From: Minisyncoccota bacterium | Lineage (GTDB): Bacteria; Patescibacteriota; Minisyncoccia; Phycocordibacterales; GWA1-40-21 | Reading direction: 5' to 3' | Length of the DNA stretch: 56,632 nt | Assembly: GCA_041663745.1 (NCBI GenBank) | Contig: JBAYMB010000001.1 | Location: forward strand, 1 to 56,632 | Position numbers and translations under genes: made by a program | Shown: positions 1 to 56,632 of the stretch, one piece after another | How positions within the stretch are numbered: position 1 is the stretch's first letter | Layout: each line of letters begins with the position of its first letter | Notes under the pieces: generated by a model | The model's database searches: none | Seen by the model: only the letters and a program-made list of their open reading frames with translations | Told to the model about the DNA's origin: nothing

Positions 1-1
1 G

Positions 2-430
2 AACTGTGCAGTGAGCGTAGGGACGACCAACCAAGTCTTGGCATACAACGATACCAACCCTCTCTCAGCCGTATACCTCTCAGACCTCCCATATACAGGA
101 GCTGGAGATACAGAAAAGATGATCCTCTTTGTCACAACCCTCATACTCTGGTCAGCTGCAGTATCCCTCTACTTCCTCAAGAAGAAGCAGACAGAACTGA
201 CACCAGTCTTGGTATCAACACAATCAACAGAAACACCAAAGACCAGCTCAGACTCACAGCTTCTCTCTGATATAGAGGCATATGCCAGATCACAGAAGGT
301 CCTTCTCTCATCAGAGGCCATCATGAAGCTTGCCAAACAGAAGAAACTCAACAATGTGAATCCGAACACTGTGATATCAAAGATATCTACAGGTGAATGG
401 GTAGCAGTCGGAGAGGGACAAATACAGTAA
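2..430 (+). CDS. 5'-truncated envelope protein with an LPYTG sortase-like motif, TM helix, KKK, then an ~80-aa tail
   Basis: The frame of track ORF 11..430 stays open to the window edge, so the true start is probably upstream. Contains SDLPYTGAGDTEKMILFVTTLILWSAAVSLYFLKKK. Confidence 0.5.
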   Translation, partial: NCAVSVGTTNQVLAYNDTNPLSAVYLSDLPYTGAGDTEKMILFVTTLILWSAAVSLYFLKKKQTELTPVLVSTQSTETPKTSSDSQLLSDIEAYARSQKVLLSSEAIMKLAKQKKLNNVNPNTVISKISTGEWVAVGEGQIQ

Positions 431-435
431 TCAAC

Positions 436-461
436 AAAACCCCGCTAAAAAGCGGGGTTTT
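436..461 (+). terminator. Rho-independent terminator
   Basis: CCCCGC (440-445) pairs with GCGGGG (452-457). Flanked by A4 and T4, a few nt after the stop at 430. Confidence 0.7.
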
Positions 462-512
462 GTATTGTCAAAACAAGGCTTAAAACAAGGGTATTATAAT
501 TCCTAAAAGGTA

Positions 513-540
513 TTGACAAATATTTATTATCGTGTATAAT
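513..540 (+). promoter_or_regulatory. Sigma70-type promoter
   Basis: TTGACA (513-518), 16-nt spacer, TATAAT (535-540). Downstream SD AAGGAGAG (578-585) sits 6 nt before ATG-592. Confidence 0.55.
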
Positions 541-591
541 TGTTGGTAGAGGTACCCCTTTACTGGGGATCACAAACAAGGAGAGTCCTAC

Positions 592-1185
592 ATGTTGGAC
601 TTCTTTTTCTTTCACGTGTCGGGTTGGGGTTTGGTTTGGTTCTTGGTGGGAGTTCTCACTTTCATCAATGTCCTGGTGATTCTGTACGAAGTGCAGAACC
701 CGCCGGCGACGCGCAGAGCCGCTGCCAGTTTCTGGAGGCGGATGTGGAATGTGGCGAAGGTCTCTATCGTGACCTTAGCCGTTATCTTTCTCGTCGTCGG
801 CATCATTGCGACGATTCGGGGAGGAAGCCTCAATGTTGGCTATGGTGCGGGTACGATGACGAAGTCATCGTCCGCTCCTGACCAAACAGCGCCGAACAAA
901 ACGGTGCAGCAACGCCCAATCGACTATGGGGATCTAAACCTCCCTTGCATGTCGATTCAGAATTCGGCTGGTTTACCGGCCGAGGTCGTGGACTCAAACG
1001 GCGCCAAATATACTTTGGCATCGGGTGAACTTCACGGGTTCTGTTCTCACTCCGGTGGGATATTCAGCGTTACTGTTTCGTACGGGGGCAAAACCCTCAC
1101 CCAAAGCATGGACACAAGTCTCGGAAGGCACTTGTGGACGCTTGTCCCCGAAGGCAATGGGGATTTCAGGCGGCTAAAGAAGTAA
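592..1185 (+). CDS. Hypothetical membrane protein in a G+C-rich islet
   Basis: 197-aa ORF with two N-terminal hydrophobic helices and a strong SD. Codons are visibly richer in G/C than neighbours. Overlapping alternative-frame ORFs are typical of a G+C-rich insert. Confidence 0.6.
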   Translation: MLDFFFFHVSGWGLVWFLVGVLTFINVLVILYEVQNPPATRRAAASFWRRMWNVAKVSIVTLAVIFLVVGIIATIRGGSLNVGYGAGTMTKSSSAPDQTAPNKTVQQRPIDYGDLNLPCMSIQNSAGLPAEVVDSNGAKYTLASGELHGFCSHSGGIFSVTVSYGGKTLTQSMDTSLGRHLWTLVPEGNGDFRRLKK

Positions 1186-1206
1186 GCCACCTGATGGTCG
1201 TAACGG

Positions 1207-1245
1207 GCCCTCTGTTTAGCGAAAGCTAAGCAGAGGGCTTTTTTT
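1207..1245 (+). terminator. Rho-independent terminator
   Basis: GCCCTCTG (1207-1214) pairs with CAGAGGGC (1231-1238), with inner TTAGC/GCTAA pairing, followed by T7. Confidence 0.75.
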
Positions 1246-1275
1246 ATTCCCCCTTTTTGTGCTAACATCCCCCAT

Positions 1276-1731
1276 ATGATAAGCAAAAGCTTGAAGGAAA
1301 CAGAGAACATAGCAAAAGATTTCATAAAAAACATAAAGAGCTCAAAAGGAGCTTTGGTAGTTGGCTTGTACGGCGATCTAGGTTCAGCCAAAACCACCTT
1401 CACTCAATTTGTCGCAAAGACACTAGGCATCAAGGAAGACATCACCAGCCCGACATTCGTCATTGAGAAGATATACGATATAAAGCACAAAGATCTCAAG
1501 AGGTTCATACATATAGATGCATACAGATTGAACTCCGCAAAAGAACTTTCTGTTCTTGGTTGGCAAACAACAGTTTCAGATCCAACAAACATTGTCTTCA
1601 TAGAATGGCCGGAGAGAGTCGTGGATATACTACCCAAGGATCATATAAAGATCAATTTTAAGTTCATCTCGGAGAATGAGAGGGAAATTACCATATGTTT
1701 AGGAAAAATAAGGTTGAAAATAGAATCGTAA
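1276..1731 (+). CDS. tsaE: tRNA t6A biosynthesis ATPase TsaE (YjeE)
   Basis: P-loop GDLGSAKTTF plus SPTFVI and IHIDAYRL motifs; ~150 aa. TGcTAACAT (1260-1268) lies 7 nt before the ATG. Confidence 0.8.
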   Translation: MISKSLKETENIAKDFIKNIKSSKGALVVGLYGDLGSAKTTFTQFVAKTLGIKEDITSPTFVIEKIYDIKHKDLKRFIHIDAYRLNSAKELSVLGWQTTVSDPTNIVFIEWPERVVDILPKDHIKINFKFISENEREITICLGKIRLKIES

Positions 1732-1780
1732 GGTGAAAATATGATACAATGTTTATATTATTAGTTAAATTTTAATAAAT

Positions 1781-2083
1781 ATGAAAGGATTCATTGATTT
1801 TGTAAGAGAACAGGGGGTTATCGGTTTGGCTGTCGGTTTTATTTTAGGCGGAGCAGTATCAAAAGTCGTTTCGGCTCTCGTTACAGATATTATCAATCCT
1901 CTTTTAGGGCTTGCTCTTGGTTCGGCAACAGGATTAAAGATGGCAGCGGTAAACGTCGGCTCGACCCAAATACTTTACGGTGATCTAATCAGCGTAATAA
2001 TCGACTTTATTGTCGTTGCTCTTGTAGTTTACTTCGGAGTAAAGATGCTTGGTCTCAACAAACTCGACAAGCCAAAAGTTTAA
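1781..2083 (+). CDS. mscL: Large-conductance mechanosensitive channel MscL (short form)
   Basis: MKGFIDFVREQGVIGLAVGFILGGA...DIINPLLG is the MscL N-terminal/TM1 signature. At only 100 aa the C-terminal cytoplasmic helix is reduced. Confidence 0.8.
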   Translation: MKGFIDFVREQGVIGLAVGFILGGAVSKVVSALVTDIINPLLGLALGSATGLKMAAVNVGSTQILYGDLISVIIDFIVVALVVYFGVKMLGLNKLDKPKV

Positions 2084-2106
2084 TCAAAAAATCTCAGAAA
2101 TTTCCA

Positions 2107-2142
2107 ATATCACTTCCGGAGTATCTCGGAAGTGATATTTTT
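2107..2142 (+). terminator. Rho-independent terminator
   Basis: 12-bp stem ATATCACTTCCG (2107-2118) / CGGAAGTGATAT (2127-2138) followed by a T-run. Confidence 0.8.
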
Positions 2143-2369
2143 CTATTTTTGCGTTGCACAACATCCTTTTACGACACTAGTGCGCAGAGGCAATCATTGG
2201 CTTTTTGAACGTTTCTCTGAGCTCAAATAGAGAATAAGTTTGAAAAGATATTTAGATAGTTTGGACAATATCGGATTGGAATCCCTTTCGTATGGATGTA
2301 GCAATAATAACAAAGTCAAGATGGGGATTTCACAAAGCGGAAATCCATCTTTTTTGATATAATAAACTT

Positions 2370-3197
2370 ATGAAACAAAGAGCTTTTACTCTCATAGAGC
2401 TTCTCGTAGTCATTGCCATCGTGGGCATTCTTTCTTCAGTCATCTACACGAATATCACAGGGCTCAGGGACAGAGCAAGGATAACTGCTGGAATACGGTT
2501 TGATTCCAGCTTGTACCATTCCATAGGAGATCAGCTTGTGGGAAAATATGACCTTGAGGAAGGAACTGGTGGATCGGGAACTGTCATAAAAGATGCAAGC
2601 GGATTGGGGAATAATGGAACGATAAACACTGCAGGTACGTCTTGGAGTACAGATACATATAATCAAACGCAATCAAGATATTCTATTTCTTTCAGCGGAG
2701 CTGACTACTTCACCCCTTCAAGGGGATTTGGCATATCAAACAGCAATTTCACATTCACCGAATGGATCAAGACTACGAGCACGAACGGTCAAATGTATAC
2801 CATAGCGAATGCAGGCGGCGGAGATGGATATAGGTTTGGACTGGCTGACGGGAAAATAGCTTTTCTAATCGGAAATAGCGGAGGCTTGAACGAATCTTTC
2901 GGCGCAGGTTGCACATCCAGATCCGTAAATGATGGTTCATGGCATCATATTGCAGGTGTCTTTGACCGGGTCAATGGCATATTTTCCTGCTATGTCGATG
3001 GGAACAAGGTCGGAACAAGATCAATCACATATTTTGCGAACATGAATGATTCTGCTCCAAGAATAGGCAAGGGGATTTGCTGCACCAATTTTGTAGGCTC
3101 GCTTGATGATGTGAGGATATACAGCTCAAGTCTTGATGGTCTGAGCATACGATCAATATACGAGGAAGAGAAGAATAAATATCTGGTCTCAAATTGA
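2370..3197 (+). CDS. Prepilin-type N-terminal domain protein with LamG/concanavalin-like domain (pseudopilin paralog 1)
   Basis: MKQRA|FTLIELLVVIAIVGILSS class-III signal, and a C-terminal ...LDDVRIYSSSL motif typical of LamG pilin-like proteins. TGaTATAAT (2355-2363) lies 6 nt before the ATG. Confidence 0.8.
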   Translation: MKQRAFTLIELLVVIAIVGILSSVIYTNITGLRDRARITAGIRFDSSLYHSIGDQLVGKYDLEEGTGGSGTVIKDASGLGNNGTINTAGTSWSTDTYNQTQSRYSISFSGADYFTPSRGFGISNSNFTFTEWIKTTSTNGQMYTIANAGGGDGYRFGLADGKIAFLIGNSGGLNESFGAGCTSRSVNDGSWHHIAGVFDRVNGIFSCYVDGNKVGTRSITYFANMNDSAPRIGKGICCTNFVGSLDDVRIYSSSLDGLSIRSIYEEEKNKYLVSN

Positions 3198-3226
3198 TCC
3201 TATGCAACCATGATATAATGGGTCCA

Positions 3227-5608
3227 ATGACGAAAGAGAATAAAAACAAGGTTCTGGTCCTTCTTGATGTCCATGCCATAATCCATCGCGCATATCATGC
3301 GCTTCCAGAATTTGCCACAAGCAAGGGCGTGCCGACAGGCGCTCTATACGGCCTCTCCACGATGCTTTTGAAGATCATAGGAGATCTCAAGCCGGACTAC
3401 ATCATCGCCTGCTACGATCTTCCCAAACCGACATACAGACATGAGGCATACAAAGAATACAAAGCCGGCAGAGCCAAAGCTGATGAAGAGCTTGTCATAC
3501 AATTGAAGAGGTCATACGACATCTTCAATGCTTTCAATATCCCTCTGTATTCAAAGGAAGGATTTGAGGCTGATGACATGATAGGGACAATAGTGGAGAA
3601 GATGAAGAAGGAAAAAGATATTGATATAGTCATCGCTTCCGGGGACATGGACACCCTTCAGCTCGTGGATGATGACAGGGTCAGAGTGTATACCCTTAAA
3701 AAAGGCATCAAAGACACCATCATATACAACGAAAAAGCGGTCTTGGAGAGATACGGCTTCGGACCGGAGCTTCTTCCGGACTACAAAGGCCTTCGCGGAG
3801 ACCCGTCTGACAATATAATAGGCATAAAAGGCATAGGGGAGAAGACTGCAACTGATCTAATAATCAATTTCGGCAGCATTGAGGATATATATAAGAAGCT
3901 AAAGAAGGACAAGACACAATTTGAGAAAGCGGGAATAAAGGAAAGGATAATAGGATTGCTTCTCGAGGGGGAGGAGGAGGCTAAGTTCTCCAAAATGCTC
4001 GGTACTGTGAACAGGAATGCTCCCATAGATTTCTCATTGCCTGAAAAGACATGGAAGGAAGCGATCGATGTCGAGAAGGTCAATGCTGTATGGAACGATT
4101 TCGAGTTTCGGACTCTGGGACAGAGGCTCAAGGATGTTTTGCATGGCAAAGCATCCGCTGTGAAGGAGGAAAAGGTTGAAACTGCATCCGATGAGACATA
4201 CGAGGACATCCCGGAGCTTTCTGTCATGCTTTGGCTCATAAACTCGAACATGACAAGTCCGACTTCCGAGGATGTTTTCAATTTCACAAAGACGAGAGAT
4301 GCAAAGGAAGCGAAGAAGGTCCTTTCCGAGGAGATAAAGAAAAGAGAGCTTCAAAAAGTATGGGAGACCATAGAAAAACCTTTGATACCCGTCATAGTCA
4401 AGATGCAAAATAACGGAGTGAAGATAGACAAGGAAGAGCTCAATGCCCTATCCAAGAAATATCACAAGGAGCTGTCCTCTCTTGAGGAAAAGATATGGAA
4501 GCTTGCCGGGGAGAATTTCAATATCAATTCACCTAAACAATTGGGAGAGATTCTTTTTGTTAAGCTTGGCCTAAAACCCAAGAATCAGAAAAAGACTGGT
4601 TCCGGTGCATTATCTACTAAAGAATCAGAGCTCGAAAAGATGAGAGATATGCATCCGATAGTTCCTCTCATATTTGAATACAGAGAATTTCAAAAACTTC
4701 TCTCCACATATATTGATGTCATCCCAACTATGCTCGATGCAAATGACAGGCTTCATGCCAAGTTCCTCCAAGCAGGGACGACGACAGGAAGACTTGCATC
4801 TTCCGATCCGAATCTGCAGAACATTCCGAACTCAAGCGAGCTCGGAAGGAACATCCGGGAGGCGTTCATAACGGAAAAAGGCAAAAAGCTCCTGACCTTT
4901 GACTATTCTCAAGCAGAGCTCAGGATCGCCGCACTCCTTTCAAACGATCAAAAGCTCATCGATATCTTCAAAAAAGGGGAGGATGTCCACACCGTCGTTG
5001 CTTCAGAGGTATTCAATGTCCCTCCAAAGGATGTGGACAAGGAGATGAGGCGAAGGGCAAAGGTCATCAACTTCGGCATCATGTACGGAATGGGAGTGAA
5101 TTCCTTGAAAGGCAATCTAGGCTCTACGAGGGAGGAGGCGCAGAAATATCTGGATGAGTATTTCACGAAATTCCACGGCTTGGCGAAATATCTTGAATTT
5201 GTCAAAGCCGATGCAAAGGAAAAAGGATACACAGAGACGCTTTTCGGCAGGAGGAGATATTTTGAAGGCCTTAGATCAAAAGTTCCATTCATTAAGGCCA
5301 TGGCAGAGAGAATGGCCATCAATGCTCCGATACAGGGCACGGAAGCTGATGTCATTAAGCTTGCAATGGTCAAGATAGATGAATACATCACGAAAGAAAA
5401 TCTAGAAGAGAAGGTGAAAATGACCCTTCAGGTCCATGATGAGCTTGTCTTTGAGGTGGACGAGAAGCTTCCGAAGGAGATAGTCCTTGAAATAAAGGGA
5501 ATAATGGAGAATATAGTGTCCAAGGATATGTCAAAGGGGATTGTCATGAAGGTTGACGCTTCGGAAGGGAGGAATTGGAAAGAGATGGAAAAGATCAAGT
5601 TTTCTTGA
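3227..5608 (+). CDS. polA: DNA polymerase I
   Basis: 5'-nuclease motifs (LLDVHAIIHRAYHA, GDPSDNIIGIKGIGEKTA) and polymerase motifs (DYSQAELRI, RRRAKVINFGIMYGM, QVHDELVFEV). Start moved from track TTG-3194 to in-frame ATG-3227, which lies 7 nt after TGaTATAAT (3211-3219). Confidence 0.9.
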   Translation: MTKENKNKVLVLLDVHAIIHRAYHALPEFATSKGVPTGALYGLSTMLLKIIGDLKPDYIIACYDLPKPTYRHEAYKEYKAGRAKADEELVIQLKRSYDIFNAFNIPLYSKEGFEADDMIGTIVEKMKKEKDIDIVIASGDMDTLQLVDDDRVRVYTLKKGIKDTIIYNEKAVLERYGFGPELLPDYKGLRGDPSDNIIGIKGIGEKTATDLIINFGSIEDIYKKLKKDKTQFEKAGIKERIIGLLLEGEEEAKFSKMLGTVNRNAPIDFSLPEKTWKEAIDVEKVNAVWNDFEFRTLGQRLKDVLHGKASAVKEEKVETASDETYEDIPELSVMLWLINSNMTSPTSEDVFNFTKTRDAKEAKKVLSEEIKKRELQKVWETIEKPLIPVIVKMQNNGVKIDKEELNALSKKYHKELSSLEEKIWKLAGENFNINSPKQLGEILFVKLGLKPKNQKKTGSGALSTKESELEKMRDMHPIVPLIFEYREFQKLLSTYIDVIPTMLDANDRLHAKFLQAGTTTGRLASSDPNLQNIPNSSELGRNIREAFITEKGKKLLTFDYSQAELRIAALLSNDQKLIDIFKKGEDVHTVVASEVFNVPPKDVDKEMRRRAKVINFGIMYGMGVNSLKGNLGSTREEAQKYLDEYFTKFHGLAKYLEFVKADAKEKGYTETLFGRRRYFEGLRSKVPFIKAMAERMAINAPIQGTEADVIKLAMVKIDEYITKENLEEKVKMTLQVHDELVFEVDEKLPKEIVLEIKGIMENIVSKDMSKGIVMKVDASEGRNWKEMEKIKFS

Positions 5609-5655
5609 CAAAAATCAGGCATTTTGATAAGATGCAGGGGTAATAAGGACATGTA

Positions 5656-5684
5656 AGTTCGCTTCAGGGCGAACTCATTTTTTT
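5656..5684 (+). terminator. Rho-independent terminator
   Basis: AGTTCGC (5656-5662) pairs with GCGAACT (5669-5675), then T7. Confidence 0.7.
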
Positions 5685-5705
5685 AAATAATAATCAAATA
5701 AAACC

Positions 5706-6905
5706 ATGATAGATCTAAAAGTCATAAATTCGGTCATAGAGCAGATGGAGGCTGAGAAGGGAATACCAAAAGCCAAGATGATAGAGGCCATAGAGCTGGC
5801 TCTTGCAACTGCATACAAGAAGGAATACGGAAAGAGAGGCCAGATCATAAAAGCAAAGATAGACTTGGGTTCCGGAAAGATGGAATTCGTCCAGCTCAAG
5901 ACCGTTGTCGACAAAGACAGCGTTGTTTTGCGTGAGGACAAGAAGGAGGACAAGGAGGCTGAGGAACGGTTCAGAAGAAGCAGAAGAATGGAGGAAGAGA
6001 AGGAGGAGCTCAATGAAAAGGGAGAGAAGGTCACATACTACAATTCCGAACATCATATCTTTTTGGCTGATGCGAAGAAGATAAAGAAGGACGCAAAGGT
6101 GGGCGATGAGCTCGTATTTCCTCTTGAAGAGAAATCAGACTACGGCAGGATCGCCGCTCAGACCGCAAAGCAGGTCATCGTCCAGAAGATAAGGGAAGCT
6201 GAAAAAGTTTCCGTGTTCAACGAATACGGGGAAAAGGAGGGCACCATAGTCACGGGCACAGTACAGAGGCTTGAAAGGGGAAATCTTTTTGTTGATATGG
6301 GAAGAGCCACTGCAATATTGCCTTTTGAGGAGCAGATACCAGGCGAGAAATACAAGCCGGGAGAGAGGATCAGAGCATATCTATACAGAGTGGAAGAGAC
6401 CCCGAAGGGGATCTTCTTGAGGCTCTCACGTTCTCATCCGAAATTCCTCGAAGAGCTTTTCAAGTCTGAATCTCCGGAACTCGGGTCAGGCGCAGTTCTC
6501 GTGAAGTCAATCGCAAGGGAAGCAGGTTCAAGATCGAAGATAGCGGTCGCTTCGATAGATGAGCATATAGATCCTGTGGGATCGCTTGTCGGACAGAGAG
6601 GCGTGCGCGTTGCGACAGTCATGTCCGAGCTCGGAGGGGAGAAGATAGATATCATAGAATGGTCTCCTGATCCGAAAAAATTCATAGAAGAAGCATTGTC
6701 TCCGGCAAGAGTCCTTTCCGTCTCAGTTGATGATTTGGAGAAGAAAGCCACCATAGAGGTCGCTGAGGACCAGCAATCTCTGGCCATCGGAAAGGGAGGA
6801 CAGAACGTCAGACTTGCCGCCAAGCTCACAGGATGGAAGATAGACATAGTTTCCGTGGAGGGGGAATATGTAGAGGAAGATGAGGTGGAGGAAAAAGCTA
6901 AATAA
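5706..6905 (+). CDS. nusA: Transcription termination/antitermination factor NusA
   Basis: NusA NTD, S1 domain (GTVQRLERGNLFVDMG) and two KH domains (LAIGKGGQNVRLAAKLTGWKIDI). Carries a ~40-aa highly charged insertion between NTD and S1. Confidence 0.9.
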   Translation: MIDLKVINSVIEQMEAEKGIPKAKMIEAIELALATAYKKEYGKRGQIIKAKIDLGSGKMEFVQLKTVVDKDSVVLREDKKEDKEAEERFRRSRRMEEEKEELNEKGEKVTYYNSEHHIFLADAKKIKKDAKVGDELVFPLEEKSDYGRIAAQTAKQVIVQKIREAEKVSVFNEYGEKEGTIVTGTVQRLERGNLFVDMGRATAILPFEEQIPGEKYKPGERIRAYLYRVEETPKGIFLRLSRSHPKFLEELFKSESPELGSGAVLVKSIAREAGSRSKIAVASIDEHIDPVGSLVGQRGVRVATVMSELGGEKIDIIEWSPDPKKFIEEALSPARVLSVSVDDLEKKATIEVAEDQQSLAIGKGGQNVRLAAKLTGWKIDIVSVEGEYVEEDEVEEKAK

Positions 6906-6960
6906 ACTAATGACCGGGCTCATATGTGGCTCGGTTATTCGTTTATGGTCGTTTGATATG

Positions 6961-6988
6961 TTGAACTTTTGAATGTGTTTGATACAAT
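6961..6988 (+). promoter_or_regulatory. Promoter with extended -10
   Basis: TTGAAC (6961-6966), 16 nt, TGaTACAAT (6980-6988). ATG-6999 follows 10 nt later. Confidence 0.5.
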
Positions 6989-7027
6989 ACCTGACATAAT
7001 GAACTTAACTAATCACAGAGCATTACT

Positions 7028-7050
7028 GAGAGAGAGAGAGAGAGAGAGAG
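7028..7050. repeat. (GA)11.5 dinucleotide simple-sequence repeat
   Basis: An uninterrupted 23-nt GAGAGA...G run. It lies between ATG-6999 and the pilin reading frame. Confidence 0.95.
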
Positions 7051-7057
7051 TAACCGC

Positions 7058-7918
7058 TTGCTTCCGAATTATCATTCTAGTGCAAAGATAAGAGCCTTTA
7101 CGCTCATAGAACTTCTTGTCGTCATAGCCATTGTTGGCATACTCTCTTCTGTCATATATACAAATATCACAGGACTTCGGGACAGAGCAAAGATAACTGC
7201 AGGGATTAGATTTGATTCTTCCACTCTTCACTCAATTGGGGATCAGTTGGTAGGAGAGTGGACGTTTGATTCTCCCAACTTGCCTCTCATAGACACTTCG
7301 GGATTTGGAAATACAGGAACTTGCACAGCTTGTCCTACATACGCCACTACTTCTGGATATAACAATAAAGGAGCATATAGTTTTGATGGAATAAATGATT
7401 ACATAAGAATCGCTGATTCGGATATTTTAAGAATGAACGGCACGTCAAATTTAACTATGTCTGCTTGGATAAAGATTTCTAATTTGGCAGATTCTGACGA
7501 ACAATTTATTGTTAGTAAATATGGTTATGTTGCTAATACAGGATATTCTTTGGAGGTTTTGAGCACTGGAGCCGTAAGGATGAATATAAATGGTGGGGCA
7601 AATTCAAAAACAACTGCTACGAAACCTATTATCGCCGGTGTCTGGAGCCATATTGTCGGAGAATTTTCCAATGGAAATACAATAAAAGTATATGTTAATG
7701 GCTCATTAATTCAAACATGGCCTATAACACAGACTACGCTGATAAGTAATAATGGTATTTTGGCAATAGGTAGTCCTTCAGACAATGCTGGAATTGATAA
7801 TTATTCTTTATCCGGTTTAATTGATGATGTTCGCATTTATTCCTCAGCCCTCTCTTCTTCTGACATCCAAAAACTATATGCTGAAGGGAAGGCAAGCCAC
7901 GAAGTAGTGGTAAAATAA
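7058..7918 (+). CDS. Prepilin-type N-terminal domain protein with LamG-like domain (pseudopilin paralog 2)
   Basis: ...AKIRA|FTLIELLVVIAIVGILSS and C-terminal LIDDVRIYSSALSSSDIQKLYAEGK. The track start is TTG-7058 with no ATG. The frame stays open upstream through the GA repeat to 7013. Confidence 0.75.
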   Translation: MLPNYHSSAKIRAFTLIELLVVIAIVGILSSVIYTNITGLRDRAKITAGIRFDSSTLHSIGDQLVGEWTFDSPNLPLIDTSGFGNTGTCTACPTYATTSGYNNKGAYSFDGINDYIRIADSDILRMNGTSNLTMSAWIKISNLADSDEQFIVSKYGYVANTGYSLEVLSTGAVRMNINGGANSKTTATKPIIAGVWSHIVGEFSNGNTIKVYVNGSLIQTWPITQTTLISNNGILAIGSPSDNAGIDNYSLSGLIDDVRIYSSALSSSDIQKLYAEGKASHEVVVK

Positions 7919-7971
7919 GGATATGTTTGACGGGCAAAAATGGTCTGATACACTGAATATGTATCAATATG

Positions 7972-8012
7972 AAAAACACCTCTTAGGGTTCCGTCCTTAA
8001 GCGGTGTTTTTT
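7972..8012. terminator. Bidirectional-looking terminator hairpin (copy of a shared element)
   Basis: AAAAACACC-TC-TTAGGG / CCTTAA-GC-GGTGTTTTTT: A-run, stem and T-run. Related in inverted orientation to the hairpin at 16581..16620. Confidence 0.7.
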
Positions 8013-8093
8013 CTGTAAGTGATCACCAAAAACTGTTTTGTCCACAATACCCTTTATAATATTGTCAGATCGTGTTATCATATAGTCAATAAC

Positions 8094-8594
8094 ATGGTCA
8101 AAGAAACTTGCCAAAAAATTGACGAGAAGGCCTATAAAAATGCGGTTTTATACTTCATCAAATACTGCAATAATCAGTATCTGCATGCTACAAAGCTGAA
8201 TAAGCTGTTGTATTACCTTGATTTTATCTTTTTTAGAGATCATGGAAGACCTGTCACTGGTGACGTGTACATACACCAGGGTTACGGTCCTGTTCCATCA
8301 ACGATCGATGAGGTTCTTACAAAATTGAAGTCGGATAAGATAATTGATACAGAAGCGAAGCCGTATAATGGCGAGGAAATGATCAATTTTTTACTGAAAG
8401 ATGATTCTAAGTTTGACGAGTCGGTTTTCTCCTTGGAACAGAAAAAATTGTTGAAACAAATATGTGATGAGTTCTCTGGTTGGTCCACTGAAAAAATTGT
8501 CGCTCAAACACATCTTGAGGCGCCGTGGTTCTATTCAAAACCATATGAGATCGTAGACTATGCATATGCCCGCGATATAGATTTTTTTAAGTAA
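8094..8594 (+). CDS. Panacea-domain (DUF4065, SocA/PanA-like) putative antitoxin
   Basis: KLNKLLYYLDFIFFRDHGRPVTGDVYIHQGYGPVP matches the DUF4065 core as I remember it. Start taken at ATG-8094 rather than track GTG-8019. TGtTATCAT lies at 8073-8081. Confidence 0.65.
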   Translation: MVKETCQKIDEKAYKNAVLYFIKYCNNQYLHATKLNKLLYYLDFIFFRDHGRPVTGDVYIHQGYGPVPSTIDEVLTKLKSDKIIDTEAKPYNGEEMINFLLKDDSKFDESVFSLEQKKLLKQICDEFSGWSTEKIVAQTHLEAPWFYSKPYEIVDYAYARDIDFFK

Positions 8595-8606
8595 CGTTTC
8601 ATTTAT

Positions 8607-8987
8607 ATGGCATGGATCTACGTTGAAAGAGAAAGTTTTGTCCGCATGAGCGAAAATATTGGGATATCTAATCAAGTCCGCGAGGCTGTAAAGGTATGGG
8701 CTCCTACGGTCAGCAGATGCATACTTCCTCGTCAAAAGCTCATATATCGTTCTCCTAAAAATAGGTATGAAGCATGGTCCGCTGGAATCCCGAATCCTGA
8801 CAGCAATAAAGGTAAAAGTGGAGGGTACAGGATAGTCTATTTCCTTGATCTGACCGAAAGAACCATAAATCTCGATTTCATAGAAGTAAGAAAGGAATTG
8901 GGTTTCCATGATGAACATCGCAAAAAAGACCGATATAATGATTATACTAGAGGTTTGAAGGAATATTTGAAGAATCTGGATAATTAA
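8607..8987 (+). CDS. RelE-superfamily-like toxin (GKSGGYR type)
   Basis: The KGKSGGYRIVYFLD motif is characteristic of RelE/HigB-like (COG4737-type) toxins. Lies 12 nt downstream of the Panacea gene. Confidence 0.55.
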   Translation: MAWIYVERESFVRMSENIGISNQVREAVKVWAPTVSRCILPRQKLIYRSPKNRYEAWSAGIPNPDSNKGKSGGYRIVYFLDLTERTINLDFIEVRKELGFHDEHRKKDRYNDYTRGLKEYLKNLDN

Positions 8988-9059
8988 AGGTAATCCACAG
9001 CCTCATTTAACAAAATCTCCAAAGATGTATAATACAGGCATATCAATAACCACACTCAT

Positions 9060-9896
9060 ATGAAAAAGACATATCTCATATCATCAATTCTTCTTCTTTC
9101 GGTCCTCTTGTCAGGGTCTGCTCGCGCAGAGGATGAGAATATAATCACGCCGGCACCGACGACCACAAGCGCAAGCGTAGTCAGGATAGAGCAGATAAAG
9201 AAGACCTTGGACACGATACAGCAGAATGTCTTTTTGCAGAGGCAGAACATGGAAGCTCTCAGGGCTTCTGCGACTGCAGCCCTTGAATTGAAGAAAGAGC
9301 TGATACAAAATGCTCTTTTGCAGGAGAAGGAGATTTCAAAGACGTTGATTGCTTCGACAACAGAGGCGTTTAAAGAGCAAAAGGAAGCGTTGCAAGCGAA
9401 GCTGATGCAAGAAAAGCAGAACTTGGCCTCAAGCACGGCCGCACTGAAGGAGCTCAAGCAGGAATTCAAAGATGAGATCGAGAAGAGGGTCGGAAAGAAT
9501 CTTGACGAGAAAAGAACGGCGATAGCGAATGGTTTTGAGCAGGCCATAAAGCAGCTTGATGATCTTGCAAGCAAGGTGGAGACGAGGATAGGGAAGATGG
9601 AAAGCGCGGGGGCGGACGTTTCCTCGGCGAGAACTGCGCTGAATGCGGCAAGAGAGAAGATAGTTCTTGCCAATGAGGGCATAACGGCGCTTGAGAACAA
9701 GCTTGCCGAGACCATTTCCACAAGCACCAGAAAGACGATGGTTTCTGACATCAAGAAACTCGGCGAAGATATCAAATCGAACATGAAGGCGGCCCACAGG
9801 TCCATCACCGATGCCATAAACGCCATGCACTCAGTTGAAAAACAAAAGAACAATGAACAGGTCGAGTCATCTACTACAAGCACCATGGGGATGTAA
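9060..9896 (+). CDS. Secreted coiled-coil protein
   Basis: Signal peptide MKKTYLISSILLLSVLLSGSARA, followed by Ala/Glu/Lys/Gln-rich heptad-like sequence. The equally long antisense ORF has no such features. Confidence 0.65.
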   Translation: MKKTYLISSILLLSVLLSGSARAEDENIITPAPTTTSASVVRIEQIKKTLDTIQQNVFLQRQNMEALRASATAALELKKELIQNALLQEKEISKTLIASTTEAFKEQKEALQAKLMQEKQNLASSTAALKELKQEFKDEIEKRVGKNLDEKRTAIANGFEQAIKQLDDLASKVETRIGKMESAGADVSSARTALNAAREKIVLANEGITALENKLAETISTSTRKTMVSDIKKLGEDIKSNMKAAHRSITDAINAMHSVEKQKNNEQVESSTTSTMGM

Positions 9897-9908
9897 TAAA
9901 TAAAAAAT

Positions 9909-10175
9909 ATGAAAGAAAACAATCAAGATGGGGAAGTCGGGGTCGTCGCAGGGATAGTGATCGTTGTCATCGTCCTTGTGGTCGGAGCCGTCTACTTTTT
10001 CGGACAAAGGCTTGAAAAGCAGAAGCAGATAGAGTCTCTATTGAACGGCTCCACGGAGATTTCTACAACCTCCTCAAATACCATATCAACCTCATCGGAT
10101 GATATAGGCAGTTTGCAAAAGGAAGCAAGTTCCGTGAACTTTGATGATCTTGGAAAAGGCATAGATAGCCTGTAA
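9909..10175 (+). CDS. Small single-pass membrane protein
   Basis: 88 aa with TM helix VVAGIVIVVIVLVVGAVYFF. Lies 12 nt after the preceding gene. Confidence 0.5.
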   Translation: MKENNQDGEVGVVAGIVIVVIVLVVGAVYFFGQRLEKQKQIESLLNGSTEISTTSSNTISTSSDDIGSLQKEASSVNFDDLGKGIDSL

Positions 10176-10190
10176 CATTTGGCTTTGAGA

Positions 10191-10217
10191 CTGGACGGAC
10201 AATATCCGCCCAGTTTT
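10191..10217 (+). terminator. Rho-independent terminator
   Basis: CTGGACGGA (10191-10199) pairs with TCCGCCCAG (10205-10213) with one mismatch, then TTTT. Confidence 0.55.
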
Positions 10218-10253
10218 GCATTTTGTCCGATTTTCGGTTAGACTGCACCTACC

Positions 10254-11306
10254 ATGAAAATTTTCAAGATAAAAGAGACGAAAAACCTGCCTGATTGCCA
10301 GGTGGAGATAACAGCTGAGATCCCGAGCGAGTCTCTGGGGTCATACAAGGACAAGGCCTTTAAAAAGATAAAGGATGTGGCCGAGATGCCCGGTTTCAGG
10401 AAGGGCCATGTTCCGGATGCAGTGCTTCGGGAGAAGATCGGCGAGCTCGGTCTTCTTGAGGATGCCGGAGAGATGGCCATACAGGATTCTGTCATAGAGA
10501 TCCTCATTGAGGCAAAGATCAATTTCCTTGGCAGGCCGGAGATCAGTATAACGAAGATCGCCATAGGCTCTCCGCTTGAATTCAAGATAAAGGTCACGAC
10601 CATGCCGGAAGTGAAGCTTCCCGACTACAAGAAGGTTGCAAGCAAGGAGAACAAGAAGGAAGAGAAGATAGAGGAAGTCACGGAAAAACAGATCGAAGAG
10701 ACCATAGAGCAGATCAGAAAGATGTATGCGGAGCAGAACCATACCCATAAGGAAGGGGAGATTCATAAGCATGATGAGGTCCTTCCATTGCCTGAAGTGA
10801 ACGATGAGTTTGTGAAGAAGCTAGGCGATTTCAAGGACGTACCAGATTTCAGGATGAAATTGAAGGGAAATATCGCTAAAGAAAAGGAAATGAAGGCACA
10901 AGAGAAGAAGAGGATAGCCATAATCGAGAAGATCATCGCTGATTCGAAGATAGACATGCCGAAGGTTCTGATTGAAAGCGAACTTGATAAGATGGAAGGG
11001 CAGATGAAGGCGGATATCGCCGGAATGGGACTTCAGCCGGATGATTACTTGAAGCATATAAAGAAGACATGGGCGGATCTCAGGAAAGAGTGGATACCTG
11101 ATGCCGAGAAGAGGGCAAAGGTGCAGATAGTCTTGCAAAAGATATCCCTTGAAGAGAAGCTTGAACCGAAAAAGGAGGATGTGGAGAAGGAATCAAAGCA
11201 TCTCATGGAACAGTACAAAGATGCTGATCCGGAAAGGATTCGCGCTTATGTGGAAATGATCCTTTCGAATGAGGCGGTCATCAAGTTTCTGGAGGGGCAG
11301 AGATAG
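10254..11306 (+). CDS. tig: Trigger factor lacking the PPIase domain
   Basis: N-terminal ribosome-binding domain with GFRKGHVP motif and a C-terminal arm domain. At 350 aa, the N and C domains are joined by a short His-rich linker where the FKBP domain normally sits. Confidence 0.8.
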   Translation: MKIFKIKETKNLPDCQVEITAEIPSESLGSYKDKAFKKIKDVAEMPGFRKGHVPDAVLREKIGELGLLEDAGEMAIQDSVIEILIEAKINFLGRPEISITKIAIGSPLEFKIKVTTMPEVKLPDYKKVASKENKKEEKIEEVTEKQIEETIEQIRKMYAEQNHTHKEGEIHKHDEVLPLPEVNDEFVKKLGDFKDVPDFRMKLKGNIAKEKEMKAQEKKRIAIIEKIIADSKIDMPKVLIESELDKMEGQMKADIAGMGLQPDDYLKHIKKTWADLRKEWIPDAEKRAKVQIVLQKISLEEKLEPKKEDVEKESKHLMEQYKDADPERIRAYVEMILSNEAVIKFLEGQR

Positions 11307-11384
11307 GGACAAACTCTTGACAGATAATTCTAAAAGCTGTACAATCCAAAACAGTAATAAAGCTCTTTTAAATACTTGCGAAGC

Positions 11385-11433
11385 GGTCATAGCCAAAAGT
11401 TTCTGAAAAAATCGGAAGTTTTTGGCTATGACC
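11385..11433. other. Perfect 14-bp inverted repeat (stem-loop) at the left edge of a G+C-rich islet
   Basis: GGTCATAGCCAAAA (11385-11398) and TTTTGGCTATGACC (11420-11433) with a 21-nt loop and no T-run. Confidence 0.6.
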
Positions 11434-11523
11434 ATGAGTCCTAGCCCTTTGTTCCTATCAGGAACAAAGAAAAAGTTTCGGCTAACAGCCGAGAAGGATA
11501 GGTGCAGCAGGAAGTATCCGAAC

Positions 11524-12123
11524 ATGCAGTGGGGAAAGATGGAAGCAGTCATCAACAAGCTCGGCGGGGAAGACGGTGTAGACCGTTTCCTCCGTGACGA
11601 ACTCGTGGTCTCTGTCCCCGTCCGCAGCTGGCGCGAAGAAGACGGCGTAATCTACTTCACCGTCACTTCAAACGGGAAGTCGGGCAAGGAGTGGATCAAA
11701 CACTTCGAGTCCAGGAAGATCAAGATCAGCGACTATGCCAAACAGCTCTTGCTGTCGAAAGACTTCAAGCCAAGCAAAAAGGGCACGGTCTCGCAGATTG
11801 CGCTCATCAAGGGAGAATCCTTTTCCGATGATGACCGCATCACGTCAAAGATTCGGAGAGAGGCCGACCGTCACAAGATGGAAAAGTCGAATGCCGAAGT
11901 TGCTTGCCTCATCCGCGACTTGTTCACGGACGAGGAGATCAAGGCAATGGGTCTTTACTGGATCATAACGATGCACGAACCCATCAAGGATTCTGACGGC
12001 GCTCCTCGCTTGCTCAGTATGAATCGGGACGGTGGTGGGCCGTGGTTCGACACGTACTACGACAGGTCTGGTTTCGGGTGGGGTCGTGAGAGCGGTTTTG
12101 CCTTCGTTGCTCCGCAAGTATAG
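11524..12123 (+). CDS. Hypothetical protein in a G+C-rich islet
   Basis: In-frame ATG-11524 preceded by AGGAAG. Track start TTG-11422 lies inside the stem-loop. Composition is markedly G+C-rich: the 60-nt line at 11581 has 38 G+C. Confidence 0.55.
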   Translation: MQWGKMEAVINKLGGEDGVDRFLRDELVVSVPVRSWREEDGVIYFTVTSNGKSGKEWIKHFESRKIKISDYAKQLLLSKDFKPSKKGTVSQIALIKGESFSDDDRITSKIRREADRHKMEKSNAEVACLIRDLFTDEEIKAMGLYWIITMHEPIKDSDGAPRLLSMNRDGGGPWFDTYYDRSGFGWGRESGFAFVAPQV

Positions 12124-12130
12124 TTAGTTC

Positions 12131-12169
12131 TTAACCCCATTCCGATTTATCGGAATGGGGTTAATTTTT
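12131..12169 (+). terminator. Strong rho-independent terminator
   Basis: 16-bp stem TTAACCCCATTCCGAT (12131-12146) / ATCGGAATGGGGTTAA (12149-12164), then T5. Confidence 0.8.
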
Positions 12170-12195
12170 GCATAAAAAATGATATAATGGCAGAA

Positions 12196-13872
12196 ATGCA
12201 TTTAGACACCAAACAGCTCAAAGACTTCCTCATAGACTCAGGGGTCATCACGCGAAGTGGATTCTCTGAGATAGAGGGAGATATAAAGAAAGGCAGATAC
12301 AAAGACTCTGCCGAAAAGGTGTTGGTGAGCCTCGGGAAGATCACGGAAGACGATCTGCGCAAAGCGGAATCATACTCTTTTGGGATTCCTTTTGTCGAGC
12401 TTAAAGGACATAAAATAGATCTTTCGATACTCTCGATCATCCCAGAGCCTATTTCCCGAAAGCATAATGTCATAGCTTTCAGCAGAATGAACGATTCAGT
12501 TGAAGTGGCTTTTCTTGATGTGAAAGATATTTCCTCAATTGAATTTTTGAAGGATAAGGGAATAAAGATCCTGCCGAGACTTACCGACACGGAGTCTATG
12601 CGATATGCACTTTTGCAATATCAGAAGCATTTGAAGACGGAGTTCGGGGATTTCATACAGAAGAACTCCTTGGAAGAGGGGGAGATAATAAAAGTAGTGG
12701 AGATGCTTGTGAAGCATGCACTTCTGCAGAACTCATCGGATATACATATAGAGTGCATGGAGGACAAGGTGGTCGTGAGATACAGGATAGCCGGGGTCTT
12801 GCATGATGCCATGATATTGCCCAAAGCCGCTGCGGCGAACATTGTCTCGAAGATAAGGTCACTGTCCAATTTGAAGACTACTGATATGCCTCAGGAAGGC
12901 AAGCTCAAGACGAAGATAGATGGGGAGGAGCTTTCTCTCCGAGTTTCGATCACACCTACGTATTTCGGGGAGAAGACCGTCATGAAGTTCTTGAAGGACA
13001 ATGTCGGAGGATATTCATTCCAATCACTCGGTCTTTTCGGAGAGAATCTTGAGAAGGTCCATGAGGTCATATCGGAAAGGAACGGAATGGTCCTTGTTGC
13101 AGGACCCAAGGGGTCCGGAAAGACCTCCACTTTGTATGCAATGCTTGAATCCCTGAACAATCCGAGCATTAGCATAGGGACAATTGAAGATCCAATAGAA
13201 TATCAGATGCCGAGAGTGAACCAGATGCAGGTCAAGGAGAAGGCAGGTTTGACCTTTGCTCATGGCTTGCGCTCCCTCGTCAAGCAGGATTCGGATGTGA
13301 TCATGGTTGGAGATATAGCCGACAGCGAGACTGCATCTTTGAGCGTCAGCGCCGCTTTAACAGGTCACTTCGTCCTTTCCGCCATAAATGCAAATTCGGC
13401 GCTCGGCGCCATTCAGAAGCTTTCCCAGATGAAGGTTGAGCCGTTCGCAGCCGCTTCAGCGGTGAAGCTTGTCGTGAGCCAGCGCCTTGTCAGGAGACTT
13501 TCCGATTCAAAGCAAAAGTACATTCTGTCCAAGTCGGAACTAGGAACGCTCTCAAAGATAGTTGACATGGAAAGGGTCCTGAAGATCCTGAAGGAGGAGA
13601 ACATCGTGGGGCAAAAGGACGATTGGTCCAAGATCCACTTTTTCAAGCCGAAGTCAGATAATGCGCACGACGCATATTCCGGAAAAGTCGCTATACACGA
13701 GGTAGTGAGGATTACTCCTGCCATAAGGGAGCTTTTGGTAAAGGGGGCTGGGCATAAGGAGATAGAGGCTGAGTCGAAAATGGAGGGGAACAGGTCTGCT
13801 ATCGAGGATGGCATGGTCAAATGCGCCATGGGCCTCACGACAGTCGATGAGGTCTTGAAATCGGAGTTCTAG
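12196..13872 (+). CDS. pilB: Type II secretion/type IV pilus assembly ATPase (GspE/PilB family)
   Basis: Walker A GPKGSGKTST, GspE-type Asp/His boxes and an N-terminal GSPII-like domain. The first ATG (12187) overlaps the -10 of TGaTATAAT (12180-12188), so ATG-12196, 7 nt after the -10, is preferred. Confidence 0.85.
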   Translation: MHLDTKQLKDFLIDSGVITRSGFSEIEGDIKKGRYKDSAEKVLVSLGKITEDDLRKAESYSFGIPFVELKGHKIDLSILSIIPEPISRKHNVIAFSRMNDSVEVAFLDVKDISSIEFLKDKGIKILPRLTDTESMRYALLQYQKHLKTEFGDFIQKNSLEEGEIIKVVEMLVKHALLQNSSDIHIECMEDKVVVRYRIAGVLHDAMILPKAAAANIVSKIRSLSNLKTTDMPQEGKLKTKIDGEELSLRVSITPTYFGEKTVMKFLKDNVGGYSFQSLGLFGENLEKVHEVISERNGMVLVAGPKGSGKTSTLYAMLESLNNPSISIGTIEDPIEYQMPRVNQMQVKEKAGLTFAHGLRSLVKQDSDVIMVGDIADSETASLSVSAALTGHFVLSAINANSALGAIQKLSQMKVEPFAAASAVKLVVSQRLVRRLSDSKQKYILSKSELGTLSKIVDMERVLKILKEENIVGQKDDWSKIHFFKPKSDNAHDAYSGKVAIHEVVRITPAIRELLVKGAGHKEIEAESKMEGNRSAIEDGMVKCAMGLTTVDEVLKSEF

Positions 13873-13911
13873 CTTTTAAAAAGTTTTATTAGGTGCTATC
13901 ATTCCCTTCAT

Positions 13912-15081
13912 ATGGAAAAGGACACCAACAAACTGACGATAAATATCACCCCCGGATCATTTTTGAAGGGTATTCTCATAATCCTGCTCTTTTGGTTCCT
14001 GTTTTACATAAAAGATGTCGTGCTTGTCGTCCTTACAGCGGTCATCATAGCTTCCGGACTTGAGCCTTTCATAAACTGGTTCAAGAGATTCAGGATAAAA
14101 AGGCTTCCGGCTGCTATCATCTCTTACGTTCTGATTTTCTCTGTGTTCACAGGGCTCATGTTCACTTTCATCCCGGCAGTCCTTGATGAAGCGTCAACTT
14201 TCCTTTCAACCTTGCCGAAATATCTCGATTCCGCCACTTTGTGGAATCCTCTCAATGTCACAAGCAAGGACATAGTCGTCCCCCAGACTGTCATCAACAG
14301 CCTTTCCGAGGGAGTGAACAATCCGGAACAACTGGTGAAGGATGTCTCAGCGAGCCAATTGAAAGTTACGACAGCACCGACGAATTTCGGGATAAGCGAT
14401 CTCGTCAAAGGCGTTCAGGAGATAACTTCCAATGTCACGGACGGTTTCGTGAAGGTTCTGAGTGTCGTATTCGGAGGTCTCCTATCATTCATATTGATCG
14501 TCGTCCTTTCTTTCTATCTCATCGTCCAAGAAAACGGGGTCACCAAATTCCTAGGCCTCATCACTCCCATAAAGCATGAAAAATATGTCATTGACTTGTG
14601 GAAAAGGTCCCAGGTGAAGATAGGCCAGTGGATGCAGGGACAATTGCTGCTTGGCGTCCTTGTTGGCGTCCTTATATACCTAGGTCTTGTCATTCTCGGC
14701 GTAAGAAATGCCCTGCTTTTTGCCGTAGTTGCCGCTGCTCTTGAGATCATCCCGGTCTTTGGTCCCGTCATCTCGGCAATTCCTCCGATCCTCCTTGCCT
14801 TCATAGACGGAGGCACGACATCCGCCCTTTTGGTGACTGGCCTTTTCGTCATAGTCCAGCAATTTGAGAGCCATTTGATATATCCTCTCGTCGTCAAGAA
14901 GATCGTGGGCGTTTCCCCTATAATCGTCATCCTTGCCCTCATCATAGGGGCAAAACTGGCAGGATTTCTGGGCATAGTCCTTTCCGTGCCGATAGTCTCC
15001 GCCATGATGGAATTCTTTGATGACATAGAGAGGAAGAAGACCTTGTTCTGGAAGAAGGCCGAAGAGCTAGAGAAAATCTAA
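13912..15081 (+). CDS. AI-2E family transporter (PerM/UPF0118)
   Basis: Multi-TM protein with the ...AALEIIPVFGPVISAIPPILLAF... signature region. Confidence 0.75.
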   Translation: MEKDTNKLTINITPGSFLKGILIILLFWFLFYIKDVVLVVLTAVIIASGLEPFINWFKRFRIKRLPAAIISYVLIFSVFTGLMFTFIPAVLDEASTFLSTLPKYLDSATLWNPLNVTSKDIVVPQTVINSLSEGVNNPEQLVKDVSASQLKVTTAPTNFGISDLVKGVQEITSNVTDGFVKVLSVVFGGLLSFILIVVLSFYLIVQENGVTKFLGLITPIKHEKYVIDLWKRSQVKIGQWMQGQLLLGVLVGVLIYLGLVILGVRNALLFAVVAAALEIIPVFGPVISAIPPILLAFIDGGTTSALLVTGLFVIVQQFESHLIYPLVVKKIVGVSPIIVILALIIGAKLAGFLGIVLSVPIVSAMMEFFDDIERKKTLFWKKAEELEKI

Positions 15082-16535
15082 TGTCCAATCCAAACTCCAA
15101 AAAGTTCTACATAACAACGACCTTGCCGTATGTGAATTCCGATCCTCACATTGGCTTTGCCATGGAGCTCATCAGGGCGGATATGATAGCCAGATACAAA
15201 AAACTTCAAGGTTTTGATGTTTTTTTCAATACGGGCACGGATGAGCACGGGGCGAAGATCTTCAAGAAAGCGGAAGAAAGGAAGATAACCCCTCAGGAAT
15301 ATGTGGATGAATATGCGGAAAAGTTCAAAGCACTCATTCCACTTCTTGGGATCTCAAAAGACATTGTCTTCACGAGAACTACCGACAAACATCATATTGA
15401 GGCGGCAAAGGAGTTTTGGAAGCTCTGCGACAAGAATGGGTTCATATACAAGAAGAACTATATGATCAACTATTGTGTTGGTTGTGAATTGGAAAAATCA
15501 AATTCCGAGCTTGTGAACGGTAAATGTCCGGATCATCCGAATCTTGATATAGAATGCAGGGAAGAGGAGAATTACTTCTTCAAGTTCTCCGTTTTTCAGT
15601 TCAAGCTCTCGGAGCTATACAAGAACAATCCTGAATTCGTCATACCGAACCACAGATTGAATGAGATAAAGGCTTTTGTTGATAGAGGCTTGCAAGATTT
15701 CAGCATCTCAAGATTGAAGTCAAAGATGCCCTGGGGCATAGAAGTGCCGGGAGATCCGACTCAGGTCATGTACGTCTGGTTCGATGCTCTTGTAAACTAT
15801 ATTTCCGCCATTGGTTGGCCGGACGACATGAAGAAATTCAACACTTGGCACAACAAGGACAATGGGATGGTCCAATACTGCGGAAAGGACAATCTTCGCC
15901 AGCAGGCTTCAATGTGGCAGGCAATGCTTTTGGCTGCAGACCTTCCTGTCTCAAAGACCATCGTCATAGACGGTTTTGTCACAGGAGCCGGAGGGGTGAA
16001 GATGAGCAAATCACTCGGGAATACCATAGACCCGGCGGATATAGTCTCTGAATACGGCACTGATGCTCTCCGATATTACGTTGCCCGAGAAATCTCTCCT
16101 TTTGAGGATACTCCTTTCACCAAAGAGATGTTCAAGGATGCATATAATGCCAATCTTGCGAATGGGATTGGGAATTTGGTGAGCAGAGTGATGACAATGG
16201 CGCAGAATAATCTTGAGAAGCCCGTTTCTCTCGGAAAGATTGAACTTGATGAAGATATAAAAAGGGAAATAGAGAAATATGATCTTCAGAAAGCAGTAAA
16301 TATCATTTGGAAGAAGATAGGCGAACTTGACCTTCGGATACAGACATCCGAGCCTTTCAAGCTTGTGAAGACGGACAAGGAGAAAGCAAAGGAGATAATA
16401 AAAGAGCTTGTACAGGGCGTATATGAGGTTGCGGTATGTCTTGAAGTGATACTCCCAGAGACCTCAGAAAGAATCAAAAAATTGGTCAAAGAGAACAAAA
16501 AACCGGAAGTCCCTTTGTTTGTAAGAAAAGATTAA
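15081..16535 (+). CDS. metG: Methionyl-tRNA synthetase
   Basis: YVNSDPHIGF (HIGH-type) and KMSKSLGN motifs, plus a CxxC...C zinc knuckle. The start overlaps the upstream stop (TAATG). Confidence 0.9.
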   Translation: MSNPNSKKFYITTTLPYVNSDPHIGFAMELIRADMIARYKKLQGFDVFFNTGTDEHGAKIFKKAEERKITPQEYVDEYAEKFKALIPLLGISKDIVFTRTTDKHHIEAAKEFWKLCDKNGFIYKKNYMINYCVGCELEKSNSELVNGKCPDHPNLDIECREEENYFFKFSVFQFKLSELYKNNPEFVIPNHRLNEIKAFVDRGLQDFSISRLKSKMPWGIEVPGDPTQVMYVWFDALVNYISAIGWPDDMKKFNTWHNKDNGMVQYCGKDNLRQQASMWQAMLLAADLPVSKTIVIDGFVTGAGGVKMSKSLGNTIDPADIVSEYGTDALRYYVAREISPFEDTPFTKEMFKDAYNANLANGIGNLVSRVMTMAQNNLEKPVSLGKIELDEDIKREIEKYDLQKAVNIIWKKIGELDLRIQTSEPFKLVKTDKEKAKEIIKELVQGVYEVAVCLEVILPETSERIKKLVKENKKPEVPLFVRKD

Positions 16536-16580
16536 TAATTTATATGAATAAATTATTTCAAAAGATCGGAAAAAAGAAAA

Positions 16581-16620
16581 ACACCGCGTAGGGACGGAAC
16601 CGCTACGAGGTGTATTTTCA
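16581..16620. terminator. Terminator hairpin (inverted copy of the 7972 element)
   Basis: ACACCGCGTAG (16581-16591) pairs with CTACGAGGTGT (16603-16613), then ATTTT. The loop GGACGGAACCG contains the reverse complement (GACGGAAC) of the GTTCCGTC core in the 7972 hairpin. Confidence 0.6.
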
Positions 16621-16692
16621 TGTGAATGTGGACATTGTATACCCCATATTATCATCTGTCAAGCAAAAAATACGTTGTAAAATAAGGCTACA

Positions 16693-17466
16693 ATGAATAT
16701 CAAATACATAGACATCCATTCTCACTTAGGCTTTGGCGACTATGCCAAAGATCTTGACGATGTCCTCGAAAGGATGAGGGATCTTGGAGTTGCCACGGTT
16801 ACGGTCGGAACCGACCTTGAAAGTTCCAAAGAAGCTGTCAAGATCGCCAACAAGTTCGATAATGTCTGGGCCTGCATCGGGGCGCATCCGGAGGATGACA
16901 GAACCTTTGTTTTTGAAGAGAAGGATTTTGCTGAGCTTGTCAAAGATCCGAAGGTTGTGGCCATAGGGGAGTGCGGGTTGGACTATTTCAGATTGAAAGA
17001 GAACATTGAAGAAGAAAAGGCTAGACAGAAGAGGGAATTCATAAAACAGATAGAATTCTCCATCAAGTATGACAAGCCTTTGATGCTCCATATACGCGAA
17101 GCATATGAGGATGCATATGAGATCTTGAAAAAATATCCAAAAGCTCGTGGAAATATGCATTTTTTCACTGGAAGCTCGGAAACTGCAAAGAAGTTCATTG
17201 AACTTGGATTCACGATATCTTTCCCAGGTGTCATCACTTTTGCAAAAGAGACAGAGGAGGCTGTGAAGAACATCCCGCTTGAAATGATGCATGCAGAGAC
17301 GGATTCTCCGTTTGCAACGCCCGTGCCGTATAGAGGGAAGAGGAATGAGCCGGTGTATGTTATAGAGGTGGTGAAAAAGATAGCTCTTATACGAGGGGAT
17401 GATCTTGAGAAGGTGAGAATACAGCTTTTGGATAATGCTAAGAGGGTGTTTGGTCTCACGTTTTAA
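16693..17466 (+). CDS. tatD: TatD-family metal-dependent hydrolase
   Basis: IDIHSHL..., GECGLDY and HAETDSP motifs; ~257 aa. Confidence 0.85.
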   Translation: MNIKYIDIHSHLGFGDYAKDLDDVLERMRDLGVATVTVGTDLESSKEAVKIANKFDNVWACIGAHPEDDRTFVFEEKDFAELVKDPKVVAIGECGLDYFRLKENIEEEKARQKREFIKQIEFSIKYDKPLMLHIREAYEDAYEILKKYPKARGNMHFFTGSSETAKKFIELGFTISFPGVITFAKETEEAVKNIPLEMMHAETDSPFATPVPYRGKRNEPVYVIEVVKKIALIRGDDLEKVRIQLLDNAKRVFGLTF

Positions 17467-17484
17467 TATGCTATATTTCTACAT

Positions 17485-18360
17485 ATGATAGAACCCAAGA
17501 CCCTCATCACCAAGCCAAGCGCCGAGTACGAGCTGATAGACTCTGGAAACGAAGAGAAGCTTGAGCGATATGGAAAATACGTCCTTAGAAGGCCAGATCC
17601 CCAAGCTCTGTGGAACAAGACTCTGCCAGAGAAGGAGTGGAAGAATGCAGATGCATTCTTCTTCAGAGAGGATGATAAAAAAGGCTGGAAGAAGAAAAAT
17701 GAGAGCATGCAGAACGAATGGCAGATATCTTTCGGGAAACTGAGATTCAACATAAAACCGACAGCTTTCAAGCACACAGGGGTCTTTCCGGAACAGGAGC
17801 AGAATTGGAAGTGGACGATGGAGAGGATAGAGAAGGCGGGCAGGCCTGTGAAGATACTGAATCTCTTCGGATATACAGGCGGAGCTACGCTTGCAGCGCT
17901 TTCTGCTGGAGCCGAGGTCACGCATGTGGACGGTTCAAAGTCCGCTGTTACTTGGGCAAAGGAGAATGCCGAACTATCAGGTCTTTCCAAGAAGCCTGTG
18001 AGATGGATCATAGATGATGCAAAGAAGTTCGTCATGAGGGAGATAAAGAGGGGGGTCAAATATGACGGCATCATCATGGACCCGCCATCCTTCGGTAGGG
18101 GGGCAAAAGGCGAGATCTGGAAGATAGAGGATGACCTTCCTGCACTTATCGAGGAGTGTTCAAAGATCCTCTCTTCTGACCCGATCCTGTTTTTGATAAA
18201 CGGATACGCGGCGGGATACTCATCCATTGCATACTACAATACCCTTGAACCTAAGATGAAGAAATACTGGGGACAGTTCGAGATAGGCGAGCTTACAATA
18301 CAGGAATCAAAGGGGGGCAGACTGCTCCCTTGCGGGATATTCGTCCGCTGGTCCCGTTAA
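17485..18360 (+). CDS. Class I SAM-dependent methyltransferase (RlmI/RlmK-like catalytic domain)
   Basis: LNLFGYTGGATLAAL (SAM motif I) and IIMDPPSF (motif IV). TGcTATATT (17469-17477) lies 7 nt before the ATG. Confidence 0.7.
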   Translation: MIEPKTLITKPSAEYELIDSGNEEKLERYGKYVLRRPDPQALWNKTLPEKEWKNADAFFFREDDKKGWKKKNESMQNEWQISFGKLRFNIKPTAFKHTGVFPEQEQNWKWTMERIEKAGRPVKILNLFGYTGGATLAALSAGAEVTHVDGSKSAVTWAKENAELSGLSKKPVRWIIDDAKKFVMREIKRGVKYDGIIMDPPSFGRGAKGEIWKIEDDLPALIEECSKILSSDPILFLINGYAAGYSSIAYYNTLEPKMKKYWGQFEIGELTIQESKGGRLLPCGIFVRWSR

Positions 18361-18419
18361 AATGACACCTGTGATATAATGTCTGCTGTAAGGTTTATCA
18401 ATTTTAATCTTTAAACAAT

Positions 18420-19217
18420 ATGATGGAAGGAGAAAATAGCTGTAATTGCAAGATGTGCGATTGCATGAAAAATCACCCGAGATGCAAGAAATTCCTCAGG
18501 ATCGTGCTGGCGATCATCATCGCTATCATAGTCGTTGAGGCATTTGATTGCGACAGAAGAGACACTGAACAAAAAGATACCATAGTCGTTGCCGGAAAAG
18601 GCGAGCTAACGGTCAAGCCTGACATAGCAACGATCTCTTTCTCTGTGATGGAGGAGAATATGGATGTCTCAAAGGCATCTGATGCTGTTAACAAGAAGAT
18701 CGCGAAGATAATGGATGTCTTGAAAGCGGACAGTGTCGATGAGAAGGATATAAAGACTACCGATTACAACATCTACCCGAGATATGACTATACTAGCGCG
18801 CAAATATATCCATACAGGGGCACACAGGTGCTTGCCGGATACGATGTTACGCAAAGCATAACAGTCAAGATAAGGGATCTTTCAAAGGCAGGGAAGATAA
18901 TCACTGATCTTGGAACCCTAGGAGTCACAAATATGAGCGGACTTTCGTTCACCGAGGACAAATATGACGAATTGGTGAAGGAGGCGAGAGACCAAGCCAT
19001 AGCTCAGGCCAGGACGGAAGCAAAGAAGCTTGCAAAGGCCCTTGGCGTAAGGCTTGGCAAGATAGTCGGATATTCCGAGGGTGCAAACTATCCTACCTAC
19101 TACAAATCCGCAGTGATGGATTCTTCAATGGGAATGGGCGGCGCGACAGAGGCTGTCATCCCTACAGGAGAGAACAAGATCACTTCAAGCGTCAGTGTCA
19201 CGTATGAGATAAAATAA
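18420..19217 (+). CDS. SIMPL-domain (DUF541) membrane-anchored protein
   Basis: GELTVKPDIATISFSV... with a C-terminal ...ITSSVSVTYEI pattern typical of SIMPL/26-kDa periplasmic protein. N-terminal Cys-rich tail followed by a TM helix. Confidence 0.7.
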   Translation: MMEGENSCNCKMCDCMKNHPRCKKFLRIVLAIIIAIIVVEAFDCDRRDTEQKDTIVVAGKGELTVKPDIATISFSVMEENMDVSKASDAVNKKIAKIMDVLKADSVDEKDIKTTDYNIYPRYDYTSAQIYPYRGTQVLAGYDVTQSITVKIRDLSKAGKIITDLGTLGVTNMSGLSFTEDKYDELVKEARDQAIAQARTEAKKLAKALGVRLGKIVGYSEGANYPTYYKSAVMDSSMGMGGATEAVIPTGENKITSSVSVTYEIK

Positions 19218-19230
19218 CGGATAGGAGCTG

Positions 19231-19265
19231 AAAAAGACCATTCCGCAAGGCGGAATGGTCTTTTG
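19231..19265 (+). terminator. Rho-independent terminator
   Basis: GACCATTCCGC (19236-19246) pairs with GCGGAATGGTC (19250-19260), flanked by A5 and T4. Confidence 0.8.
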
Positions 19266-19298
19266 TTTTGTATTTACATATAGTAGAATATTTCCAGA

Positions 19299-19682
19299 AT
19301 GCACAAAGATTTTGACAAATGGAACACAGAAAAGAAAAACCTCGAGATTCGAGAGAAGAAGATCAGATTTCATGAAAGGGAGATATGGTGGTGCTCAATC
19401 GGTACAAATATCGGCGATGAACAGGATGGAAAGAATCTTTTGTTTGAAAGGCCAGTGCTTGTTTTGAGAAAATTCAATGATAAGTTGCTTTGGGCGGTTC
19501 CCATGACTACAAAGGTAAAAGAAGGGACATATTATCGAATGCTTGATCACGATGGGGTCACTTTTTCCGTCATTCTTTCCCAGATACGCCTGTTAAGCGT
19601 CAAACGGCTACAAAGAAGAATACGAAAAATAAATGAAAACGACTTTCAAACAATAATAGACGGAATAAAAGGTCTGTTTTAG
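19299..19682 (+). CDS. PemK/MazF-like toxin-fold protein with no adjacent antitoxin gene
   Basis: REIWWCSIGTNIGDEQDGKNLLFERPVLVLRKF and SQIRLLSVKRL resemble the MazF/PemK core motifs. Confidence 0.55.
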   Translation: MHKDFDKWNTEKKNLEIREKKIRFHEREIWWCSIGTNIGDEQDGKNLLFERPVLVLRKFNDKLLWAVPMTTKVKEGTYYRMLDHDGVTFSVILSQIRLLSVKRLQRRIRKINENDFQTIIDGIKGLF

Positions 19683-19871
19683 GGAACGAACAAAGCCCCT
19701 TTCGGGGCTTCTCGGGGGCCTTACGGCCATTTGTGCTCTCAGTGTATACCTTTGTTGGGGAGAAGTCAAGTTGAATTTTGACAACACCACCCCTTGCATT
19801 TTTTGGGGCTTTTGTGGTACTATATATTTAGCCCCCGAAGGGGGTTTTAAAATACAAATTAACAAAAAACC

Positions 19872-20051
19872 ATGTCTAAAATATCAAACTATCTTTCAGA
19901 GACCAAAGAGGAGATGAAGCATGTCTCTTGGCCTACGAAAAAGCAGACCATGACCTTTACGATCTTGGTGATCGCAATTTCAATTTTTGTCGCCGCATAT
20001 CTCGGTCTCTTTGATTATATATTCTCTATCGGTCTCAAGAATTTGATCTAA
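19872..20051 (+). CDS. secE: Preprotein translocase subunit SecE (59 aa, absent from the ORF track)
   Basis: My translation is MSKISNYLSETKEEMKHVSWPTKKQTMTFTILVIAISIFVAAYLGLFDYIFSIGLKNLI*. It has the K-V-x-W-P motif and a single TM helix, and sits immediately upstream of nusG. Confidence 0.8.
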   Translation: MSKISNYLSETKEEMKHVSWPTKKQTMTFTILVIAISIFVAAYLGLFDYIFSIGLKNLI

Positions 20052-20066
20052 CTTTAAAATAAAATC

Positions 20067-20612
20067 ATGGCCAAACAAACAATAGAGGAAGGGCGAAATT
20101 GGTACGCTATACACACATATGCAGGATATGAGAATGCCGTTGCAAGGAATTTGAAGCAAAGGATCGATTCTTTGAACATGAATGATAAGATATTCAATGT
20201 CGTCGTTCCTGTCGAGAAGAAGATAAAGATAAAAGGGAACAAGAGAGTGGAGGAGGAAGAGAAGATATATCCCGGGTACATCCTTGTCGATATGATAGTC
20301 ACTGATGAATCATGGTTCGTGGTCAGGAACACCCCTCGCGTCACTGGTTTTGTCGGGGCCGGAGTATATCCAGTTCCGCTTACGCAGAAAGAAGTTGATT
20401 TCTTCCTCGGGAACATGAACAAGAACACTGTCACCCATGCCGTTGATTTCTCGGTGGGGGAATCCGTGAAGATCATAGACGGTCCGTTCAAAGACCTTGA
20501 TGGGAAGATAAGCGAGATAGACGCGGAGAAGGGAAAGGCGAGGGTCATGGTCCTCATGTTCGGAAGGGAGACATCCGTCGAGCTCGATCTCTTGCAGATA
20601 AGGAAATCATAA
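20067..20612 (+). CDS. nusG: Transcription antitermination factor NusG
   Basis: NWYAIHTYAGYENAV (NGN domain) and a C-terminal KOW (GESVKIIDGPFKDLDGKI). Confidence 0.9.
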   Translation: MAKQTIEEGRNWYAIHTYAGYENAVARNLKQRIDSLNMNDKIFNVVVPVEKKIKIKGNKRVEEEEKIYPGYILVDMIVTDESWFVVRNTPRVTGFVGAGVYPVPLTQKEVDFFLGNMNKNTVTHAVDFSVGESVKIIDGPFKDLDGKISEIDAEKGKARVMVLMFGRETSVELDLLQIRKS

Positions 20613-20679
20613 CAGCTTGATAAATCCGGCTTTTTGAGCTAGTATCTCTAAGCCTCTAAATTAACCAATACAAAAACAA

Positions 20680-21102
20680 ATGGCAAAGAAAATATTAAAA
20701 AAATTGAAGCTTCAGATACCGGCAGGAAAGGCCAATCCGGCGCCACCTATAGGCCCGGCCCTCGGTCAGGCGGGCATCAATATCGGGGATTTCGTCAATA
20801 AATTCAACACCGCTACGAAGGACAAGATAGGGAGCATCCTTCCTGTCGTCATAACAGTATACGAGGACAGATCATACGATTTCATCTTGAAGACCCCCCC
20901 GACGGTAAGCATGATACTCAAAGCTTTAGGGCGGGAGAAGGGTTCGGGAAAGCCGAACACGAACAAGATTGGCACTCTCTCAAAAGCCCAGGTCAAAGAG
21001 ATTGCGGAACAGAAGATGGTGGATATGAATGCAAATGATATAAACGCCGCCATGAGAATGGTGGAAGGGGCCGCTAGGTCCATGGGAGTTGAGGTCAAAT
21101 AA
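20680..21102 (+). CDS. rplK: 50S ribosomal protein L11
   Basis: [26 protein letters not shown] signature. Confidence 0.95.
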
Positions 21103-21105
21103 ATG

Positions 21106-21140
21106 GGAAAAACAGCTTGCAATGCGAGCTGTTTTTTTTT
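21106..21140 (+). terminator. Rho-independent terminator directly after rplK
   Basis: AACAGCT (21111-21117) pairs with AGCTGTT (21127-21133) with inner GC pairs, then T9. Confidence 0.75.
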
Positions 21141-21210
21141 GTTGACTTTTAATTTCATCTTTGTTAATACTTAGATTAGAAGTTTGAGAAAAGACAGGAA
21201 GGAGCGGAAC

Positions 21211-21804
21211 ATGAAAGTGTCAGAGAGCGCATTTGCGATGAGTTACGAAGACATCAGAACAAGCCTTACTGTCATAGCAGCGGAACGCGAGTGGGGAGAC
21301 TGCGCCGGGACGAAGTCTTTGGAAGAGCTCATCTCGGAAGTGGAAAAAGGCGAAAGTTTCGTGGCAAAGGTCGAGGGGCTCGGTATTGTCCGCGTCATCA
21401 TGTCCGTTCGGGTCAAAGTCCTTCATCAAGACCTGATCTTGTGGGAGTTGTTCCGCAAAAAGGAAGGCAAGATATCGTCTAGATATCTCAATTCTTCTTT
21501 GGGGGAAAAGATGTTTGTCGATGAGAAGCCCAAGGATGCCGCTTTGCGGGGCCTTCTTGAGGAATTGGGCGTGACCGTGGACAGGAATGACCTATCGGCC
21601 ACAGTCGTGGATCCCAAAAGGGAGGTGAAGGATTCGGGAAGCTTTCCCGGGCTCAAGACGGTATATTATTTCTACCCCTTTGCAGTCACTTTCGACTCTC
21701 GCGCCTACAAATCAGAATACATCACTGAAGAGAATGGGCGCAAGACCTGTTTTGTCTGGATACCGGTCGAATCATGGATAAAGATCCAAGAACTGATCTC
21801 CTGA
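21211..21804 (+). CDS. Nudix-like protein with a degenerate Nudix box, in a G+C-rich islet
   Basis: GEKMFVDEKPKDAALRGLLEELGV compares with GX5EX7REUXEEXGU: the second half RGLLEELGV fits, the first half is off by one residue. Start taken at ATG-21211, 6 nt after GGAAGGAG. Confidence 0.4.
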   Translation: MKVSESAFAMSYEDIRTSLTVIAAEREWGDCAGTKSLEELISEVEKGESFVAKVEGLGIVRVIMSVRVKVLHQDLILWELFRKKEGKISSRYLNSSLGEKMFVDEKPKDAALRGLLEELGVTVDRNDLSATVVDPKREVKDSGSFPGLKTVYYFYPFAVTFDSRAYKSEYITEENGRKTCFVWIPVESWIKIQELIS

Positions 21805-21820
21805 GATTCGATCGTTTGGA

Positions 21821-21852
21821 GGGTGGCGTGCCATTAGGGCGCCACCTTTTTT
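21821..21852. terminator. Bidirectional terminator between convergent genes
   Basis: GGTGGCG (21822-21828) pairs with CGCCACC (21840-21846), then T6. It overlaps the stop of the minus-strand HAD gene. Confidence 0.65.
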
Positions 21853-22537
21853 ATATCAAATACTTCTCTATTTCTACGAGCAAAGACAGCTGAGGACAAT
21901 CAACATCAAGATTTTTTTCTTTCTGGTTCACCAAGATCGAATTTATTCCCAATTTCTTCGGTTCCATGTGATCTGACATCACTCTGTCTCCGATATACAA
22001 GAACTGGTCAGGTTTGAGACTAGGATATTTTTTCATCCATATCTTATATGCCGAACCGTCCGATTTTGAGACATCATCTTGAGTGAAAATATTATTGAAT
22101 AGACGGAGATCGAACCCAAGATGTCCAAGTTTTTCCTTTGTTATCTTCAGGTTTGAGCCGGTTATGATATCCAGATTGCCATACCTTTCCTTCAGTTTTT
22201 TGACGATGCTCAGTGTTTTTTCGTCAGGGCTCAAGAACTTCGCTATATCGGCCTTTTCAAGGGCCATTTGAACGACCTCTTTGGCATTTGGAACGCCAAG
22301 AACCTCCAGACTTTTGCTGCCGCTCAGTCCAGCCCCGTCCTTATACAGGTCTTTGAACATTTTTTTGGATTCCTCTATGGTCGTGTGCCTTTGCTCCGAT
22401 ATCTTCCTATATATGTATTCTTGTATAGTCTCATCGATCTCCGGAGATTTCGGAAAGAGCGTCTGGTCCAGATCGAAGCCTATGACCTTTATGTTTTTTT
22501 TATAGTCAAAATTCATATTAGTTTGATCTTCCGACAT
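21851..22537 (-). CDS. HAD-superfamily (subfamily IA-like) phosphatase, possible nucleotidase
   Basis: Motif I VIGFDLDQTLF, with motif III/IV ...YIGDRVMSD. Overlaps the upstream gene by 20 nt. Confidence 0.75.
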   Translation of the reverse strand: MSEDQTNMNFDYKKNIKVIGFDLDQTLFPKSPEIDETIQEYIYRKISEQRHTTIEESKKMFKDLYKDGAGLSGSKSLEVLGVPNAKEVVQMALEKADIAKFLSPDEKTLSIVKKLKERYGNLDIITGSNLKITKEKLGHLGFDLRLFNNIFTQDDVSKSDGSAYKIWMKKYPSLKPDQFLYIGDRVMSDHMEPKKLGINSILVNQKEKNLDVDCPQLSLLVEIEKYLI

Positions 22538-24926
22538 ATATTATCACGGATTCACCGAGATCGTTCCCCAGCTCTTTCTTGTATTGCGTCACGAGATAGT
22601 TCACAAGCCCTCTGTCTTTTTCCAGATTTTTTATGGAATGGTTCATGAACACTGCTGTGGCGTATATCTTTTCGCCATACACATTCGCTTGGAAGAATGC
22701 CAGCATGTCGGATTGCGGGTCGGTCTTGCCCGGAATATATTCGCCTATTATCGGGTTATTGTGCTTGCCGCCCTTTTTGACTAGATATTCTATGGCTTTA
22801 TTGAGTATGTTGACGCTGTTGTAATTTTCCAGGACGTCCAAAGTCCTGCTTTTCGGCCTCTCGTCGCTCTCCTTCGCCTGTTCTTGGAATATAGCGACGA
22901 TATTTTTCGGCCTTATTCCGCCTTTTCCTTTCAGATCATACGGTCCGCTGTCCATATTCACCTCACCGCAAGGTTTGGACGGTTCTGCGAGGATCTTCTT
23001 CGTCCTCTGCTCTTCGGACAGAAGCAGAATGTTTGCCCTGTTTGAGAGCATGAACATATCGCCGGATCTCAATCCCAAAGCTTCCCGAAGGGGAGCGACA
23101 TATGCATCATGCAGTCCGAAGATGTTTTCCGGATATGCATTCACCGCGTTATGCGCTCTTGCTATGTGGAAAGAATGTAATTTCCCGTTCTCAACGAAAA
23201 ATATGTCGTGGGTCAGGCAGGGGTCATGGGAAAATTTGAGCTTCTTGGTCGCGGTATCGATGTAGAAGGACATGTCCTTCACGGGATCGAACCTTTGGAC
23301 TATGGTCGCCAGATCCTTGTTCTTCAACAAGGTCTTTTTGGTCGTTTCCATCTGATCAAAGCCGAAATATGCCCTTGTCCTCTCGCCGTATGTATATGTC
23401 CCGTCGTTGTCCTTCCTCATCAATTGGCTCTTATATGCTTCCCTTATTTCTTCTCCCGTTTGATTTCCCTGCCTGTATATTTCCGGGAATATCTTCAATG
23501 CGGAATCCACATCCCTGTATATGGCAAGCACGGAAGCGGACCTCGCCAGTCCTTTCCACTCATCCCCGTGATTTTCCGTTATGCCCTCGGTGTATATCTT
23601 CCTCAATACGGATTTATGGGTATCCAAGAACGAATCGCTCTCCGAAACGAGGAAGGGGAGCTTTGTCTTGTTTATCTTGAATATGGGGATGAAGTCCTGA
23701 ATGAAGGAATAGCCGAATTTTGCCGCTATCCCGGCCCTGCTTGTCTGGGTTCCGACATCCAGCCTGTGCAGGAAATCCATCTCATATCTCTCAAATCTGT
23801 CCAATTCGGCTATCTTCTCAAGGACAACGGTGACGCTCTCTGATATGAGCTCAAAAATCTCCTCGCAGGCGTCAAAAGCCATGCACATGACGCGCACGCC
23901 TTCCTTGCCATTGTTTATCTTGTAGTAGTATTTTTTGTCTATTATGGTCTTAATCTGGTTTTCCACGGGAATCTCTCTCGTACCAAGAATATTATTTTCT
24001 TTCACGAAAGGCTTCGTCTCAATGCTGTTTGAGAGCTCGATGCTTGCTCGTCCGAGCTCTGCGCCGAGCACGAGCTGTTCAATATGGGAGAAGGAATCTT
24101 TTTCTTTGCCCAAGAATTTCAAAAGGGTGTATCCGACAATGAAAGGATTCTCCGATTTTATGAAAACATCCCCCTTTTTTGTCCTTATATCGAGCCTTAT
24201 GTACTTTCCTTCGGCGACCGATGCTTTGAACGGGCAGTCGAAAGTCTCGTCTTTTCCGGAGAGTATGATCTTCGGGGGCTCAAGATGCCTGTATTCCTTC
24301 GGGTCTATGTTTATCGCGGTCTTTTTCTCCGTCTTAATCGAAGCTACCAATGAAATGAGCTTGTTCAGGGAGTCATAGTATATCTTGTCTTTTTTGTTAA
24401 TCTCCTCAAGGAGAGCTATGATCTTCGGATCGGTTTTCGGCTTGAGCCAGTTCAGGTAGTTTTCTATTATCTTTTGACTGGCCGCATTTTTGTGCATGAA
24501 CACAGGCAGAACTATGATCTCATCCTTGAAAATATTGAATATGTTCTTGCTCAGGTTGGGGTAATATGGCGAGGCGGCGATACCTTCTTTGATGTAATTT
24601 CCTTCCTTGTTCTCCACGAATCCGTTCTGCATGGCCTGCAGAAGGTTCGTGCTCGGGGCGAAGGTCACGGTCTCCTCGGAGAAAAGTATGAGGTATCTTT
24701 GGGTCGGATGGGCGAGGCAGTTCAATATCATCCTTTCAACGCCATCTCGGCTTACGATGAGCGACCCGAGGACCGCCACATTCTTCCTGTTGTTCTCCTC
24801 TATGCTGCTCAAAACCTCACCGGCCGACGTGGTGTTCGTGCATATGCCGATAATCCCTTGCGCTCCTTCCTCGGGCGTCAGGAGTATCGCTTCTACCAAT
24901 GGAAATTTTGTTTTTATGTCCTTCAT
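22518..24926 (-). CDS. 802-aa fusion: MtrA/DUF4346-like N-terminal domain + unknown middle region + thymidylate-synthase (ThyA)-fold domain
   Basis: Residues ~50-140 (GVERMILNCLAHPTQRYLILFSEE...LLQAMQNG...) parallel MtrA [24 protein letters not shown]...IEALHQNG. Residues ~510-635 (YGERTRAYFGFDQ...DPCLTHDIFFVENGKLHSFHIARAHNAVNAYPENIFGL...GDMFML) parallel ThyA YGKQWR...DQ...[38 protein letters not shown]...GDFVWT. Confidence 0.7.
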   Translation of the reverse strand: MKDIKTKFPLVEAILLTPEEGAQGIIGICTNTTSAGEVLSSIEENNRKNVAVLGSLIVSRDGVERMILNCLAHPTQRYLILFSEETVTFAPSTNLLQAMQNGFVENKEGNYIKEGIAASPYYPNLSKNIFNIFKDEIIVLPVFMHKNAASQKIIENYLNWLKPKTDPKIIALLEEINKKDKIYYDSLNKLISLVASIKTEKKTAINIDPKEYRHLEPPKIILSGKDETFDCPFKASVAEGKYIRLDIRTKKGDVFIKSENPFIVGYTLLKFLGKEKDSFSHIEQLVLGAELGRASIELSNSIETKPFVKENNILGTREIPVENQIKTIIDKKYYYKINNGKEGVRVMCMAFDACEEIFELISESVTVVLEKIAELDRFERYEMDFLHRLDVGTQTSRAGIAAKFGYSFIQDFIPIFKINKTKLPFLVSESDSFLDTHKSVLRKIYTEGITENHGDEWKGLARSASVLAIYRDVDSALKIFPEIYRQGNQTGEEIREAYKSQLMRKDNDGTYTYGERTRAYFGFDQMETTKKTLLKNKDLATIVQRFDPVKDMSFYIDTATKKLKFSHDPCLTHDIFFVENGKLHSFHIARAHNAVNAYPENIFGLHDAYVAPLREALGLRSGDMFMLSNRANILLLSEEQRTKKILAEPSKPCGEVNMDSGPYDLKGKGGIRPKNIVAIFQEQAKESDERPKSRTLDVLENYNSVNILNKAIEYLVKKGGKHNNPIIGEYIPGKTDPQSDMLAFFQANVYGEKIYATAVFMNHSIKNLEKDRGLVNYLVTQYKKELGNDLGESVIIYVGRSN

Positions 24927-24930
24927 TGTT

Positions 24931-25809
24931 TTATTTCCAGTTCTTGCTACTCCAGGAATTCGGCAGATATTCCGATATTGAGTGTTTGTCCATTTTTTCA
25001 GAATCCATGGAGAAACAATGTATGTTCGGGTTCAAATTGAATTTTGCCGATATCTCAGCGATGAATTGGCGGCAGATTCCGCACATATTGCAAGGCTCAT
25101 CCGCATACTTTGTTGAAACGAGAGCGATATCAGTCATCTCCGCATTCCCATCCATCATCGCAGACAGCATTGCGCACATCTCCGAGTGTAGGCCAAGCCT
25201 TTTGTCCGGAGTGGAGTATTGCCCGGCAAAATACAGAGTGCCGTTTTTTGTGAGCACTGCCGTGCCGTATCCAGAAGCTTTGTCGGATGTCGGGAAGTTC
25301 CTCGTCACTCCTTCGATCGCATATTTTTTCAGAGTTCTCGTCTTATCTTCCTCGTCTCTGACCTTGACCGCGATCTTGTTCTTTGAAACTTCAGAATCGT
25401 TCGTCATGGAAAGGATGTTCATCTTCGGGTCATAGTATTTTGAAAGCTCCGTGACATCCTTTACAGATAGCAGGGTCTTTCCTTCAGAATCTATCACCTC
25501 GTATGATATCGGCACTCCGGTTCTTTTATAGTGATCGATCATTATCTCAACGGTCTGAGGCAAGACTGAGACACTGTCTTCCACAAGCGTTATCACTTTG
25601 TTTATTTTGTAGTCTCTTGAAGCTGAGGCCAATGCCAAGGATGCCTGTTCTGAGCTTATGTTCAAAAGATGCGTATCGGAATCAACCGAGCCTGCAATAT
25701 ATGAGTTTCCCTTTTCCGATATGGCAATAGAGGATGTCTTTTTACCTTCCTTTTTTTTGCTGACGCACAGATCCAAGGCCTCTTTTAGGGTTTTTGCGTG
25801 ATTTTGCAT
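24931..25809 (-). CDS. cdd: Two-domain cytidine deaminase (degenerate N-terminal domain, catalytic C-terminal domain)
   Basis: C-terminal half has HSEMCAM (H-A-E type) and PCNMCGICRQFIAE (PCxxC) zinc motifs. The N-terminal half has SEQASLA and LPQTVEIM at the equivalent positions, with no ligands. Confidence 0.75.
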   Translation of the reverse strand: MQNHAKTLKEALDLCVSKKKEGKKTSSIAISEKGNSYIAGSVDSDTHLLNISSEQASLALASASRDYKINKVITLVEDSVSVLPQTVEIMIDHYKRTGVPISYEVIDSEGKTLLSVKDVTELSKYYDPKMNILSMTNDSEVSKNKIAVKVRDEEDKTRTLKKYAIEGVTRNFPTSDKASGYGTAVLTKNGTLYFAGQYSTPDKRLGLHSEMCAMLSAMMDGNAEMTDIALVSTKYADEPCNMCGICRQFIAEISAKFNLNPNIHCFSMDSEKMDKHSISEYLPNSWSSKNWK

Positions 25810-25812
25810 ATC

Positions 25813-26718
25813 CTAGAATATGTCTATATTGCTCCTTAATCTGCTGATGTTCAATTTCGTATTTGACCAGTCATAGTGCAGAACCTTTTTCAAAAAGTCG
25901 TTGAAAAGATGGATCTTGTCCCTCTCAAGCCTCGGGTACATTTTCTCTGATCTCTTGCTTGAAAGCCGTATGGTAGGTCTGAAAGGCATGGGGAAGGCGT
26001 AATACGGCACCAGGCTGGTATTTTTTTGAGGTTCGACAAGTATCACATTTATCGGTTCATTCAAATACTCGGTGGCGTAATCTATCCTGTGGCTTCCATC
26101 GCAGACTATGTAGAAATCATGCGGGCCGTTGTATTGCACGCCGTAATTTATGATGGGTGCGTTTGAATTGAAGATGTCCAAGTGCCTTATGGCGCTCACC
26201 TCGTCTATGTTGAAGTTCTGAAGATACCTGTTTGATATCTTGTGCAGATATTCCTGAGCGTCCTTCACGCAGTATCCTTCGAACTTTTCCACGAGCTTAT
26301 CAAGATCGACATAGCCGTTCTTTAGGTCATACGTATGTTTTTCCACTATTGGTGGTATCATGTGATACGAGTCTCTACCTTCCCAGTCGTATCCTATGCC
26401 TCCTTCAAGCTGATGGACTCTCATCTTCTCTCCCTTGAGGAACTCATCCACTGTTTTTATTATATCAAGCTGGTTCAGATATATCGTCGGCTGGGGAGAG
26501 AACAAAGTCTCCTTCTTTTTGCCGGAAAGTATGGTCGGGGAATCGCACATCGATTTCGGGGGATAGACGGTGGTCAAAGTGAACTTGGCATTCTCATACG
26601 GCTTCAATTTTTCCCCCTTTTTGTCATATATACCTCTAAAGGTGAGTGTTCTTAACACCTTTTTCAATTCCTCAAAGTCTATTTTGGATTTTAACGTCAG
26701 TTTGTGGTTCATGGCCAA
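25813..26718 (-). CDS. ParB/sulfiredoxin-fold (DGxHR) domain protein of unknown function
   Basis: HDFYIVCDGSHRIDYATEYLNEPINVILV matches the ParB N-terminal/Srx core (x-DG-x-HR). First gene of the minus-strand operon. Confidence 0.55.
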   Translation of the reverse strand: MAMNHKLTLKSKIDFEELKKVLRTLTFRGIYDKKGEKLKPYENAKFTLTTVYPPKSMCDSPTILSGKKKETLFSPQPTIYLNQLDIIKTVDEFLKGEKMRVHQLEGGIGYDWEGRDSYHMIPPIVEKHTYDLKNGYVDLDKLVEKFEGYCVKDAQEYLHKISNRYLQNFNIDEVSAIRHLDIFNSNAPIINYGVQYNGPHDFYIVCDGSHRIDYATEYLNEPINVILVEPQKNTSLVPYYAFPMPFRPTIRLSSKRSEKMYPRLERDKIHLFNDFLKKVLHYDWSNTKLNISRLRSNIDIF

Positions 26719-26821
26719 AAAATTATCCTAGCAACCTGCCTTTGAAATTCATACTATAATTATATCACTTATTAATCAATAGTGCAGATGTTCGATTTTG
26801 ATGATATTCTAGGCACCATAT

Positions 26822-27292
26822 ATGGGAAATATCGATCAAAAACAGGTGAAATACGTCCTAGAGACGGACAAGTTCATGAAACTGGCCAGGGAATATGCTG
26901 AAAGGTATTCGACCGACCGACTGCAGCCTGTCGGTTCTGTCATTGTCAAGAACGGAGAGGTCGTGGGGGGAGGGGCGAACAAGATGCCCATAAACAACCA
27001 CAGGTTCCAATTGATGCATGCTCGGGGATTTTGTATACGTCGAATTCTACATATTCCATCTGGAAAGCTATACTGGCTCTGTCCCGGATGCGGCCAGCCG
27101 AGAAATCATTCGGAAAGAAGGGCTATTAGAGATGCTGTGAAGAGGGGTATGGATATAGATGGAGCGGACCTATACCTTTGGGGACATTTTCAAGTGTGCG
27201 AGACATGTCGGGATGCTATAATGAAGGCTCGGATAAAGAATGTCTTCTTGCTTGAGAATAGCAATGTTCTGTTTAAAAGGAAAAATACATAA
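26822..27292 (+). CDS. dCMP (deoxycytidylate) deaminase-family zinc deaminase
   Basis: HSERRAIRDA (HxE) and QVCETCRDAIMKA (CxxC) motifs; ~156 aa, ComEB/dCMP-deaminase-like. Confidence 0.75.
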   Translation: MGNIDQKQVKYVLETDKFMKLAREYAERYSTDRLQPVGSVIVKNGEVVGGGANKMPINNHRFQLMHARGFCIRRILHIPSGKLYWLCPGCGQPRNHSERRAIRDAVKRGMDIDGADLYLWGHFQVCETCRDAIMKARIKNVFLLENSNVLFKRKNT

Positions 27293-27294
27293 CA

Positions 27295-27717
27295 ATGAAA
27301 CTAAAGATCAAAAAACTTCATTCTGATGCAAAGATTCCTCACTATGCTCACCCGGGCGATGTGGGTTTAGATCTTTTTTCGTTGGAAGATTACAATTTGA
27401 AACCAATGGAAAGAAAAGTTTTTGATATCGGATTTGCTTTGGAGTTTGAGATTGGCTATGCGGCAATAGTAAAAGACAAGAGCTCTTTGCCAAATAAGGC
27501 TGGGATACATACGATGGGCGGGGTATATGATGCGGGCTATCGCGGGGAATATAATGTCCAACTCATAAATCTCGGACAGGAAACATATCATATATCAAAA
27601 GGGGATAAGATAGCGCAACTCGTCATATATCCTGTTATCATAGCCGAGCTTGAGGAAACTGACGATCTGTCTGATTCCAGCCGAGGCCACGGAAGATTTG
27701 GAAGCACGGGGAAATGA
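27295..27717 (+). CDS. dut: dUTP diphosphatase
   Basis: AHPGDVGLDL, GVYDAGYRGE, IAQLVIYPV and SSRGHGRFGSTGK dUTPase motifs. Lies 2 nt after the deaminase gene. Confidence 0.9.
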   Translation: MKLKIKKLHSDAKIPHYAHPGDVGLDLFSLEDYNLKPMERKVFDIGFALEFEIGYAAIVKDKSSLPNKAGIHTMGGVYDAGYRGEYNVQLINLGQETYHISKGDKIAQLVIYPVIIAELEETDDLSDSSRGHGRFGSTGK

Positions 27718-27726
27718 GGTTGACTT

Positions 27727-27750
27727 TAAGTTTAACTTAAGTTAAACTTA
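27727..27750. promoter_or_regulatory. Perfect 24-bp palindrome, likely TA operator overlapping the -10
   Basis: TAAGTTTAACTTAAGTTAAACTTA; I checked every pair. The TAAACT -10-like hexamer (27743-27748) lies 7 nt before ATG-27756. Confidence 0.6.
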
Positions 27751-27755
27751 CTCGT

Positions 27756-28028
27756 ATGAATACAATAACAAAAACGAGCATTAACAACATCATCCCTTTC
27801 AAGGATTTTCGTGTGAATTCCGAAAAATATATAAAAGCCATTTCTAACGGAATGTCCTTTGTAGTGGTTAAGAGATCAAAGCCGATCTTTCGTCTTGAAC
27901 CTATGGGGGAGAGCTGGGAGACCCTGATAGATTTCACTGATGGGGGCAAGAAGAGAGGAATTCCAGTAGACGAGCTTTTGGAACATATCAAGAATTTTAA
28001 GAAAAAACAAAAGATAAATGACAGATAA
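27756..28028 (+). CDS. Phd/YefM-like antitoxin
   Basis: 90 aa. The N-terminal IPFKDFRVNSEKYIKAISNGMSFVVVKRSKPIFRL pattern is typical of Phd/YefM. Overlaps the toxin gene by 11 nt. Confidence 0.6.
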   Translation: MNTITKTSINNIIPFKDFRVNSEKYIKAISNGMSFVVVKRSKPIFRLEPMGESWETLIDFTDGGKKRGIPVDELLEHIKNFKKKQKINDR

Positions 28029-28263
28029 GATTGAGAAATTTCTTTTCAAACTATCTGCCAAAGAACTGGAATTTGTAGAGAATGTTCTTTTAAAGATAAG
28101 TAGTGGTAACCATATAGGGCTGAATGTCAAAAAACTGGAAGGACAATCAGATATCTTTAGGGTGAAAAAAGGGAGATTTAGGATAATTTTTGAGATGGAT
28201 AAATCTCACATTGAGATCATCGATGTCGGTAGAAGGAATGAAAAGACATACAGAGATTTTTAA
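28018..28263 (+). CDS. RelE/ParE-family toxin
   Basis: KKLEGQSDIFRVKKGRFRIIFEMDKSHIEIIDVGRRNEKTY matches the RelE/StbE C-terminal pattern. Confidence 0.7.
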   Translation: MTDKIEKFLFKLSAKELEFVENVLLKISSGNHIGLNVKKLEGQSDIFRVKKGRFRIIFEMDKSHIEIIDVGRRNEKTYRDF

Positions 28264-28362
28264 TTTGACTAAACCTGACTATTCAGATATATTCGAGCTT
28301 GAAGGCTTTTTAAAAAAATCCTACTTTGCTTCAAGGCAAATAGGTAGAAAAGGAAGCTGGTC

Positions 28363-28704
28363 ATGAAAAAGGCGAAAGACTCTGTTCCAAGAATCAAGGA
28401 TACGATCCCTCATTCACAACGCATTGCCGATCTCAAGAAATACAGGCCGGAAAGTTACGATGCCTTGAAAAACCCGCCAGCCGATGCTCTTTTGGCCTAC
28501 AATGTCATTGATCTGCGGAAGAAGAAGAAAATGTCGGAGCAAGATCTGGCAGAGAAAGCAGGCGTCTCTGTCCGCAAGATCAAGAAACTTGAACGTCTGG
28601 GTCTAAGGAAGGGCCCGACTGTTCAGGAAATCGGTCTGCTTGCAGGAGCTTTGAAAGTTCCTTGCGCCAGACTTTTCAAGCATATCGACATGACGAAAAA
28701 GTAA
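28363..28704 (+). CDS. XRE-family HTH regulator (paralog A)
   Basis: KKMSEQDLAEKAGVSVRKIKKLERL is an HTH_3 motif. SD AGGAAG lies 6 nt upstream. The N-terminal LKKYRPESY module is shared with paralogs. Confidence 0.75.
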   Translation: MKKAKDSVPRIKDTIPHSQRIADLKKYRPESYDALKNPPADALLAYNVIDLRKKKKMSEQDLAEKAGVSVRKIKKLERLGLRKGPTVQEIGLLAGALKVPCARLFKHIDMTKK

Positions 28705-28718
28705 TTGATAAGTCTGCC

Positions 28719-28748
28719 AAACCTCCGGGATATTCCGGAGGTTTTTTT
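28719..28748 (+). terminator. Rho-independent terminator
   Basis: AAACCTCCGG (28719-28728) pairs with CCGGAGGTTT (28735-28744), then a T-run. Confidence 0.8.
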
Positions 28749-28790
28749 AAATTCGCTTTTTCATTGCTTTTGACATAGTATGTCTATGAC

Positions 28791-30068
28791 ATGAGAAAAA
28801 CGAAAGAAAATACCAATATATGGGATGTCGTGGTCATCGGCGGAGGCCCGGCAGGCCTCATGGCCGCCTCCACAGCAGGGAAATTCGGGGCCAAGGCGCT
28901 TCTTCTCGAGAAGAACGAGATCATGGGCAAGAAGCTCCTCATATCAGGCGGAGGCAGGTGCAACATGACCAATACTGAGCCTGAAAATGTGTTCATGTCG
29001 AAATTCGGCAAGAAAGGGAACTTCCTTTTCACGCCCTTTTCCATATTTGATGTCGGGGACAGCATACGATTCTTTGAGAGTCTTGGAGTGAAGACGAAAG
29101 TGGAACCCGTGTTTCGTGTTTTTCCTGTGTCTGACAAGTCTATGGATGTGCTCGGCGCCCTTGTGAGGTCTGCAGAGAAGAACAAGGTGGAATTCAAGCT
29201 TGGAGTGGGGGTATCGCATATCAAAAAAGCAAAAGACAAGATCGAATCTGTAATTCTTGAGAATGGGGAGGAGATAAAGGCAAAGAGCTTCATATTGGCG
29301 ACAGGCGGGAAGTCACATCCAGAGACCGGATCGACCGGCGATGGTCTCAAGTGGCTCAAGGAAATAGGTCACAAGGTAGCGGAATCCAATCCTTCGCTCG
29401 TACCGGTACAGACAAAGGAGAAGTGGGTGTCCGAGCTTGCCGGTATAACGCTAACGGACGTCGGTATATCTTTGTGGCAGGGAGGCAAGAAGGTCTTGAG
29501 CAAGAAGGGAAGGATGCTCTTCACCCACAACGGACTTTCCGGTCCTACGATCATAAATATGAGCAAGACCATCGGGGAATTGCTCAAAGGGGGCGAGGTG
29601 AAAATCGCCATAGATTTCTTTCCGGGAGTCGGGCTTGATGTGATGCATGAGAATTTCAAGAATTTATTTGAAAAGAATCCGAGGAAGATGATAAAGAATC
29701 TTCCGTTCAAGGAAGTGCCTGATAAAGTGTATGCGAAGCTGCTTGAGCTTATGGGAATGGACGGCGATTGGTATGCAAATGAGGTAAGAAGGCCGGAAAG
29801 ATTCGCCATAATAGAGAAAATGAAGAAATTCGAGCTTACAGCAGACAAGCTCCTCGGATTTGATAAGGCGATTGTCTCAAGTGGCGGAATAGATCTTTCC
29901 GAAGTTGATTTCAAGGAGATGAGGTCCAAGATATATGACAATTTGTTTTTTGTGGGGGATATTTTGGACTTTGACAGACCAAGCGGGGGATATTCGCTCC
30001 AGCTTTGCTGGACCACAGGCTACGTGGCGGGGAAGAGCGCAGCCCAGAGATCAAAGCTGGACAAATAA
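28791..30068 (+). CDS. HI0933/YhiN (BaiN)-family FAD-dependent flavoprotein
   Basis: DVVVIGGGPAGLMAA dinucleotide fold and the family hallmark SGGGRCNMTN. Confidence 0.8.
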   Translation: MRKTKENTNIWDVVVIGGGPAGLMAASTAGKFGAKALLLEKNEIMGKKLLISGGGRCNMTNTEPENVFMSKFGKKGNFLFTPFSIFDVGDSIRFFESLGVKTKVEPVFRVFPVSDKSMDVLGALVRSAEKNKVEFKLGVGVSHIKKAKDKIESVILENGEEIKAKSFILATGGKSHPETGSTGDGLKWLKEIGHKVAESNPSLVPVQTKEKWVSELAGITLTDVGISLWQGGKKVLSKKGRMLFTHNGLSGPTIINMSKTIGELLKGGEVKIAIDFFPGVGLDVMHENFKNLFEKNPRKMIKNLPFKEVPDKVYAKLLELMGMDGDWYANEVRRPERFAIIEKMKKFELTADKLLGFDKAIVSSGGIDLSEVDFKEMRSKIYDNLFFVGDILDFDRPSGGYSLQLCWTTGYVAGKSAAQRSKLDK

Positions 30069-30107
30069 GCTGTTTGGGGTTATAAACACATACAGAGGAA
30101 ACCGTCT

Positions 30108-30407
30108 TTGAAAGGGATGGCCATGAAAAAGAATCACTCAGCACAACTGCTGAAAAATGTGGTTGCAGCCAACCTTAAAAATCTTTGCGAAAAGCGAGGA
30201 TTAAACCCGTTTCTTTTAGGCGGAGAAATGGAGAAAAAAGGCGAAAAAATCGGCCGAAATTTGAAGATCACCTACAGCATTCTTGTGAAAATCTTTGATT
30301 GCGAGACCACTTACGAGGTTACGGTCTCTGACATTGAGAAGCTTGCATTTTTTTTCAACAAGAAACCAGCTTGCTTTTTCAGTCCAATCAGACAGAAAAG
30401 GAATTAA
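30108..30407 (+). CDS. XRE-like small HTH protein (paralog B, divergent)
   Basis: AANLKNLCEKRGLNPFLL... and ...VTVSDIEKLAFFFNKKPACFF resemble the HTH_3 layout. Start is uncertain: TTG-30108, ATG-30117 or ATG-30123. Confidence 0.45.
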   Translation: MKGMAMKKNHSAQLLKNVVAANLKNLCEKRGLNPFLLGGEMEKKGEKIGRNLKITYSILVKIFDCETTYEVTVSDIEKLAFFFNKKPACFFSPIRQKRN

Positions 30408-30447
30408 AAAATCCAACCTGCTTTTGGCAGATGAGGAGGTGGTAGAC

Positions 30448-30756
30448 ATGCCCAAACGTTTTTTGTCAAAGAGAACTCTTGAAAAGCATCATGCCGATCT
30501 CTGCGCCAGCTTGAAAAGCTGTTCGCCTATGGACAGGATCGCTTTGAATGTTCACAAGTTGAGATTGAAGAAGAAACTGACCCAGTGTGAACTGGCAGAA
30601 AAAGCCGGGATTTCCCCCCGAACTTTTCAAAGGATCGAAAATCTTTCAGACCCAAAACGCAATACTTCAATCGATGTTCTTACAAAGCTGGCAGAAGTTC
30701 TTGAAGTGGACATAGTTGAGATCGTAAAGTCGGCAAGTTTTTTGGAAAGAGAGTGA
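30448..30756 (+). CDS. XRE-family HTH regulator (paralog C)
   Basis: KKLTQCELAEKAGISPRTFQRIENL is an HTH_3 motif. ATG-30448 lies 7 nt after GAGGAGG. The track ORF 30295 start is rejected. Confidence 0.7.
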   Translation: MPKRFLSKRTLEKHHADLCASLKSCSPMDRIALNVHKLRLKKKLTQCELAEKAGISPRTFQRIENLSDPKRNTSIDVLTKLAEVLEVDIVEIVKSASFLERE

Positions 30757-30761
30757 AAAAC

Positions 30762-30795
30762 AAGCCCTTGGTTAAAAATACCTAGGGCTTTTTTG
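30762..30795 (+). terminator. Rho-independent terminator
   Basis: AAGCCCTTGG pairs with CCTAGGGCTT with one mismatch, then T6. Confidence 0.7.
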
Positions 30796-30867
30796 TAATC
30801 TTGATTTAATCAATTCAGTCGGATACACTAAAGATTGTTATCTTGCAAAAAAGAAAGGAGGTTAGCT

Positions 30868-31035
30868 ATGAGAAAGAAAGCATTAGATGTTCTTTCACGA
30901 GCACAAGATGGTGTCAAGAGGCGTCGTTGGTCGGGAATGCCTTTTTCAAAAAGAGAGTCTATCAGACGGCTCAAAAAGCATCGTCCCGAACTTTACAAAG
31001 TAGTATTAAGGGACGAAGCAAGGTCAAGGAAGTAA
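30868..31035 (+). CDS. 55-aa basic protein: the N-terminal module of the XRE paralogs without an HTH
   Basis: ATG-30868 lies 6 nt after AAGGAGG. PFSKRESIRRLKKHRPELYKVVL aligns with PHSQRIADLKKYRPESYDALK of paralog A. Confidence 0.5.
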   Translation: MRKKALDVLSRAQDGVKRRRWSGMPFSKRESIRRLKKHRPELYKVVLRDEARSRK

Positions 31036-31055
31036 GGCTTCCCTGGAGATGACAC

Positions 31056-31084
31056 AAAGCCCTTGGATTTTCCAAGGGCTTTTA
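31056..31084. terminator. Bidirectional terminator between convergent genes
   Basis: AAGCCCTTGG (31057-31066) pairs with CCAAGGGCTT (31072-31081). Shares the AAGCCCTTGG arm with the 30762 terminator. Confidence 0.75.
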
Positions 31085-31085
31085 T

Positions 31086-32033
31086 CTATTTTGCCGTTTT
31101 GTTTATCGGATACAGCTTCTCATCTATGGTTCTCGTAAAGCATGTTCTTCCTATGCCATGCTGCCAGTTCTCATTCGTCAATTCATACGGGTACGGTGAA
31201 GAGATATGCTTTCCCGTTATAGAGTTTATGGTCGTCGTCCCGACCTCAGTCTTGAATGTGGCGCAAAGCTCGAAGCTGTTTTTTGAGATCTTTTTGTACT
31301 CATAGCTTTCTTTGGTCTCAGGATCTGTAGGGACGATATAGTTGCTTATAGGCTCTCTCAGGGCATCAAGGGTTTCCGGAACCACACCTTTATTTTCCCA
31401 CTGGCTATATACTATCTGGCTTTGAATGCTGTTCAAGTCGCTCACTCTTGTCTCATCCATCATTCTCGCCCTTTGTGTGGCAGGGGAGCCGATCATGATG
31501 ACCCCATACACGATGGCGGCAAGCATGACCAATGACACAATGATCGTGCCTGTTCTCTCTTTTCTTCCATATGAAAAATCTGTCCTTCGAAGGTCGGCAA
31601 GAGACGTCCTGAAGACCGTGACGGCTACTGCGAAGACGAAGAATACTTTGAGGAAGAATCGGAGTGTAAGATCTTCTGCACCAAGGAATCTGTATACAAG
31701 AGTGACAAGGTCTACGGCCATGGCAAGTCCTGTCGAAAAGAGGGTAAGGAAGATCATCCACTTTCTCATCCAATACTCCCTCTTTTCCGGATGAGCCTGG
31801 AGATCTTTGCTGAGAAGCTTCAATAGATAGATGAAGGTTGGGAAGAAAACTATGATCGCAGCTATGGTAGAGCGTATGGTCTGATCAGGCCCTGCAGCAT
31901 ATTCTCCGGCAAGCGGCAGCGCTTTGTTTATTATCGCGAAGACGAGCATGAGGAAGCTCACGACGCTGACATACAGGCTGATAATGGTGCCCAAATACAT
32001 GAAGAAGTCCTTTGCTGTCGTTTTTGGTTGCAT
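31086..32033 (-). CDS. Multi-pass membrane protein (DUF5671-like N-terminus) with extracytoplasmic C-terminal domain
   Basis: N-terminal KDFFMYLGTIISLYVSVVSFLMLVFAIINK and ~6 TM helices, an architecture common in CPR genomes. Confidence 0.65.
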   Translation of the reverse strand: MQPKTTAKDFFMYLGTIISLYVSVVSFLMLVFAIINKALPLAGEYAAGPDQTIRSTIAAIIVFFPTFIYLLKLLSKDLQAHPEKREYWMRKWMIFLTLFSTGLAMAVDLVTLVYRFLGAEDLTLRFFLKVFFVFAVAVTVFRTSLADLRRTDFSYGRKERTGTIIVSLVMLAAIVYGVIMIGSPATQRARMMDETRVSDLNSIQSQIVYSQWENKGVVPETLDALREPISNYIVPTDPETKESYEYKKISKNSFELCATFKTEVGTTTINSITGKHISSPYPYELTNENWQHGIGRTCFTRTIDEKLYPINKTAK

Positions 32034-32102
32034 GTTATTAGGTTAAATTGATAATATTGGCATTATACTATAAAAATAGACAAATTGTGATATCATCCAG
32101 AT

Positions 32103-33839
32103 ATGAACATCACTGATATATTGGAAAACTCAATAAAAACGGCCCTTAAAGGGCTCAAACTGGAGGAATCCAAGGTAGTCTTGGAGCATCCGGAAGACCT
32201 GACACATGGAGACTATTCCACGAATATCGCCATGTCTATGGCAAAGAAAGCGGCACAGAATCCGAAAGCTCTTGCAGAAAAGATCGTCTTGGAAATAAAC
32301 AAGAATAAACCAAAGGAAGTTTCAAGGGTGGAAGTTGCTGGAACAGGCTTCATAAATTTCTATTTGTCCCCCGAATTCTTTGTGATGCAGAGCGGGGAGA
32401 TATTGAAGGCAGGTAAAGGATTCGGTATTAATGGGAATCTGAAAGGAGAAAAGACGATCATTGAATATACGGACCCGAATCCTTTCAAAGAATTTCACAT
32501 TGGTCACTTAATGAGCAATGCCATAGGGGAATCGATCTCAAGGATTATAGAAGCTAATGGCGCGATGGTCACTCGTGCCAACTACCAAGGCGATGTGGGG
32601 CTTCATGTAGCCAAGACTATTTGGGGAGTGCAGAGGATGATGGAAAAAGACCAGAAAACAAAGAATGAATTCTTCGGCGGTCTTTTTGGTATAGGCAAAA
32701 ATCCGAGGATCTGGGGCAAAGCATATGCATTTGGCGCAAAAGCATATGAAGAGGATGAAAAGGCCAAAAAAGAGATAGTGGAGATCAATAAGAAGGTATA
32801 TGGAAGGACCGATCATGAGATAAATGAGATATATGATGTCGGCAGAAAAGTTTCTTTGGCGGAATTTGAAAAAATATACAAGCTTTTGGATACTTATTTT
32901 GACGAATATTTCTTTGAGAGCGAGACAAATGAATTCGGAAAGAATCTGGTATTGGATAACATCAAAACGGGAGTTTTTGAAAAGAGCGACGGAGCGGTCA
33001 TTTTCAAAGGCGAGAACTACGGTCTGCATACAAGGGTGTTCATAAACAGCGAAGGTCTGCCAACATATGAAGCGAAAGATCTCGGCCTTGCCAAGATAAA
33101 ATACGACAGGACCCAATACGATAGATCTATTGTAGTGACCGGCAATGATATAAATGAGTATTTCAAAGTGCTTTTGAAGGCTCTAAGCTTTATATATCCG
33201 GACCTTTCAAAGAAGACCGTCCATATACCGCATGGAATGCTTCGGATGCCTGAAGGCAAAATGTCATCAAGAACTGGAGATGTAATCACAGCAATTTCTT
33301 TGATTGAAGATGTAAAAGAGAAGGTTCTCCAAAAGATGGATGATAGAGGGATGGGCCGAAAGGAGCAAGGTGAAGTGGCGGAAAAAGTGACCATCGGGGC
33401 TCTCAAGTATTCCATCCTCAAACAAGTCACCGGGAAAGATATCATCTTTGACTTTGAAAAATCCCTTTCTTTTGAAGGTGACTCCGGACCATATCTGCAG
33501 TATTCATATGCAAGAGCAAGGTCCATATTGAGAAAAGCAAAAGATGAAAAGATAAAATTAAATTCTAAAAAAGTTGGTAAAGAAATAAATACGCTTGAGA
33601 AGATGCTCTACAGATTCCCGGAAGTAGTGGAGCGGGCAGGGAATGAGTATTCGCCTCACTACATCGCAACGTATCTCATAGAGCTTTCCTCGTCTTTTAA
33701 TAATTTCTATGCCCACAACAAGATCGTGGACAAGGACAATGCCGATTCTTCGTATAATATCTCTCTTACGGAAGCTTTTTCCATCGTTTTGAGGAACGGA
33801 CTCGACCTCCTTGGGATCCAAGCTCCGGAGAGAATGTGA
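32103..33839 (+). CDS. argS: Arginyl-tRNA synthetase
   Basis: NPFKEFHIGHLMSNAIGESI (HIGH) and an ArgRS anticodon-binding C-terminus ending in M. TGaTATCAT (32088-32096) lies 6 nt before the ATG. Confidence 0.9.
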   Translation: MNITDILENSIKTALKGLKLEESKVVLEHPEDLTHGDYSTNIAMSMAKKAAQNPKALAEKIVLEINKNKPKEVSRVEVAGTGFINFYLSPEFFVMQSGEILKAGKGFGINGNLKGEKTIIEYTDPNPFKEFHIGHLMSNAIGESISRIIEANGAMVTRANYQGDVGLHVAKTIWGVQRMMEKDQKTKNEFFGGLFGIGKNPRIWGKAYAFGAKAYEEDEKAKKEIVEINKKVYGRTDHEINEIYDVGRKVSLAEFEKIYKLLDTYFDEYFFESETNEFGKNLVLDNIKTGVFEKSDGAVIFKGENYGLHTRVFINSEGLPTYEAKDLGLAKIKYDRTQYDRSIVVTGNDINEYFKVLLKALSFIYPDLSKKTVHIPHGMLRMPEGKMSSRTGDVITAISLIEDVKEKVLQKMDDRGMGRKEQGEVAEKVTIGALKYSILKQVTGKDIIFDFEKSLSFEGDSGPYLQYSYARARSILRKAKDEKIKLNSKKVGKEINTLEKMLYRFPEVVERAGNEYSPHYIATYLIELSSSFNNFYAHNKIVDKDNADSSYNISLTEAFSIVLRNGLDLLGIQAPERM

Positions 33840-33915
33840 TCACGTATTGTAATAATAATCCATTGGTGTAGTATTCCATCCAGAAATACAGTACCAGGCA
33901 TGAAAGGAGTCTAAA

Positions 33916-34404
33916 TTGGCAACTAAGACCAAGACTCTTGAGTTTTTGATGGATGTGCATATCCCCTCGGTCACAAAAGAGTTTGTGGTAGGGGATAATT
34001 TCAAGGAAATGCCCCTCGGGATATTCTCGTACATCAGTCAGGCCTCCAAGAAATTCTTGGCGGAGAACCCGATGGTCTTGCCGCGCAAAAGCTACACCGT
34101 ATCCGTTCATCAGCCTCGCATCTTTTGCACGACGAGAGACATATTGGAAGAGCTCGGCCAGGGCGAAATGGACCTTGCTGCCATCCGTTTCATCTTGAAC
34201 AAGCAAGAAGGAGGCAGAAGGGGACCGCTTCTCACGAACAACAGGCCAAATGTCTTTCGTGTGCTGACGGCGACCGTTTATTTCGTTTGGGACGAGGGTA
34301 GGGGATGGATCATGGATGTGAGCTACCCTTCGCCCGAAACCTATTTATGGAACGAGGAAGACAGGATCTTCTCCAGAAAGGCCAAGGTCGAGCAGAAGAA
34401 GTGA
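33916..34404 (+). CDS. Hypothetical protein in a G+C-rich islet
   Basis: TTG start 6 nt after AAGGAG (33904-33909). 162 aa with G/C-ending codons. Confidence 0.5.
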   Translation: MATKTKTLEFLMDVHIPSVTKEFVVGDNFKEMPLGIFSYISQASKKFLAENPMVLPRKSYTVSVHQPRIFCTTRDILEELGQGEMDLAAIRFILNKQEGGRRGPLLTNNRPNVFRVLTATVYFVWDEGRGWIMDVSYPSPETYLWNEEDRIFSRKAKVEQKK

Positions 34405-34416
34405 GGAATGGTGCAA

Positions 34417-34448
34417 GGTCCCGAGCTGTATGGCTTGGGACTTTTTTT
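34417..34448 (+). terminator. Rho-independent terminator
   Basis: GTCCCGAG (34418-34425) pairs with CTTGGGAC (34434-34441) including one G-U, then T7. Confidence 0.7.
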
Positions 34449-34468
34449 GCATATGATATAATTGGCAT

Positions 34469-34792
34469 ATGAACATGGAAATGCCACCAACAGAAGAAGG
34501 TAATATAGAAAAAGGAAAAGTCCTTGAGATGTTGAGAACGAATGGTTTTGATCATCCAGAAACTAGAGAATTAGTGATCAAATGGACAGAGCAACAAGAA
34601 GCCCTGGTCGTCACAAGCCGTGATGCCATTGTTTTAAATATTGAACGAACAGACCTGTATCTTGCTGCAGGAGATAAAGACGGAGCTATAGAATGCCTTG
34701 AAGACGCTTTGACGCAGGCGGACCAGGAAAATGAGAAAGAACTTCAAGATCAAATTGTAGAAAAGATAAAACAAATAAAGGGCCAAAGTTGA
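34469..34792 (+). CDS. Hypothetical acidic helical protein
   Basis: 107-aa ORF. TGaTATAAT (34454-34462) lies 6 nt before the ATG. Confidence 0.5.
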   Translation: MNMEMPPTEEGNIEKGKVLEMLRTNGFDHPETRELVIKWTEQQEALVVTSRDAIVLNIERTDLYLAAGDKDGAIECLEDALTQADQENEKELQDQIVEKIKQIKGQS

Positions 34793-34871
34793 TTTAAGAT
34801 ATGAGTTTGAGCGAGACTTGCCTCGCCCTTTTTTTCCATTAAAAATCTGATACAATGGAAACTCATATATT

Positions 34872-37800
34872 ATGACCGAAAAACAGCAAAAACCGGTGAC
34901 AAAAAGCAAATTTGCCGAAAGGGAGGAGGAGATATTGCAATTCTGGCAAGAGAGGGAGATATTCAAGAAAACTTTGGAAAAACCTTCAAAGGGCGAGTTT
35001 GTCTTCTATGACGGACCTCCTTTCGCGACAGGTCTTCCTCACTACGGCCATATCCTTGCCGGCACAATGAAGGATTACATCGGCAGATATCAGACGATGA
35101 AGGGCAAGCACGTTCCTCGCCGATGGGGCTGGGACACCCACGGAATTCCCGTGGAAGTCATTGTTGAAAAGGAGATCGGGCTCAAATCAAAAAAGGACGT
35201 TGAAGATTTTGGCTTGGAAAAGTTCAATGACATAGCCAGGTCAAAGGTCATGACATACGCCGATGATTGGAAGAAAATAATCCCTAGGCTCGGGAGATTT
35301 GTGGACATGGAGAACGACTACAAGACGATGAACTCGGCCTTCACCGAAAGCGTCTGGTGGGTCTTCAAGGAATTGCACAAGAAAGGCCTGGTATATGAAG
35401 GCTTCAAATCAATGCACATATGCCCTCATTGCGGTACGACCCTATCAAATTTTGAAGTAGGTCAGGGATATAAAGACATTACAGATCTGTCTGTCACGGT
35501 AAAATTCGAGCTTGTGGATGAGCCTAATACATTTGTCTTGGCTTGGACGACGACCCCATGGACCCTTCCAGGGAACGTGGCTCTTGCAGTGAACCCAAAA
35601 TTCGACTATGTGGAAATAGAGAGGAAGGATGAAGGAAGGTTCATACTGGCGAAAGATCTCTTGAAAAAGGTTTTCAAGGATGAAAAGTATTCCATAGTCA
35701 AGGAGATGAAGGGCGCTGAGCTTGTAGGCAGATCATACAATCCGCTTTTCTCATACTATGACAAGATAGACATCAAAAACAAGGAAAACGGCTTCAAGAT
35801 ATATCCGGCTGATTTCGTCACAATGGAAGACGGCACCGGAGTGGTGCATATCGCCCCTGCATTCGGCGAGGACGATCTGAAGCTTGGAAATGAGAAGAAG
35901 CTTCCCTTCATCCAGCATGTCGGGATGGACGGAAGGTTCAGGCCAGAGGTCACGGATTTTGCCGGCCAAAAGGTCAAACCAATAGAAGATCCCCAAGCTG
36001 CGGACATTGAGATCATAAAATTCTTGGCCAAGAAGGGGACTTTGTTTGAAAAGGAGAAGTTCATCCACTCATATCCTCATTGCTACAGATGCGACACCCC
36101 GCTTTTGAACTACGCCACGAGCTCATGGTTCGTTGAGATAGCGAAATTCAAGGACAAGCTCATTGCGGCCAACAAAAAGATAAGATGGGTCCCAAGCGAT
36201 CTTGGGGAAGGCAGATTCGGAAAGCTTCTGGAGTCTGCTCCTGATTGGTCCATCTCAAGAACGAGATTTTGGGGCGCATCGATGCCAATATGGAGATGCC
36301 AGAACGAGAAATGCAATGAGAAGGAGTTCATCGGATCGGTCGGGGAGATAAAGGAAAGGACGAAAAGCAAGAACAAGTTCCTGGTCGTCAGGCACGGAGA
36401 GTCGGAGAGCAATCTCACGGGAATTCTGAGCTCCGATCCGAAGTCAGTTAACCATCTGACTGACAAAGGCAGGGAACAAGCTGTCCTTGCCGCAAAGAAC
36501 CTCATGCACAAGGTGGATGTCATATACTGCTCTCCTTTCATGAGGACAAAAGAGACCGCCGAGATCATCGCAGAAACAATCGGATATCCGAAGGACAAGA
36601 TCGTATACGATGAAAGGCTTCATGAGATATATGGGGGGGAATTTGACGGCAAGAACGACAAGGAATATCAGGCATTCTTCGGGAACAGGGAGGAAAAGTT
36701 CACAAAAACCCCTAAAGGAGGGGAGAACTACCAAGTAGTCATCAAAAGGATGACCGAGTTCGTATATGAGACTGACGCAAAAAATGAAGGAAAGAACATC
36801 CTGATCGTCTCCCACAATACCCCTATCTGGCTCATGTTCTGCGGAACTGCGGGGCTTGATAAGAAACAGGCTTTGAAGACAAGGAAGCAGGGAGAGGCTT
36901 TTATAGAGAATTCCGAGATCAAAGAGCTTGATTTTGCCCCCATTCCGCACAACAGGAACTATGAGCTTGACCTCCATCGCCCGTTCATCGATGAGATAAA
37001 TCTCAAATGCAAATGTGGCGGTGTGATGAAGCGCATCCCCGAGGTCTTTGATTGCTGGTTCGAGTCCGGGTCCATGCCATACGGTGAGATGCACTATCCT
37101 TTCGAGAATACGGACATATTCGACCCGAAGAAGCATCTCAGATTTCCTGCAGACTTCATTGCCGAGGGAATAGACCAGACTCGCGGATGGTTCTACTCCA
37201 TGCTTGTCGTCTCAGTCGCGCTTTTCGGCGAGTCTTCATACAAGAATGTCATTGCAAACGGGATTGTCCTTGCGGAAGACGGGTTGAAAATGGCAAAGAG
37301 ACTGAAAAATTACACCGATCCTGTCATGCTTGCCGAGAAATACAGCGCTGATGCCATGCGATACTATCTTTTGTCATCTCCAGGCGTGCGGGCGGAAGAC
37401 CTGAAATTCTCCGATCGTGGAGTCGATGAGACATTGAAAAAAGTGATCATGAGGCTCCAAAACGTCTTCTCTTTCTTTGAGATGTATGGCGGATTTGATG
37501 TGGCAGTGAAGGAGAATGCCTCAAAGAACATTTTGGACAAGTGGATTCTCGCAAGACTAGAAGAGACTGCTTTTCAAATAACAAAAGCGACTGATAACTA
37601 TGAACTGGACAGGGCGACAAGGCCGATAGCGGACCTTGTGGACGACATCTCTACGTGGTTCCTGAGGAGATCGAGAGACAGATTTAAGTCCGAGGACGCG
37701 GAGGACAGGCACTCGGCTATGCTGACGACTCGAACCGTGATACTCGAGCTTTCCAAGCTCATGGCCCCTTCGATGCCTTTTCTTGCCGAGGACCTATACT

Positions 37801-38375
37801 TGAAAATAACGGGCGGGATGGGGAAGGAGAGCGTTCATTTGGAAGATTGGCCGGACCATCTTGTGAAAGAGCTTTCGGATGAAAAGACCAAGATGATAGA
37901 AACGATGAATGAAGTGAGGAAGATCGTATCTTTGGGACTTGAGGCAAGGGTGAAGGCGGGTATAAAAGTCAGACAGCCCCTGTCCAGTTTGAAGGTCAAA
38001 AGCGAGAAGTTCGAAGGAAAGAAGGAATACCTAGATCTCATCAGGGACGAGGTCAATGTAAAAGAGGTCGTATGCGATGCATCGATTGCAAACGAGATCG
38101 AGCTTGATGTGAACATCACGCCTATATTAAAAGATGAGGGGATCATGCGTGATATCGTCAGAGCCATTCAGGACTTGAGGAAGAACAAGAAGCTCAATCC
38201 GAGTGACCTTGTAGATCTTGTAGTGGATACCGATGATGCAGGTAAGAGGATATTCGAGAAATTCACAGAAGAGATATCAAAGACGACTGGTCTCAAAGAA
38301 ATAAGTTTTGAACATCTTGATAGCGGGGAGATCTTGGAGCTTGAGGGGATGAGAGCTAGGGTGGAGATAGCATAG
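34872..38375 (+). CDS. ileS: Isoleucyl-tRNA synthetase (type 2-like) with an inserted histidine-phosphatase (PGAM-like) domain
   Basis: PHYGHILAG (HIGH), CP1 editing domain (TTTPWTLPGN), GLKMAKRLKNY (KMSKS-like). Residues ~498-697 form an insertion carrying LVVRHGESESN and ILIVSHNTPIW. Confidence 0.9.
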   Translation: MTEKQQKPVTKSKFAEREEEILQFWQEREIFKKTLEKPSKGEFVFYDGPPFATGLPHYGHILAGTMKDYIGRYQTMKGKHVPRRWGWDTHGIPVEVIVEKEIGLKSKKDVEDFGLEKFNDIARSKVMTYADDWKKIIPRLGRFVDMENDYKTMNSAFTESVWWVFKELHKKGLVYEGFKSMHICPHCGTTLSNFEVGQGYKDITDLSVTVKFELVDEPNTFVLAWTTTPWTLPGNVALAVNPKFDYVEIERKDEGRFILAKDLLKKVFKDEKYSIVKEMKGAELVGRSYNPLFSYYDKIDIKNKENGFKIYPADFVTMEDGTGVVHIAPAFGEDDLKLGNEKKLPFIQHVGMDGRFRPEVTDFAGQKVKPIEDPQAADIEIIKFLAKKGTLFEKEKFIHSYPHCYRCDTPLLNYATSSWFVEIAKFKDKLIAANKKIRWVPSDLGEGRFGKLLESAPDWSISRTRFWGASMPIWRCQNEKCNEKEFIGSVGEIKERTKSKNKFLVVRHGESESNLTGILSSDPKSVNHLTDKGREQAVLAAKNLMHKVDVIYCSPFMRTKETAEIIAETIGYPKDKIVYDERLHEIYGGEFDGKNDKEYQAFFGNREEKFTKTPKGGENYQVVIKRMTEFVYETDAKNEGKNILIVSHNTPIWLMFCGTAGLDKKQALKTRKQGEAFIENSEIKELDFAPIPHNRNYELDLHRPFIDEINLKCKCGGVMKRIPEVFDCWFESGSMPYGEMHYPFENTDIFDPKKHLRFPADFIAEGIDQTRGWFYSMLVVSVALFGESSYKNVIANGIVLAEDGLKMAKRLKNYTDPVMLAEKYSADAMRYYLLSSPGVRAEDLKFSDRGVDETLKKVIMRLQNVFSFFEMYGGFDVAVKENASKNILDKWILARLEETAFQITKATDNYELDRATRPIADLVDDISTWFLRRSRDRFKSEDAEDRHSAMLTTRTVILELSKLMAPSMPFLAEDLYLKITGGMGKESVHLEDWPDHLVKELSDEKTKMIETMNEVRKIVSLGLEARVKAGIKVRQPLSSLKVKSEKFEGKKEYLDLIRDEVNVKEVVCDASIANEIELDVNITPILKDEGIMRDIVRAIQDLRKNKKLNPSDLVDLVVDTDDAGKRIFEKFTEEISKTTGLKEISFEHLDSGEILELEGMRARVEIA

Positions 38376-38402
38376 AACAGACAACAAAAGTTGTCTGTTT
38401 TA
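38376..38402 (+). terminator. Rho-independent terminator
   Basis: AACAGACAA (38376-38384) pairs with TTGTCTGTT (38391-38399), then a T-run. Confidence 0.75.
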
Positions 38403-38424
38403 TTGTGATATCATTATCTTTATC

Positions 38425-39009
38425 ATGCACCAGATATACACCACAAAAGCAATAATAATAAAAAGCATACCGGTGGGCGAAGCCAACAAGCTCTATTTTC
38501 TGCTCACCAAAGATCTCGGTTTCATAAAGGCAAGCGCCCAAGGAGTGAGAAAATCAGCCTCCAAGCTCAAAAGCCATTTGCAGGACCTTTGTCTTGTGAA
38601 CATCTCCGTGGTCAAGGGCAGGGAGATCTGGAGGATCGTTGGGGTGGAGACTATAAGCCAGAGGCCTTTCATAAAGGATAAAGAAAAGATTCTTGTCGCA
38701 AAGAACATATTTTCCTTGCTCTTAAGGCTTCTCCATGGCGAAGAGAAGAACGAGGCGCTCTTTGACAATATCCTCTCACTCTATGATTTTCTCTCTGAAA
38801 GCTCTCTGTCAAAGGACGATCTTGCGAATCTTGAGACCATAATCGTCCTCAGGATCTTGTATCATCTAGGCTATTTCAAACGATCCTTCGACCTGTCGTC
38901 ATTTGCCGAGGGGAATGAACTTTCCTTGGATCTTCTCAATTCATTCAATGACAAGAGAAGGCTGGCCATAAAGGAGATAAACGAGGCTTTGAGCGAAACG
39001 CATTTGTGA
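38425..39009 (+). CDS. recO: DNA repair protein RecO
   Basis: N-terminal OB-fold pattern TKAIIIKSIPVGEANKLYFLLTKDLGFIKASAQGVRKSASKL; ~194 aa. Confidence 0.75.
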   Translation: MHQIYTTKAIIIKSIPVGEANKLYFLLTKDLGFIKASAQGVRKSASKLKSHLQDLCLVNISVVKGREIWRIVGVETISQRPFIKDKEKILVAKNIFSLLLRLLHGEEKNEALFDNILSLYDFLSESSLSKDDLANLETIIVLRILYHLGYFKRSFDLSSFAEGNELSLDLLNSFNDKRRLAIKEINEALSETHL

Positions 39010-39023
39010 TATAATTTCCCCAT

Positions 39024-40946
39024 ATGTACGTACCGGACGAGAAGAAAAACAAAATAGAGGGGGTCAAGGACGTTCTATACTCAAAGAGCGCTGATGGCAT
39101 CTTCGTAAAGAAAAGACACTCTCTTCCAAGCCAGAACAGTCCTGAAAAGACTCCTTCATCATGGAGCGTTGAGGAGGAAGGGCCTGAGAGCAAGGTCACT
39201 GTGCCATATGCAAAGATACTCATCGGAGCGTTCATATTCTTCCTTTTGGCCGCCGGTTTTGCCTTCTATAAATTCTTCGGAGGTTCCAATATGGTGTCAG
39301 GCAACAATATAGACATCCTTGTGAGCGGTCCGACATCGATTGCCGGAGGCGAGGTTCTCCCGCTTGATATAGAGGTGAAGAACAACAATGTCACCGATCT
39401 GCAGACGGTTGAATTGCGCGTTGAATACCCGGACGGCACCAAAAAGCCCGATGACCTTTCGGCTGACATGAAAAGATCAAGTGAAGTACTAGGTGACATA
39501 AAAGTCGGACAGAGCGAGAAGCGTCTCGTGAAATCAGTGCTCTTTGGGCAGGAGAATACAGAGCAAACGGTCAAAATAACAGTTGAATACAGATTGGCTG
39601 GCTCAAATGCCATATTCAGCAAAGAAAAAGACTACACTGTCCTTCTGAGCTCTTCGCCGGTGAACATAAGCGTGAGCGGGGCCGATGAGGTTACGGCAAA
39701 CCAGCAGACCGACTTTGCATTGAACATCACCTCGAACTCTTTGAGCACGCTCAAAGGCTTGATACTTAAAGTGGACTATCCTTTCGGGTTCAATCTCATC
39801 TCCTCAAATCCCCAATCAACCTCTGCTGACGGTTCCGTCTTCTACTTGGGCGACTTGGCTCCGGGAGCGCAAAGACTGATACGCATCACAGGAATGCTTC
39901 AGGGGCAGGATGGCGAACAGAGGGTTCTTAAGTTCACTGTCGGGACTCCGAGCGCAAGCAACAAGAACTCAATGGGAACCGCTTTCGCATTGCTTTCTCA
40001 GACCGTGTCCATCAAGAAGCCTTTCGTCAATCTTTCAATGCTTCTGAACCAGGAAGAAGACAGCGAGGTTGCCATTGATGCGGGAGGGAAGGTGAACGGG
40101 CATATCGTATGGAAGAACAATCTGACGGAAAAGATATACAACATGAGCATAAAGGTGAAATTCACCGGAAGCGCGCTTGACAAGACGACGGTTCGCGCGG
40201 ATGACGGCTTCTATAATTCTTTCGATAACTCGCTCGTCTTTGACAGGAATAATATCCCTGATCTTGCCACTGTGGGAATCGATAGCGAAGGCGATATGGA
40301 TTTTGACTTCAGTTCATTTTACCCGTCTTCGCAGTCAAGCGTCTCTTTCAGTAATGCTTCCATAATCCTTGATATCAGTGTTCTTGGGACGAGAGTCGGA
40401 GGAGGCGGAAATACCGAGGAAGTCCTATATTCCGGAAAGAAGACCGTGAGAATATCCTCGAATCTCAAGCTCTTGGCCAGAAGCTTCAGGACAGTTGGAC
40501 CGTTTGAGAACAGCGGACCGTTCCCTCCGAAGGCTGATAACAAAACGACATATACAATCACGTGGACCGCCACGAATTCGTTCAATAATGTGAACAATGC
40601 CAGAGTCTCTGCCATCCTCCCTCCGAATGTCTCATGGGAAGGCTTTACGAGTCCGGGGACCGAGCATATAACGTACGATCAAGGCAGTGGAGAGGTTGTT
40701 TGGGATATCGGGAGCATACGATCTGGATCCGGTACGACATACCAGCCTAGAGACGTGTCATTCCAAGTTTCCATAACTCCAAGTGTCACTCAGGTCGGAC
40801 ATGAGGTCAATCTTCTGAATGAATCGACCATAAGCGGCACGGACGTGTTCTCCGGAGCAAGGATAGGTGAGGTCAAAGCTCCAGTCACCACAAGTATCAT
40901 TTTTGATCCGGCGTATACGGAGAACATAGGCAAGGTGGTGCAGTGA
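39024..40946 (+). CDS. Membrane-anchored extracellular protein with beta-sandwich repeats (hypothetical)
   Basis: Cytoplasmic N-terminus, one TM helix (ILIGAFIFFLLAAGFAFY), then ~560 aa of Ser/Thr/Asn-rich beta-type sequence. TGaTATAAT (39007-39015) lies 8 nt before the ATG. Confidence 0.6.
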   Translation: MYVPDEKKNKIEGVKDVLYSKSADGIFVKKRHSLPSQNSPEKTPSSWSVEEEGPESKVTVPYAKILIGAFIFFLLAAGFAFYKFFGGSNMVSGNNIDILVSGPTSIAGGEVLPLDIEVKNNNVTDLQTVELRVEYPDGTKKPDDLSADMKRSSEVLGDIKVGQSEKRLVKSVLFGQENTEQTVKITVEYRLAGSNAIFSKEKDYTVLLSSSPVNISVSGADEVTANQQTDFALNITSNSLSTLKGLILKVDYPFGFNLISSNPQSTSADGSVFYLGDLAPGAQRLIRITGMLQGQDGEQRVLKFTVGTPSASNKNSMGTAFALLSQTVSIKKPFVNLSMLLNQEEDSEVAIDAGGKVNGHIVWKNNLTEKIYNMSIKVKFTGSALDKTTVRADDGFYNSFDNSLVFDRNNIPDLATVGIDSEGDMDFDFSSFYPSSQSSVSFSNASIILDISVLGTRVGGGGNTEEVLYSGKKTVRISSNLKLLARSFRTVGPFENSGPFPPKADNKTTYTITWTATNSFNNVNNARVSAILPPNVSWEGFTSPGTEHITYDQGSGEVVWDIGSIRSGSGTTYQPRDVSFQVSITPSVTQVGHEVNLLNESTISGTDVFSGARIGEVKAPVTTSIIFDPAYTENIGKVVQ

Positions 40947-40992
40947 TGAAATGGCTGGTAAAAAACCGATTTTTAATGTAAATTGACCTCAT

Positions 40993-42318
40993 ATGGCGAA
41001 CAAGCAGGAAACCAACAAAAGGATGGAAGATATAATCTCTCTTTGCAAAAGGAGGGGGTTCATATACCAAGGTTCAGAGATATACGGGGGGCTTGCCGGC
41101 ACTTGGGACTATGCTCATCTCGGAGTCGCACTGAAGAACAACATACGGAATCACTGGTGGAAGAAATTCGTCACTGACAGGGAGGACATGTACGGAGTGG
41201 ATGCTGCCATACTCATGAATCAAGAGGTTTGGAAGGCCACGGGACATGTGGGAGGATTTTCCGACCCGCTTTCCGAATGCAAGAAATGCAAGAAGAGATT
41301 TAGGACCGACCAGATAGAGAATGCAAAGAAATGTCCTGATTGCGGAGGGGAGATGGCGGAACCGAAGCAGTTCAACATGATGTTCCAAACCCATGTCGGT
41401 GCCACGCAAGATGACACCTCGGTCTCATATCTTCGACCTGAGACGGCCCAAGGAATGTTCGTGAACTACAAGAACGTCATGGACTCATATCATCCCAAGC
41501 TTCCTTTCGGCATGGCACAAGTCGGAAAAGCTTTCAGGAATGAGATCGCTCCAAGGGATTTCACTTTCAGATCGAGGGAATTTGAGCAGATGGAGATAGA
41601 ATATCTGGTCCATCCGAACGATTGGGAAAAGACCTTTGAGCATTTCAGGAAGGAGATGCTTGATTTCACCAAAGAGATAGGTTTGAGGAAGGATCATGTG
41701 TATGAGCATGAGATAGGGGACGGGGACAGAGCCTTCTATTCAAAAAGAACAATAGATTTCGAGTTTGAATTTCCTTTTGGAAGGAATGAGCTGTACGGCC
41801 TTGCATACAGGACCGACTATGACCTCAGTCGCCATTCAAAGGCGAGCGGAGTGGATTTGAACTATCTTGATGAGGAGACCAAGGAAAGATTCACCCCTCA
41901 CTGTATAGAACCGTCCTTTGGTTTGGACAGAAGCGTCCTTGCCGTCCTAACCGACGCCTACATGGAAGATGATATGGGAGGAGAAAAGAGGGTATATATG
42001 AAGTTCACTTCAAATGTTGCTCCTGTGAAGATAGCGGTATTTCCTCTTTTGAAGAACAAACCACAATTGGTTGAAAAGGCAAAAGGAATATACAAAGAGC
42101 TCAAGAAAGAGTTCGGAGCCGTCATGTTTGATGACAATGGCAATGTCGGAAAGAGATACAGAAGGCAAGATGAGATCGGCACCCCGTATTGCGTCACTGT
42201 TGATTTTGACACCATAGAGAAAGACGATACTGTCACGGTGAGGGATAGGGATACGGGAAAGCAGGAGAGGGTGAAGGTGGAGGAATTGATTAATTATTTT
42301 AAAAAAGTTTTAAATTAA
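40993..42318 (+). CDS. glyQS: Glycyl-tRNA synthetase (class II, alpha2 type)
   Basis: RRGFIYQGSEIYGGLAGTWDYAHLG, FRNEIAPR and GLDRSVLA motifs, plus a C-terminal anticodon-binding domain. Confidence 0.9.
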   Translation: MANKQETNKRMEDIISLCKRRGFIYQGSEIYGGLAGTWDYAHLGVALKNNIRNHWWKKFVTDREDMYGVDAAILMNQEVWKATGHVGGFSDPLSECKKCKKRFRTDQIENAKKCPDCGGEMAEPKQFNMMFQTHVGATQDDTSVSYLRPETAQGMFVNYKNVMDSYHPKLPFGMAQVGKAFRNEIAPRDFTFRSREFEQMEIEYLVHPNDWEKTFEHFRKEMLDFTKEIGLRKDHVYEHEIGDGDRAFYSKRTIDFEFEFPFGRNELYGLAYRTDYDLSRHSKASGVDLNYLDEETKERFTPHCIEPSFGLDRSVLAVLTDAYMEDDMGGEKRVYMKFTSNVAPVKIAVFPLLKNKPQLVEKAKGIYKELKKEFGAVMFDDNGNVGKRYRRQDEIGTPYCVTVDFDTIEKDDTVTVRDRDTGKQERVKVEELINYFKKVLN

Positions 42319-42320
42319 AA

Positions 42321-42533
42321 ATGGGGAATAGTATAAAATTTAATGACGGATGGTGTTTTGCAGTAGTGAACAATCGTTTGGCAGAAATATATTTTAGGAA
42401 AAATTTTAATATTTTGGCTCATTGTTATATAAAAAGAAATGAATTTTCTAAAAAAGAACAAAATCTAATTGATAGAGATATCAAAAAATATGTTTTTTCT
42501 TATCAAAATGGTTTTTACAAAAAACTAATTTAG
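42321..42533 (+). CDS. Hypothetical 70-aa protein in an A+T-rich islet
   Basis: ORF begins 2 nt after the glyQS stop. Its composition is much more A+T-rich than flanking genes. Confidence 0.35.
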   Translation: MGNSIKFNDGWCFAVVNNRLAEIYFRKNFNILAHCYIKRNEFSKKEQNLIDRDIKKYVFSYQNGFYKKLI

Positions 42534-42717
42534 TTGAAATCTAATAAACAAAATCCATTTTTTGATTACCAAATTTTTTCTTTCATTCCAAAAATAAGCC
42601 TTGAAATGAGGCTAATTTTGGGAATTAAGGGAAGAAAACGGAAAAACTAGTTGACAGATATTTTAATACATGTTACTCTTCTAAAAGATTACGGATTCCA
42701 TCAACTGGAGAACGACC

Positions 42718-42951
42718 ATGTCTATGATATGCAAGAAGTGCAACAGAGTTTCTTTAGATTCTCATTGCAGCCAATGCGGAAGCGAGAATGTTCTTACGCC
42801 CACCTGTAATACGTGGTGGTGCTGGAAAGAAATTTGGCCACATGAGAATTATTGCAGTGGATGCGGTAAATCTCGTGAGGAGGCCCTCAAGCCAGGACAA
42901 AGTTTCTGGTCCTGGTTGCAGGGGAAGTTTCATGCACCTGTGAGACAATGA
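42718..42951 (+). CDS. Small double zinc-ribbon protein
   Basis: CKKC...CSQC and C..C...CSGC cysteine pairs. SD-like GGAGA upstream. Confidence 0.5.
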   Translation: MSMICKKCNRVSLDSHCSQCGSENVLTPTCNTWWCWKEIWPHENYCSGCGKSREEALKPGQSFWSWLQGKFHAPVRQ

Positions 42952-42968
42952 ATCCTTCGGTTAACTGT

Positions 42969-43001
42969 GCCCCGGCTGAATTTTCAGTCGGGGCTATTTT
43001 T
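42969..43001 (+). terminator. Rho-independent terminator
   Basis: GCCCCGGCTGAA (42969-42980) pairs with TTCAGTCGGGGC (42983-42994), then a T-run. Confidence 0.75.
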
Positions 43002-43037
43002 TATTAAATTTTCATTTTTTATGCTATATTCTATTGT

Positions 43038-44306
43038 ATGCAATACACCAAAAAGATATTAAAGAACGGCCTGCGTATAATCACAGTGCCCATGAAGAGC
43101 AATCCGACTGTCACTGTATTGGTATTGGTTGAAGCAGGATCAAAATATGAGAACAAGGAGAACAATGGCATATCGCACTTTCTTGAGCACATGTGCTTCA
43201 AAGGTACGGAAAAGCGCCTGACATCAGCAGATATCTCAAAGGAACTTGATGGCATAGGGGCGATTCACAATGCCTTTACAGGACATGAATATACCGGATA
43301 TTATGCAAAAGCGGATTACAAGAACATCGATACAATGCTCAATGTCGTCTCGGACATATATTTGAACTCCACATTGCCGGAGAAAGAAATGGAGAAGGAG
43401 AAGGGTGTGGTCATAGAGGAAATAAACATGAACAAAGATCTGCCAAGGCATATCGTGGCCGAGGAATTTTTCAAGCTCCTATACGGAGACCAGCCGGCAG
43501 GCTGGGCCATAATCGGACCCAAGGAAAATATCCAAAAGATGCAAAGAAGGGATTTCATTGACTACAGGCACAAGCACTATGTCGCAAGCGCGACTACTGT
43601 GATTGTTGCTGGGAAGATAGACGAAAAGGATGTTCTGAAGAAGATCCAAGTCCTTTTCAAGGATGCAAGCAAATGGAAGAAGGAGGAGAAGAAGAAGGTC
43701 ATTGAATCCCAAAAGATTCCACAATTGAAGCTGTATTACAAAGATACCGACCAAACTCATTTGATAATAGGCAATAGGTCATTCAACATCTACAACAAAT
43801 ATAATCCCATCATCAGAGTATTGAGGGGCGTCCTTTCCGGAGGAATGAGCTCAAGATTGTTCCAGAAGATGAGGGAAGAGCTAGGTATCTGCTACTACGT
43901 CGGGGCGGACAATGATACGTTCACGGATCATGGTGCTTTCGCTGTATTTGCCGGAGTTGATAGCTCCAGGGTCAAAGAAGGCGTCACAGCCATTTTGTCT
44001 GAATTGAAAAAGCTCAAGACTGAACTTGTCGGAAAGGATGAACTGCAGAAGGTGAAGAAATATCTCATAGGGATTTTGAATCTCGGCCTTGAATCATCGG
44101 ATTCGGTCGCTGAGTTCTTCGGAGGCCAGGAAATATTGAAGGAAACTTTGAAAACACCGGAGGATATCATAAAAGAGATAGAAAAGGTCACGGCGGAGGA
44201 AATAAAATTCATGGCAGAGAGGATCTTCAAGGACGAGACATTGAACTTGGCCATAGTGGGGAAGTTCAAGGATGAAAAGGAGTTCAAAGACGTCCTGCAT
44301 TTCTAG
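43038..44306 (+). CDS. M16-family (insulinase/pitrilysin-like) zinc peptidase
   Basis: HFLEHMCFKGT inverted zinc motif (HxxEH). TGcTATATT (43022-43030) lies 7 nt before the ATG. Confidence 0.85.
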   Translation: MQYTKKILKNGLRIITVPMKSNPTVTVLVLVEAGSKYENKENNGISHFLEHMCFKGTEKRLTSADISKELDGIGAIHNAFTGHEYTGYYAKADYKNIDTMLNVVSDIYLNSTLPEKEMEKEKGVVIEEINMNKDLPRHIVAEEFFKLLYGDQPAGWAIIGPKENIQKMQRRDFIDYRHKHYVASATTVIVAGKIDEKDVLKKIQVLFKDASKWKKEEKKKVIESQKIPQLKLYYKDTDQTHLIIGNRSFNIYNKYNPIIRVLRGVLSGGMSSRLFQKMREELGICYYVGADNDTFTDHGAFAVFAGVDSSRVKEGVTAILSELKKLKTELVGKDELQKVKKYLIGILNLGLESSDSVAEFFGGQEILKETLKTPEDIIKEIEKVTAEEIKFMAERIFKDETLNLAIVGKFKDEKEFKDVLHF

Positions 44307-44350
44307 CTTTTAAGTTGCCTTTTATGGCTCATTATGCTAATCTAGGGCCC

Positions 44351-44857
44351 ATGAGCAAAAAGCCAACAGTCGCAAAAAACAACGAAGAGAAGGTATACGA
44401 AGTCGGATACCATCTTCTTTCCTCTGTCGCAGAAGAGAATATTTCAGAGGAAGCGGCCAAGATAAAGGCGTATTTGAGCAAGGAAAAAGCGGAGATAATC
44501 TCCGAGGAAGCTCCAAAACTCCGACCCCTCGCATATCCTATAAAGAAAGCATTCGGCGGAGTATACAAGACGTTTGACAAGGCATATTTCGGCTTCATCA
44601 AATTCGCCCTGACCGAGGGGGGAGATATAACAAAGATAGACCAGGCGATGAAAGCCAATGAATCGATATTGAGATACATCGTCGTAAAGACCGTAAGGGA
44701 GAACACCATGTACTCTCCTAAGATAACCATCTTCTCAGACAAGGAAAGCAAGATAAAGATCCCGACAACTAAAGCTGAGATAATAGGAAAACCGGCTTCA
44801 GTCGAGGAGATAGACAAGTCCATAGACGAGCTTCTGACAAGCGAAGTGAAGGTATAA
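44351..44857 (+). CDS. rpsF: 30S ribosomal protein S6 with N- and C-terminal extensions
   Basis: S6-like core (YEVGYHLL..., LRPLAYPIKK, ILRYIVVK) and a position upstream of ssb-rpsR. ATG-44351 is preferred because TGcTAATCT (44335-44343) lies 7 nt upstream. The track start is TTG-44315. Confidence 0.75.
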   Translation: MSKKPTVAKNNEEKVYEVGYHLLSSVAEENISEEAAKIKAYLSKEKAEIISEEAPKLRPLAYPIKKAFGGVYKTFDKAYFGFIKFALTEGGDITKIDQAMKANESILRYIVVKTVRENTMYSPKITIFSDKESKIKIPTTKAEIIGKPASVEEIDKSIDELLTSEVKV

Positions 44858-44865
44858 CTGATACG

Positions 44866-44900
44866 ACAAACCCTGTTCAAGAGAACAGGGTTTGTTTTTT
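44866..44900 (+). terminator. Rho-independent terminator/attenuator
   Basis: ACAAACCCTGTTC (44866-44878) pairs with GAACAGGGTTTGT (44883-44895), then T6. Confidence 0.75.
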
Positions 44901-44953
44901 GTCCCTCGATGGTCTATAATAGCCTCATAATCATTTTATAAACATTTAAAAAC

Positions 44954-45412
44954 ATGAACATAAACAAAGCATTCCTTTTCGGCAATTTGACCAAAGATCC
45001 TGAATTGAAAGCTCTTCCTTCTGGAACGAAAGTCGCTTCTTTTGGCGTGGCCACAAACAGGACATGGAAGGACAAGAATGGGACCAAGCAGGAAGACGTC
45101 ACATTTCACAATGTAGTGGCTTTTGGAAAGCAGGCTGAGGTTATATCCCAATACTTGAAGAAGGGAAGAAGCATCTTTGTCGAAGGGAGGATTGCCAACA
45201 GGTCATGGGATGACAAGGAGGGGGTGAAGAAATACAGATCAGAGGTGATCCTTGAGAATTTCCAGTTCGGTCCAAGTGCAGGCGGACCAGTATCATCGGG
45301 TTCATTCAAGTCTGAAAAAAGCGAGAGTGCGCCGGCAAAAGGAAAGGCGCCGGAGATGGACACCATAGAATATCCGACAGAGGAGATCAATCCGGAGGAC
45401 ATACCGTTCTAA
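44954..45412 (+). CDS. ssb: Single-stranded DNA-binding protein
   Basis: OB-fold NKAFLFGNLTKDPELK...TFHNVVAFGKQAE with an acidic C-terminal tip ...EDIPF. Confidence 0.9.
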   Translation: MNINKAFLFGNLTKDPELKALPSGTKVASFGVATNRTWKDKNGTKQEDVTFHNVVAFGKQAEVISQYLKKGRSIFVEGRIANRSWDDKEGVKKYRSEVILENFQFGPSAGGPVSSGSFKSEKSESAPAKGKAPEMDTIEYPTEEINPEDIPF

Positions 45413-45467
45413 GGTTGCATATTTCATCTAAAAATGCTAAATTCATCTTCTAACAAATAGAACATAA

Positions 45468-45668
45468 ATGAAACAGTGCTTCTTTTCGCAAAACAACATA
45501 AAGTACGTGGATTACAAGGATATTGAGCTTTTGAAGAAGTTCGTGAATCCTCATGCCAGAATTCAGGGCAAGAAGAAGACCTTTGTCCGCGCCAAGAGCC
45601 AAAGACAGCTTGCCGAGGCCATAAAGAGGGCAAGATTCATGGCCCTTCTTCCTTTCGTGGCAAGATAA
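45468..45668 (+). CDS. rpsR: 30S ribosomal protein S18
   Basis: IKYVDYKDIELLKKFV...RQLAEAIKRARFMALLPF signature. Confidence 0.9.
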   Translation: MKQCFFSQNNIKYVDYKDIELLKKFVNPHARIQGKKKTFVRAKSQRQLAEAIKRARFMALLPFVAR

Positions 45669-45747
45669 CCACTATCCACTTTTCCCTTTACTGCAGAATA
45701 TCTCGTGATATAATTGTAGCAGTTATTAATTCATTAATTATAAAAAT

Positions 45748-45894
45748 ATGGGGGATCAAAACAAATCAAGCATGGTGAATTTTCTCAAGAAGCTCGGGGT
45801 GCCTGAACAGTATGGAAATACAGTTTTGGTCATCTTTGCCATCGTCCTCTATATCATCACAGCCATTATCCTGTACAGAGGGCTCACAAGCTAA
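45748..45894 (+). CDS. 48-aa single-pass membrane peptide (absent from the ORF track)
   Basis: My translation is MGDQNKSSMVNFLKKLGVPEQYGNTVLVIFAIVLYIITAIILYRGLTS*. A strong terminator follows it. Confidence 0.4.
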   Translation: MGDQNKSSMVNFLKKLGVPEQYGNTVLVIFAIVLYIITAIILYRGLTS

Positions 45895-45906
45895 CATAAA
45901 AAATTC

Positions 45907-45936
45907 AAGACCGGGGAAACCCGGTCTTGTTTTTTG
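45907..45936 (+). terminator. Rho-independent terminator
   Basis: AGACCGGG (45908-45915) pairs with CCCGGTCT (45920-45927), with GAAA loop, then a T-run. Confidence 0.8.
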
Positions 45937-45970
45937 TTTGAATTTTGTGTAGAGTGTCTAGACAAATAAT

Positions 45971-46546
45971 ATGTCAAAACTGGATTACAACGAAATAAAG
46001 GAGAGGAAGTACATCATATATGACGGCGCCCCGTATGAGGTCATGTCGAGCAAGATAGGCTCAAAGGGAGGATACAAGGCCGTGAATGTCGCCAAACTGA
46101 AAAACATGATCACAGGCAAAGTCGTCGAGATATCATTCCATCAGTCTGAGAGGGTTGAGGAGGCAGATATAGAGTACAAGGATGCTAAATTCATATATAA
46201 GGACAACAAGGGCATGTATTGGTTCTCTGACCCAAAGAATCCTGCGGATAGGTTCCAGCTCATCGAGGATGTCATCGGCACTCCGGCAAAGTTCATGAAA
46301 GCCAACTCAATCGTCGGAACGATGATCTTTGAGGATAAGATCATTGGCGTATCCATACCGATAAAGGTGGATCTCTTGGTCAAGGAAGCTCCGCCAGCAG
46401 TAAAAGGAGACACCTCAAGCGGAGCGACCAAGCAGATAGTGCTTGAGACCGGAGCTACCATAAACGCACCGCTATTCATCGTTGAAGGGGAACTTGTCAG
46501 TGTTAACACAGTGGATGGGCAATATGTTGGAAGGGGAGGGAAATAA
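45971..46546 (+). CDS. efp: Elongation factor P
   Basis: Three-domain EF-P layout (YIIYDGAPYEV..., KLKNMITGKV, ...GATINAPLFI). Confidence 0.85.
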   Translation: MSKLDYNEIKERKYIIYDGAPYEVMSSKIGSKGGYKAVNVAKLKNMITGKVVEISFHQSERVEEADIEYKDAKFIYKDNKGMYWFSDPKNPADRFQLIEDVIGTPAKFMKANSIVGTMIFEDKIIGVSIPIKVDLLVKEAPPAVKGDTSSGATKQIVLETGATINAPLFIVEGELVSVNTVDGQYVGRGGK

Positions 46547-46587
46547 CCTGTGATATAATAGTTGTATATTATTAATCAATTAAAATC

Positions 46588-47340
46588 ATGGAATCAACCT
46601 TTTTGAATGTTCTAGCGGCCATATTCGTAGTCATAATAATTTCGATCAAGCAGATAAATCAATATGAGAGAGGCGTCAGGTTCACTCTTGGAAAATATAC
46701 TGGAGTGATGGAGCCGGGATGGAGGCTTGTCTTTCCCATCTTCCAAACATATCAGAAAGTGGATGTAAGGGTGAAGGCAGTGGATGTCCCGGATCAAAAT
46801 GCCATCACAAGGGACAACGTCACTGTAAAAGTAAATGCCGTCATATACTATAAAGTATCCGATGCGAACAAAGCCATCATAGAAGTGGAAGACTTCAGAT
46901 ATGCCATTTCCCAATATGCTCAGACGACGATGAGAAATATAGTCGGGGAGGTCACTCTTGATGAGCTACTTTCAAGCAGGGACAAGATCGCGGAGAGAAT
47001 AAGGGAGATCGTGGACAAGGAGACCGACGCATGGGGCCTAAAGGTCCAGAATGTGGAACTTAAGGATGTGAGCCTTCCTGCAGAGATGGAGAGGACCATA
47101 GGCAAGCAGGCGGAAGCGGAAAGGGAAAAGAGAGCTGTCATCATCAATTCGCAGGGAGAGCTTGCCGCATCGGAGAACATCTCCAAAGCTGCGGCTATGC
47201 TTGCAAAGACCCCTGGGGCACTTCATTTGAGGACGCTCCAGTCAATAAACGACATGTCATCAGATCAATCAAATACCGTCGTATATATGGTGCCTGTGGA
47301 AGCTCTGAAGGCGCTTGAAGGGTTTGTTAATAAAAAATAA
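46588..47340 (+). CDS. SPFH/band-7 (stomatin-like) membrane protein
   Basis: N-terminal TM helix, then QYERGVRFTLGKY..., and the RDNV..V.AV.YYKV pattern of SPFH domains. Confidence 0.85.
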   Translation: MESTFLNVLAAIFVVIIISIKQINQYERGVRFTLGKYTGVMEPGWRLVFPIFQTYQKVDVRVKAVDVPDQNAITRDNVTVKVNAVIYYKVSDANKAIIEVEDFRYAISQYAQTTMRNIVGEVTLDELLSSRDKIAERIREIVDKETDAWGLKVQNVELKDVSLPAEMERTIGKQAEAEREKRAVIINSQGELAASENISKAAAMLAKTPGALHLRTLQSINDMSSDQSNTVVYMVPVEALKALEGFVNKK

Positions 47341-47372
47341 AAGACGGGGCAATTGCCCCGTCTTTTATTTTT
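47341..47372 (+). terminator. Rho-independent terminator
   Basis: AGACGGGGC (47342-47350) pairs with GCCCCGTCT (47355-47363), with AATT loop, then a T-run. Confidence 0.85.
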
Positions 47373-47390
47373 TAGTATAATGCTAAGGTA

Positions 47391-48197
47391 ATGAAAAATA
47401 AGGCTTTCACTCTCATTGAACTTTTGGTTGTCATTGCCATCATAGGCATACTCTCTTCCGTTATCTATTCAAATATCACAGGACTCCGGGACAGAGCAAA
47501 GGTGACGGCAGGAATAAGGTTTGATTCTTCCGCACTTCATTCCATTGGAGATCAATTGGTTGGAGAATGGACCTTTGATATACCGACAAATCCTTTGGTT
47601 GACACTTCAGGATTCAATAATAACGCAGCCACCGCTACTGTCGGGACATCCCCAACCTATTCATCTATCGGAGGATATAACAACAAAGGGAATCTCAGTT
47701 TTGACGGAGGAGATTATGTGACAGTCCAGAATTCCAGCAGTATGGGCATAAGCGGGGATATCACCATAAGTGTATGGGTGTATCGCAACTCATCCTCAGG
47801 ATCCGTTCTTGTTCACAAAGATGCCAATTATTCGATATATATAACAGTGGTTGATCAAATCACTTGGGCGGATAGCAGCAATTGGAGCTATCTGAATTTT
47901 GGATATCACGGCAATGTATCCAATGGCGCTTGGCATAATGTGGCCGCTACCAAGTCTGGTTCAAAAGTCACGATCTATTTGGACGGTTCTGTCGTCATAA
48001 GTAAAGCTTTCGGCAGTGCGATAGTTTCTAACAGCAATATCACAGCTTTTGGATGTTTTTCATCCGGGGGCGGTTGCACCACTTTTTTAGATGGCAAGCT
48101 TGATGATATCCGTATTTATTCTAGCGTTCTTTCTTCTTCTGACATCCAAAAACTGTATGCAGAAGGAAAAGATTCACATAATTTAGCAAACAAATGA
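47391..48197 (+). CDS. Prepilin-type N-terminal domain protein with LamG-like domain (pseudopilin paralog 3)
   Basis: MKNKA|FTLIELLVVIAIIGILSS and C-terminal KLDDIRIYSSVLSSSDIQKLYAEGK. TATAAT (47376-47381) lies 9 nt before the ATG. Confidence 0.8.
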   Translation: MKNKAFTLIELLVVIAIIGILSSVIYSNITGLRDRAKVTAGIRFDSSALHSIGDQLVGEWTFDIPTNPLVDTSGFNNNAATATVGTSPTYSSIGGYNNKGNLSFDGGDYVTVQNSSSMGISGDITISVWVYRNSSSGSVLVHKDANYSIYITVVDQITWADSSNWSYLNFGYHGNVSNGAWHNVAATKSGSKVTIYLDGSVVISKAFGSAIVSNSNITAFGCFSSGGGCTTFLDGKLDDIRIYSSVLSSSDIQKLYAEGKDSHNLANK

Positions 48198-48988
48198 GAA
48201 ACAAAGCCTTTACATTGATTGAATTGCTTGTGGTCATTGCCATCATCGGTATTCTCTCTTCCGTTATCTATACCAATATCACAGGAATTAGAGACAGGGC
48301 AAGGATTACTGCAGGTATCAGATTTGATTCTTCCACTCTACACTCAATAGGAGATCAATTGGTGGGAGAGTGGACTTTTGATTCTCCCAACTTACCCCTC
48401 ATAGACACTTCTGGGTTTGGAAACGTCGGAACTTGCACGACTTGTCCGACATATGCCACCACTTCAGGATACAACAACAAAGGGGCATACGATTTTACTT
48501 CTGGCACCACGATATCTTGCGGAAGCAATGCTATTTTGAACAGCACAAGCTATACATTGTCTGCATGGTTCAATACAACAGCAGAAAGCCCCGATGATAC
48601 ATCAGGACGTCGTTTATTCGTCCTTTATGAAACTGTTGGTTCTACGAAAATAACCCTGATGCTCAGAAATAATCGTCCAGAAGTTTTATGGAAAACTCCC
48701 GGTGGATCAGCGGTGGAATTGTCAACAAATATAGTGGCAAATGACGGTGCATGGCATAATCTCACCGCGACAACGGACGGGACGGTTTTTAAGGTTTATT
48801 TGGATGGAGTGTTAAAAAACACGAATTTAAGCAGTTCAATGAAAACAACATTCAATAGTTGTTATATCGGCATGTTGCATATCGGTTTGATAGATGATGT
48901 TCGTATTTATCAAAGTATTCTTTCCTCTTCAGACATCCAAAAACTTTATGCTGATGGAAAGACGAGCCATGAAGTAGCAGCTAATTGA
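48194..48988 (+). CDS. Prepilin-type N-terminal domain protein with LamG-like domain (pseudopilin paralog 4)
   Basis: MRNKA|FTLIELLVVIAIIGILSS and C-terminal LIDDVRIYQSILSSSDIQKLYADGK. ATGA overlap with paralog 3. Confidence 0.8.
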   Translation: MRNKAFTLIELLVVIAIIGILSSVIYTNITGIRDRARITAGIRFDSSTLHSIGDQLVGEWTFDSPNLPLIDTSGFGNVGTCTTCPTYATTSGYNNKGAYDFTSGTTISCGSNAILNSTSYTLSAWFNTTAESPDDTSGRRLFVLYETVGSTKITLMLRNNRPEVLWKTPGGSAVELSTNIVANDGAWHNLTATTDGTVFKVYLDGVLKNTNLSSSMKTTFNSCYIGMLHIGLIDDVRIYQSILSSSDIQKLYADGKTSHEVAAN

Positions 48989-49127
48989 AGATATTCTTTG
49001 CCAGTCCGAATACTCCGAGAATAAGAACTATCATTCCAAGAGAGAGGGAAACAGTGAAGTTCAGCCTCGGCACATAGACCATGACAATTCCTAGTATTAT
49101 GAGCACGAACCAATAGAAGGTTTTCAT
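48981..49127 (-). CDS. 48-aa two-helix membrane peptide coupled to recA (absent from the ORF track)
   Basis: My translation is [48 protein letters not shown]. Its ATG overlaps the recA TGA (ATGA). Confidence 0.4.
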
Positions 49128-50179
49128 ATTTCTTTTAGTTTTTCCCTGATAATCTTCAATATATCATTTGCCACTTTCGGGTTCTCTTTCAAATATGTCC
49201 TTGCAGAATCATATCCGCGCCCGATCTTCTCTCCGTTGTATTCATATGAATTACCGGATTTCTTGATGATGTCCATCTTCTCCCCGAGAGCGAGCATCTC
49301 GCCTTCTTTTGAGATTCCTTCGTTGTACATGAGGTCGAACTCTGTCTGCTTGAACGGTGCGGCAACTTTGTTCTTTACGACCTTCACTCTGACTCTTCCT
49401 CCCATTATCTCCTCGCCTTTCTTTATTTGGGCGATTCTTCGTATATCAAGCCTTACGGAAGTGTAGAATTTCAGGGCTTTTCCTCCAGGAGTGGTTTCGG
49501 GATTTCCGAACATCACGCCTATCTGCATTCTGATCTGATTTATGAAAATGACGATAGTCTTTGATTTGGCAACAATGGCAGTGAGCTTTCTGAGCGCCTG
49601 TGACATGAGCCTAGCCTGTTTTCCTACATGGTATGCTCCCATATCTCCCTCTATCTCATCCTTTGGGGTGAGGGCAGCCACCGAGTCTATGACAATGACA
49701 TCCATCTTTCCGCTTCTGACAAGGGAATCGACAATATCAAGGCCTTGCTCACCGGTATCAGGCTGAGAGATCAAAAGCTGGTCTATCTTCACCCCAAGCC
49801 TCTTTGCATATTCAGGGTCCATGGCATGTTCTGCATCTATGTATGCGGCAATACCTCCCATTTTCTGAGCTTCAGCCACTACATGAAGGGCCAAAGTGGT
49901 CTTTCCGCTTGACTCTGGACCGAATATCTCCACTATCCTTCCGCGGGGAAGTCCGCCTACGCCAAGCGCAGCATCAAGACCTATGGAACCGGTTGGCACG
50001 ACATTCACGTTCACCCTCGGCTTCTCTCCGAGCATCATGATGGACTCATCGCCGAACTTAGTCTGGATGGCTTTCATGGCAGTCGCTATGGTGTCCATGC
50101 TTGATTTCGATGGATTGTGCTCGCTTCCATCATGCACGTCCGCTGTTTCAGTTTTCTTCTCTTTTGTTTTTTTGATCAT
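49124..50179 (-). CDS. recA: Recombinase RecA
   Basis: [13 protein letters not shown] Walker A, IDAEHA and the VVIDSVAAL motif. Confidence 0.95.
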
Positions 50180-50206
50180 GATATTTATAAATTAATATTT
50201 ATTTCA

Positions 50207-50572
50207 TTATATCACAGGTGATTTATAAATCACCTCGATTATCCTCTCGATCTTCCTGTCAAATTTATCGCTCGCTTTGATCGAGAATACATTGTATCCG
50301 TGAGATATGAGCATCTCCTCCTTGAAATTCCCAGCCTCATCTATGAATATCTTCCTGTCATCAAGGCTTATTTCCTTTATGTTCTTTGCCACTCCGGATA
50401 TGAGAATCAGTGGATCGGATACCGTGGCGCCGTTCTTCGGAGACAATATCTCTATTCTCGGTCCGAACATGACCTTCTGTATCTCATATCCAGTGTATCC
50501 GAAAAGAAGCAATACCAAAAGGGTTATAGTTACGATCTTGAGGATTTTTCTGGTCTTGTGCCTGTCGGTCAT
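50207..50572 (-). CDS. Membrane-anchored small beta-sandwich protein (hypothetical)
   Basis: N-terminal TM helix ILKIVTITLLVLLLFGY, then ~85 aa of Ig-like sequence. Sits between ftsK and recA in the same orientation. Confidence 0.5.
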   Translation of the reverse strand: MTDRHKTRKILKIVTITLLVLLLFGYTGYEIQKVMFGPRIEILSPKNGATVSDPLILISGVAKNIKEISLDDRKIFIDEAGNFKEEMLISHGYNVFSIKASDKFDRKIERIIEVIYKSPVI

Positions 50573-50578
50573 TGTGAT

Positions 50579-52900
50579 TTAGAGGTAGTCTCCCTCATCC
50601 CTCATTTCCTTGAGCTGTTTGGTCGCTTCGGGATCTATTTTTGGCTCTTCTTCTTCCCCCTCTTCTGCTTCCACGGCGTTTCCCCCTATGACCTCTCTGG
50701 CCTTTGCTCCGTCTCCTGGGCCGACCACGCCTCTCTGTTCAAGCAGATCTACGAGTCTGGCTGCTCTTGCATATCCGACCCTCAATCTTCTTTGTATGTA
50801 TGAAGTTGAGGCTTTTCCTGCTTTCAAAACCTCTTCCTTTGCTTGCTCGTACAGGTCATCATCATCGCCTTCGTCATCGAACATTCCTCCTACGACGTCG
50901 CTTCCCCCTGAGCTTTCCGCACCGCCAAGGTCTATCTCTCCGCCAATTAGTTCATTCTTGTACGAATTGACCAGGTATTTGACGATATCCTTCACTTCTT
51001 TCTCCGATACGAATGCAGATTGGATTCTCACAGGTTTGGACATCTCTCCGCCGATGTATAGCATGTCTCCGGCTCCGAGAAGCTTTTCTGCGCCCATTGT
51101 GTCCAAAATAGTCCTTGAGTCGACTTGGGAGACGACTTGAAGGGCGATTCTTGCAGGGACGTTCGCTTTGATGAGACCGGTTATGACATTGACCGACGGT
51201 CTTTGGGTCGAGAGGATGAGATGAATACCGACGGCTCGGCTCATCTGGGCCAAGCGGACTATACCCGCCTCAAGCTCTCTAGGGTATGCCATCATGATGT
51301 CCGCAAGCTCGTCTATCACTATTATAATGTACGGCATTGGTTCTGGGACAGGGTTCTTCTCAGGATTATACGCACCTTTCTTCTTCAACTCCTCGATCTT
51401 TGCAAGACCTGAGGCAAGGATGTTCTTGTGGTATGAATCTATATCCTTCACTGAGTTTGATTCAAGCACGTCATATCTGCGGTCCATTTCTTTTGTTGCC
51501 CACTTGAGGGCAAGAATCGTTTTCTTGGCATCTGTGATGACAGGCGTCAGAAGATGGGGAATCTTGTTGTATAGGGTGAGCTCTACGCGCTTCGGGTCTA
51601 TCATTATGAATTTCAGATTCTCCGGAGAGTTCCTGTACAATAGGGAAGTGATGATGGCGTGGATGGTGACCGATTTTCCTGAACCGGTCGCTCCTGCCAC
51701 AAGGACATGGGGCATCTTTGCCAAGTTGGCATAATGGGATTTCCCGGAAATGCCCTTTCCAAGCGTGATGAGCAGTGGTTTATCTGATTTCTGGAATTCC
51801 TCGGAACCTATGAGCGATGCGAGGCCTACGGTGGATTTTACCGAGTTCGGTATCTCAATACCTACAAGCGATTTTCCTGGGATCGGAGCTTCTATTCGAA
51901 GGGGATGGGCGGCAAGGGCGAGGGAGAGGTCGTTCTGCAGGCCGAGTATCCTTGATATCTTCATTCCTTCCGCCGGCTTCAAAGCATATCTTGTCACGGA
52001 CGGGCCTATGGATACCTCATCCATCTCAACGTCTATGCCGAAGTTCTGCAAAGTCCTTTTTATGATATTCGCATTTGCTTTGACGTCTCCGCTCACCACT
52101 CTGCCTTTGTCATCCTCAAGGAGTGATAATGGAGGCGGGACATATTTCATATTGCTCATGGAATGAGCCGAGACCTTGAGCTCATCCTCATCCTTCTTCA
52201 CAAAGACGCCTTTTGCAGGTTTCTTCTTTTCTTCCTCCTCCTTCTCTTCTTCAACCTCAACCCTCACCTTCTTTTTCTTTTCAGGGATCTCCTCATTTAT
52301 TTTCATATTCTCCAAGTCATCATCCTCTTCCTCCTCATCATCAAAATAGTTCTTTTTATCTTTCTTTCTCCAGAACAAGATCGATTCAACTGTTATCTTC
52401 GTCTCAAAAAGTATCAGGCATGATATGACGAACACTGCGAACAAGATGATCGCGCTTGAATAGAAACTGAACATGCTTGAGAGGGGAGTGGAAATGAGCC
52501 ACCCTATCTTTCCTCCTTGAACTTTCCATTCATATGTCCTTGCGAAGAGATCTATGAGCCCGAGGCCTGATATGAAGAAGAGTATTCCTCCGAAGACCTT
52601 CAACTTGTTGAAATCCTTCTCCTCCGCTTTGAAGAACGAGATGGAGAGCATGAGAAAGAACGCAGGTATGAGGAAGTATCCGATGCCGAGAAGTGTCCAG
52701 AGCAGATTGAACGCTTCCTTGCCGACAGGTCCTGCATAGTATGTCTCATTTCCGGCAGAGCCTGAGTGTATTGATGCGAGGGTGAATATAATCGCAAGGA
52801 CAAAAAAAACGACAGCAAGTATCGCCTGCTTCGTTTCATCTTTTATGTTTCTCCAGAATGAAGATCTCTTCCCGTTCTTTTCTTTTTGTTTTGAAGCCAT
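50579..52900 (-). CDS. ftsK: DNA translocase FtsK/SpoIIIE
   Basis: 4-5 N-terminal TM helices, an acidic linker, Walker A GATGSGKS, and a gamma winged-helix STSYIQRRLRVGYARAARLVDLLEQRGVVGP. Confidence 0.9.
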   Translation of the reverse strand: MASKQKEKNGKRSSFWRNIKDETKQAILAVVFFVLAIIFTLASIHSGSAGNETYYAGPVGKEAFNLLWTLLGIGYFLIPAFFLMLSISFFKAEEKDFNKLKVFGGILFFISGLGLIDLFARTYEWKVQGGKIGWLISTPLSSMFSFYSSAIILFAVFVISCLILFETKITVESILFWRKKDKKNYFDDEEEEDDDLENMKINEEIPEKKKKVRVEVEEEKEEEEKKKPAKGVFVKKDEDELKVSAHSMSNMKYVPPPLSLLEDDKGRVVSGDVKANANIIKRTLQNFGIDVEMDEVSIGPSVTRYALKPAEGMKISRILGLQNDLSLALAAHPLRIEAPIPGKSLVGIEIPNSVKSTVGLASLIGSEEFQKSDKPLLITLGKGISGKSHYANLAKMPHVLVAGATGSGKSVTIHAIITSLLYRNSPENLKFIMIDPKRVELTLYNKIPHLLTPVITDAKKTILALKWATKEMDRRYDVLESNSVKDIDSYHKNILASGLAKIEELKKKGAYNPEKNPVPEPMPYIIIVIDELADIMMAYPRELEAGIVRLAQMSRAVGIHLILSTQRPSVNVITGLIKANVPARIALQVVSQVDSRTILDTMGAEKLLGAGDMLYIGGEMSKPVRIQSAFVSEKEVKDIVKYLVNSYKNELIGGEIDLGGAESSGGSDVVGGMFDDEGDDDDLYEQAKEEVLKAGKASTSYIQRRLRVGYARAARLVDLLEQRGVVGPGDGAKAREVIGGNAVEAEEGEEEEPKIDPEATKQLKEMRDEGDYL

Positions 52901-53046
52901 ATGTACATGAGATTATATCAAATTTTTTTGGATATTTCTCCTGAAAATAGGGGATTGTCCGCTTAAAAAACGAATTCAAGATCCAAAATTGACCATTTTC
53001 AACATATGCTCAAAAAGCCTGTATCTTAGCCTCAATACTTGTCTTC

Positions 53047-53075
53047 TTGACAAAAATGTGCTGTAGTAGTATAAT
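53047..53075 (+). promoter_or_regulatory. Consensus sigma70 promoter
   Basis: TTGACA (53047-53052), 17 nt, TATAAT (53070-53075). Implies a ~135-nt leader before ATG-53216. Confidence 0.6.
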
Positions 53076-53215
53076 ACTCTTTACATGCGATATCGGACAT
53101 ATTATCATGGACAGTGAATTCAGAACTCGTCCGAAAAAATTTAAAGGACAAATCATAAAAGACACGTTAATTCTAAAGGACTTAATACCAATAAGACATT
53201 AATAGGACAATCAAT

Positions 53216-54022
53216 ATGAGCGATACAAATCAGAACAATCAAGTGAATACGGAAAACCAAAATGGCCTTGTTGTAAGGGCTGATGTCGAGTCATTGTTCT
53301 CGGGGGACTCATATGGTCTCTTTGTGTTCAAAAAGACAGAGAAGATCGTGACCGCCATATATCTTTTGACTGGCGTCATGTCCGAAAAGGAACCGATGAA
53401 AGAAAGGATGAGAACAATCGCTACCGATATGCTGGCGACCGCTTTTGCGATGTCCGATAGAATATGGGGAGAGGAAGTGTTCCAAAAAAATCTTTCAGGT
53501 TCCATACATGAGATCGTGACTCTTTTTGACATTGCCGAGAAGACGAAGATGGTCTCAAAGATGAACCACGATATCATAACCACAGAGCTCAAGAAGATGC
53601 TTGATTTCCTCGTAACTTCGGCATTGAACTACTCCTCGGCCAAGATCGCAATTGAACCTGGTCTTTTTGACGGCGATTACAATTACGTCTCAGAAAAGAG
53701 ATATCAGAACCAGCCAGTGGAACAGAAGGTTGCCGCAAGCAATGAGCATAAAGGACAAGTTATTCTAAAGGACATGAGACAGAATAATGTAGAGAAAATT
53801 GCAAAGGCTCCAGCGGTGGCCAGAGCTCCAAAAGACAACAACAGGCAGGAGGTCATAACAGGAATGCTGAAAGACGGGTCAAAGCTCACCATAAAGGATT
53901 TCGCCAAGAATATAAAAGGATGCAGTGAAAAGACCATCCAGAGGGAATTGATCACCATGGTATCAAAAGGCCTATTGAAGAAGGAGGGGGAGCGCAGATG
54001 GTCAAAATACTTCATCGCATAA
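53216..54022 (+). CDS. Hypothetical protein with C-terminal winged-helix DNA-binding domain
   Basis: The C-terminus TIKDFAKNIKGCSEKTIQRELITMVSKGLLKKEGERRWSKY resembles DeoR/MarR-type wHTH. The N-terminal ~190 aa are unassigned. Confidence 0.55.
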   Translation: MSDTNQNNQVNTENQNGLVVRADVESLFSGDSYGLFVFKKTEKIVTAIYLLTGVMSEKEPMKERMRTIATDMLATAFAMSDRIWGEEVFQKNLSGSIHEIVTLFDIAEKTKMVSKMNHDIITTELKKMLDFLVTSALNYSSAKIAIEPGLFDGDYNYVSEKRYQNQPVEQKVAASNEHKGQVILKDMRQNNVEKIAKAPAVARAPKDNNRQEVITGMLKDGSKLTIKDFAKNIKGCSEKTIQRELITMVSKGLLKKEGERRWSKYFIA

Positions 54023-54044
54023 AGGACATTTCATAATATCAGCT

Positions 54045-54080
54045 AAAAACACCGGATCCTTCGCAGGACCCGGTGTTTTT
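54045..54080 (+). terminator. Rho-independent terminator
   Basis: CACCGG-A-TCCT (54050-54060) pairs with AGGA-C-CCGGTG (54065-54075), flanked by A5 and T5. Confidence 0.8.
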
Positions 54081-54275
54081 GTATTGGGCAGAGGCCTAAT
54101 ATCTAACATCCTATGAGCACCTGTCTAGTCTTGTTTCCCGTAGGGTTATATGCAACAATGGCCTGCATGTGGTTTTGACCATTTATGGGTTGCGATCTGC
54201 CTGTTTCTCAGCTTCTTTAAAAGAGCCAAGAAACTGCGGGATACAACCTGTTTTAGTTATCCACAGTTTCCTATT

Positions 54276-54304
54276 TTGCTTGTTTTTTAACAAGATTATA
54301 TAAT
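54276..54304 (+). promoter_or_regulatory. Sigma70-type promoter inside the long ORF-free region
   Basis: TTGCTT (54276-54281), 17 nt, TATAAT (54299-54304). The next long ORF starts about 550 nt downstream. Confidence 0.45.
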
Positions 54305-54854
54305 AGGGGAACGAGATATGAGTTGCACCCAAAAAGGCTTTTCATGTCTCAGGGAACAGACAATTTTAGATTGTCTGCTTTCTGGCGATTCGCAAGGATT
54401 GCCGAGATTCCAGTAACACTGTTTCGGGCGAAAACAAAGCCCTGTTGTCAGTGGTCGAGAACTTTGACAATTGAATATTCGGAATTCGGAAAGTCAGTTT
54501 AGTTTATGACAGCTAATCCGTCTTTCTTGTGTCGAACTCGAGCGCAAAAAAGCGATCACCTTCTCAAGATGATTGCGCGCTTGGGAATATGAGAAGGAGG
54601 GAATAGTAGTAAAAGTCGCATGAGCAATTTGTCGGCCATGTGTTATCTCGAAATTTTTGGATGGTCATTCTGAAAATTTCAATGAGAGCAGAGACGATCA
54701 TCAGATCTAGATGGAAAGTTTTTAGTCGAAACAATTTATCTTGCTTCTAAATAATGAAGTTCACTGGTGAACAGACAGAGGATCTTTCCAAAGTTATTAG
54801 CTTTTATTAGTTAGTGTTAGGGAAAGTTCTCTTAAGTTAAAAATCACATTTAAT

Positions 54855-56632
54855 ATGTTATCAAGAAAATTAAGATCAATGTTCGGAACAGTTGTCGGTT
54901 TGGCAATGGTTCTATCATTGGTAGGAGGTAGCGTTGCGCAAGCAGCTGCACTTTCACAGACACAGATCAATGCAATCGTCTCATTACTCCAATCATTTGG
55001 AGCTGATGCAGGAACAGTTGCAAACGTTACTGCGTCTTTGAACGGTCAGCCAACAACTGGCGGAACGACAACCACAACATCAGGATCAGGTTACAACTTC
55101 GCAACCGATCTTACAGTCGGAAGCAAAGGCGCTGATGTCACAGCATTACAACAGGTTCTTGTTAGCGGAGGATACCTAACTATGCCAGCAGGCGTAGCAT
55201 ACGGTTACTTCGGATCGATCACGAAAGCAGCAGTCATCAAATATCAGTTGGCAAAGGGCATCGCCCCAGCCGCCGGATACTTTGGTCCTAAGACAAGAGC
55301 TTCAATGAGCGGTTCATCAGTAACAACAACCACCACGACAACTTCAACTGGTACAGACTTGGCAGTCTCACTCGCCGCCACATCACCTGTAGCAGGAGCA
55401 GTCATCAACGGTCAGGCAGCAGCAAATTTGGCTGAATACACATTCACGAACAAATCATCTGCACCTGCACTTGTTACCAACGTAACATTGATGAGAGGTG
55501 GAGTTTCAGCAGACACAACATTGAACAATGTATATCTTTTCAGCGGTGCAACAAGACTGACAGAGTCAGCAACAGTTTCATCAGGAAAGATCACATTCAA
55601 CGCAGGAGCAGGATTGTTCACAGTCCCAGCTGGCGGTTCAGTCACGGTGGCTGTTAAAGCAGACATCTTGAGCACAGCAGCAGCAGGTCAGACAGTTAAC
55701 GTTTCTCTTACGGGAGTGACGTCAAATGTCGCCGTTGCAGCAGTCTACCCAATCTCAGGTTCTACGATGACAGTAGCTACAGCTTCAGACTTGGCTACGG
55801 TCACTCTTGCTTCAACCTCAGTCTCTACGACTTTGGAAGCAGGTTCGATAAACCAGACGATATGGGGTTCATCATTCACGCAAGCAGGAAGAGCAGTCTA
55901 TCTTAAGAGCTTGGCCGTCAAGGTCATAGGTTCAGTACCAGCAGATTCATTCCAGAACTTGAAACTTTTTGTTTCAGGAGTTCAAGTCGCAACAGCGACC
56001 GGAGTTGATGCAAACGGTATGATAACCTTCGATCTTACGAGCAATCCTTACAAGATCGATTCCTCAAGAAATCTCGAGATCAGAGCAGATATCGTCAACG
56101 GTTCAACAAGAACCTTCTCAGTATCTCTCCAGAACGTAGCTGACATCCAGGTTATAGACTCAAACTACAACATTGGCATCTCAGTCGCCGGAACACTTCC
56201 TACGACAAATACGATCACAGTCTCAGGAGGTACTCTCGCGATTTCTCTTGATTCAACGCTTGGTTCAAGCGATGTCGTCCTCGGTTCAACCGGAGTTTCT
56301 TTGGCGAAATACACAGTCAAAGCATACGGTGAGAACATGAAGACATCTTACTTGAAAGTTGCAGCTAGCCAGGATTTGACGAACGTCACTTTGTACTTGA
56401 ATGGTTCATCCATCTCAAGCTCACAGAACGTTTCTTCAACGACAGCTACGACATTCAGCTTAGGTTCATCGATGATCATCAACGCTGGCACAACAGCCAC
56501 TCTTGAGATCAGAGGTGACTTGAAGAATGCCGCAGGTACAAGCATAGCTACAAGCTCGACGGTCATAGTCACATTGCAGAGCTACACGAACAACACACAA
56601 GGTTCGTACTCTTCAGCATTGACGACATACCC
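54855..56632 (+). CDS. 3'-truncated large surface (S-layer-like) protein: signal peptide + peptidoglycan-binding domain + tandem beta-sandwich repeats (absent from the ORF track)
   Basis: I translated from ATG-54855 to the window end (592 codons) without a stop: MLSRKLRSMFGTVVGLAMVLSLVGGSVAQAAA.... PG_binding_1-like GSKGADVTALQQVL...GYFGSITKAAVIKYQ...GYFGPKTRA. Thr-rich linkers and strongly biased codons (tca/aca/gca/ggt). Confidence 0.8.
   Translation, partial: MLSRKLRSMFGTVVGLAMVLSLVGGSVAQAAALSQTQINAIVSLLQSFGADAGTVANVTASLNGQPTTGGTTTTTSGSGYNFATDLTVGSKGADVTALQQVLVSGGYLTMPAGVAYGYFGSITKAAVIKYQLAKGIAPAAGYFGPKTRASMSGSSVTTTTTTTSTGTDLAVSLAATSPVAGAVINGQAAANLAEYTFTNKSSAPALVTNVTLMRGGVSADTTLNNVYLFSGATRLTESATVSSGKITFNAGAGLFTVPAGGSVTVAVKADILSTAAAGQTVNVSLTGVTSNVAVAAVYPISGSTMTVATASDLATVTLASTSVSTTLEAGSINQTIWGSSFTQAGRAVYLKSLAVKVIGSVPADSFQNLKLFVSGVQVATATGVDANGMITFDLTSNPYKIDSSRNLEIRADIVNGSTRTFSVSLQNVADIQVIDSNYNIGISVAGTLPTTNTITVSGGTLAISLDSTLGSSDVVLGSTGVSLAKYTVKAYGENMKTSYLKVAASQDLTNVTLYLNGSSISSSQNVSSTTATTFSLGSSMIINAGTTATLEIRGDLKNAAGTSIATSSTVIVTLQSYTNNTQGSYSSALTTY

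What the first reader, a model, noticed from the sequence alone, without database searches (positions are those of the whole stretch)
6961..7091. (GA)11.5 repeat sets a promoter-proximal ATG out of frame with a pilin gene: candidate slipped-strand phase switch
**What the sequence shows.** A promoter (TTGAAC-16-TGaTACAAT, 6961-6988) is followed 10 nt later by ATG-6999. This matches the short-leader architecture seen at other genes in the window. That ATG opens MNLTNHRALL, then reads the 23-nt GA tract (7028-7050) as RERERER and stops at TAA 7089-7091, inside the pilin gene.

The pilin frame itself is open from 7013 through the GA tract. It has no ATG before the mature FTLIELL sequence, so the ORF caller has to use TTG-7058.

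**Effect of repeat length.** The distance from ATG-6999 to 7058 is 59 nt. Loss of one GA unit (or gain of two) would fuse ATG-6999 in frame to the pilin, giving MNLTNHRALL(RE)nSNRLLPNYHSSAKIRA|FTLIELL.... Dinucleotide tracts of this length are classic contingency loci in small-genome bacteria. A phase-variable pseudopilin in a CPR-type organism would be notable.
Basis: partly seen in the sequence, partly recalled or inferred. Interest (0 to 1): 0.7.

Follow-up and report, generated by a model that had tools for sequence, protein, structure and literature searches.

The report
Variable GA repeat before pilin gene
A 23-base GA repeat separates the natural-looking start codon from a pilus-adhesin gene in an uncultured Paceibacterota (CPR) bacterium, and its length differs between assemblies of otherwise identical DNA, so it is a credible but unproven on/off switch of a kind known from pathogens and not yet described in this group.

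Summary
(GA)11.5 at 7028-7050 is the only dinucleotide repeat of 5 or more units in the window. It lies between a promoter-proximal ATG (6999) and a type IV pilin-like gene with a LamG domain, whose only in-frame start is TTG-7058.

New evidence:
- **Length varies.** A Logan assembly of run SRR6484787 matches window 277-7190 with no mismatch but carries (GA)12.5. A third assembly has 11.5.
- **Repeats cluster at pilin genes.** In 126 kb of non-redundant DNA from this lineage, all four dinucleotide repeats of 5 or more units (9-11 units) lie within 120 nt upstream of a pilin's mature N-terminus. Three are (AT)9/10/11 tracts in a conserved pilin promoter.
- **ATG-6999 looks like the real start.** The genome is poor in Shine-Dalgarno sites and uses ATG starts 6-11 nt after an extended -10 box. 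ATG-6999 fits this pattern and TTG-7058 does not.

Caveats: both observed lengths are OFF, and the ON lengths (10.5, 13.5) were not seen. The 5' end looks like a recombination product of two pilin leaders. The window's join at 7303-7354 may be an assembly chimera.

Best reading: a slipped-strand contingency locus, confidence 0.55. It would be a new member of a known kind.

The parts
6909..6939 (+). Terminator-like hairpin after nusA (5706-6905). It separates the pilin transcription unit from nusA.
   Evidence: 12-pair stem followed by a T-rich tail; NusA domains.
6961..6988 (+). Sigma-70-like promoter: TTGAAC, 16-nt spacer, TACAAT, with an extended -10 (TGaTACAAT).
   Evidence: The same TGnTAnnnT motif lies 6-11 nt before the ATG of 11 of 40 genes in the window.
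6999..7027 (+). Promoter-proximal ATG plus a first leader module (MNLTNHRA, then TT-ACT). It resembles a pilin start (M-N-L...R-A|F-T) with one T missing.
   Evidence: Compare ATGAAACAAAGAGCTTTTACT at 2370 and the MNLKHSKERA|FT leader of P0004.
7028..7050 (.). (GA)11.5 repeat. It is 25 nt, (GA)12.5, in the Logan SRR6484787 contig.
7051..7096 (+). Linker plus a second leader module. It reads SNRLLPNYHSSAKIRA in the pilin frame and ends at the A|F cleavage site. TAA 7051-7053 is the stop used by the ATG-6999 frame at n=12.5.
   Evidence: No homologue of this 46-nt stretch exists in any fetched locus apart from the same locus in L169.
7058..7060 (+). TTG, the only standard in-frame start and the annotated one. 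It lacks an SD-like core (GGAG, GAGG or AGGA) upstream, and the 20 nt upstream are only 45% A+T.
7089..7091 (+). TAA stop of the ATG-6999 frame at n=11.5.
7097..7918 (+). Mature pilin-like protein: FTLIELL N-terminal helix plus a LamG jelly-roll domain.
   Evidence: PF07963, PF13385; large Paceibacterota paralogue family.
7303..7354 (+). Mosaic junction inside the pilin gene. Upstream of it the window equals ENA contig k141_674241. Downstream it equals ENA contig k141_1561124. The segment itself differs from both.
   Evidence: The Logan contigs stop at 7190 and restart at 7357.

Best explanation
The GA tract is a hypermutable simple-sequence repeat that works as a translational on/off switch for a LamG-domain type IV pilin-like adhesin.

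**Proposed mechanism**
- Transcription starts a few bases before ATG-6999 from the TGaTACAAT promoter.
- Ribosomes start at that ATG, as they do at the many short-leader genes of this SD-poor genome.
- Whether they reach the pilin depends on tract length.
- At n = 10.5, 13.5 and so on, the frame runs through (Arg-Glu)n into SNRLLPNYHSSAKIRA|FTLIELL. This gives a prepilin with a roughly 32-aa leader that the prepilin peptidase removes, so the repeat leaves no trace in the mature protein.
- At the two other length classes (11.5 and 12.5, both observed), translation stops at TAA 7089 or TAA 7051, and the pilin is off or made only weakly from TTG-7058.
- Slipped-strand mispairing during replication changes n in steps of one unit.

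**What is shown**
- The anatomy and the reading frames.
- The length polymorphism.
- The start-site context of ATG-6999.
- The exclusive association of long dinucleotide repeats with pilin 5' ends in this lineage.

**What is inferred**
- The transcription start.
- Use of ATG-6999 as the start codon.
- Processing of the long leader.
- Reversibility of the switch and its phenotype.
For: 1. **The tract is hypermutable.** L171 (Logan SRR6484787_975212) matches window 277-7190 with 0 mismatches and a single gap, which is one extra GA unit. L168 from the same run matches window 7357-12987 at 100%.
2. **The tract is a length outlier.** In 126 kb of non-redundant lineage DNA there are 13 dinucleotide repeats of 4 units, none of 5-8 units, and four of 9-11 units. 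All four lie within 120 nt upstream of a pilin F+1 codon, and such windows make up 1.9% of the sequence. In 1.03 Mb of unrelated loci only one dinucleotide repeat of 6 or more units occurs.
3. **Paralogous pilins carry a second repeat type.** P0004, P0023 and P0028 have (AT)9, (AT)10 and (AT)11 in a conserved promoter module, TTGATTT[A/G]CA-(AT)n-AATATAGGGT-ATG.
4. **ATG-6999 has the genome's normal start context.** An extended -10 box lies 10 nt upstream, and 11 of 40 genes have the motif 6-11 nt before the ATG. Only 3 of 40 genes have an SD-like core.
5. **TTG-7058 is atypical.** It is a non-ATG start, and its upstream A+T content (45%) ties the lowest of 33 genes.
6. **The close paralogues use ATG and short basic leaders.** All 40 of them with a complete N-terminus (P0002-P0041 except P0003, which is cut by a contig end) start with M followed by a short basic leader. 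This gene is the exception.
7. **Long double leaders exist in frame in distant relatives.** Examples are P0065, P0089, P0114, P0068 and P0088.
8. **Both OFF frames stop quickly and the ON frame is open at every length tested**.
9. **There is no competing RNA explanation.** Folding gives z = +0.55 and +1.32, and there are no Rfam matches.
Against: - No ON allele was seen. Three assemblies give 11.5, 11.5 and 12.5, all OFF.
- The protein collection holds only the 286-aa TTG form.
- If length were irrelevant, two OFF observations would not be unusual.
- The 5' end looks like an accidental fusion of two leader modules. The first has a 1-nt loss relative to GCATTTACT, and the AGAGCATTACT and AGAGCCTTTACG stretches flank the insert. 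It could be a scar.
- The ON-state leader (32 aa, acidic-basic repeat) is much longer than the 5-10 aa of all close paralogues.
- ATG-6999 is 10 nt from the -10 box, not the 6-7 nt typical of truly leaderless genes here.
- The extra unit in the Logan contig could in principle reflect stutter or assembler choice. Reads were not available.
- The window's join at 7303-7354 may be chimeric, so the gene body attached to this 5' end is uncertain.
Confidence: 0.55

Rival explanations
1. The pilin is made constitutively from TTG-7058. The GA tract sits in a roughly 60-nt 5' leader and overlaps a short upstream ORF. Its length variation is neutral, or at most tunes translation.
For: - The ORF from TTG-7058 is intact. 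Its leader, MLPNYHSSAKIRA, has K and R and has A at -1, like the paralogues.
- Both observed lengths leave this ORF untouched.
- JGI and NCBI annotate this start.
- AGAGAG could pair weakly with a CUUUCU 16S 3' tail. This is my own reasoning and was not tested.
Against: - The 40 window genes tabulated (chosen among ORFs that start with ATG) almost never have an SD-like core: 3 of 40 do.
- The context of TTG-7058 (45% A+T) ties the lowest of 33 genes.
- Ribosomes starting at the promoter-proximal ATG would read across the TTG.
- This rival does not explain why long dinucleotide repeats are found only at pilin 5' ends.
Confidence: 0.2
2. The 5' end is a recombination scar. Recombination between pilin paralogues fused a resident promoter-plus-leader stub to an incoming pilin copy out of frame. 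The copy is silent or decaying, and the repeat expanded without selection.
For: - There are two tandem leader modules, the first truncated after F-T with a 1-nt loss.
- The gene body is mosaic. It matches one contig up to 7302 and another from 7355.
- Synteny with the near-identical strain breaks exactly at the leader: M50 peptidase upstream there, NusA here.
- Only OFF alleles were seen.
Against: - The 286-codon ORF is intact, and its mature part is conserved.
- The pilin frame stays open for 15 codons upstream of the TTG, through the tract.
- The same 5' structure is kept 100% identical in a second sample whose strain differs elsewhere.
- Neutral expansion does not explain two independent long repeats, both at pilin 5' ends, in a genome otherwise free of them (p about 4e-4 for two origins).
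- In-frame double leaders exist in relatives.
Confidence: 0.2
3. The length difference is technical (PCR or Illumina stutter, or assembler choice), and the real tract is fixed.
For: - Only one assembly differs, by a single unit.
- Dinucleotide tracts are prone to stutter. This is general knowledge; the reads were not examined.
Against: - The tract (23-25 nt) is short enough to be spanned by single reads. It is also shorter than Logan's k-mer length (k=31 from my own memory, not checked here), so a contig consensus should reflect an abundant read population (inference).
- Three homologous AT-tract loci also differ in exact one-unit steps.
Confidence: 0.05

Closest known systems
Helicobacter pylori outer-membrane adhesin genes (oipA, and sabA/babA as named in the paper) with CT dinucleotide repeats in the signal-peptide coding region
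   Same: - A dinucleotide repeat (CT is the complement of GA/AG) lies in the 5' coding part that encodes a cleaved targeting peptide of a surface adhesin.
- Unit changes shift the frame on or off by slipped-strand mispairing.
- The repeat is removed from the mature protein (PMC10564699).
   Different: - Here the cleaved peptide is a class III (prepilin) leader, not a Sec signal peptide.
- The organism is an environmental Paceibacterota, not a pathogen.
- No ON allele or phenotype is documented.
- A possible TTG bypass start exists.
Haemophilus influenzae hifA/hifB fimbrial promoter with (TA)9-11
   Same: - A pilus gene family is controlled by a dinucleotide repeat of 9-11 units.
- This matches the (AT)9/10/11 tracts between TTGATT and TATAAT in the paralogous pilin promoters found here (L002, L163, L164; PMC2651432).
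   Different: - The GA tract of the finding lies downstream of the -10 box, so it cannot act through promoter spacing.
- The hif pili are chaperone-usher fimbriae, not type IV pilins.
Neisseria pilC poly-G tract in the signal-peptide region, and pilE/pilS cassette recombination (from my own knowledge, not checked in papers here)
   Same: - A repeat frameshift in the leader region switches a type IV pilus adhesin on and off.
- Pilin paralogues with conserved ends and variable cores recombine. The window gene is likewise a mosaic of paralogues.
   Different: - The Neisseria repeat is a mononucleotide tract, and PilC is not itself a pilin.
- Recombination here is only inferred from short-read assemblies and could be an assembly chimera.

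Membership tests
SSR-mediated translational phase-variable (contingency) locus | A perfect simple-sequence repeat far longer than the genome background | tested here: met
   (GA)11.5 is the only dinucleotide repeat of 5 or more units in 56.6 kb. The lineage background stops at 4 units. The chance expectation is about 1.5e-8.
SSR-mediated translational phase-variable (contingency) locus | Tract length is polymorphic among otherwise identical or near-identical genomes | tested here: met
   The tract is 11.5 units in the window and in L169/L170, and 12.5 units in L171. The L171 flanks have 0 mismatches over 6.9 kb. Reads were not examined.
SSR-mediated translational phase-variable (contingency) locus | The repeat lies between the initiation codon and the body of the ORF, so that unit changes switch the frame | tested here: inconclusive
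   The frames behave as required in silico, and ATG-6999 has the genome's usual start context. Use of ATG-6999 rather than TTG-7058 has not been demonstrated.
SSR-mediated translational phase-variable (contingency) locus | Both ON and OFF alleles occur in natural populations | tested here: not met
   Only the OFF lengths 11.5 and 12.5 appear in three assemblies. No in-frame long-leader protein is in the collection. The sample is very small.
SSR-mediated translational phase-variable (contingency) locus | Reversible, high-frequency switching of expression within a clone | not testable with these tools
   This needs read pile-ups, culture or reporter assays.
Promoter-spacer SSR switch (hifA/B type) | The repeat lies between the -35 and -10 hexamers | tested here: not met
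   The GA tract starts 40 nt downstream of the -10 box. The feature is met instead by the AT tracts of paralogues in L002, L163 and L164.
Type IV pilin-like protein (class III signal peptide) | An N-terminal methylation/cleavage motif, with G or A at -1, F at +1, E at +5 and a hydrophobic helix | tested here: met
   PF07963 scores 30.8 bits against a cut-off of 21.2. The sequence reads ...KIRA|FTLIELLVVIAIVGILSSV. Close paralogues also use A at -1.
Type IV pilin-like protein (class III signal peptide) | Pilus assembly machinery is present in the genome | tested here: inconclusive
   A PilB-like T2SSE ATPase lies at 12187-13872. I did not search for a prepilin peptidase, a platform protein or other parts, and the window is only 56 kb of the genome.
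LamG/concanavalin-like lectin domain protein | Laminin_G_3 domain above the curated threshold | tested here: met
   PF13385 matches with E 8e-29 and 101 bits against a cut-off of 27.6, over residues 110-271.

The most novel reading that the evidence does not exclude
This Paceibacterota lineage may run a multi-locus 'phasome' of LamG-pilin adhesins. It would combine:
- a GA repeat inside a prepilin leader (a translational switch);
- AT repeats in the promoter of another pilin subfamily (a transcriptional switch);
- recombination between paralogues with conserved ends and variable lectin cores.

Together these would give each cell lineage a stochastic, combinatorial set of pilus tips for attaching to hosts or evading phages. 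It would be the first contingency-locus system described in the Candidate Phyla Radiation.
Probability: 0.35. Interest if true: 0.75.

Novelty: new member of a known kind. Interest (0 to 1): 0.58.

Why it matters
Type IV pili are the best-documented attachment and host-recognition organelles of cultivated CPR bacteria (Saccharibacteria; PMC9894109 and PMC11623550). How uncultured CPR lineages vary or regulate their many pilin paralogues is unknown.

Repeat-driven contingency loci are regarded as a hallmark of host-adapted, small-genome pathogens. No paper in the searched library holds 'Candidate Phyla Radiation' together with 'phase-variable'. The single paper holding 'Patescibacteria' together with 'phase variation' is about archaeal DNA methylation.

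If these tracts really switch pilin expression, CPR episymbionts use the same bet-hedging logic as pathogens. Pilin repertoires inferred from consensus MAGs would then misstate what individual cells express. Annotation pipelines that rescue such genes with a TTG start would hide the OFF state.

The claim is directly testable from existing reads.

Tried and rejected
**Searches that found nothing or little**
- Exact-flank searches for the locus with a variable gap found nothing in genome contigs or metagenome contigs.
- Protein-based locus scans of both collections mostly returned distant LamG proteins from other phyla. Only L004-L007 were close. The distant loci served only as a repeat-poor background.
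- Exact look-ups of the pilin product failed, both with M and with L as first residue. Neighbour genes (the 126-aa gene, NusA, P0053) had to be used instead.
- A search with the hypothetical ON-state N-terminus found no in-frame variant. It scored only 649 candidates and did not even return P0001, so it is a weak negative.
- The 46-nt linker (7051-7096) and the promoter region have no homologue in any fetched locus apart from the same locus. Their origin is unknown.

**Ideas rejected**
- *A structured RNA element in the leader:* folding energies are no better than shuffles (z = +0.55 and +1.32). There are no Rfam matches and no tRNA genes in the window.
- *A promoter-spacer mechanism for the GA tract:* the tract lies downstream of the -10 box.
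- *The GA tract as a Shine-Dalgarno element:* this is unlikely because the genome hardly uses such sites.
- *Transcriptional slippage or programmed frameshifting on a dinucleotide tract:* I considered these and set them aside for lack of any supporting feature.

Full report
**1. The observation**

The sequence is as described.
- Positions 7028-7050 are a perfect GA x11 plus G. This is the only dinucleotide repeat of 5 or more units in the 56,632-bp window. Base composition predicts about 1.5e-8 such tracts.
- nusA (5706-6905) is followed by a terminator-like hairpin at 6909-6939. A promoter-like site, TTGAAC-16-TACAAT with TG before the -10 box, lies at 6961-6988.
- ATG-6999 lies 10 nt after the -10 box. 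Its frame reads MNLTNHRALLRERERERVTACFRIIILVQR and stops at TAA 7089-7091.
- The pilin frame is open from 7013 and has no ATG or GTG before the mature FTLIELL at 7097. The only standard start is TTG-7058, which JGI and NCBI use.
- The product has the prepilin N_methyl motif and a Laminin_G_3 domain. NCBI names it as coming from a Candidatus Paceibacterota MAG.

**2. The gene family**

The protein belongs to a large Paceibacterota family of LamG-pilins (973 hits).
- The window holds four copies, with F+1 codons at 2385, 7097, 47406 and 48209.
- All 40 close paralogues with a complete N-terminus start with M and a 5-10-aa basic leader ending in A or G. Examples are MKQRA|F, MNRRG|F and MNLKHSKERA|F. 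The gene of the finding is the only exception.
- Region 6999-7027 itself looks like a pilin start: promoter, ATG, then MNL...RA followed by TT-ACT, where paralogues have TTT/TTC ACT.
- The locus therefore carries two leader modules in tandem. They are separated by the GA tract and 46 nt that have no homologue elsewhere.
- In-frame double leaders of 19-32 aa, with an internal (G/A)FT, exist in distant relatives: P0065, P0089, P0114, P0068 and P0088. A long fused leader is therefore not without precedent.

**3. How genes start in this genome**

I tabulated 40 genes of the window, chosen among ORFs that start with ATG.
- Only 3 have an SD-like core.
- 11 have a TGnTAnnnT extended -10 box 6-11 nt before the ATG, which implies leaderless or very short-leader mRNAs. 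Others have A+U-rich leaders.
- ATG-6999 (TGATACAAT plus 10 nt) fits this class.
- TTG-7058 does not fit. It is not an ATG, and it would lie about 60 nt into the transcript behind a translated ATG. Its upstream 20 nt are 45% A+T, which ties the lowest of 33 genes (mean 74%).

**4. Independent copies of the locus**

Look-ups through exact neighbour proteins recovered two other assemblies.
- *ENA ERZ27247350 contig k141_674241 (L169/L170).* It is identical to window 1-7302, including (GA)11.5.
- *Logan assembly of run SRR6484787.* It gives two contigs.
  - L171 matches window 277-7190 with no mismatch and a single gap, which is one extra GA unit: (GA)12.5, 25 nt.
  - L168 matches window 7357-12987 at 100%.

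The tract is therefore the only difference in 12.5 kb, which is the behaviour expected of a hypermutable repeat.

At 12.5 units the ATG-6999 frame stops at TAA 7051-7053. At 11.5 units it stops at TAA 7089-7091. Only 10.5, 13.5 and so on fuse it to the pilin. Both observed alleles are thus OFF, and no ON allele was found.

**5. Repeats at other pilin genes**

I surveyed 126 kb of non-redundant DNA from this lineage: the window, the unique part of L001, L002, L004-L007, L163 and L164.
- It holds 13 dinucleotide repeats of 4 units, none of 5-8 units, and four of 9-11 units.
- All four long repeats lie within 120 nt upstream of a pilin F+1 codon. Such windows are 1.9% of the sequence.
- Three of the four are (AT)9, (AT)10 and (AT)11 inside a conserved module, TTGATTT[A/G]CA-(AT)n-AATATAGGGT-ATG. 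This module precedes the pilins P0004, P0023 and P0028, which share the leader MN[LF]KH[SG]KE[KR]A.
- Conservation starts exactly at TTGATT, and the three genomic contexts are unrelated.
- If the AT loci count as one origin, two independent long repeats both landing at pilin 5' ends has p of about 4e-4.
- In 1.03 Mb of unrelated loci only one dinucleotide repeat of 6 or more units was found.

The AT tracts resemble the (TA)9-11 promoter switch of H. influenzae hifA/hifB (PMC2651432).

**6. Mosaic structure and a caveat**

The 109,909-bp ENA contig k141_1561124 (L001/L167) is identical to the window from 7355 to 12987. It differs by 5 mismatches over window 38194-56632 (L165). Within 7096-7354, however, it differs at 74 positions, and upstream it has unrelated genes (L28 and an M50 peptidase instead of NusA).

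The window segment 7303-7354 differs from both ENA contigs. The Logan contigs break at exactly this conserved pilin stretch.

There are two possible readings. Paralogous pilins may recombine, shuffling lectin cores and rearranging the genome. Alternatively, the window contig may be a chimera across a repeated segment. Neither reading affects the GA tract and its 5' context, which three assemblies support up to at least 7190.

**7. Interpretation**

The best-supported reading (0.55) is a slipped-strand translational switch of the H. pylori oipA type, in which a CT/GA repeat lies in the cleaved targeting peptide of an adhesin (PMC10564699). Here it sits in a prepilin leader.

Three rivals remain.
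- Constitutive TTG start with a neutral repeat (0.2).
- A silent recombination scar (0.2).
- A technical origin of the length difference (0.05).

An RNA-structure role is rejected, and a promoter-spacer role is excluded by position.

**8. Novelty**

The mechanism is classical. Its occurrence in CPR/Patescibacteria was not found in the searched literature. It is therefore a new member of a known kind. The evidence for hypermutability is real, but the switch function is not demonstrated.

Noticed in passing
L002/L003 4973-4991; L163 8639-8659; L164 7767-7789: Three pilin paralogues (P0004, P0023, P0028; leader MN[LF]KH[SG]KE[KR]A) share a promoter module, TTGATTT[A/G]CA-(AT)n-AATATAGGGT-ATG, with n = 9, 10 and 11. 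The upstream flanks are unrelated. This looks like a promoter-spacer or leader-length repeat switch of the hifA/hifB type.
   Followed up: partly
window 7096-7354 (junction 7303-7354): The pilin gene is a mosaic. Its 5' part is identical to ENA contig k141_674241, and its 3' part is identical to ENA contig k141_1561124, where the gene sits behind an M50 peptidase instead of NusA. The Logan contigs break here. This is either recombination between paralogues or an assembly chimera.
   Followed up: partly
whole window, e.g. 2355-2372, 34454-34471, 32088-32105: The genome is almost free of Shine-Dalgarno sites (3 of 40 genes). Many genes have a TGnTAnnnT extended -10 box only 6-11 nt before the ATG, implying widespread leaderless or very short-leader mRNAs.
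   Followed up: partly
proteins P0065, P0089, P0114, P0068, P0088, P0061: Distant LamG-pilins have long 'double' leaders with an internal (G/A)FT motif 10-14 residues before the real G|FTLIEL site. This suggests that partial duplication or fusion of leader modules recurs in this family.
   Followed up: no
window 8019-8594 and 8607-8987: A gene with a SocA/Panacea antitoxin domain is followed by a 126-aa gene with no Pfam match, directly downstream of the pilin. The 126-aa product is identical in the sister strain, and the Panacea-domain gene lies in DNA that is identical there. This may be a toxin-antitoxin pair.
   Followed up: no
window 47391-48197 and 48194-48988; also L001 1-1016, L163 106-1754 and 8669-10341: Pilin paralogues often occur as tandem pairs whose stop and start overlap (ATGA). 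The first gene ends in a conserved ...NLANK tail.
   Followed up: no
window 19299-19682: A PemK/MazF-like toxin gene lies among housekeeping genes.
   Followed up: no

Follow-up and report, generated by a model that had tools for sequence, protein, structure and literature searches.

Four minus-strand genes, encoding a ParB-CE-like protein, a cytidine deaminase (CDA)-like protein, an 802-aa protein with a ThyA fold and a HAD phosphatase, form a conserved unit in the window (the whole 56,632-nucleotide stretch of Minisyncoccota DNA that was analysed) and in related genomes of both CPR bacteria and DPANN archaea. With a probability of about one half, we read this module as a multi-enzyme route from cytosine or uracil deoxynucleotides to a deoxyuridylate with a one-carbon substituent at C5, in all probability dTMP, which would make it the thymidylate-synthesising system of its host. 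The first-pass annotation knew of no operon with this composition, and the searchable literature likewise yielded no description of one.

Organization of the locus

All six open reading frames of the divergent cluster were confirmed in position and strand (Table 1) on what is a Candidatus Paceibacterota contig, and profile matches for all six proteins uphold the gene identities originally proposed at the level of fold or superfamily. The minus-strand operon has the short gaps first reported, of 3 nt (25810-25812) and 4 nt (24927-24930), and no terminator-like sites were found on the minus strand inside it. The reported 20-nt overlap, however, is an artefact of choosing the longest frame: the HAD protein is called as 221 aa from 22516 both in the contig and in relatives, which leaves a spacing of 1 nt. 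Similarly, an identical database protein and homologues indicate that the ParB-CE-like protein most likely begins at ATG 26712 rather than at TTG 26718. The shared divergent spacer is present, but measures 109 bp instead of the approximately 100 bp first given; it contains only weak matches to a sigma-70-like consensus.

Table 1. Features of the module and its neighbours, in coordinates of the window
Feature	Position (nt)	Strand	Remarks
NUDIX-like protein, 206 aa	21184..21804	+	convergent with HAD
HAD-IA-type phosphatase, 221 aa	21851..22516	-	last gene of operon; longest ORF to 22537
802-aa protein, C-terminal domain (aa 695-802)	22521..22844	-	probable degenerate second half-ThyA
802-aa protein, methanogen-type ThyA-fold domain (aa 425 to ~690)	22857..23654	-	catalytic domain
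Asn601	23124-23126	-	= Asn177; uracil-specific over cytosine
Asn593	23148-23150	-	= Asp169, folate/pterin-binding
Arg590	23157-23159	-	= Arg166; phosphate-binding equivalent
Cys570	23217-23219	-	= E. coli Cys146; nucleophile
His567	23226-23228	-	= Leu143
802-aa protein, middle region (aa 149-424)	23655..24482	-	DUF4346-like (PF14251) at ~aa 326-424, nt 23655-23951
802-aa protein, domain 1 (aa 1-148)	24483..24926	-	MtrA-like, Rossmann-type
Tandem cytidine-deaminase-fold protein, 292 aa	24931..25809	-	
ParB-CE-like protein, 299 aa	25813..26712	-	operon gene 1; longest ORF from TTG 26718
Divergent intergenic region, 109 bp	26713..26821		between ParB-CE-like and dCMP deaminase genes
ComEB/dCMP-deaminase-type zinc deaminase, 156 aa	26822..27292	+	canonical
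Trimeric dUTPase, 140 aa	27295..27717	+	

A four-gene core in two domains of life

Of 41 species-level loci with enough flanking sequence, 39 (30/31 bacterial and 9/10 DPANN archaeal) keep the four genes collinear. Where downstream flank is available, the HAD gene follows the 802-aa gene in 37 of 38 bacterial and all 11 archaeal loci. The gene order is permuted in one archaeal locus, which argues for function as opposed to frozen synteny. The neighbourhood is therefore kept across the CPR and also in DPANN, but as a unit of four genes and not of the six grouped by the first-pass annotation. The dCMP deaminase gene adjoins the module in 2 of 11 archaeal loci and in none of the other 43 bacterial ones, is missing from the locus of an 81%-identical relative, and is a lineage-specific neighbour outside the conserved core. 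The dUTPase gene (16/43 bacterial loci, 1/11 archaeal) is a frequent but facultative neighbour, also outside the core. Among bacterial loci the module sequences have diverged about as far as those of NusG and L11, suggesting vertical inheritance within the bacterial clade. The ParB-CE-like protein is 48-55% identical in DPANN loci, as against approximately 35% for L11, from which we infer that the module has moved between CPR and DPANN.

SHMT adjoins the module in 14 of the 43 bacterial loci, where about one such case would be expected by chance, and together with dUTPase and a NUDIX-like gene it makes up the recurrent bacterial neighbours. Homologues of the NUDIX-like gene stand beside HAD in 10/43 bacterial loci, while NUDIX or MazG genes are inserted within two archaeal modules (L047 and L052). 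The 206-aa protein of the window, which shows a weak NUDIX match under the cut-off (7.3e-4) and a Nudix box that is imperfect by eye, is a possible accessory dNTP pyrophosphohydrolase. FolD, DCD, NDK, MazG, NUDIX and Tmk each occur in at least one module locus, DCD, NDK and MazG as neighbours in single archaeal loci and Tmk in one locus (L038). Taken with SHMT and dUTPase, these neighbours point to dUMP/dTMP metabolism. The module also adjoins secE-nusG-rplK, a housekeeping neighbourhood, and aminoacyl-tRNA synthetases as well as SHMT lie beside CPR/DPANN modules. Within ±10 kb of each module copy, no thyA, thyX, folA or tdk was found, and genes for hypermodification, whether glycosyl-, amino-acyl- or of another kind, were not seen in the flanks.

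The 802-aa protein

The 802-aa protein contains, in order, an MtrA-like domain, a DUF4346-like domain, a methanogen-type ThyA fold and a probable degenerate half-ThyA. Profile searches matched it to MtrA (2e-5, aa 46-144) and to TIGR03283, the methanogen-type thymidylate synthase (9e-15, aa 432-607); it reached the cut-off of no curated thymidylate synthase model in these searches. Foldseek comparison of its AF2 model (pLDDT 84.6) with the PDB returned ThyA-fold matches (prob 1.0, E down to 3.8e-9), the top ones being the flavin-dependent 5-hydroxy-dCMP synthases 9iqu and 9iqc. Both the ThyA fold and the catalytic cysteine are present. In a register taken from hhalign against E. coli ThyA, with motifs verified by translation, His567, Cys570, Arg590, Asn593 and Asn601 are invariant in 29 CPR and DPANN sequences. 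Given the invariant Cys and the Asn177 equivalent at the base-specificity position, the target of the protein should be the C5 position of a uracil nucleotide, in agreement with the C5 modification first suggested for it.

Two further positions depart from the classical enzyme. Asn593 replaces Asp169, a residue (D221 in L. casei) whose substitution leaves classical ThyA with almost no dTMP synthesis. At the Leu143 position the methanogen-type enzyme has Glu, in contrast to His567 of the 802-aa protein, so that the rule of a water-excluding Leu143 may not transfer. Among phage enzymes, the flavin-dependent 5-hydroxy-dCMP synthases are marked by D169N, and D169N with a polar residue at position 143 is a feature of non-methylating ThyA homologues (PMC13326640). 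The ORF59 protein of phage PhiF1 has YTYG-R, PCL and RSH motifs in common with the ThyA domain.

Pfam MtrA matches recur in 27 of 30 family members. Domain 1 aligns with PDB MtrA 8q3v (E=0.0034) and is homologous to the N-terminus of a phage protein of approximately 500 aa (hhalign E=3.6e-5); MtrA His84 falls opposite the invariant Phe89, and by this alignment the domain lacks the corrinoid-ligating His. The middle region (aa 149-424) combines a helical/beta portion with the DUF4346-like subdomain and has no PDB sequence relative, and its C-terminal part matches the DUF4346 domain (aa 414-499) of a phage protein, that of contig L070 (hhalign E=0.0018), with the motif pairs (802-aa protein/L070) YYYKI/GYIKI, HRxDVGxQ/HAMYVGTQ and FIQD/YVQD. 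A Micrarchaeota homologue carries both MtrA and PF14251 matches. Pterin-dependent enzymes are recurrent companions of both MtrA-like and DUF4346-like domains. The C-terminal domain, without a PDB sequence match, aligns weakly with E. coli ThyA 111-162 (hhalign E=0.009) and, in the same register, with the phage ThyA domain (E=0.069, also weak). Leu742 replaces the Cys, the invariant His722-Asn723-Asn724 occupy the Arg126/Arg127 position, and the beta-beta-alpha-beta secondary-structure pattern fits a half-ThyA; these weak likenesses are suggestive only, of what is probably a degenerate second half-ThyA repeat.

The partner proteins

The ParB-CE-like protein has a CDGSHR motif of the ParB/sulfiredoxin type and matches Parb-CE PF24392 over profile positions 86-141 only (1.4e-5; 25.6 bits, cut-off 23). 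Its more than 240 homologues (54-88% identity) are all from CPR. The AF2 model (pLDDT 84, pTM 0.86) has no significant neighbour in PDB or BFVD, only local matches of approximately 30 residues to sulfiredoxin and ParB. Among 1.84 billion representatives, no more than 46 clusters match the ParB-CE profile, and these include a fusion of ParB-CE with a dCMP deaminase.

The 292-aa protein, for which B. subtilis CDA ranks first in the PDB (5.6e-6), matches dCMP_cyt_deam_1 in its C-terminal half alone (aa 181-255), the N-terminal half being degenerate and without Zn ligands. His208, Glu210, Cys243 and Cys246, conserved in at least 95% of 48 homologues, mark the C-terminal half as the predicted catalytic one, whereas conserved Tyr198/Ser199 stand where B. 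subtilis CDA has Asn42/Glu44 to bind ribose. The HAD protein matches HAD_2 (1.6e-11), its best NCBIfam matches, all sub-threshold, are pyrimidine 5'-nucleotidase types (TIGR02253, TIGR01993, YjjG), and its DxDxT motif (D15, D17), T119/S121, K151, D177 and D182 are conserved at 95% or more. Judged by sequence, deaminase and phosphatase both keep complete catalytic motifs. The divergent dCMP deaminase (dCMP_cyt_deam_1, 1.8e-17) also weakly matches an NCBIfam model for anti-phage dCTP deaminase (E=0.0014), and the dUTPase match is strong (3e-26; TIGR00576, 127 bits, cut-off 102.6). None of the partner proteins has a PHROG match.

Relatives outside the CPR/DPANN module

Homologues of approximately 490 aa, named thymidylate synthase, are found in the cultured sulfate reducers Thermodesulforhabdus norvegica and Desulfacinum species. 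This family also carries D169N, and 16 of its 26 loci are without partner genes, a pattern to be expected of a housekeeping enzyme. The T. norvegica version has a dCMP-type deaminase, and all four parts recur in a 287-kb jumbo-phage contig (L070) and an 8.2-Mb bacterial genome (L073), where a dCMP deaminase substitutes for the CDA-like protein. The HAD of L070 has no detectable similarity to that of the window (the L073 HAD lay outside this comparison), and in both places non-orthologous replacement appears to retain the same four activities. A second phage contig holds a ThyA-DUF4346 and ParB-CE pair; no cultured phage carrying the module was found. The occurrence of shorter homologues with similar partners in Thermodesulforhabdus, Desulfacinum, the 8.2-Mb genome and phage contigs shows that the module is not peculiar to organisms of minimal nucleotide biosynthesis, the setting considered in one reading of the first-pass annotation.

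Proposed route and alternatives

In the favoured route to dTMP, the deaminase would convert dCMP or dC to dUMP or dU, Cys570 would attack C6 of dUMP, and C5 would accept a methylene unit from methylene-tetrahydrofolate supplied by SHMT. With Asn in place of the pterin-binding Asp169, the enzyme may rely on its MtrA-like and DUF4346-like domains to handle the cofactor or the reducing step in another way than classical ThyA does, and the C-terminal half-ThyA may mimic or replace the partner subunit of the usual homodimer. The least certain assignments are those of ParB-CE, which might be a phosphotransferase or else a protein that binds or hydrolyses a (deoxy)nucleoside triphosphate of cytosine or uracil, and of HAD as a pyrimidine nucleotidase; the two would supply the dCMP/dUMP pool or keep it in balance, for example by taking dCTP or dCDP to dCMP. 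That the closest family is the methanogen-type thymidylate synthase supports this route. Against it count the sub-threshold scores of the 802-aa protein with curated thymidylate synthase models, the invariant Asn593 and His567, the lack of any need in a plain thymidylate synthase for a phosphatase or a ParB/Srx-like protein, and the opposition of a nucleotidase to dTTP supply.

In an unlikely alternative, the product would be a C5-modified uracil, namely 5-hydroxymethyl-dU, 5-hydroxy-dU or some derivative, that takes the place of thymine or supplements it. SPO1 and phi-e, two phages of Bacillus, do this with a dCMP deaminase, a dUMP hydroxymethylase, a modified-dNMP kinase and a dTMP nucleotidase, to which the four activities would correspond one-to-one: CDA-like as deaminase, ThyA-like as hydroxymethylase or hydroxylase, ParB-CE as kinase and HAD as dTMPase. 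Exclusion of the canonical nucleotide would explain the phosphatase more easily, and the phage contigs, the transfer between CPR and DPANN, the dCMP hydroxylases as best structural matches and the residues typical of non-methylating homologues (PMC13326640) all fit. However, wholesale thymine replacement would probably have been noticed in the cultured free-living bacteria that carry the D169N family, which also reaches the 8.2-Mb genome and so often stands without partners. The SHMT linkage argues against a folate-independent hydroxylase, Tmk adjoins the module in L038, hypermodification genes and cultured phage carriers were not seen, partners have no PHROG matches, and the literature does not link hmU with CPR or DPANN. 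Of the two readings that the first-pass annotation left side by side, dTMP synthesis or salvage is therefore favoured, and the modified base becomes the less likely.

An equally doubtful proposal, answering to the self-contained salvage reading of the first-pass annotation, is a nucleoside-level loop that turns scavenged cytosine nucleosides or nucleotides into dTMP, HAD dephosphorylating dCMP/CMP, the CDA-like protein deaminating, the ParB/Srx-like protein acting as (deoxy)uridine kinase and the ThyA-like protein methylating dUMP. CPR and DPANN depend on scavenged nucleotides, their deaminase belongs to the nucleoside (CDA) rather than the dCMP branch, the HAD resembles pyrimidine 5'-nucleotidases, and the ParB/Srx fold includes small-molecule phosphotransferases (sulfiredoxin, the archaeal serine kinase SerK). 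Yet the phage, T. norvegica and 8.2-Mb-genome versions have a dCMP-type deaminase with HAD still present, which makes a nucleoside detour unnecessary there; the CDA-like protein lacks the conserved Asn/Glu with which nucleoside deaminases bind ribose, the canonical dCMP deaminase of the window would render the loop redundant, and a kinase role for ParB-CE proteins is purely putative.

An anti-phage system that alters dCTP/dUTP pools during infection is very improbable: one typical ParB-CE gene does belong to a defence island with QatABCD, a STAND protein of the PNP-NACHT type and a fusion of DNMK with dCTP deaminase, and the dCMP deaminase has its weak anti-phage match, but the housekeeping surroundings and apparent vertical inheritance oppose this and no sensor or effector genes were seen nearby. 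Chance adjacency, conceivable in gene-dense CPR genomes where short gaps are common, is effectively refuted for the four-gene core by collinearity across two domains, the permuted order, recurrence of the same functions in non-orthologous genes and the domain fusion. It continues to apply to the dCMP deaminase, whose gene lies beside the module in hardly any genome but this one.

Should the route to dTMP be correct, the organisms that carry this module would make dTMP in a previously uncharacterised way.

Conservation and genomic context of the module

The window carries ordinary CPR housekeeping content, including polA, nusA, trigger factor, secE-nusG-rplK, recO, ssb, efp and several aminoacyl-tRNA synthetases. 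The first-pass annotation had described six open reading frames within it as one compact cluster devoted to pyrimidine deoxynucleotides, and all six were found where it had placed them. The start of the ParB-like gene was corrected to the ATG at 26712 (299 aa), and once the HAD gene is started at 22516 (221 aa) the 20-nt overlap reported earlier disappears. Of the cluster itself, the four minus-strand genes proved to be conserved in both CPR bacteria and DPANN archaea, while the six-gene unit did not. These four genes encode a ParB-CE-like protein, a tandem cytidine deaminase (CDA)-like protein, an 802-aa protein with a ThyA-fold domain, and a HAD-IA-type phosphatase. A scan for promoters and terminators gave nothing informative.

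A 'hypothetical protein' from a Candidatus Paceibacterota metagenome-assembled genome (MAG) has exactly the sequence of the 802-aa protein. The full-length homologues of the latter, more than 120 at 49-81% identity, are all from CPR. Scanning one genome per species yielded 54 loci, 11 of them from DPANN archaea (Woesearchaeota, Nanoarchaeia, Iainarchaeum and unclassified lineages), where the protein is 40-45% identical over its full length. Among loci with sufficient flanking sequence, tblastn searches with the window proteins recovered all four genes together in 30 of 31 from bacteria and 9 of 10 from archaea. Their order is constant except in locus L049, where the 802-aa gene is followed by HAD, ParB-like and CDA-like genes. 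Taxon labels such as Gammaproteobacteria, Methanosarcinales and Saccharibacteria (L022, L048, L044 and many 'Saccharibacteria' loci) do not fit the CPR-like or DPANN-like flanking genes and are probably artefacts of binning or automatic labelling.

Among the bacterial loci the module is accompanied by dUTPase (16/43), serine hydroxymethyltransferase (SHMT, 14/43), a NUDIX-like gene (10/43) and nusG (28/43), counts that are inflated by loci sharing descent. Thymidylate kinase (Tmk) adjoins it in a single bacterial locus, L038, and the archaeal flanks add dCTP deaminase, NDK, MazG and NUDIX genes. In the window itself, family scans identify the plus-strand dCMP deaminase as a canonical type and place the dUTPase above its equivalog threshold. 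A canonical dCMP deaminase lies near the module in none of the 43 other bacterial loci and in 2 of the 11 archaeal ones; the gene is missing even beside the module of an 81%-identical relative. The ParB-like protein is 48-55% identical between bacteria and archaea, as against roughly 35% for ribosomal protein L11 of the same loci, a disparity which indicates that the module crossed the boundary between the domains by transfer.

Several other features were observed along the way (see table). The secE-nusG-rplK genes lie beside the module in those same 28 of 43 bacterial loci (within L008-L043) and a NusG/Spt5-L11 pair does so in two Woesearchaeota loci, so that the nusG-L11 neighbourhood matches in both domains despite the transfer. 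The isoleucyl-tRNA synthetase of the window has a His_Phos_1 domain inserted between the two halves of its catalytic core, an insertion also found in relatives L001 and L007. The window also encodes, at dispersed positions, four type-IV-pilin-like proteins that have an N-terminal methylation motif and are fused with Laminin_G_3/concanavalin-like lectin domains. Immediately after the dUTPase gene come two small ORFs of 90 and 81 aa that overlap each other; they have no family match on record and resemble a toxin-antitoxin pair.

Positions of the module and of other features discussed in the text (window coordinates unless another locus is named)
Feature	Position	Strand
Four-gene module	21851-26712	-
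dCMP deaminase	26822-27292	+
dUTPase	27295-27717	+
Isoleucyl-tRNA synthetase (1167 aa) with His_Phos_1 (PF00300) insertion	34872-38375	+
Type-IV-pilin-like proteins with lectin domains	2370-3197, 7058-7918, 47391-48197, 48194-48988	+
PemK-family toxin	19299-19682	
SocA/Panacea antitoxin-domain protein	8019-8594	
Toxin-antitoxin-like ORF pair	27756-28263	
NusG/Spt5-L11 pair, Woesearchaeota locus L046	13128-14477	
NusG/Spt5-L11 pair, Woesearchaeota locus L061	10860-12823	
PduO-type adenosyltransferase gene, CPR locus L043	17409-17999	
Extended ParB-like protein, CPR locus L062	6001-7869	
Nucleoside 2-deoxyribosyltransferase-family gene (PF05014), L062	12040-12456	
ParB-CE gene, viral contig L069	3826-4533	
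ParB-CE gene, viral contig L067	7594-7968	
Defence island, L065	127-9624	
NuoE-like, NuoF-like and ferredoxin-like genes, ~490-aa family locus L072	3289-6427	

The catalytic domain of the 802-aa protein

An AlphaFold2 model of the 802-aa protein, built with 54 homologues, reached a pLDDT of 84.6. Foldseek matched it to more than 400 PDB chains at E<=0.001, and the 50 top matches listed were all of the ThyA fold with a probability of 1.0, bearing out the fold that had been proposed for this protein. The first rank was taken by the flavin-dependent dCMP hydroxylase AfhB (9iqu, 9iqc), followed by thymidylate synthases and the CMP hydroxymethylase MilA. The catalytic cysteine presumed by the first-pass annotation is likewise present: Cys570, in the motif HDPCLTHD, is invariant in 54 CPR sequences and in 29 sequences from CPR and DPANN.

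Residues were placed in register by a gapless profile alignment with E. coli ThyA, and the motifs were confirmed by translation. In this register Cys570 corresponds to the nucleophile Cys146 of the Pro-Cys motif, His567 to Leu143, Leu571 to His147, Arg590 to the phosphate-binding Arg166, Asn593 to Asp169, Pro599 to Pro175, and Asn601 to Asn177, which specifies the base (Asn for uracil, Asp for cytosine). The R-x2-N-x5-P-x-N signature of the window protein thus matches R166...P175-x-N177 of the E. coli enzyme with no gap. Along with Cys570, the residues Leu571, Arg590, Asn593, Pro599 and Asn601 are invariant in the 29 CPR and DPANN sequences, and His567 is kept in at least 90% of the 54 CPR sequences. 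The aspartate that binds the pterin ring, Asp169, is therefore absent, the invariant Asn593 standing in its place. The position of Arg126'/Arg127', contributed by the partner subunit in classical ThyA, is occupied by Leu-Ala in the window catalytic domain, and most homologues retain one Arg. A profile of this domain searched against PDB sequences returned only matches at E~1 with the Cys misplaced, and was left out of the residue mapping.

In other ThyA-fold enzymes an Asn at position 177 goes with a uracil substrate, D169N is a signature of the flavin-dependent 5-hydroxy-dCMP synthases, and a non-hydrophobic residue at position 143 accompanies products other than methyl (PMC13326640). The last of these, the 'water-exclusion' rule of Leu143, was considered as a predictor of the product and dropped; it is not safely transferable because the methanogen-type thymidylate synthase of Methanobacterium virus PhiF1 carries Glu there. 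Judged by its fold and the mapped residues, the active site is Cys-dependent, specific for uracil and of the ThyA type.

How far this domain stands from the known enzymes can be seen by comparison. With classical ThyA (E. coli, EC 2.1.1.45) it shares the fold, the Pro-Cys nucleophile motif and the equivalents of Arg166, Asn177 and Tyr94, and the frequency of SHMT among the module's neighbours suggests a shared source of C1 units. However, the two are only ~16-20% identical, Asp169, His147 and Leu143 are replaced by Asn, Leu and His, and the catalytic domain does not retain the Arg126/Arg127 pair; moreover, classical ThyA is a 264-aa subunit of a homodimer, whereas the window enzyme is an 802-aa, four-part protein with obligatory partner genes. 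The window protein has no match to PF00303. Its best family is TIGR03283, which aligns to aa 432-607 (9e-15) at 54.7 bits, under a cut-off of 174.55. Two features that define classical ThyA, Asp169 and a score above the thresholds of curated models, are missing. TIGR03283 describes the methanogen-type thymidylate synthases, of which ORF59 of PhiF1 (~210 aa) is an example, and these share with the window protein a short ThyA core and the motifs Y-[ST]-YG-x-R, P-C-L and R-[SA]-H. They differ in being stand-alone domains that retain Asp169, and the window protein scores far below their cut-off. Judged by sequence, this methanogen-type branch of the ThyA fold superfamily is nonetheless the nearest family of the domain.

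The flavin-dependent 5-hydroxy-dCMP synthases (AfhB of phage HY126, gp48 of RB69) are alike in providing the top structural match, with a target-normalised TM of 0.75, and in carrying D169N, which is said to be diagnostic of that group (PMC13326640). Their high Foldseek rank may in part be due to their small size. They have Asp177, for cytosine, and Glu143, where the window protein has Asn and His, and they require O2 and dispense with folate, while SHMT is a frequent neighbour of the module.

Accessory domains and the ~490-aa family

The N-terminal domain (aa 1-148) is MtrA-like in 27 of 30 members. In the window protein a family scan places the match at aa 46-144, and PF04208 (MtrA) scores 24.7 bits with the whole protein, just below its cut-off of 25, and 27.5 bits with the isolated domain. 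Like MtrA, the corrinoid subunit of tetrahydromethanopterin S-methyltransferase, it has a Rossmann-like domain detectable by sequence and is tied to a pterin-dependent enzyme. In contrast to MtrA, it has an invariant Phe89 at the position of His84, the lower axial ligand of the corrinoid, and neither a C-terminal membrane anchor nor mtrB-H neighbours were found in the loci examined. Corrinoid-dependent methyl transfer of the MtrA type was rejected on account of this replacement. In six CPR loci (L043 and five others) a gene for a PduO-type cob(I)alamin adenosyltransferase is found no more than ~5 kb away from the module; it is probably unrelated to the module, because the MtrA-like domain lacks the corrinoid-ligand His.

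The middle of the protein is less readily placed. Related phage proteins have a DUF4346 domain (Pfam 'PterinBD-DUF4346') to which approximately aa 326-424 align weakly. No relative of aa 149-325 could be detected, and neither the middle region as a whole (aa 149-424) nor the C-terminal region (aa 641-802) had any match when its sequence profile was run against PDB sequences. The C-terminal domain (~aa 695-802) aligns weakly with the segment of E. coli ThyA from helix G to the catalytic hairpin (E=0.009) and, in the same register, with ThyA of a phage homologue (E=0.069). In this weak alignment a Leu occupies the position of the expected Cys and an invariant His-Asn-Asn that of Arg126/127. These two concordant alignments, both weak, are the basis for suggesting that the C-terminal domain may be a degenerate half-ThyA that substitutes for the second subunit. 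An hhalign comparison of five segments of the protein with one another revealed no significant internal repeat. Fusion or linkage of a thymidylate synthase to a second pterin-handling function has parallels in the protozoan bifunctional DHFR-TS and in td-frd of phage T4, but the window protein has no DHFR homology and its fused domains are MtrA-like and DUF4346.

A 500-aa protein from a 287-kb viral contig (L070) led to more than 200 homologues of ~490 aa. They are named 'thymidylate synthase' in the cultured Thermodesulforhabdus norvegica, Desulfacinum infernum and D. hydrothermale, and others occur in MAGs of Syntrophobacterales, Desulfobacterales, Synergistaceae and Nitrospinae; the phage contigs L064 and L070 also encode members of the family. 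This family shares with the window protein the MtrA-like N-terminal domain (hhalign E=3.6e-5), the ThyA domain (E=1.4e-8), DUF4346 (E=0.0018) and the R-x-H-N signature, that is D169N, which is found in at least 90% of its members; the kinds of partner (deaminase, HAD, ParB-CE) are also the same. It differs in that DUF4346 follows the ThyA domain rather than preceding it, in the dCMP type of its deaminase, and in lacking the ~180 residues (aa 149-325) and the C-terminal half-ThyA that the window protein adds. The window protein accordingly belongs to a distinct, rearranged and enlarged subfamily of the annotated ThyA-DUF4346 family.

Partner genes recur around the ~490-aa enzymes. The gene order is dCMP deaminase, ThyA-DUF4346, HAD in T. 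norvegica, and dCMP deaminase, HAD, ParB-CE, ThyA-DUF4346 in an 8.2-Mb genome. The 287-kb viral contig has HAD, ParB-CE, dCMP deaminase and the 500-aa protein abutting on one strand; and a phage contig with a terminase encodes a 488-aa MtrA-like, ThyA and DUF4346 protein with ParB-CE directly after it. Tracing the relatives of ParB-CE, which had led to both viral contigs, also turned up a Micrarchaeota locus that combines ParB-CE, HAD, a 791-aa MtrA, DUF4346 and ThyA-like protein and dCTP deaminase. Within 2.5 kb on each side of 26 metagenomic loci, BLAST and HMM searches agreed on deaminase plus HAD in 7, ParB-CE in 2, all three in 1 and none in 16. The partners are thus recurrent but facultative in the ~490-aa family (10/26) and fixed in the ~800-aa CPR/DPANN subfamily (39/41). 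Where comparison was possible, the deaminases, and the HAD of phage contig L070, are not orthologous to those of the window, and these activities were acquired repeatedly. In T. norvegica and related contigs (L072, L074-L078), three co-directional genes immediately upstream of dCMP deaminase, ThyA-DUF4346 and HAD encode NuoE-like, NuoF-like (Complex1_51K) and 2Fe-2S/4Fe-4S ferredoxin-like proteins, possibly an electron-input partner for a reductive step.

The partner proteins

Family scans confine the deaminase domain of the 292-aa CDA-like protein to its C-terminal half, where the zinc-binding and catalytic residues His208, Glu210, Cys243 and Cys246 are at least 95% conserved; zinc ligands are absent from the N-terminal half. 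None of the NCBIfam CDA models comes near its cut-off. The ribose-binding Asn42 and Glu44 of B. subtilis CDA are replaced in the segment Gln197-Tyr198-Ser199, of which Tyr-Ser is conserved, and because of this replacement the substrate may be a nucleotide. In the HAD protein, motifs I-IV are intact (D15, D17, T19, T119/S121, K151, D177 and D182, at least 95% conserved) and the HAD_2 score of 45 bits clears the cut-off of 23.8. Its best relatives, all sub-threshold, are pyrimidine 5'-nucleotidases, with scores under the equivalog cut-offs for TIGR01993 (44 against 142.9 bits) and YjjG (29 against 159.9 bits).

The ParB-like protein, initially a 301-aa ORF with a partial Parb-CE match, scores 25.6 bits with the Parb-CE Pfam model (cut-off 23), but the match is limited to profile positions 86-141 of 147; the profile is matched in full by intermediate homologues. 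The residues of its DGxHR-type motif (C204, D205, G206, H208, R209) are invariant in 47 sequences. Its predicted structure (pTM 0.86) had no significant Foldseek neighbour in the PDB or BFVD, and local matches of ~30 residues over the DGxHR strand-helix, to sulfiredoxin 3cyi, ParB-N 5k5d and viral ParB/Srx proteins, all had E>0.5. It shares this strand-helix motif with the ParB/sulfiredoxin superfamily (ParB CTPase, sulfiredoxin, SerK), and the motifs PxQxY, PPI(V/I)E, CDG(M/S)HR and PYYA(F/Y)P with typical ~200-aa Parb-CE proteins, but is ~100 residues longer than these. Unlike chromosome-partitioning ParB it has no HTH match and no parS context, and no locus contains a ParA gene. A role as a substitute for thymidylate kinase was rejected, Tmk adjoining the module in L038.

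Searched against 1.84 billion representatives, the ParB-like profile found just 46 clusters, including a fusion of ParB-CE with dCMP deaminase, shorter DPANN versions and typical Parb-CE proteins. PHROGs gave no match for the ParB-like, CDA-like or HAD proteins, and a cultured-phage collection contained no ParB-CE homologue and matched the phage fusion at its ThyA domain only. Scans of viral contigs with the phage 488-aa protein or the CPR ParB-like profile returned nothing; the viral contigs were found only by a profile of typical ParB-CE proteins. Other viral contigs have ParB-CE genes near a PRTase (weak PRTase-CE match) and dCMP deaminase (L069), or beside a SLOG (YAcAr) protein and a clamp loader (L067). 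Pfam also has sibling '-CE' families, for whose origin no account was found in the literature. One typical ParB-CE gene belongs to a defence island (L065). It has a Qat system (KAP NTPase, QatB, QueC-like, TatD) on one side, and on the other the genes for a PNP_UDP-NACHT STAND protein and a P-loop dNMP-kinase fused to dCTP deaminase. Some CPR ParB-like proteins (one in L062; P0245) have an extra N-terminal domain of ~300 aa with no family match. In L062, moreover, a nucleoside 2-deoxyribosyltransferase-family gene follows HAD; this family includes dNMP/hmCMP N-glycosidases.

Proposed function

Thymidylate synthesis is essential and a classical drug target, and to our knowledge the recognised thymidylate synthase types are ThyA and ThyX only. 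We found no description in the literature of the ThyA-DUF4346 family, of a function for the Parb-CE family or of the four-gene module, and no account of the system turned up in literature searches on PRTase-CE, on hmU in CPR/DPANN, on MtrA with thymidylate synthase in Patescibacteria or on organisms with neither thyA nor thyX. The deaminase and phosphatase sites are intact, the four genes are tightly linked, and linkage to dUMP-supplying enzymes and SHMT is repeated. Our preferred reading, to which we assign a probability of roughly one half, is that the module converts cytosine or uracil deoxynucleotides to dTMP. This product is favoured by the cultured free-living carriers, the ~490-aa enzymes that stand alone, the housekeeping surroundings and the presence of Tmk beside the module in one locus. 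The C1 unit would come from methylene-tetrahydrofolate made by SHMT. Cofactor handling would depart from that of classical ThyA, since the pterin-binding Asp is lost; the catalytic domain is fused to two domains known from the company of pterin enzymes. ParB-CE and HAD might supply or balance dCMP and dUMP, for example by taking dCTP or dCDP to dCMP in analogy with T4 gp56; we favour this guess because ParB is a CTP-binding fold and ParB-CE is recurrently associated with cytosine deaminases.

A more far-reaching proposal, to which we give a real chance, though one well below one half, is a new multi-enzyme C5 modification of deoxyuridylate, with non-classical chemistry or a new product. The version with a new mechanism is in our judgement unlikely. 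It would amount to a third type of thymidylate synthesis, in which a ThyA-fold Cys enzyme lacking the pterin-binding Asp works with MtrA/DUF4346 cofactor domains, an NTP-dependent ParB/sulfiredoxin-like protein and a phosphatase, and it might be independent of dihydrofolate reductase. The version with a modified base is decidedly improbable.

A modified-base pathway as such, resembling that of phage SPO1, has a rather small chance of being correct. The hydroxymethyluracil sets of SPO1 and phi-e and the T4 set of gp56 dCTPase-dUTPase, dCMP deaminase and dNMP kinase have activity types in common with the module, namely a C-to-U deaminase, a ThyA-fold enzyme, a phosphotransfer or NTPase protein and a nucleotidase. 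The four activities map neatly onto such a pathway, and the phosphatase, D169N and the phage occurrences would be explained. For a dUMP hydroxymethylase of the SPO1 type, the residue hints, His at position 143 and D169N, are indirect. The module partners have no sequence relationship to the phage proteins, and the module lies in cellular housekeeping contexts. The cultured carriers, the linkage to SHMT, Tmk and the lack of downstream modification genes speak against such a pathway. We give similarly little credence to a salvage loop at the nucleoside level, which would suit the CDA-type deaminase of CPR but not the dCMP-type deaminases found elsewhere. A defence function, or chance adjacency, is very unlikely for the four-gene core.

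Conclusions

A sizeable and phylogenetically scattered set of carriers, comprising CPR bacteria, DPANN archaea, sulfate reducers, Synergistaceae and phages, has a ThyA-fold enzyme lacking a residue that classical enzymes need for the use of folate. Two domains found elsewhere alongside pterin enzymes are fused to this enzyme, whose recurrent partners are a deaminase, a phosphatase and a ParB/sulfiredoxin-like protein. Should this system be the sole source of dTMP, metabolic reconstructions of CPR and DPANN, in which it appears as 'hypothetical' or plain 'thymidylate synthase', would be overlooking a system of four proteins. Such a role would provide a first functional context for the Parb-CE and DUF4346 families, and a bench test would be possible in the cultured carriers Desulfacinum and Thermodesulforhabdus. 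If the product is not dTMP, the module would be the first cellular counterpart of the phage base-replacement pathways.

Follow-up and report, generated by a model that had tools for sequence, protein, structure and literature searches.

A Candidate Single-Chain Thymidylate Synthase with an MtrA-like/DUF4346 Module in CPR Bacteria and DPANN Archaea

Introduction

Archaeal-type thymidylate synthases (TIGR03283, MJ0757 type; ThyA superfamily PF00303) have a compact ThyA fold of ~200–230 residues with the nucleophilic cysteine in a P-C-L motif, and the one-carbon donor of the methanogen-type enzymes is poorly established (PMC9012536). The fold and the nucleophile are shared with the CMP hydroxymethylases MilA and BcmA, T4 dCMP hydroxymethylase and the phage flavin-dependent 5-hydroxy-dCMP synthases (PDB 9IQU, 9IQC), which are homodimers without accessory domains and belong to phage DNA-modification or antibiotic clusters rather than to housekeeping loci. 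Within the family, Asn at position 177 selects uracil and Asp selects cytosine (PMC13326640, PMC5175136); the hydroxymethylases carry the Asp and act on cytosine. In MilA and BcmA, the positions of Ser167 and Arg126′ determine the preference for ribose, Ser167 to Ala being the substitution that lets these enzymes accept ribonucleotides (PMC5175136). MtrA, the corrinoid subunit of methyl-H4MPT:coenzyme M methyltransferase (PF04208; PDB 5L8X, 5LAA, 8Q3V), works with MtrH and uses His84 as the lower axial ligand of its cobalt (PMC4915002). Both families are already combined in a set of archaeal MtrA-ThyA(-DUF4346) fusions of ~460–540 residues from Thermoprotei and Aenigmatarchaeota MAGs, named "thymidylate synthase" at NCBI; our literature search found no characterised fusion of this kind, nor a characterised split counterpart.

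Here we analyse a window of 56,632 nucleotides (contig JBAYMB010000001.1) from an ultra-small (CPR) bacterium, which encodes an 802-residue protein that combines these domain kinds. The protein is identical to the NCBI MAG protein WCX27_00135 of Candidatus Paceibacterota, and we found no paper describing it. With a confidence somewhat above even, we propose that it is the thymidylate synthase of its host and, more widely, of CPR bacteria and DPANN archaea, built as a single-chain pseudo-dimer with one active site that replaces the ThyA homodimer and has the MtrA/DUF4346 module as its dedicated partner.

Results and Discussion

Overall Organization and Distribution

The reading frame (Table 1) opens with an ATG at 24926 and closes with a stop codon at 22518–22520, exactly the coordinates given in an initial annotation of this DNA. 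More than 120 full-length homologs were collected, and they occur throughout CPR bacteria and DPANN archaea with identical key residues. Conservation was assessed in 44 CPR and 11 DPANN sequences, and gene context in 54 GTDB loci.

Table 1. Features of the locus, numbered from the first nucleotide of the window
Feature	Coordinates	Strand	Basis
802-aa ORF: MtrA-like, two DUF4346-like units, ThyA, degenerate ThyA half	22518..24926	-	ORF list; codon positions verified
N domain, MtrA-like Rossmann, residues ~25–200	24327..24854	-	PF04208, NF002126, PDB profile matches
Phe89 codon	24660–24662	-	Alignment to MtrA His84
M1, beta3-alpha2 unit, residues ~215–312	23991..24284	-	AlphaFold secondary structure; hhalign
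M2, PF14251 PterinBD-DUF4346, residues ~320–424	23655..23969	-	hhalign
T domain, archaeal/methanogen-type ThyA, residues 425–650	22977..23654	-	TIGR03283, Foldseek, hhalign
Cys570 codon	23217–23219	-	Active-site columns
Arg590 codon	23157–23159	-	Active-site columns
Asn593 codon	23148–23150	-	Active-site columns
Asn601 codon	23124–23126	-	Active-site columns
Asn632 codon	23031–23033	-	Active-site columns
Leu634 codon	23025–23027	-	Active-site columns
C domain, degenerate ThyA half, residues ~660–802	22521..22949	-	hhalign; broad ThyA HMM
HAD-family phosphatase, 228 aa, downstream operon gene	21851..22537	-	PF13419, PF00702
Tandem cytidine-deaminase-like protein, 292 aa, upstream operon gene	24931..25809	-	PF00383, TIGR01354
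ParB-CE-like protein, 301 aa, DGSHR motif, first operon gene	25813..26718	-	PF24392 E=1.4e-5
dCMP deaminase, divergently transcribed, dUMP producer	26822–27292	+	PF00383 E=2e-17
dUTPase, divergently transcribed, dUMP producer	27295–27717	+	PF00692 E=3e-26

The ThyA Domain Keeps the Catalytic Core and Changes the Sugar and Pterin Contacts

The T domain matches TIGR03283 with E=9e-15 (residues 432–607, model positions 7–168 of 201). The score of 54.7 bits lies far under the equivalog cutoff of 174.55 and a Pfam scan of the protein gave no PF00303 match, both of which count against its assignment as a thymidylate synthase. Its AlphaFold model (pLDDT 85) has more than 400 PDB matches at E≤1e-3 in Foldseek, and the 50 listed matches all have the ThyA fold (thymidylate synthases, MilA and phage dCMP hydroxylases) with E values of ~1e-8 to 3e-7 (best 1.5e-8). 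Furthermore, profile comparison with archaeal-type ThyA using hhalign gives a probability of 100% (E=1e-40). Together, these matches confirm the ThyA-fold domain that the initial annotation had read by eye, and its motifs YG.R, DQ, DPC570L, RAHN and PEN601, along with the lost H-x-Y, all align as claimed there.

In all 44 CPR and 11 DPANN sequences, the Asp-Pro-Cys570-Leu motif, with Cys570 at the place of the E. coli nucleophile Cys146, is invariant, as are Arg590 (equivalent to the phosphate-binding Arg166), Asn601 (equivalent to Asn177), YG.R.R and DQ. The annotation was thus right that the cysteine and the uracil-selecting Asn are retained. These elements are common to the TIGR03283 enzymes, from which the domain differs in several other contacts. 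The RS-x-D motif reads Arg590-Ala-His-Asn593, as had been noticed, so that the Asp that forms a hydrogen bond to the pterin ring (E. coli Asp169), kept in canonical archaeal-type relatives, is an invariant Asn593 here. All three deoxyribose contacts are changed as well (Ser167 to Ala591, His207 to Asn632 and Tyr209 to Leu634); these and the Asn593 exchange also count against a thymidylate synthase. The positions of Arg126 and Arg127, which in the obligate ThyA homodimer come from the second, identical protomer, are unconserved in this domain (Leu-Ala in the 802-residue protein), two new arginines, Arg545 and Arg630, are invariant, and an insertion of 11 residues precedes Cys570. In contrast to the stand-alone enzymes, ~420 residues of accessory domains come first and a degenerate half-copy follows in the same chain.

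The number of changed contacts, and the clear degeneration of one of the two ThyA-like parts, could be taken to indicate that both parts are catalytically dead and that the protein serves as a nucleotide-binding regulator or scaffold. We regard this as very improbable, since Cys570, Arg590, Asn601, YG.R.R and DQ are strictly invariant across bacteria and archaea at an overall CPR–DPANN identity of 40–45%, and the live ThyA domain is the region most conserved between the two groups (50–53% identity).

A more serious alternative, although still an unlikely one, is that the protein does not make dTMP at all and is a ThyA-family enzyme that acts on another substrate or forms another product, such as a uracil-nucleotide hydroxymethylase or a C5-methylase of the ribonucleotide UMP, in a CPR/DPANN-specific pathway completed by its deaminase-like, phosphatase and ParB/Srx-like partners. 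Indeed, all four sugar-pocket determinants are unlike those of deoxy-specific enzymes, including the Ser167-to-Ala change that MilA and BcmA share and an Asn at the position of the partner's Arg126′, and the exchange of Asp169 for Asn fits as well. His567 and Asp568 stand just before the cysteine, and hydroxymethylases are acidic at the first of these positions (E. coli Leu143); however, polar residues are common there in canonical archaeal-type ThyA, so the hydroxymethylase rule does not transfer. Likewise, the best structural match among those listed is the phage dCMP hydroxylase 9iqu (target-normalised TM-score 0.73), but this is mostly due to both domains being small. Against another substrate stands Asn601, kept here in place of the hydroxymethylase Asp, which predicts a uracil base.

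A Degenerate Second ThyA Half Plausibly Acts as a Built-In Partner

Residues 651–802 align with archaeal-type ThyA by hhalign (probability 97.7%, E=2e-12, 101 columns, residues 697–798), and a broad ThyA HMM matches this region in many family members. Profile–profile comparison thus confirms, in the register first proposed, the second ThyA half devoid of the cysteine that the annotation had suggested; the equivalent of Arg166 is absent too. The C domain covers the central-sheet and helix elements of ThyA, and an invariant His722-Asn723-Asn724 occupies the place of Ser-Arg126-Arg127. A degenerate second half is also common to a remote group of 810–906 residues and to the relative P0236, an Abditibacteriota protein consists of ThyA followed by a ThyA with Cys replaced by Ser, and such tandems of active and inactive copies recur in other lineages. 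Given these elements, the invariant HNN at the partner-arginine positions and the recurring tandems, it is plausible that the C domain is the fused pseudo-dimer partner of the live domain and packs against it. ThyA dimers show half-of-the-sites reactivity, which makes a pseudo-dimer with one active site reasonable.

The N-Terminal Domain Resembles MtrA and Lacks the Cobalt-Ligating Histidine

The MtrA similarity noted by eye at the N terminus is real but weak. Residues 46–144 match PF04208 (E=2e-5, 24.7 bits where the gathering score is 25), and the domain also matches NF002126 (E=2.5e-9, 36.9 bits where the cutoff is 161), in both cases below the curated cutoff; PF04208 is matched by 27 of the 44 family members, and the family profile finds the MtrA chains 8q3v and 5laa in the PDB with E ~4e-4. 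On these profile matches, the N domain is likely homologous to MtrA, as a Rossmann-type domain of the same kind.

Conservation is among the highest in the protein at residues 61–100 (mean column identity 0.83–0.88) and in the ThyA core; in the N domain it peaks in the loops that hold the cobamide in MtrA. Gly62, Asn69 and Met66, which match Gly57, Asn64 and position 61 (Val or Met) of MtrA, are invariant, and their MtrA counterparts lie in the wall of the cobamide pocket or next to the residues that form its hydrogen bonds. In contrast, the column of His84 holds Phe89, invariant throughout CPR and DPANN, consistent with the earlier remark that the corrinoid-ligating histidine is lost, and Thr53 and Asn55 are replaced by Val and Arg, respectively. 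MtrA sits in the membrane-bound MtrA-H complex and has a C-terminal transmembrane helix; here that helix is absent, soluble domains come next in the chain, and the domain is fused to ThyA instead of acting with MtrH. Pfam scans of 37 ORFs of the window turned up no other Mtr subunit, nor did the called genes of three homolog loci (L001–L003).

The arrangement recalls, by analogy only, the bifunctional DHFR-TS of protozoa and plants, in which a ThyA domain is covalently tied to a Rossmann-type accessory domain linked to pterin metabolism. That enzyme, however, is a homodimer with two live TS sites, Pfam and NCBIfam scans of the 802-residue protein and of the 44 members gave no DHFR (PF00186) match, and no reductase activity can be deduced for the MtrA-like domain.

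Two DUF4346-like Units Fill the Middle of the Protein

DUF4346 had been placed at the N terminus and the middle left unassigned; by hhalign, its actual place is M2, within that middle. M2 aligns with the DUF4346 segments of relatives that match PF14251 (probability 98.3%, E=2e-14). A direct Pfam scan of the 802-residue protein gave no PF14251 match at E≤1, and the family member P0126 has a weak direct match at the equivalent place. His387 and Gln410-Asp411 of M2 are kept from CPR to DPANN. M1 has the same secondary-structure pattern as M2 in the AlphaFold model (pLDDT 93) and aligns in register with DUF4346 segments (probability 23%, E=9e-4), so it is possibly a degenerate DUF4346 copy. Structure searches with the joint model of M1 and M2 gave no neighbor, the lowest E values being 0.19 for the PDB and 0.03 for BFVD.

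The Operon Lies in a dUMP-Centered Housekeeping Context

The genes for the ParB-CE-like protein, the cytidine-deaminase-like protein, the 802-residue-type protein and the HAD phosphatase almost always form an operon in CPR and DPANN genomes. The ParB-CE-like and deaminase-like genes are each present in 48 of the 54 loci, and the phosphatase gene adjoins the homolog in 48. Both enzymes can also be fused to the main protein, the deaminase-like one in P0126 and the phosphatase in P0127. In the window, 4 nt separate the deaminase-like stop codon (24931–24933) from the main ATG (24924–24926), and the start of the phosphatase gene overlaps the main frame by 20 nt. The deaminase-like protein has HxE and PCxxC zinc motifs in its C-terminal half and a degenerate N-terminal half. 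Profile search found no PDB relative of the ParB-CE-like protein; P0151, a remote relative of the main protein, has a PF24392 gene next to it as well.

With its phosphatase and its uncharacterised ParB-CE protein, the four-gene operon looks more like a nucleoside-modification cluster than like a lone thyA, which favors the reading with another substrate or product. However, the surroundings are of a housekeeping, dUMP-centered kind (dUTPase, dCMP deaminase, dcd, SHMT, rplK), and the family occurs almost universally in lineages that have to produce dTMP by some route. In 19 of the 54 loci dUTPase is a neighbor of the operon, and CPR genomes often have dUTPase, SHMT, nusG and rplK in its vicinity. 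The Pfam scans of 37 ORFs of the window found no other synthase, neither ThyA nor ThyX, and no DHFR, and the ThyX motif is absent from every six-frame ORF of the window. For DPANN symbionts, the 802-residue-type protein is probably their route to the DNA base thymine.

If the protein is a thymidylate synthase, Cys570 would attack C6 of dUMP, and C5 would take a methylene group from 5,10-methylene-tetrahydrofolate, which the neighboring SHMT could supply, and be reduced to the methyl of dTMP. As a built-in partner, the dead half would pack with its sheet against that of the live domain, offering His722-Asn723-Asn724 in place of the partner's Arg126′-Arg127′, and Arg545 and Arg630 may compensate for the lost partner arginines. 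The MtrA-like/DUF4346 module might bind a ligand at the site of the MtrA cobamide; with no His–cobalt bond possible, it would assist in cofactor handling or regulation rather than in MtrA-type methyl transfer. The cytidine-deaminase-like, HAD phosphatase and ParB/Srx-like partners, with dUTPase and dCMP deaminase, could channel salvaged pyrimidines into dUMP. Ordinary ThyA chemistry does not explain the three accessory domains, and this counts against the proposal.

Fused and Split Relatives Bear on the One-Carbon Donor

The MtrA+DUF4346 combination occurs with ThyA elsewhere. One other contig has separate genes in the order rplK, dcd, MtrA+DUF4346, thyA and DeoC-like, and fusions exist in at least three domain orders. 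The archaeal fusions and this split operon share the three domain kinds and the thymidylate context with the CPR/DPANN protein, and some of them likewise have Phe at the His84 position. The archaeal fusions are, however, shorter, with a single DUF4346 before or after ThyA and no degenerate second ThyA half, and mostly keep canonical RS.D and HIY motifs; two of them, P0160 (190.8 bits) and P0176 (203.6 bits), exceed the TIGR03283 cutoff of 174.55 and have canonical active sites (RS.D and HIY).

The initial annotation suggested a non-standard one-carbon donor for the protein, an idea drawn from its domain composition that the exchange of the pterin-contacting Asp for Asn593 and the dedication of the module to ThyA would favor, and that the missing cobalt-ligating His speaks against. 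Taken further, the protein could be a mechanistically new thymidylate synthase, in which the MtrA-like/DUF4346 module holds a cofactor, be it a cobamide without its His ligand or some other large one, that brings the one-carbon unit or reducing equivalents to the ThyA site, and pterin is not used as in ThyA. We consider this improbable, with arguments on both sides. The recurrence of the module with ThyA, split or fused, points to such a role, as do the invariant positions of the cobamide-pocket type, the loss of the pterin-binding Asp and the ill-defined donor of methanogen-type ThyA. Furthermore, the cobalt-ligating His is retained in several of the fused or split proteins, whose MtrA matches are strong (E 1e-35 to 1e-54), and MtrA-like domains otherwise pair with pterin enzymes, such as MtrH in P0197. 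On the other hand, Phe takes the place of His84 throughout CPR and DPANN, and roughly half of the archaeal fusions have a deletion at this position, so His-on cobamide binding is not general; and in the fusions that do have the His, the pterin-binding Asp and HIY are canonical, a sign that pterin is used in the ordinary way next to the module. Finally, the surroundings of the operon showed no corrinoid, MtrH or MeTr genes; of the 54 loci, 14 have SHMT and 3 have FolD nearby instead, which points to ordinary methylene-tetrahydrofolate as the donor.

Domain Architecture and the Active Site

The open reading frame encoding the fusion protein has exactly the coordinates and length proposed in the initial annotation (Table). 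An identical protein from a Candidatus Paceibacterota MAG is already in the databases, where it is annotated as hypothetical; the JGI label is 'thymidylate synthase / tetrahydromethanopterin S-methyltransferase subunit A'. Patescibacteria (CPR) carry more than 120 full-length homologs with 49-81% identity, and mean column identity over the entire protein is 61% (alignment of 44 homologs), which argues that every part of it is under constraint.

Residues 425-650 (T domain) form a ThyA domain of the archaeal/methanogen type (TIGR03283, E=9e-15; hhalign with 110 aligned ThyA domains of archaeal type, probability 100%, E=1e-40). The full-length AlphaFold model (pLDDT 85, pTM 0.74) has more than 400 PDB matches at E<=1e-3 in Foldseek; the 50 matches listed are ThyA-fold enzymes, the best among them being the phage dCMP hydroxylase 9iqu and thymidylate synthases (E ~1e-8). 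The MtrA-like and ThyA-fold domains recognised earlier by eye are both supported by profile searches, and the ThyA fold also by structure comparison. Direct sequence searches of the PDB found MtrA alone and no ThyA.

Features of the window and active-site residues of the 802-residue protein aligned with E. coli ThyA
Feature	Position	Strand	Description
Fusion protein ORF	22518-24926	-	ATG at 24926, stop 22518-22520; 802 aa; codon positions checked
Tyr94-Gly95, conserved Y-G motif	Tyr513-Gly514		kept, followed by invariant Arg516 and Arg518
Asp110-Gln111, conserved motif	Asp524-Gln525		kept
Cys146, nucleophile	Cys570		kept
Arg166, phosphate binding	Arg590		kept
Asn177, selects uracil	Asn601		kept
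Ser167, sugar contact	Ala591		changed
Asp169, hydrogen bond to pterin	Asn593		changed
His207, sugar 3'-OH contact	Asn632		changed
Tyr209, sugar 3'-OH contact	Leu634		changed
ParB-CE-like protein	25813-26718	-	301 aa, PF24392, heads the operon
Cytidine-deaminase-like protein	24931-25809	-	292 aa, two halves
NUDIX-like gene	21184-21804	+	206 aa, weak PF00293 match
Isoleucyl-tRNA-synthetase-like class I synthetase	34851-38372	+	1174 aa
Type-IV-pilin-like protein	2358-3194	+	
Type-IV-pilin-like protein	7013-7915	+	
Type-IV-pilin-like protein	47376-48194	+	
T2SSE/PilB-type ATPase	12124-13869		

The kept and the altered active-site residues alike are fixed throughout CPR bacteria and DPANN archaea, and two lineage-specific arginines, Arg545 and Arg630, are both invariant. 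In this enzyme family, Asn at ThyA position 177 selects uracil and Asp selects cytosine (PMC13326640, PMC5175136), and the ribonucleotide preference of MilA/BcmA rests on the change of Ser167 to Ala together with that of Arg126' to Lys (PMC5175136). Read with these specificity rules, the pattern of kept and changed residues shows an intact apparatus for base recognition and covalent catalysis and a remodelling of the pockets for sugar, phosphate and pterin. That the protein is catalytically dead appears very improbable. The remodelled sugar and pterin pockets could signal that the enzyme uses another substrate, such as a ribonucleotide, or makes another product, such as a hydroxymethyl compound; we regard this as unlikely. 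The rule that an acidic residue at Leu143 means a hydroxymethylase was dropped, since a polar residue is common there in canonical archaeal-type ThyA. The RHR..S motif of ThyX was not found in the window.

A Degenerate Second ThyA Half

Residues 697-798, within the C-terminal domain (C domain, ~660-802), match the latter half of the ThyA profile (probability 97.7%, E=2e-12) in the same register that had been read by eye, supporting the degenerate ThyA half proposed there, and a broad ThyA HMM also matches this region in many family members. The half is detectable only with the broader archaeal ThyA profile; internal duplication, sought from the family alone, was rejected, as cross-comparison of the four regions by hhalign gave probabilities <=3%. 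The C domain has neither the Cys nor an equivalent of Arg166. In ThyA, Arg126 and Arg127 extend into the active site of the partner protomer. These two positions are unconserved in the T domain; in the C domain they are occupied by invariant Asn723-Asn724, which follow His722. The dead C half would pack sheet-to-sheet on the live domain, with the HNN motif at the phosphate site. The fused pseudo-dimer partner suggested in the initial annotation is plausible. The protein resembles a ThyA that nature has built as one chain with a single active site, and is relevant to the half-of-the-sites behaviour of ThyA dimers, which has long been discussed.

The MtrA-like Domain and the DUF4346 Pair

The N-terminal domain (residues ~25-200) is homologous to MtrA. 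It matches Pfam PF04208 at E=2e-5 (24.7 bits, against a gathering score of 25; 27 of the 44 family members match) and NCBIfam NF002126 at E=2.5e-9, and the family profile matches MtrA chains in the PDB at E ~4e-4. His84 of MtrA is the cobalt ligand (PMC4915002); its column holds Phe89 here, invariant among CPR and DPANN members, and across representatives the position is His in 17, Phe in 32 and deleted in 49. Two other cobamide contacts are changed (MtrA Thr53 to Val58 and Asn55 to Arg60), and three positions of the cobamide region are retained (MtrA Gly57 as Gly62, position 61 as Met66 and Asn64 as Asn69). The segment matching the cofactor-holding loops of MtrA belongs to the best conserved stretches of the protein, with a mean identity of 0.83-0.88.

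DUF4346, which the initial annotation placed N-terminally, lies in the middle region. Modelled alone, residues 206-424 form two consecutive beta3-alpha2 units (pLDDT 93.4, pTM 0.90). The second unit (~320-424) is PF14251 'PterinBD-DUF4346' (hhalign against the DUF4346 segments of relatives, probability 98.3%, E=2e-14), and the first (~215-312) is weakly DUF4346-like (probability 23%, in register). Foldseek with this model found no neighbour in the PDB (best E 0.19) or BFVD (best E 0.03), so that the DUF4346 pair has a structure predicted with high confidence and without a neighbour among the solved structures searched. A metal site formed by Cys348 and Cys354 was considered and rejected: both are invariant in 44 CPR members, but in the 11 DPANN homologs Cys348 is always replaced by Ser or Ala, and two of them have Ser or Asp instead of Cys354.

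Relatives and Distribution

Scanning GTDB species genomes yielded 54 loci. Full-length homologs occur throughout the CPR bacteria, in Paceibacterota, Saccharibacteria, Peribacteria, Gracilibacteria and others, and among DPANN archaea in Woesearchaeota, Nanoarchaeota and Iainarchaeum, the latter with 40-45% identity and all key residues conserved. When 1.8 billion representative proteins were searched with the family profile, only ~8 clusters (50% identity) were full-length; the search also returned a remoter group of bacterial proteins, 810-906 residues long, in which the domain order is the same and the degenerate second ThyA half is present. IMG/VR holds no relative that we could find, and the window is ordinary CPR housekeeping DNA; a viral origin, or an auxiliary metabolic gene, was therefore rejected.

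Many archaeal relatives are shorter (460-540 residues; Thermoprotei and Aenigmatarchaeota MAGs) and are arranged as MtrA-ThyA, MtrA-ThyA-DUF4346 or MtrA-DUF4346-ThyA. Some of these fusions score higher than the TIGR03283 cutoff, with RS.D and HIY sites of the canonical form, and two-domain proteins, MtrA with DUF4346 and MtrA with MtrH, are also found. In a sizeable subclass of archaeal MtrA-like-ThyA fusions, R-T-H-N and S-I-D replace R-S-x-D and H-I-Y, and two residues are deleted at the His84 position of MtrA; the pterin-contacting Asp has been lost a second time in this subclass, independently. An Abditibacteriota protein of 786 residues (P0174/P0285) contains a ThyA domain, a ThyA domain with Cys changed to Ser, and two DUF4346 copies, in that order, which looks like an independent joining of an active and an inactive ThyA. 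A 522-residue MtrA(His)-ThyA fusion labelled 'Thermoprotei archaeon' (P0166, at 8001-9569 of locus L005) is surrounded by numerous small ORFs that lack annotation, together with a resolvase gene and one of PD-(D/E)XK-like type, a setting that looks like that of a virus or mobile element.

A Conserved Four-Gene Operon

The gene is the third in a tightly packed minus-strand operon that encodes, in order, a ParB-CE-like protein (301 aa), a tandem cytidine-deaminase-like protein (292 aa), the fusion protein and a HAD phosphatase (228 aa). Spacers of 3 and 4 nt separate the ParB-CE-like, deaminase-like and fusion genes, and the HAD gene overlaps the fusion ORF by 20 nt. The four genes occur in identical order at 48 of the 54 loci, archaeal loci included. 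This operon, common to bacteria and archaea and accompanied by conserved key residues throughout the main protein, clearly exemplifies sharing across domains by episymbiont lineages. Database proteins joining the deaminase-like protein to the fusion protein (P0126), or the latter to the HAD phosphatase (P0127), may be frameshift artefacts, because the operon genes abut or overlap. Genes for dCMP deaminase and dUTPase adjoin the operon and are divergently transcribed; over the 54 loci, neighbours include dUTPase (19), SHMT (14), FolD (3) and rplK/nusG (~30).

The ParB-CE-like protein has a DGSHR motif and is ~50-60% identical between CPR and DPANN, and a PF24392 gene also stands beside a remote relative of 877 residues (locus L004). 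A PDB profile search with it gave nothing significant, and a literature search on 'ParB-CE' found unrelated papers only; at a guess, it is a ParB/Srx-type kinase or NTPase. The deaminase-like protein keeps the zinc/catalytic motifs (HSE ... PCNMCGICRQ) in its C-terminal half only and, like the fusion protein, consists of one live and one degenerate half. The NUDIX-like gene lies between rplK and the HAD gene, and is found at the equivalent position in 13 of the 54 loci.

A split form exists on a 3187-bp Logan contig (L060; SRR24269693), in which rplK, dcd, MtrA(His)+DUF4346 (291 aa), thyA (258 aa) and a DeoC-like gene are separate and close-packed, with gaps of 4 nt. Its MtrA part keeps His84. 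Where RS.D and HIY are usual, the thyA product reads KTND and QIY, and Lys occupies the Arg166 position. The clustering of these separate genes indicates that archaeal-type ThyA has a dedicated partner in the MtrA/DUF4346 module, in a setting that produces dUMP. The module is a recurrent partner of this kind, and the 802-residue protein is the fused form of such an MtrA/DUF4346 protein and ThyA.

Function of the Fusion Protein

We lean, with some reserve, towards the fusion protein being the enzyme with which these organisms synthesise thymidylate, in the form of a pseudo-dimer with one active site. Homology, retention of the catalytic residues, a degenerate second ThyA half, a partner module and the genomic context are the observations that underlie this reading. 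A non-standard one-carbon donor, as suggested in the initial annotation, may be an alternative. The substrate would be dUMP and the donor CH2-H4folate from SHMT, and the MtrA-like/DUF4346 module would be either ligand-binding without His ligation or regulatory.

The module could also be a cofactor-bearing partner that alters ThyA chemistry and defines a new mechanistic class, a partner that some lineages encode separately and others as a fusion, with His ligation in some. We hold this to be rather improbable. If so, the pterin would not supply the one-carbon unit or the reducing equivalents as it does in ThyA, the fused enzyme and its ParB-CE/deaminase/HAD operon would form an unrecognised thymidylate route, and a third mechanistic class, common to bacterial and archaeal ultra-small symbionts, would stand beside ThyA and ThyX. 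There is a real, if small, chance that the chemistry is new.

As a thymidylate synthase, the protein bears on the biology of its carriers. Much of microbial diversity belongs to CPR bacteria and DPANN archaea, which are believed to rely on hosts for their nucleotides, and the source of their thymidylate bears on that dependence. Metabolic reconstructions are also affected, the protein being currently counted as plain 'thyA'. Furthermore, the partner module offers a handle on the role of MtrA homologs outside methanogenesis, and on how archaeal-type thymidylate synthases obtain and reduce the one-carbon unit. Databases already label relatives 'thymidylate synthase', and the single domains belong to known families; our literature search found no paper describing an MtrA-ThyA or DUF4346-ThyA protein, the pseudo-dimeric architecture or the conserved CPR/DPANN four-gene operon.

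Other Genes in the Window

The isoleucyl-tRNA-synthetase-like enzyme has a histidine-phosphatase domain (PF00300) inserted in the middle of its catalytic domain, an arrangement also present in another CPR genome (locus L003, 14055-17867). Each of the three type-IV-pilin-like proteins combines an N-terminal methylation motif with a concanavalin/Laminin_G_3 domain, and the window also encodes a T2SSE/PilB-type ATPase.

What the first reader, a model, noticed from the sequence alone, without database searches (positions are those of the whole stretch)
25813..26718. ParB/sulfiredoxin-fold (CDGSHR) protein as first gene of a nucleotide-metabolism operon
The 301-aa protein contains FYIVCDGSHRIDYATEYLNEPINVILV, the DGxHR core of the ParB N-terminal/Srx fold. 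It has no HTH or other DNA-binding module that I can see.

Members of this fold bind and hydrolyse nucleotides: ParB is a CTPase, sulfiredoxin is an ATP-dependent phosphotransferase, and an archaeal serine kinase uses this fold. The gene sits 3 nt upstream of a cytidine deaminase and in the same operon as the ThyA-fold fusion. A cytidine-nucleotide hydrolase or kinase role, feeding (d)C nucleotides into the deaminase steps, is therefore plausible. That would be a new metabolic use of the fold.
Basis: inference. Interest (0 to 1): 0.6.

Follow-up and report, generated by a model that had tools for sequence, protein, structure and literature searches.

The report
ParB-like enzyme of thymidylate operons
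This gene encodes an uncharacterised enzyme-like protein with a ParB/sulfiredoxin-type nucleotide-binding motif; in ultra-small bacteria and archaea it is always encoded next to a thymidylate synthase and a nucleotide phosphatase, so it is probably an unrecognised step in making the DNA base T.

Summary
The ORF, the CDGSHR motif, the 3-nt gap to the deaminase gene and the lack of any HTH are all real. The likelier start is the ATG at 26712, giving 299 aa.

The protein belongs to Pfam PF24392 "ParB-CE", not to DNA-binding ParB; the genome has its own canonical ParB elsewhere. ParB/Srx ancestry rests on motif order and about 30-residue local fold matches. Two AlphaFold models, one with pLDDT 90.6, have no significant PDB match.

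The strong result is context:
- The cassette ParB-CE, tandem deaminase, 802-aa ThyA-like protein and HAD recurs in about 50 CPR and DPANN genomes.
- These genomes lack ThyA and ThyX (1 fragment in 50, against 131 of 151 in the phylum) and DHFR (0 of 10).
- Distant ParB-CE members sit in ThyA–ParB-CE–HAD triads (7 of 7), in a ThyX–ParB-CE–Tmk::HAD operon, beside an HD phosphohydrolase, and in a 287-kb IMG/VR contig.

The fixed partners are therefore a thymidylate synthase of either type and a nucleotide phosphatase, not the cytidine deaminase.

I favour an NTP-dependent phosphotransferase acting on dTMP/dTDP or deoxyuridine (about 0.4).

Earlier notes of this scan describe the same module on other genomes. 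I found no paper that describes it.

The parts
25813..26712 (-). ParB-CE-like gene (long form). It is 299 aa from the ATG at 26712; an alternative TTG at 26718 gives 301 aa.
   Evidence: PF24392 scores 25.6 bits against a cut-off of 23. There are 243 homologues.
26086..26103 (-). CDGSHR motif (residues 206-211 of the 301-aa frame), the DGxHR strand-to-helix element.
   Evidence: Invariant. D, H and R are invariant across the superfamily. This is the only part that matches Srx/ParB-domain structures locally.
26341..26355 (-). PPIVE motif (residues 122-126). P123 and E126 are invariant across the superfamily.
   Evidence: By inference it corresponds in order to the 'PPIDV' / 'PIxV' strand of Srx/ParB.
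25990..26007 (-). PYYAFP motif (residues 238-243). It opens a conserved C-terminal tail carrying K268, H270, K278 and R295.
24931..25809 (-). Tandem cytidine-deaminase-fold protein, 292 aa. Only the C-terminal half has zinc ligands (H-x-E ... CxxC).
   Evidence: The ligands are conserved in 49 orthologues.
22518..24926 (-). 802-aa protein combining an MtrA/DUF4346-like domain with an archaeal-type ThyA-like domain.
   Evidence: TIGR03283 at 9e-15; MtrA at 2e-5. It is conserved next to the ParB-like gene.
21851..22537 (-). HAD-IA phosphatase resembling pyrimidine 5'-nucleotidases, 228 aa.
   Evidence: It is 30-34% identical to the HAD of the short-form triads.
26822..27292 (+). dCMP deaminase, transcribed divergently.
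   Evidence: PF00383 at 1.8e-17.
27295..27717 (+). dUTPase.
   Evidence: TIGR00576 at 3e-37. A dUTPase lies within the fetched flank of about 21 related loci, directly upstream and divergent in about half of them.
21184..21804 (+). Nudix-like ORF convergent with the operon. It is co-located in about 10 related loci.

Best explanation
SHOWN
- The gene encodes a long-form member of the ParB-CE family (Pfam PF24392). It is a soluble, enzyme-like protein with a ParB/sulfiredoxin-type DGxHR nucleotide-binding motif and no DNA-binding module.
- It is a fixed component of thymidylate-synthesis gene modules.
- In this genome it is the first gene of a four-gene operon: ParB-CE, tandem deaminase, 802-aa ThyA-like protein, HAD phosphatase. 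This operon replaces ThyA or ThyX.
- Across the family, the constant partners are a thymidylate synthase of either type and a nucleotide phosphohydrolase (HAD or HD).

INFERRED MECHANISM
- The protein binds an NTP at the DGxHR site.
- It transfers the terminal phosphate to a pyrimidine deoxynucleotide of the thymidylate branch. Most likely this is dTMP to dTDP and/or dTDP to dTTP; alternatively deoxyuridine or thymidine to the monophosphate.
- The paired HAD or HD nucleotidase would act as the opposing or proof-reading phosphatase.
- Reasoning: these genomes appear to reduce ribonucleoside triphosphates directly, so dTTP would be the only dNTP that has to be built up from a monophosphate, and they lack Tmk and an Ndk signature.

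CONFIDENCE
The stated confidence of 0.4 applies to the kinase reading. That the protein is a nucleotide-metabolic enzyme of the thymidylate module rather than a DNA-binding ParB I put at about 0.85.
For: Module membership
- The four-gene order is kept in nearly every one of about 50 CPR and DPANN loci.
- The short form sits in ThyA, ParB-CE, HAD triads in 7 of 7 contexts.
- Other contexts: ThyX, ParB-CE, Tmk::HAD (L077); HD, ParB-CE with a divergent Tmk (L078); HAD, ParB-CE, dCMP deaminase, ThyA::PterinBD on an IMG/VR contig.
- Of 50 long-form cassette genomes (48 via handles plus G000 and G027), one has a ThyA fragment and none has ThyX. The phylum sample has 131 of 151.

Enzyme-like character
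- Sixteen residues are invariant across forms that share only 20-28% identity. They include Q76, E126, D207, H210, R211, Y239, Y240, K268, H270, K278 and R295.
- No HTH is found.
- The genome has a separate canonical ParB.

Kinase lean
- Tmk is over cut-off in 3 of 34 Paceibacteria-type cassette genomes, against 109 of 149 in the phylum sample (Fisher p 3e-12, not phylogenetically corrected). Six of six same-class or same-order controls have a Tmk match, one of them weak.
- Ten CPR loci with a related roughly 500-aa ThyA::PterinBD protein lack ParB-CE and HAD within about 7 kb; four of them have Tmk next to it.
- The near-complete relative G401 has a class II RTPR-like reductase with an ATP-cone, one Adk, no Tmk and no Ndk motif.
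- Characterised non-DNA-binding members of the ParB/Srx fold (SerK, SbnI, Srx) are ATP-dependent phosphotransferases (PMC12704722; bioRxiv 10.64898/2026.05.05.722872).
- Two natural fusions join ParB-CE to a YfbR-like HD 5'-deoxynucleotidase-type domain. This ties the family to deoxynucleotide phosphate chemistry.
Against: - ParB-CE coexists with Tmk, sometimes in the same operon (L077, L078). Tmk is also present in Peribacteria, in about half of the DPANN long-form genomes and in G747. It therefore cannot simply be a Tmk substitute.
- 26% of CPR genomes lack a detectable Tmk without having ParB-CE.
- G401 has two AAA_33 kinases that could fill the Tmk role.
- An obligatory phosphatase partner fits a hydrolytic NTP to NMP route at least as well.
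- The Ndk absence rests on a regular expression applied to only two genomes.
- The RTPR assignment rests on Pfam hits just below their gathering scores.
- No sequence or fold similarity to SerK, SbnI or Srx was detected beyond the motif.
- No biochemical data exist.
Confidence: 0.4

Rival explanations
1. (d)NTP phosphohydrolase. ParB-CE would hydrolyse dCTP or dUTP (or CTP) as ParB hydrolyses CTP. Together with the HAD or HD phosphohydrolase it would deliver dCMP or dUMP (or the nucleosides) to the deaminases and the thymidylate synthase. This would be analogous to T4 gp56 dCTPase/dUTPase feeding dCMP deaminase and Td.
For: - A phosphohydrolase partner is always present, either HAD or HD.
- dCMP deaminase is adjacent in the window, in the IMG/VR contig L117 and in four of the seven short-form contexts (L059, L074, L075, L076); a dCTP deaminase is adjacent in L073.
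- The relative's reductase looks like an NTP-reducing class II enzyme. dCMP would then have to come from dCTP.
- ParB is a CTPase (PMC12704722).
- From memory and from earlier scan notes, the Pfam name derives from a prediction of nucleotide-degrading ParB versions (Nicastro et al. 2023). That paper was not held.
Against: - A dedicated dUTPase is already encoded alongside in many loci.
- The HAD resembles NMP 5'-nucleotidases rather than NDP-ases.
- It does not explain how dTMP is phosphorylated in genomes that lack Tmk.
- Some modules have no deaminase at all (L060, the P0170 contig, L077).
Confidence: 0.25
2. Nucleotide-sensing regulatory or scaffold subunit. ParB-CE would bind an NTP or dNTP (for example dTTP or CTP) as a switch. 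It would gate the activity of the thymidylate synthase or phosphatase pair to balance the dTTP pool, without acting on a metabolite itself.
For: - Canonical ParB-fold proteins are NTP-dependent switches.
- Translational coupling and overlapping genes suggest stoichiometric complexes.
- The protein occurs with either ThyA-type or ThyX-type synthases.
Against: - The density of invariant polar and charged residues (E126, D207, H210, R211, K268, H270, K278, R295) looks catalytic.
- No oligomerisation or clamp domain is present.
Confidence: 0.12
3. Cofactor-side function: a DHFR analogue or a C1-donor activating enzyme for the atypical ThyA-like synthase.
For: - DHFR is found in 0 of 10 ParB-CE genomes, against 62 of 63 CPR genomes with canonical ThyA.
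- ParB-CE occupies the position next to ThyA that folA often occupies.
- SHMT and FolD are absent in G000, G401 and G403.
Against: - ParB-CE also accompanies ThyX, which needs no DHFR.
- Related ThyA::PterinBD enzymes occur without ParB-CE.
- There is no NAD(P)- or flavin-binding motif.
- The fusion partner is a deoxynucleotidase-like HD domain.
Confidence: 0.05
4. DNA-binding ParB-like partition protein, nuclease or transcription regulator of the operon.
For: - The DGxHR motif also occurs in ParB-like nucleases.
- The pI is 8.8.
- The gene is first in the operon.
Against: - No HTH is present.
- A canonical ParB is encoded elsewhere.
- There is no parA or parS context.
- The strict metabolic neighbourhood holds across two domains of life.
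Confidence: 0.03

Closest known systems
Pfam PF24392 'ParB CE domain' (ParB-CE)
   Same: - The window protein passes the gathering score (25.6 against 23 bits).
- It is linked by direct phmmer hits to short-form proteins that score 42-58 bits.
- It shares the motifs PQPT.Y, PP.VE, CDG.HR and PYYA.P.
   Different: - Only residues 187-246 match the model.
- The long form has an insertion of about 70 residues, an extended N-terminus and a different C-terminal tail.
- It forms a tight clade on a very long stem separating it from the short form.
- No experimentally determined function is attached to the family in anything I could search.
Sulfiredoxin (Srx), and the serine kinases SerK and SbnI (ParB/Srx-fold phosphotransferases)
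   Same: - Small proteins without an HTH.
- A (D/G)GxHR strand-to-helix element that binds the NTP phosphates. Srx and ParB/Srx-domain proteins match this element locally (about 26-38 aligned columns; rmsd 1.3-4.2 A).
- They act on small or non-DNA substrates.
   Different: - No significant sequence, profile or whole-fold similarity.
- Different substrates and pathway context.
- The conserved cysteine lies four residues before the histidine rather than adjacent as in the GCHR of Srx, and it is not invariant.
Canonical ParB/Spo0J CTPase (PF02195 plus HTH plus dimerisation domain)
   Same: A possible shared order of core elements: a QP(R/T) loop, a helix, a PxxV strand, a Gxx(R/H)R strand-helix, then a further strand. 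This is an inference from motif order.
   Different: - No PF02195 hit, no GERRxRA box, no HTH, no C-terminal dimerisation domain and no parA neighbour.
- hhalign probability against the genome's own ParB is 0.3%.
Thymidylate kinase (Tmk) and the phage dNMP kinase plus nucleotidase sets (T4 gp1, gp56, Cd, Td; SPO1 hmdUMP kinase and dTMPase)
   Same: - The operon logic: a thymidylate-synthase-fold enzyme encoded with deaminase, dUTPase, a kinase-type protein and a nucleotidase.
- Tmk is depleted in long-form CPR genomes.
   Different: - Unrelated fold; the protein is not a P-loop kinase.
- It coexists with Tmk in DPANN operons.
- Kinase activity is not demonstrated.

Membership tests
Pfam PF24392 ParB-CE | Score at or above the curated gathering threshold (23 bits) | tested here: met
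   25.6 bits, E 1.4e-5, covering residues 187-246 only. The six-frame search gave 19.2 bits.
Pfam PF24392 ParB-CE | Homology over the whole domain to undisputed members | tested here: met
   - phmmer reaches short-form proteins at E 7e-8 to 2e-4. These score 42-58 bits on PF24392.
- The joint alignment has 16 invariant columns spread from residue 29 to residue 295.
ParB/Srx (ParB-CTPase) fold superfamily | (D/G)GxHR or GxxRxR phosphate-binding strand-to-helix motif | tested here: met
   CDGSHR is invariant. Local structural matches to Srx and to viral ParB/Srx-domain proteins span about 26-38 aligned columns at rmsd 1.3-4.2 A.
ParB/Srx (ParB-CTPase) fold superfamily | Significant sequence, profile or whole-domain structural similarity to a solved member | tested here: inconclusive
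   - No PF02195 hit.
- PDB profile searches found nothing.
- Foldseek gave no match at E below 0.3 for either model, including the model with pLDDT 90.6.
- hhalign probability was 0.3-5%.
Canonical chromosomal or plasmid ParB | HTH DNA-binding domain, C-terminal dimerisation domain and a parA/parS context | tested here: not met
   No such domains are found. The neighbours are metabolic genes. A true ParB lies on contig C28.
SerK/SbnI free serine kinases; sulfiredoxin | Detectable homology to the solved enzymes | tested here: not met
   They are absent from all PDB sequence searches. Only a 30-residue Srx fragment appears in Foldseek.
Nucleotide kinase (functional class) | NTP-dependent phosphoryl transfer to a nucleoside or nucleotide | not testable with these tools
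   Only phyletic and contextual evidence is available.

The most novel reading that the evidence does not exclude
ParB-CE together with its HAD or HD partner is a previously unknown enzymatic step of dTTP synthesis. Examples would be a non-P-loop dTMP/dTDP kinase, or an activating phosphotransferase that acts on a thymidylate-synthase intermediate. Symbiotic CPR and DPANN organisms, and possibly some large viruses, would use this step with either ThyA-type or ThyX-type synthases. The protein fold would be new relative to every solved structure.
Probability: 0.35. Interest if true: 0.85.

Novelty: new variant of a known kind. Interest (0 to 1): 0.68.

Why it matters
- Thymidylate synthesis is one of the best-mapped pathways in biology and is a drug target.
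- Here a strongly conserved protein of unknown activity is genetically welded to thymidylate synthases of two unrelated types, and to a nucleotide phosphatase, across bacteria and archaea and on one contig from a viral collection.
- In about 50 genomes its cassette is the only recognisable source of dTMP. Those genomes also lack DHFR, and most lack Tmk.
- Finding its reaction would fill a gap in how CPR and DPANN symbionts make dTTP.
- It would also add a metabolic activity to the ParB/Srx motif family, or define a new fold.
- The prediction can be tested directly with recombinant protein and E. coli complementation.

Tried and rejected
- Whole-fold assignment. Two AlphaFold models (long form pLDDT 77.5, short form 90.6) gave no significant Foldseek hit in the PDB or BFVD. 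I therefore could not confirm the ParB/Srx fold or find a structural analogue.
- Sequence and profile searches against the PDB gave nothing. hhalign against the genome's own ParB and against a second DGLHR protein matched only the 15-residue motif.
- Thymidine-kinase complementarity was uninformative. TK is rare everywhere (17 of 151 against 4 of 50).
- A strict Tmk-replacement hypothesis is rejected as a general rule, because ParB-CE and Tmk share operons in DPANN archaea and coexist in Peribacteria and in G747.
- The DHFR-analogue idea is downgraded. ParB-CE also pairs with ThyX, and ThyA::PterinBD enzymes exist without it.
- Fusion partner of P0122 and P0125. There is no Pfam hit on the fusions themselves. 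Stand-alone homologues give only marginal HD_3/YfbR hits (E 1e-3 to 1e-2), and their own gene neighbourhood was uninformative.
- Random sampling of two DPANN phyla found too few members for statistics.
- tblastn against INPHARED phages found no match.
- The paper said to define ParB-CE (Nicastro et al. 2023, PMC10681802) is not held. The PNAS 2025 survey of the fold mentions neither thymidylate nor this family.

Full report
**1. Observation**

The minus-strand ORF 26718..25813 is real. It opens with TTG, but an ATG two codons further in (26712) gives MNHKL.... That start matches the 299-aa database copy and the N-termini of the homologues.

The sequence FYIVCDGSHRIDYATEYLNEPINVILV is present. 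C206, D207, G208, H210 and R211 are invariant in 30 orthologues.

The gene ends 3 nt before the 292-aa tandem deaminase-fold gene. That gene is followed by the 802-aa MtrA-like/ThyA-like gene and a HAD phosphatase gene. A dCMP deaminase and a dUTPase are transcribed divergently.

Pfam and NCBIfam find no HTH. The only hit is PF24392 "ParB CE domain", at 25.6 bits against a cut-off of 23, covering residues 187-246.

The genome is a 527-kb, 86%-complete Patescibacteria (CPR) assembly. It encodes a canonical ParB with GERRLRA and an HTH on another contig. The protein studied here is therefore not the partition protein.

**2. Is it a ParB/Srx fold?**

| Test | Result |
|---|---|
| AlphaFold2, long form | pLDDT 77.5, pTM 0.81 |
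| AlphaFold2, short-form relative | pLDDT 90.6, pTM 0.88 |
| Foldseek against the PDB and BFVD | no significant match; best E about 0.3-1 |
| Local Foldseek matches to sulfiredoxin and viral "ParB/Sulfiredoxin domain" proteins | only about 26-38 aligned columns, rmsd 1.3-4.2 A, over the strand-DGxHR-helix element |
| Profile searches of PDB sequences | nothing |
| hhalign against the genome's own ParB domains | only the 15-residue motif |

The order of conserved elements is PQPT.Y loop, helix, PP.VE strand, CDG.HR strand-helix, then a further strand. This parallels the ParB/Srx core. That parallel is my inference, not a statistical result.

I therefore file the protein under PF24392 (tested and met). 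Membership of the ParB/Srx superfamily I treat as plausible but unproven.

**3. Family and distribution**

- The long form has 243 detectable relatives at 54-88% identity, all annotated as hypothetical.
- It is rare, found in 2 of 401 sampled genomes of the phylum.
- A scan of one genome per species found 55 loci. They come from Paceibacteria-type CPR, Peribacteria/Gracilibacteria and DPANN archaea (Woese-, Nano- and Iainarchaeota).
- In a maximum-likelihood tree the archaeal and bacterial long forms each group together, on short internal branches.
- An exhaustive HMMER scan found only about six full-length clusters at 50% identity. It also found a distant family of about 250 aa, which are the typical PF24392 members.
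- A joint alignment keeps 16 invariant columns: G29, Q76, P77, P123, E126, D207, H210, R211, P238, Y239, Y240, A241, K268, H270, K278 and R295. That pattern is typical of an enzyme active site.

**4. Gene context, the decisive evidence**

- tblastn of the window's proteins against the loci shows the order ParB-like, deaminase-like, 802-aa ThyA-like, HAD wherever the contig is long enough. Gaps are mostly -1 to +12 nt in CPR. L048 has a permuted order; in L041 and L050 the ThyA-like gene is not found within the fetched locus.
- The short form lies in ThyA(archaeal type), ParB-CE, HAD triads in 7 of 7 contexts examined. The genes abut or overlap and lie near NrdD or NrdJ, NrdR, dCMP or dCTP deaminase and dUTPase.
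- The HADs of the two module types are 30-34% identical.
- Following a lead from earlier scan notes, I verified two further contexts myself:
  - In a DPANN genome (L077): a doubled ThyX, then ParB-CE, then a Tmk::HAD fusion.
  - In another (L078): an HD phosphohydrolase, then ParB-CE, with a divergent Tmk.
- A 287-kb IMG/VR contig carries HAD, ParB-CE (132.8 bits on PF24392), dCMP deaminase and ThyA::PterinBD-DUF4346. I did not check its viral assignment.
- Two natural fusions (P0122, P0125) join the long form to an N-terminal domain. That domain's stand-alone homologues and profile match YfbR-type HD 5'-deoxynucleotidases marginally, with the motif (I/L)xHDxAE...GDI.

Across the family, then, the constant partners are a thymidylate synthase of either unrelated type and a nucleotide phosphohydrolase of either unrelated type. 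The tandem cytidine deaminase is specific to the long-form cassette.

**5. What the cassette replaces**

| Gene family | ParB-CE / cassette genomes | Comparison set |
|---|---|---|
| ThyA or ThyX | 1 ThyA fragment and no ThyX in 50 | 131 of 151, phylum sample |
| DHFR | 0 of 10 | 62 of 63 CPR genomes with canonical ThyA |
| Tmk (over cut-off) | 3 of 34 Paceibacteria-type genomes | 109 of 149, phylum sample |
| TK | 4 of 50 | 17 of 151 |

- Six of six same-class or same-order controls also have a Tmk match, one of them weak.
- Tmk is nevertheless present in Peribacteria, in about half of the DPANN long-form genomes and in the one short-form genome I could search.
- TK is rare everywhere, so its distribution says nothing.
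- Ten CPR loci with a related roughly 500-aa ThyA::PterinBD protein have no ParB-CE or HAD within about 7 kb; four of them have Tmk next to the gene.
- I fetched the whole 681-kb genome of the closest relative (G401). It has a class II, RTPR-like ribonucleotide reductase with an ATP-cone, one adenylate kinase and two AAA_33 kinases of unknown specificity. It has no Tmk and no Ndk active-site signature.

**6. Mechanism**

*Shown:* the protein is a conserved, enzyme-like, non-DNA-binding component of thymidylate modules.

*Inferred:* it uses an NTP at the DGxHR site for phosphoryl transfer on a pyrimidine deoxynucleotide.

I lean towards a kinase acting on dTMP/dTDP, or on deoxyuridine or thymidine, at about 0.4. 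The reasons are:
1. The Tmk and Ndk gaps in these genomes.
2. With an NTP-reducing reductase, dTTP is the only dNTP that must be phosphorylated up from the monophosphate.
3. The characterised HTH-less ParB/Srx proteins (SerK, SbnI, Srx) are ATP-dependent phosphotransferases.

In it (d)CTP or dUTP is converted to the monophosphate together with the HAD or HD partner, feeding the deaminases and the synthase. The obligatory phosphatase partner and the co-occurrence with Tmk favour this reading.

A regulatory NTP switch (0.12), a cofactor-side role (0.05) and DNA binding (0.03) are less likely. My reasons are given under the rival explanations.

**7. Novelty**

- The domain family exists in Pfam.
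- Earlier notes of this scan describe the same module in several other genomes, so the scan has seen it before.
- I found no paper describing a thymidylate synthase, ParB-CE, phosphatase module. The 2025 PNAS survey of the ParB-CTPase fold mentions neither thymidylate nor this family.
- The paper said to have named ParB-CE is not held.
- I class the finding as a new variant of a known kind: a ParB/Srx-motif enzyme family dedicated to thymidylate metabolism, with unknown activity and a fold that has no solved counterpart.

**Limits**

- Phyletic statistics are not corrected for shared ancestry.
- Many of the genomes are incomplete MAGs.
- The Ndk test is a motif scan on two genomes.
- The RTPR and HD assignments rest on marginal scores.

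Noticed in passing
phylum sample genomes, e.g. loci L118-L127 (G056, G098, G142, G080, G016, G051, G001, G046, G140, G100): A second class of long ThyA-like proteins (about 480-570 aa) is homologous over its full length to a viral-contig ThyA::PterinBD-DUF4346 protein. It occurs in about 12% of sampled CPR genomes, next to Tmk in four of the ten loci and to dCMP deaminase or dUTPase in some, without DHFR in most and without ParB-CE or HAD.
   Followed up: partly
G000 contig C6, minus strand, 359-aa ORF (outside the window): A second protein with a C-terminal ParB-like DGLHR motif (...HWLILDGLHRLMKAY...) and an unknown N-terminal region. It is unrelated to the thymidylate cassette.
   Followed up: no
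G401 (closest relative; loci L081-L116): This near-complete 681-kb CPR genome has only one recognisable NMP kinase (Adk) plus two AAA_33 kinases. It has no Tmk and no Ndk motif. It does have a class II RTPR-like ribonucleotide reductase with an ATP-cone. Nucleotide phosphorylation in these organisms is poorly accounted for.
   Followed up: partly
window 21184-21804 (+): A G+C-rich Nudix-like ORF convergent with the cassette recurs next to it in about 10 related loci at 27-51% identity. It may belong to the same pyrimidine deoxynucleotide system.
   Followed up: partly
proteins P0122 and P0125 (metagenomic; no locus): These are fusions of an N-terminal YfbR-like HD domain with the long-form ParB-CE. 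In P0125 the HD dyad reads NN, so its phosphohydrolase half may be inactive.
   Followed up: partly
L023 (G573): One Paceibacteria-type cassette genome does have a Tmk. Its gene lies about 500 bp upstream of the ParB-like gene, and the same genome also has a TK.
   Followed up: no
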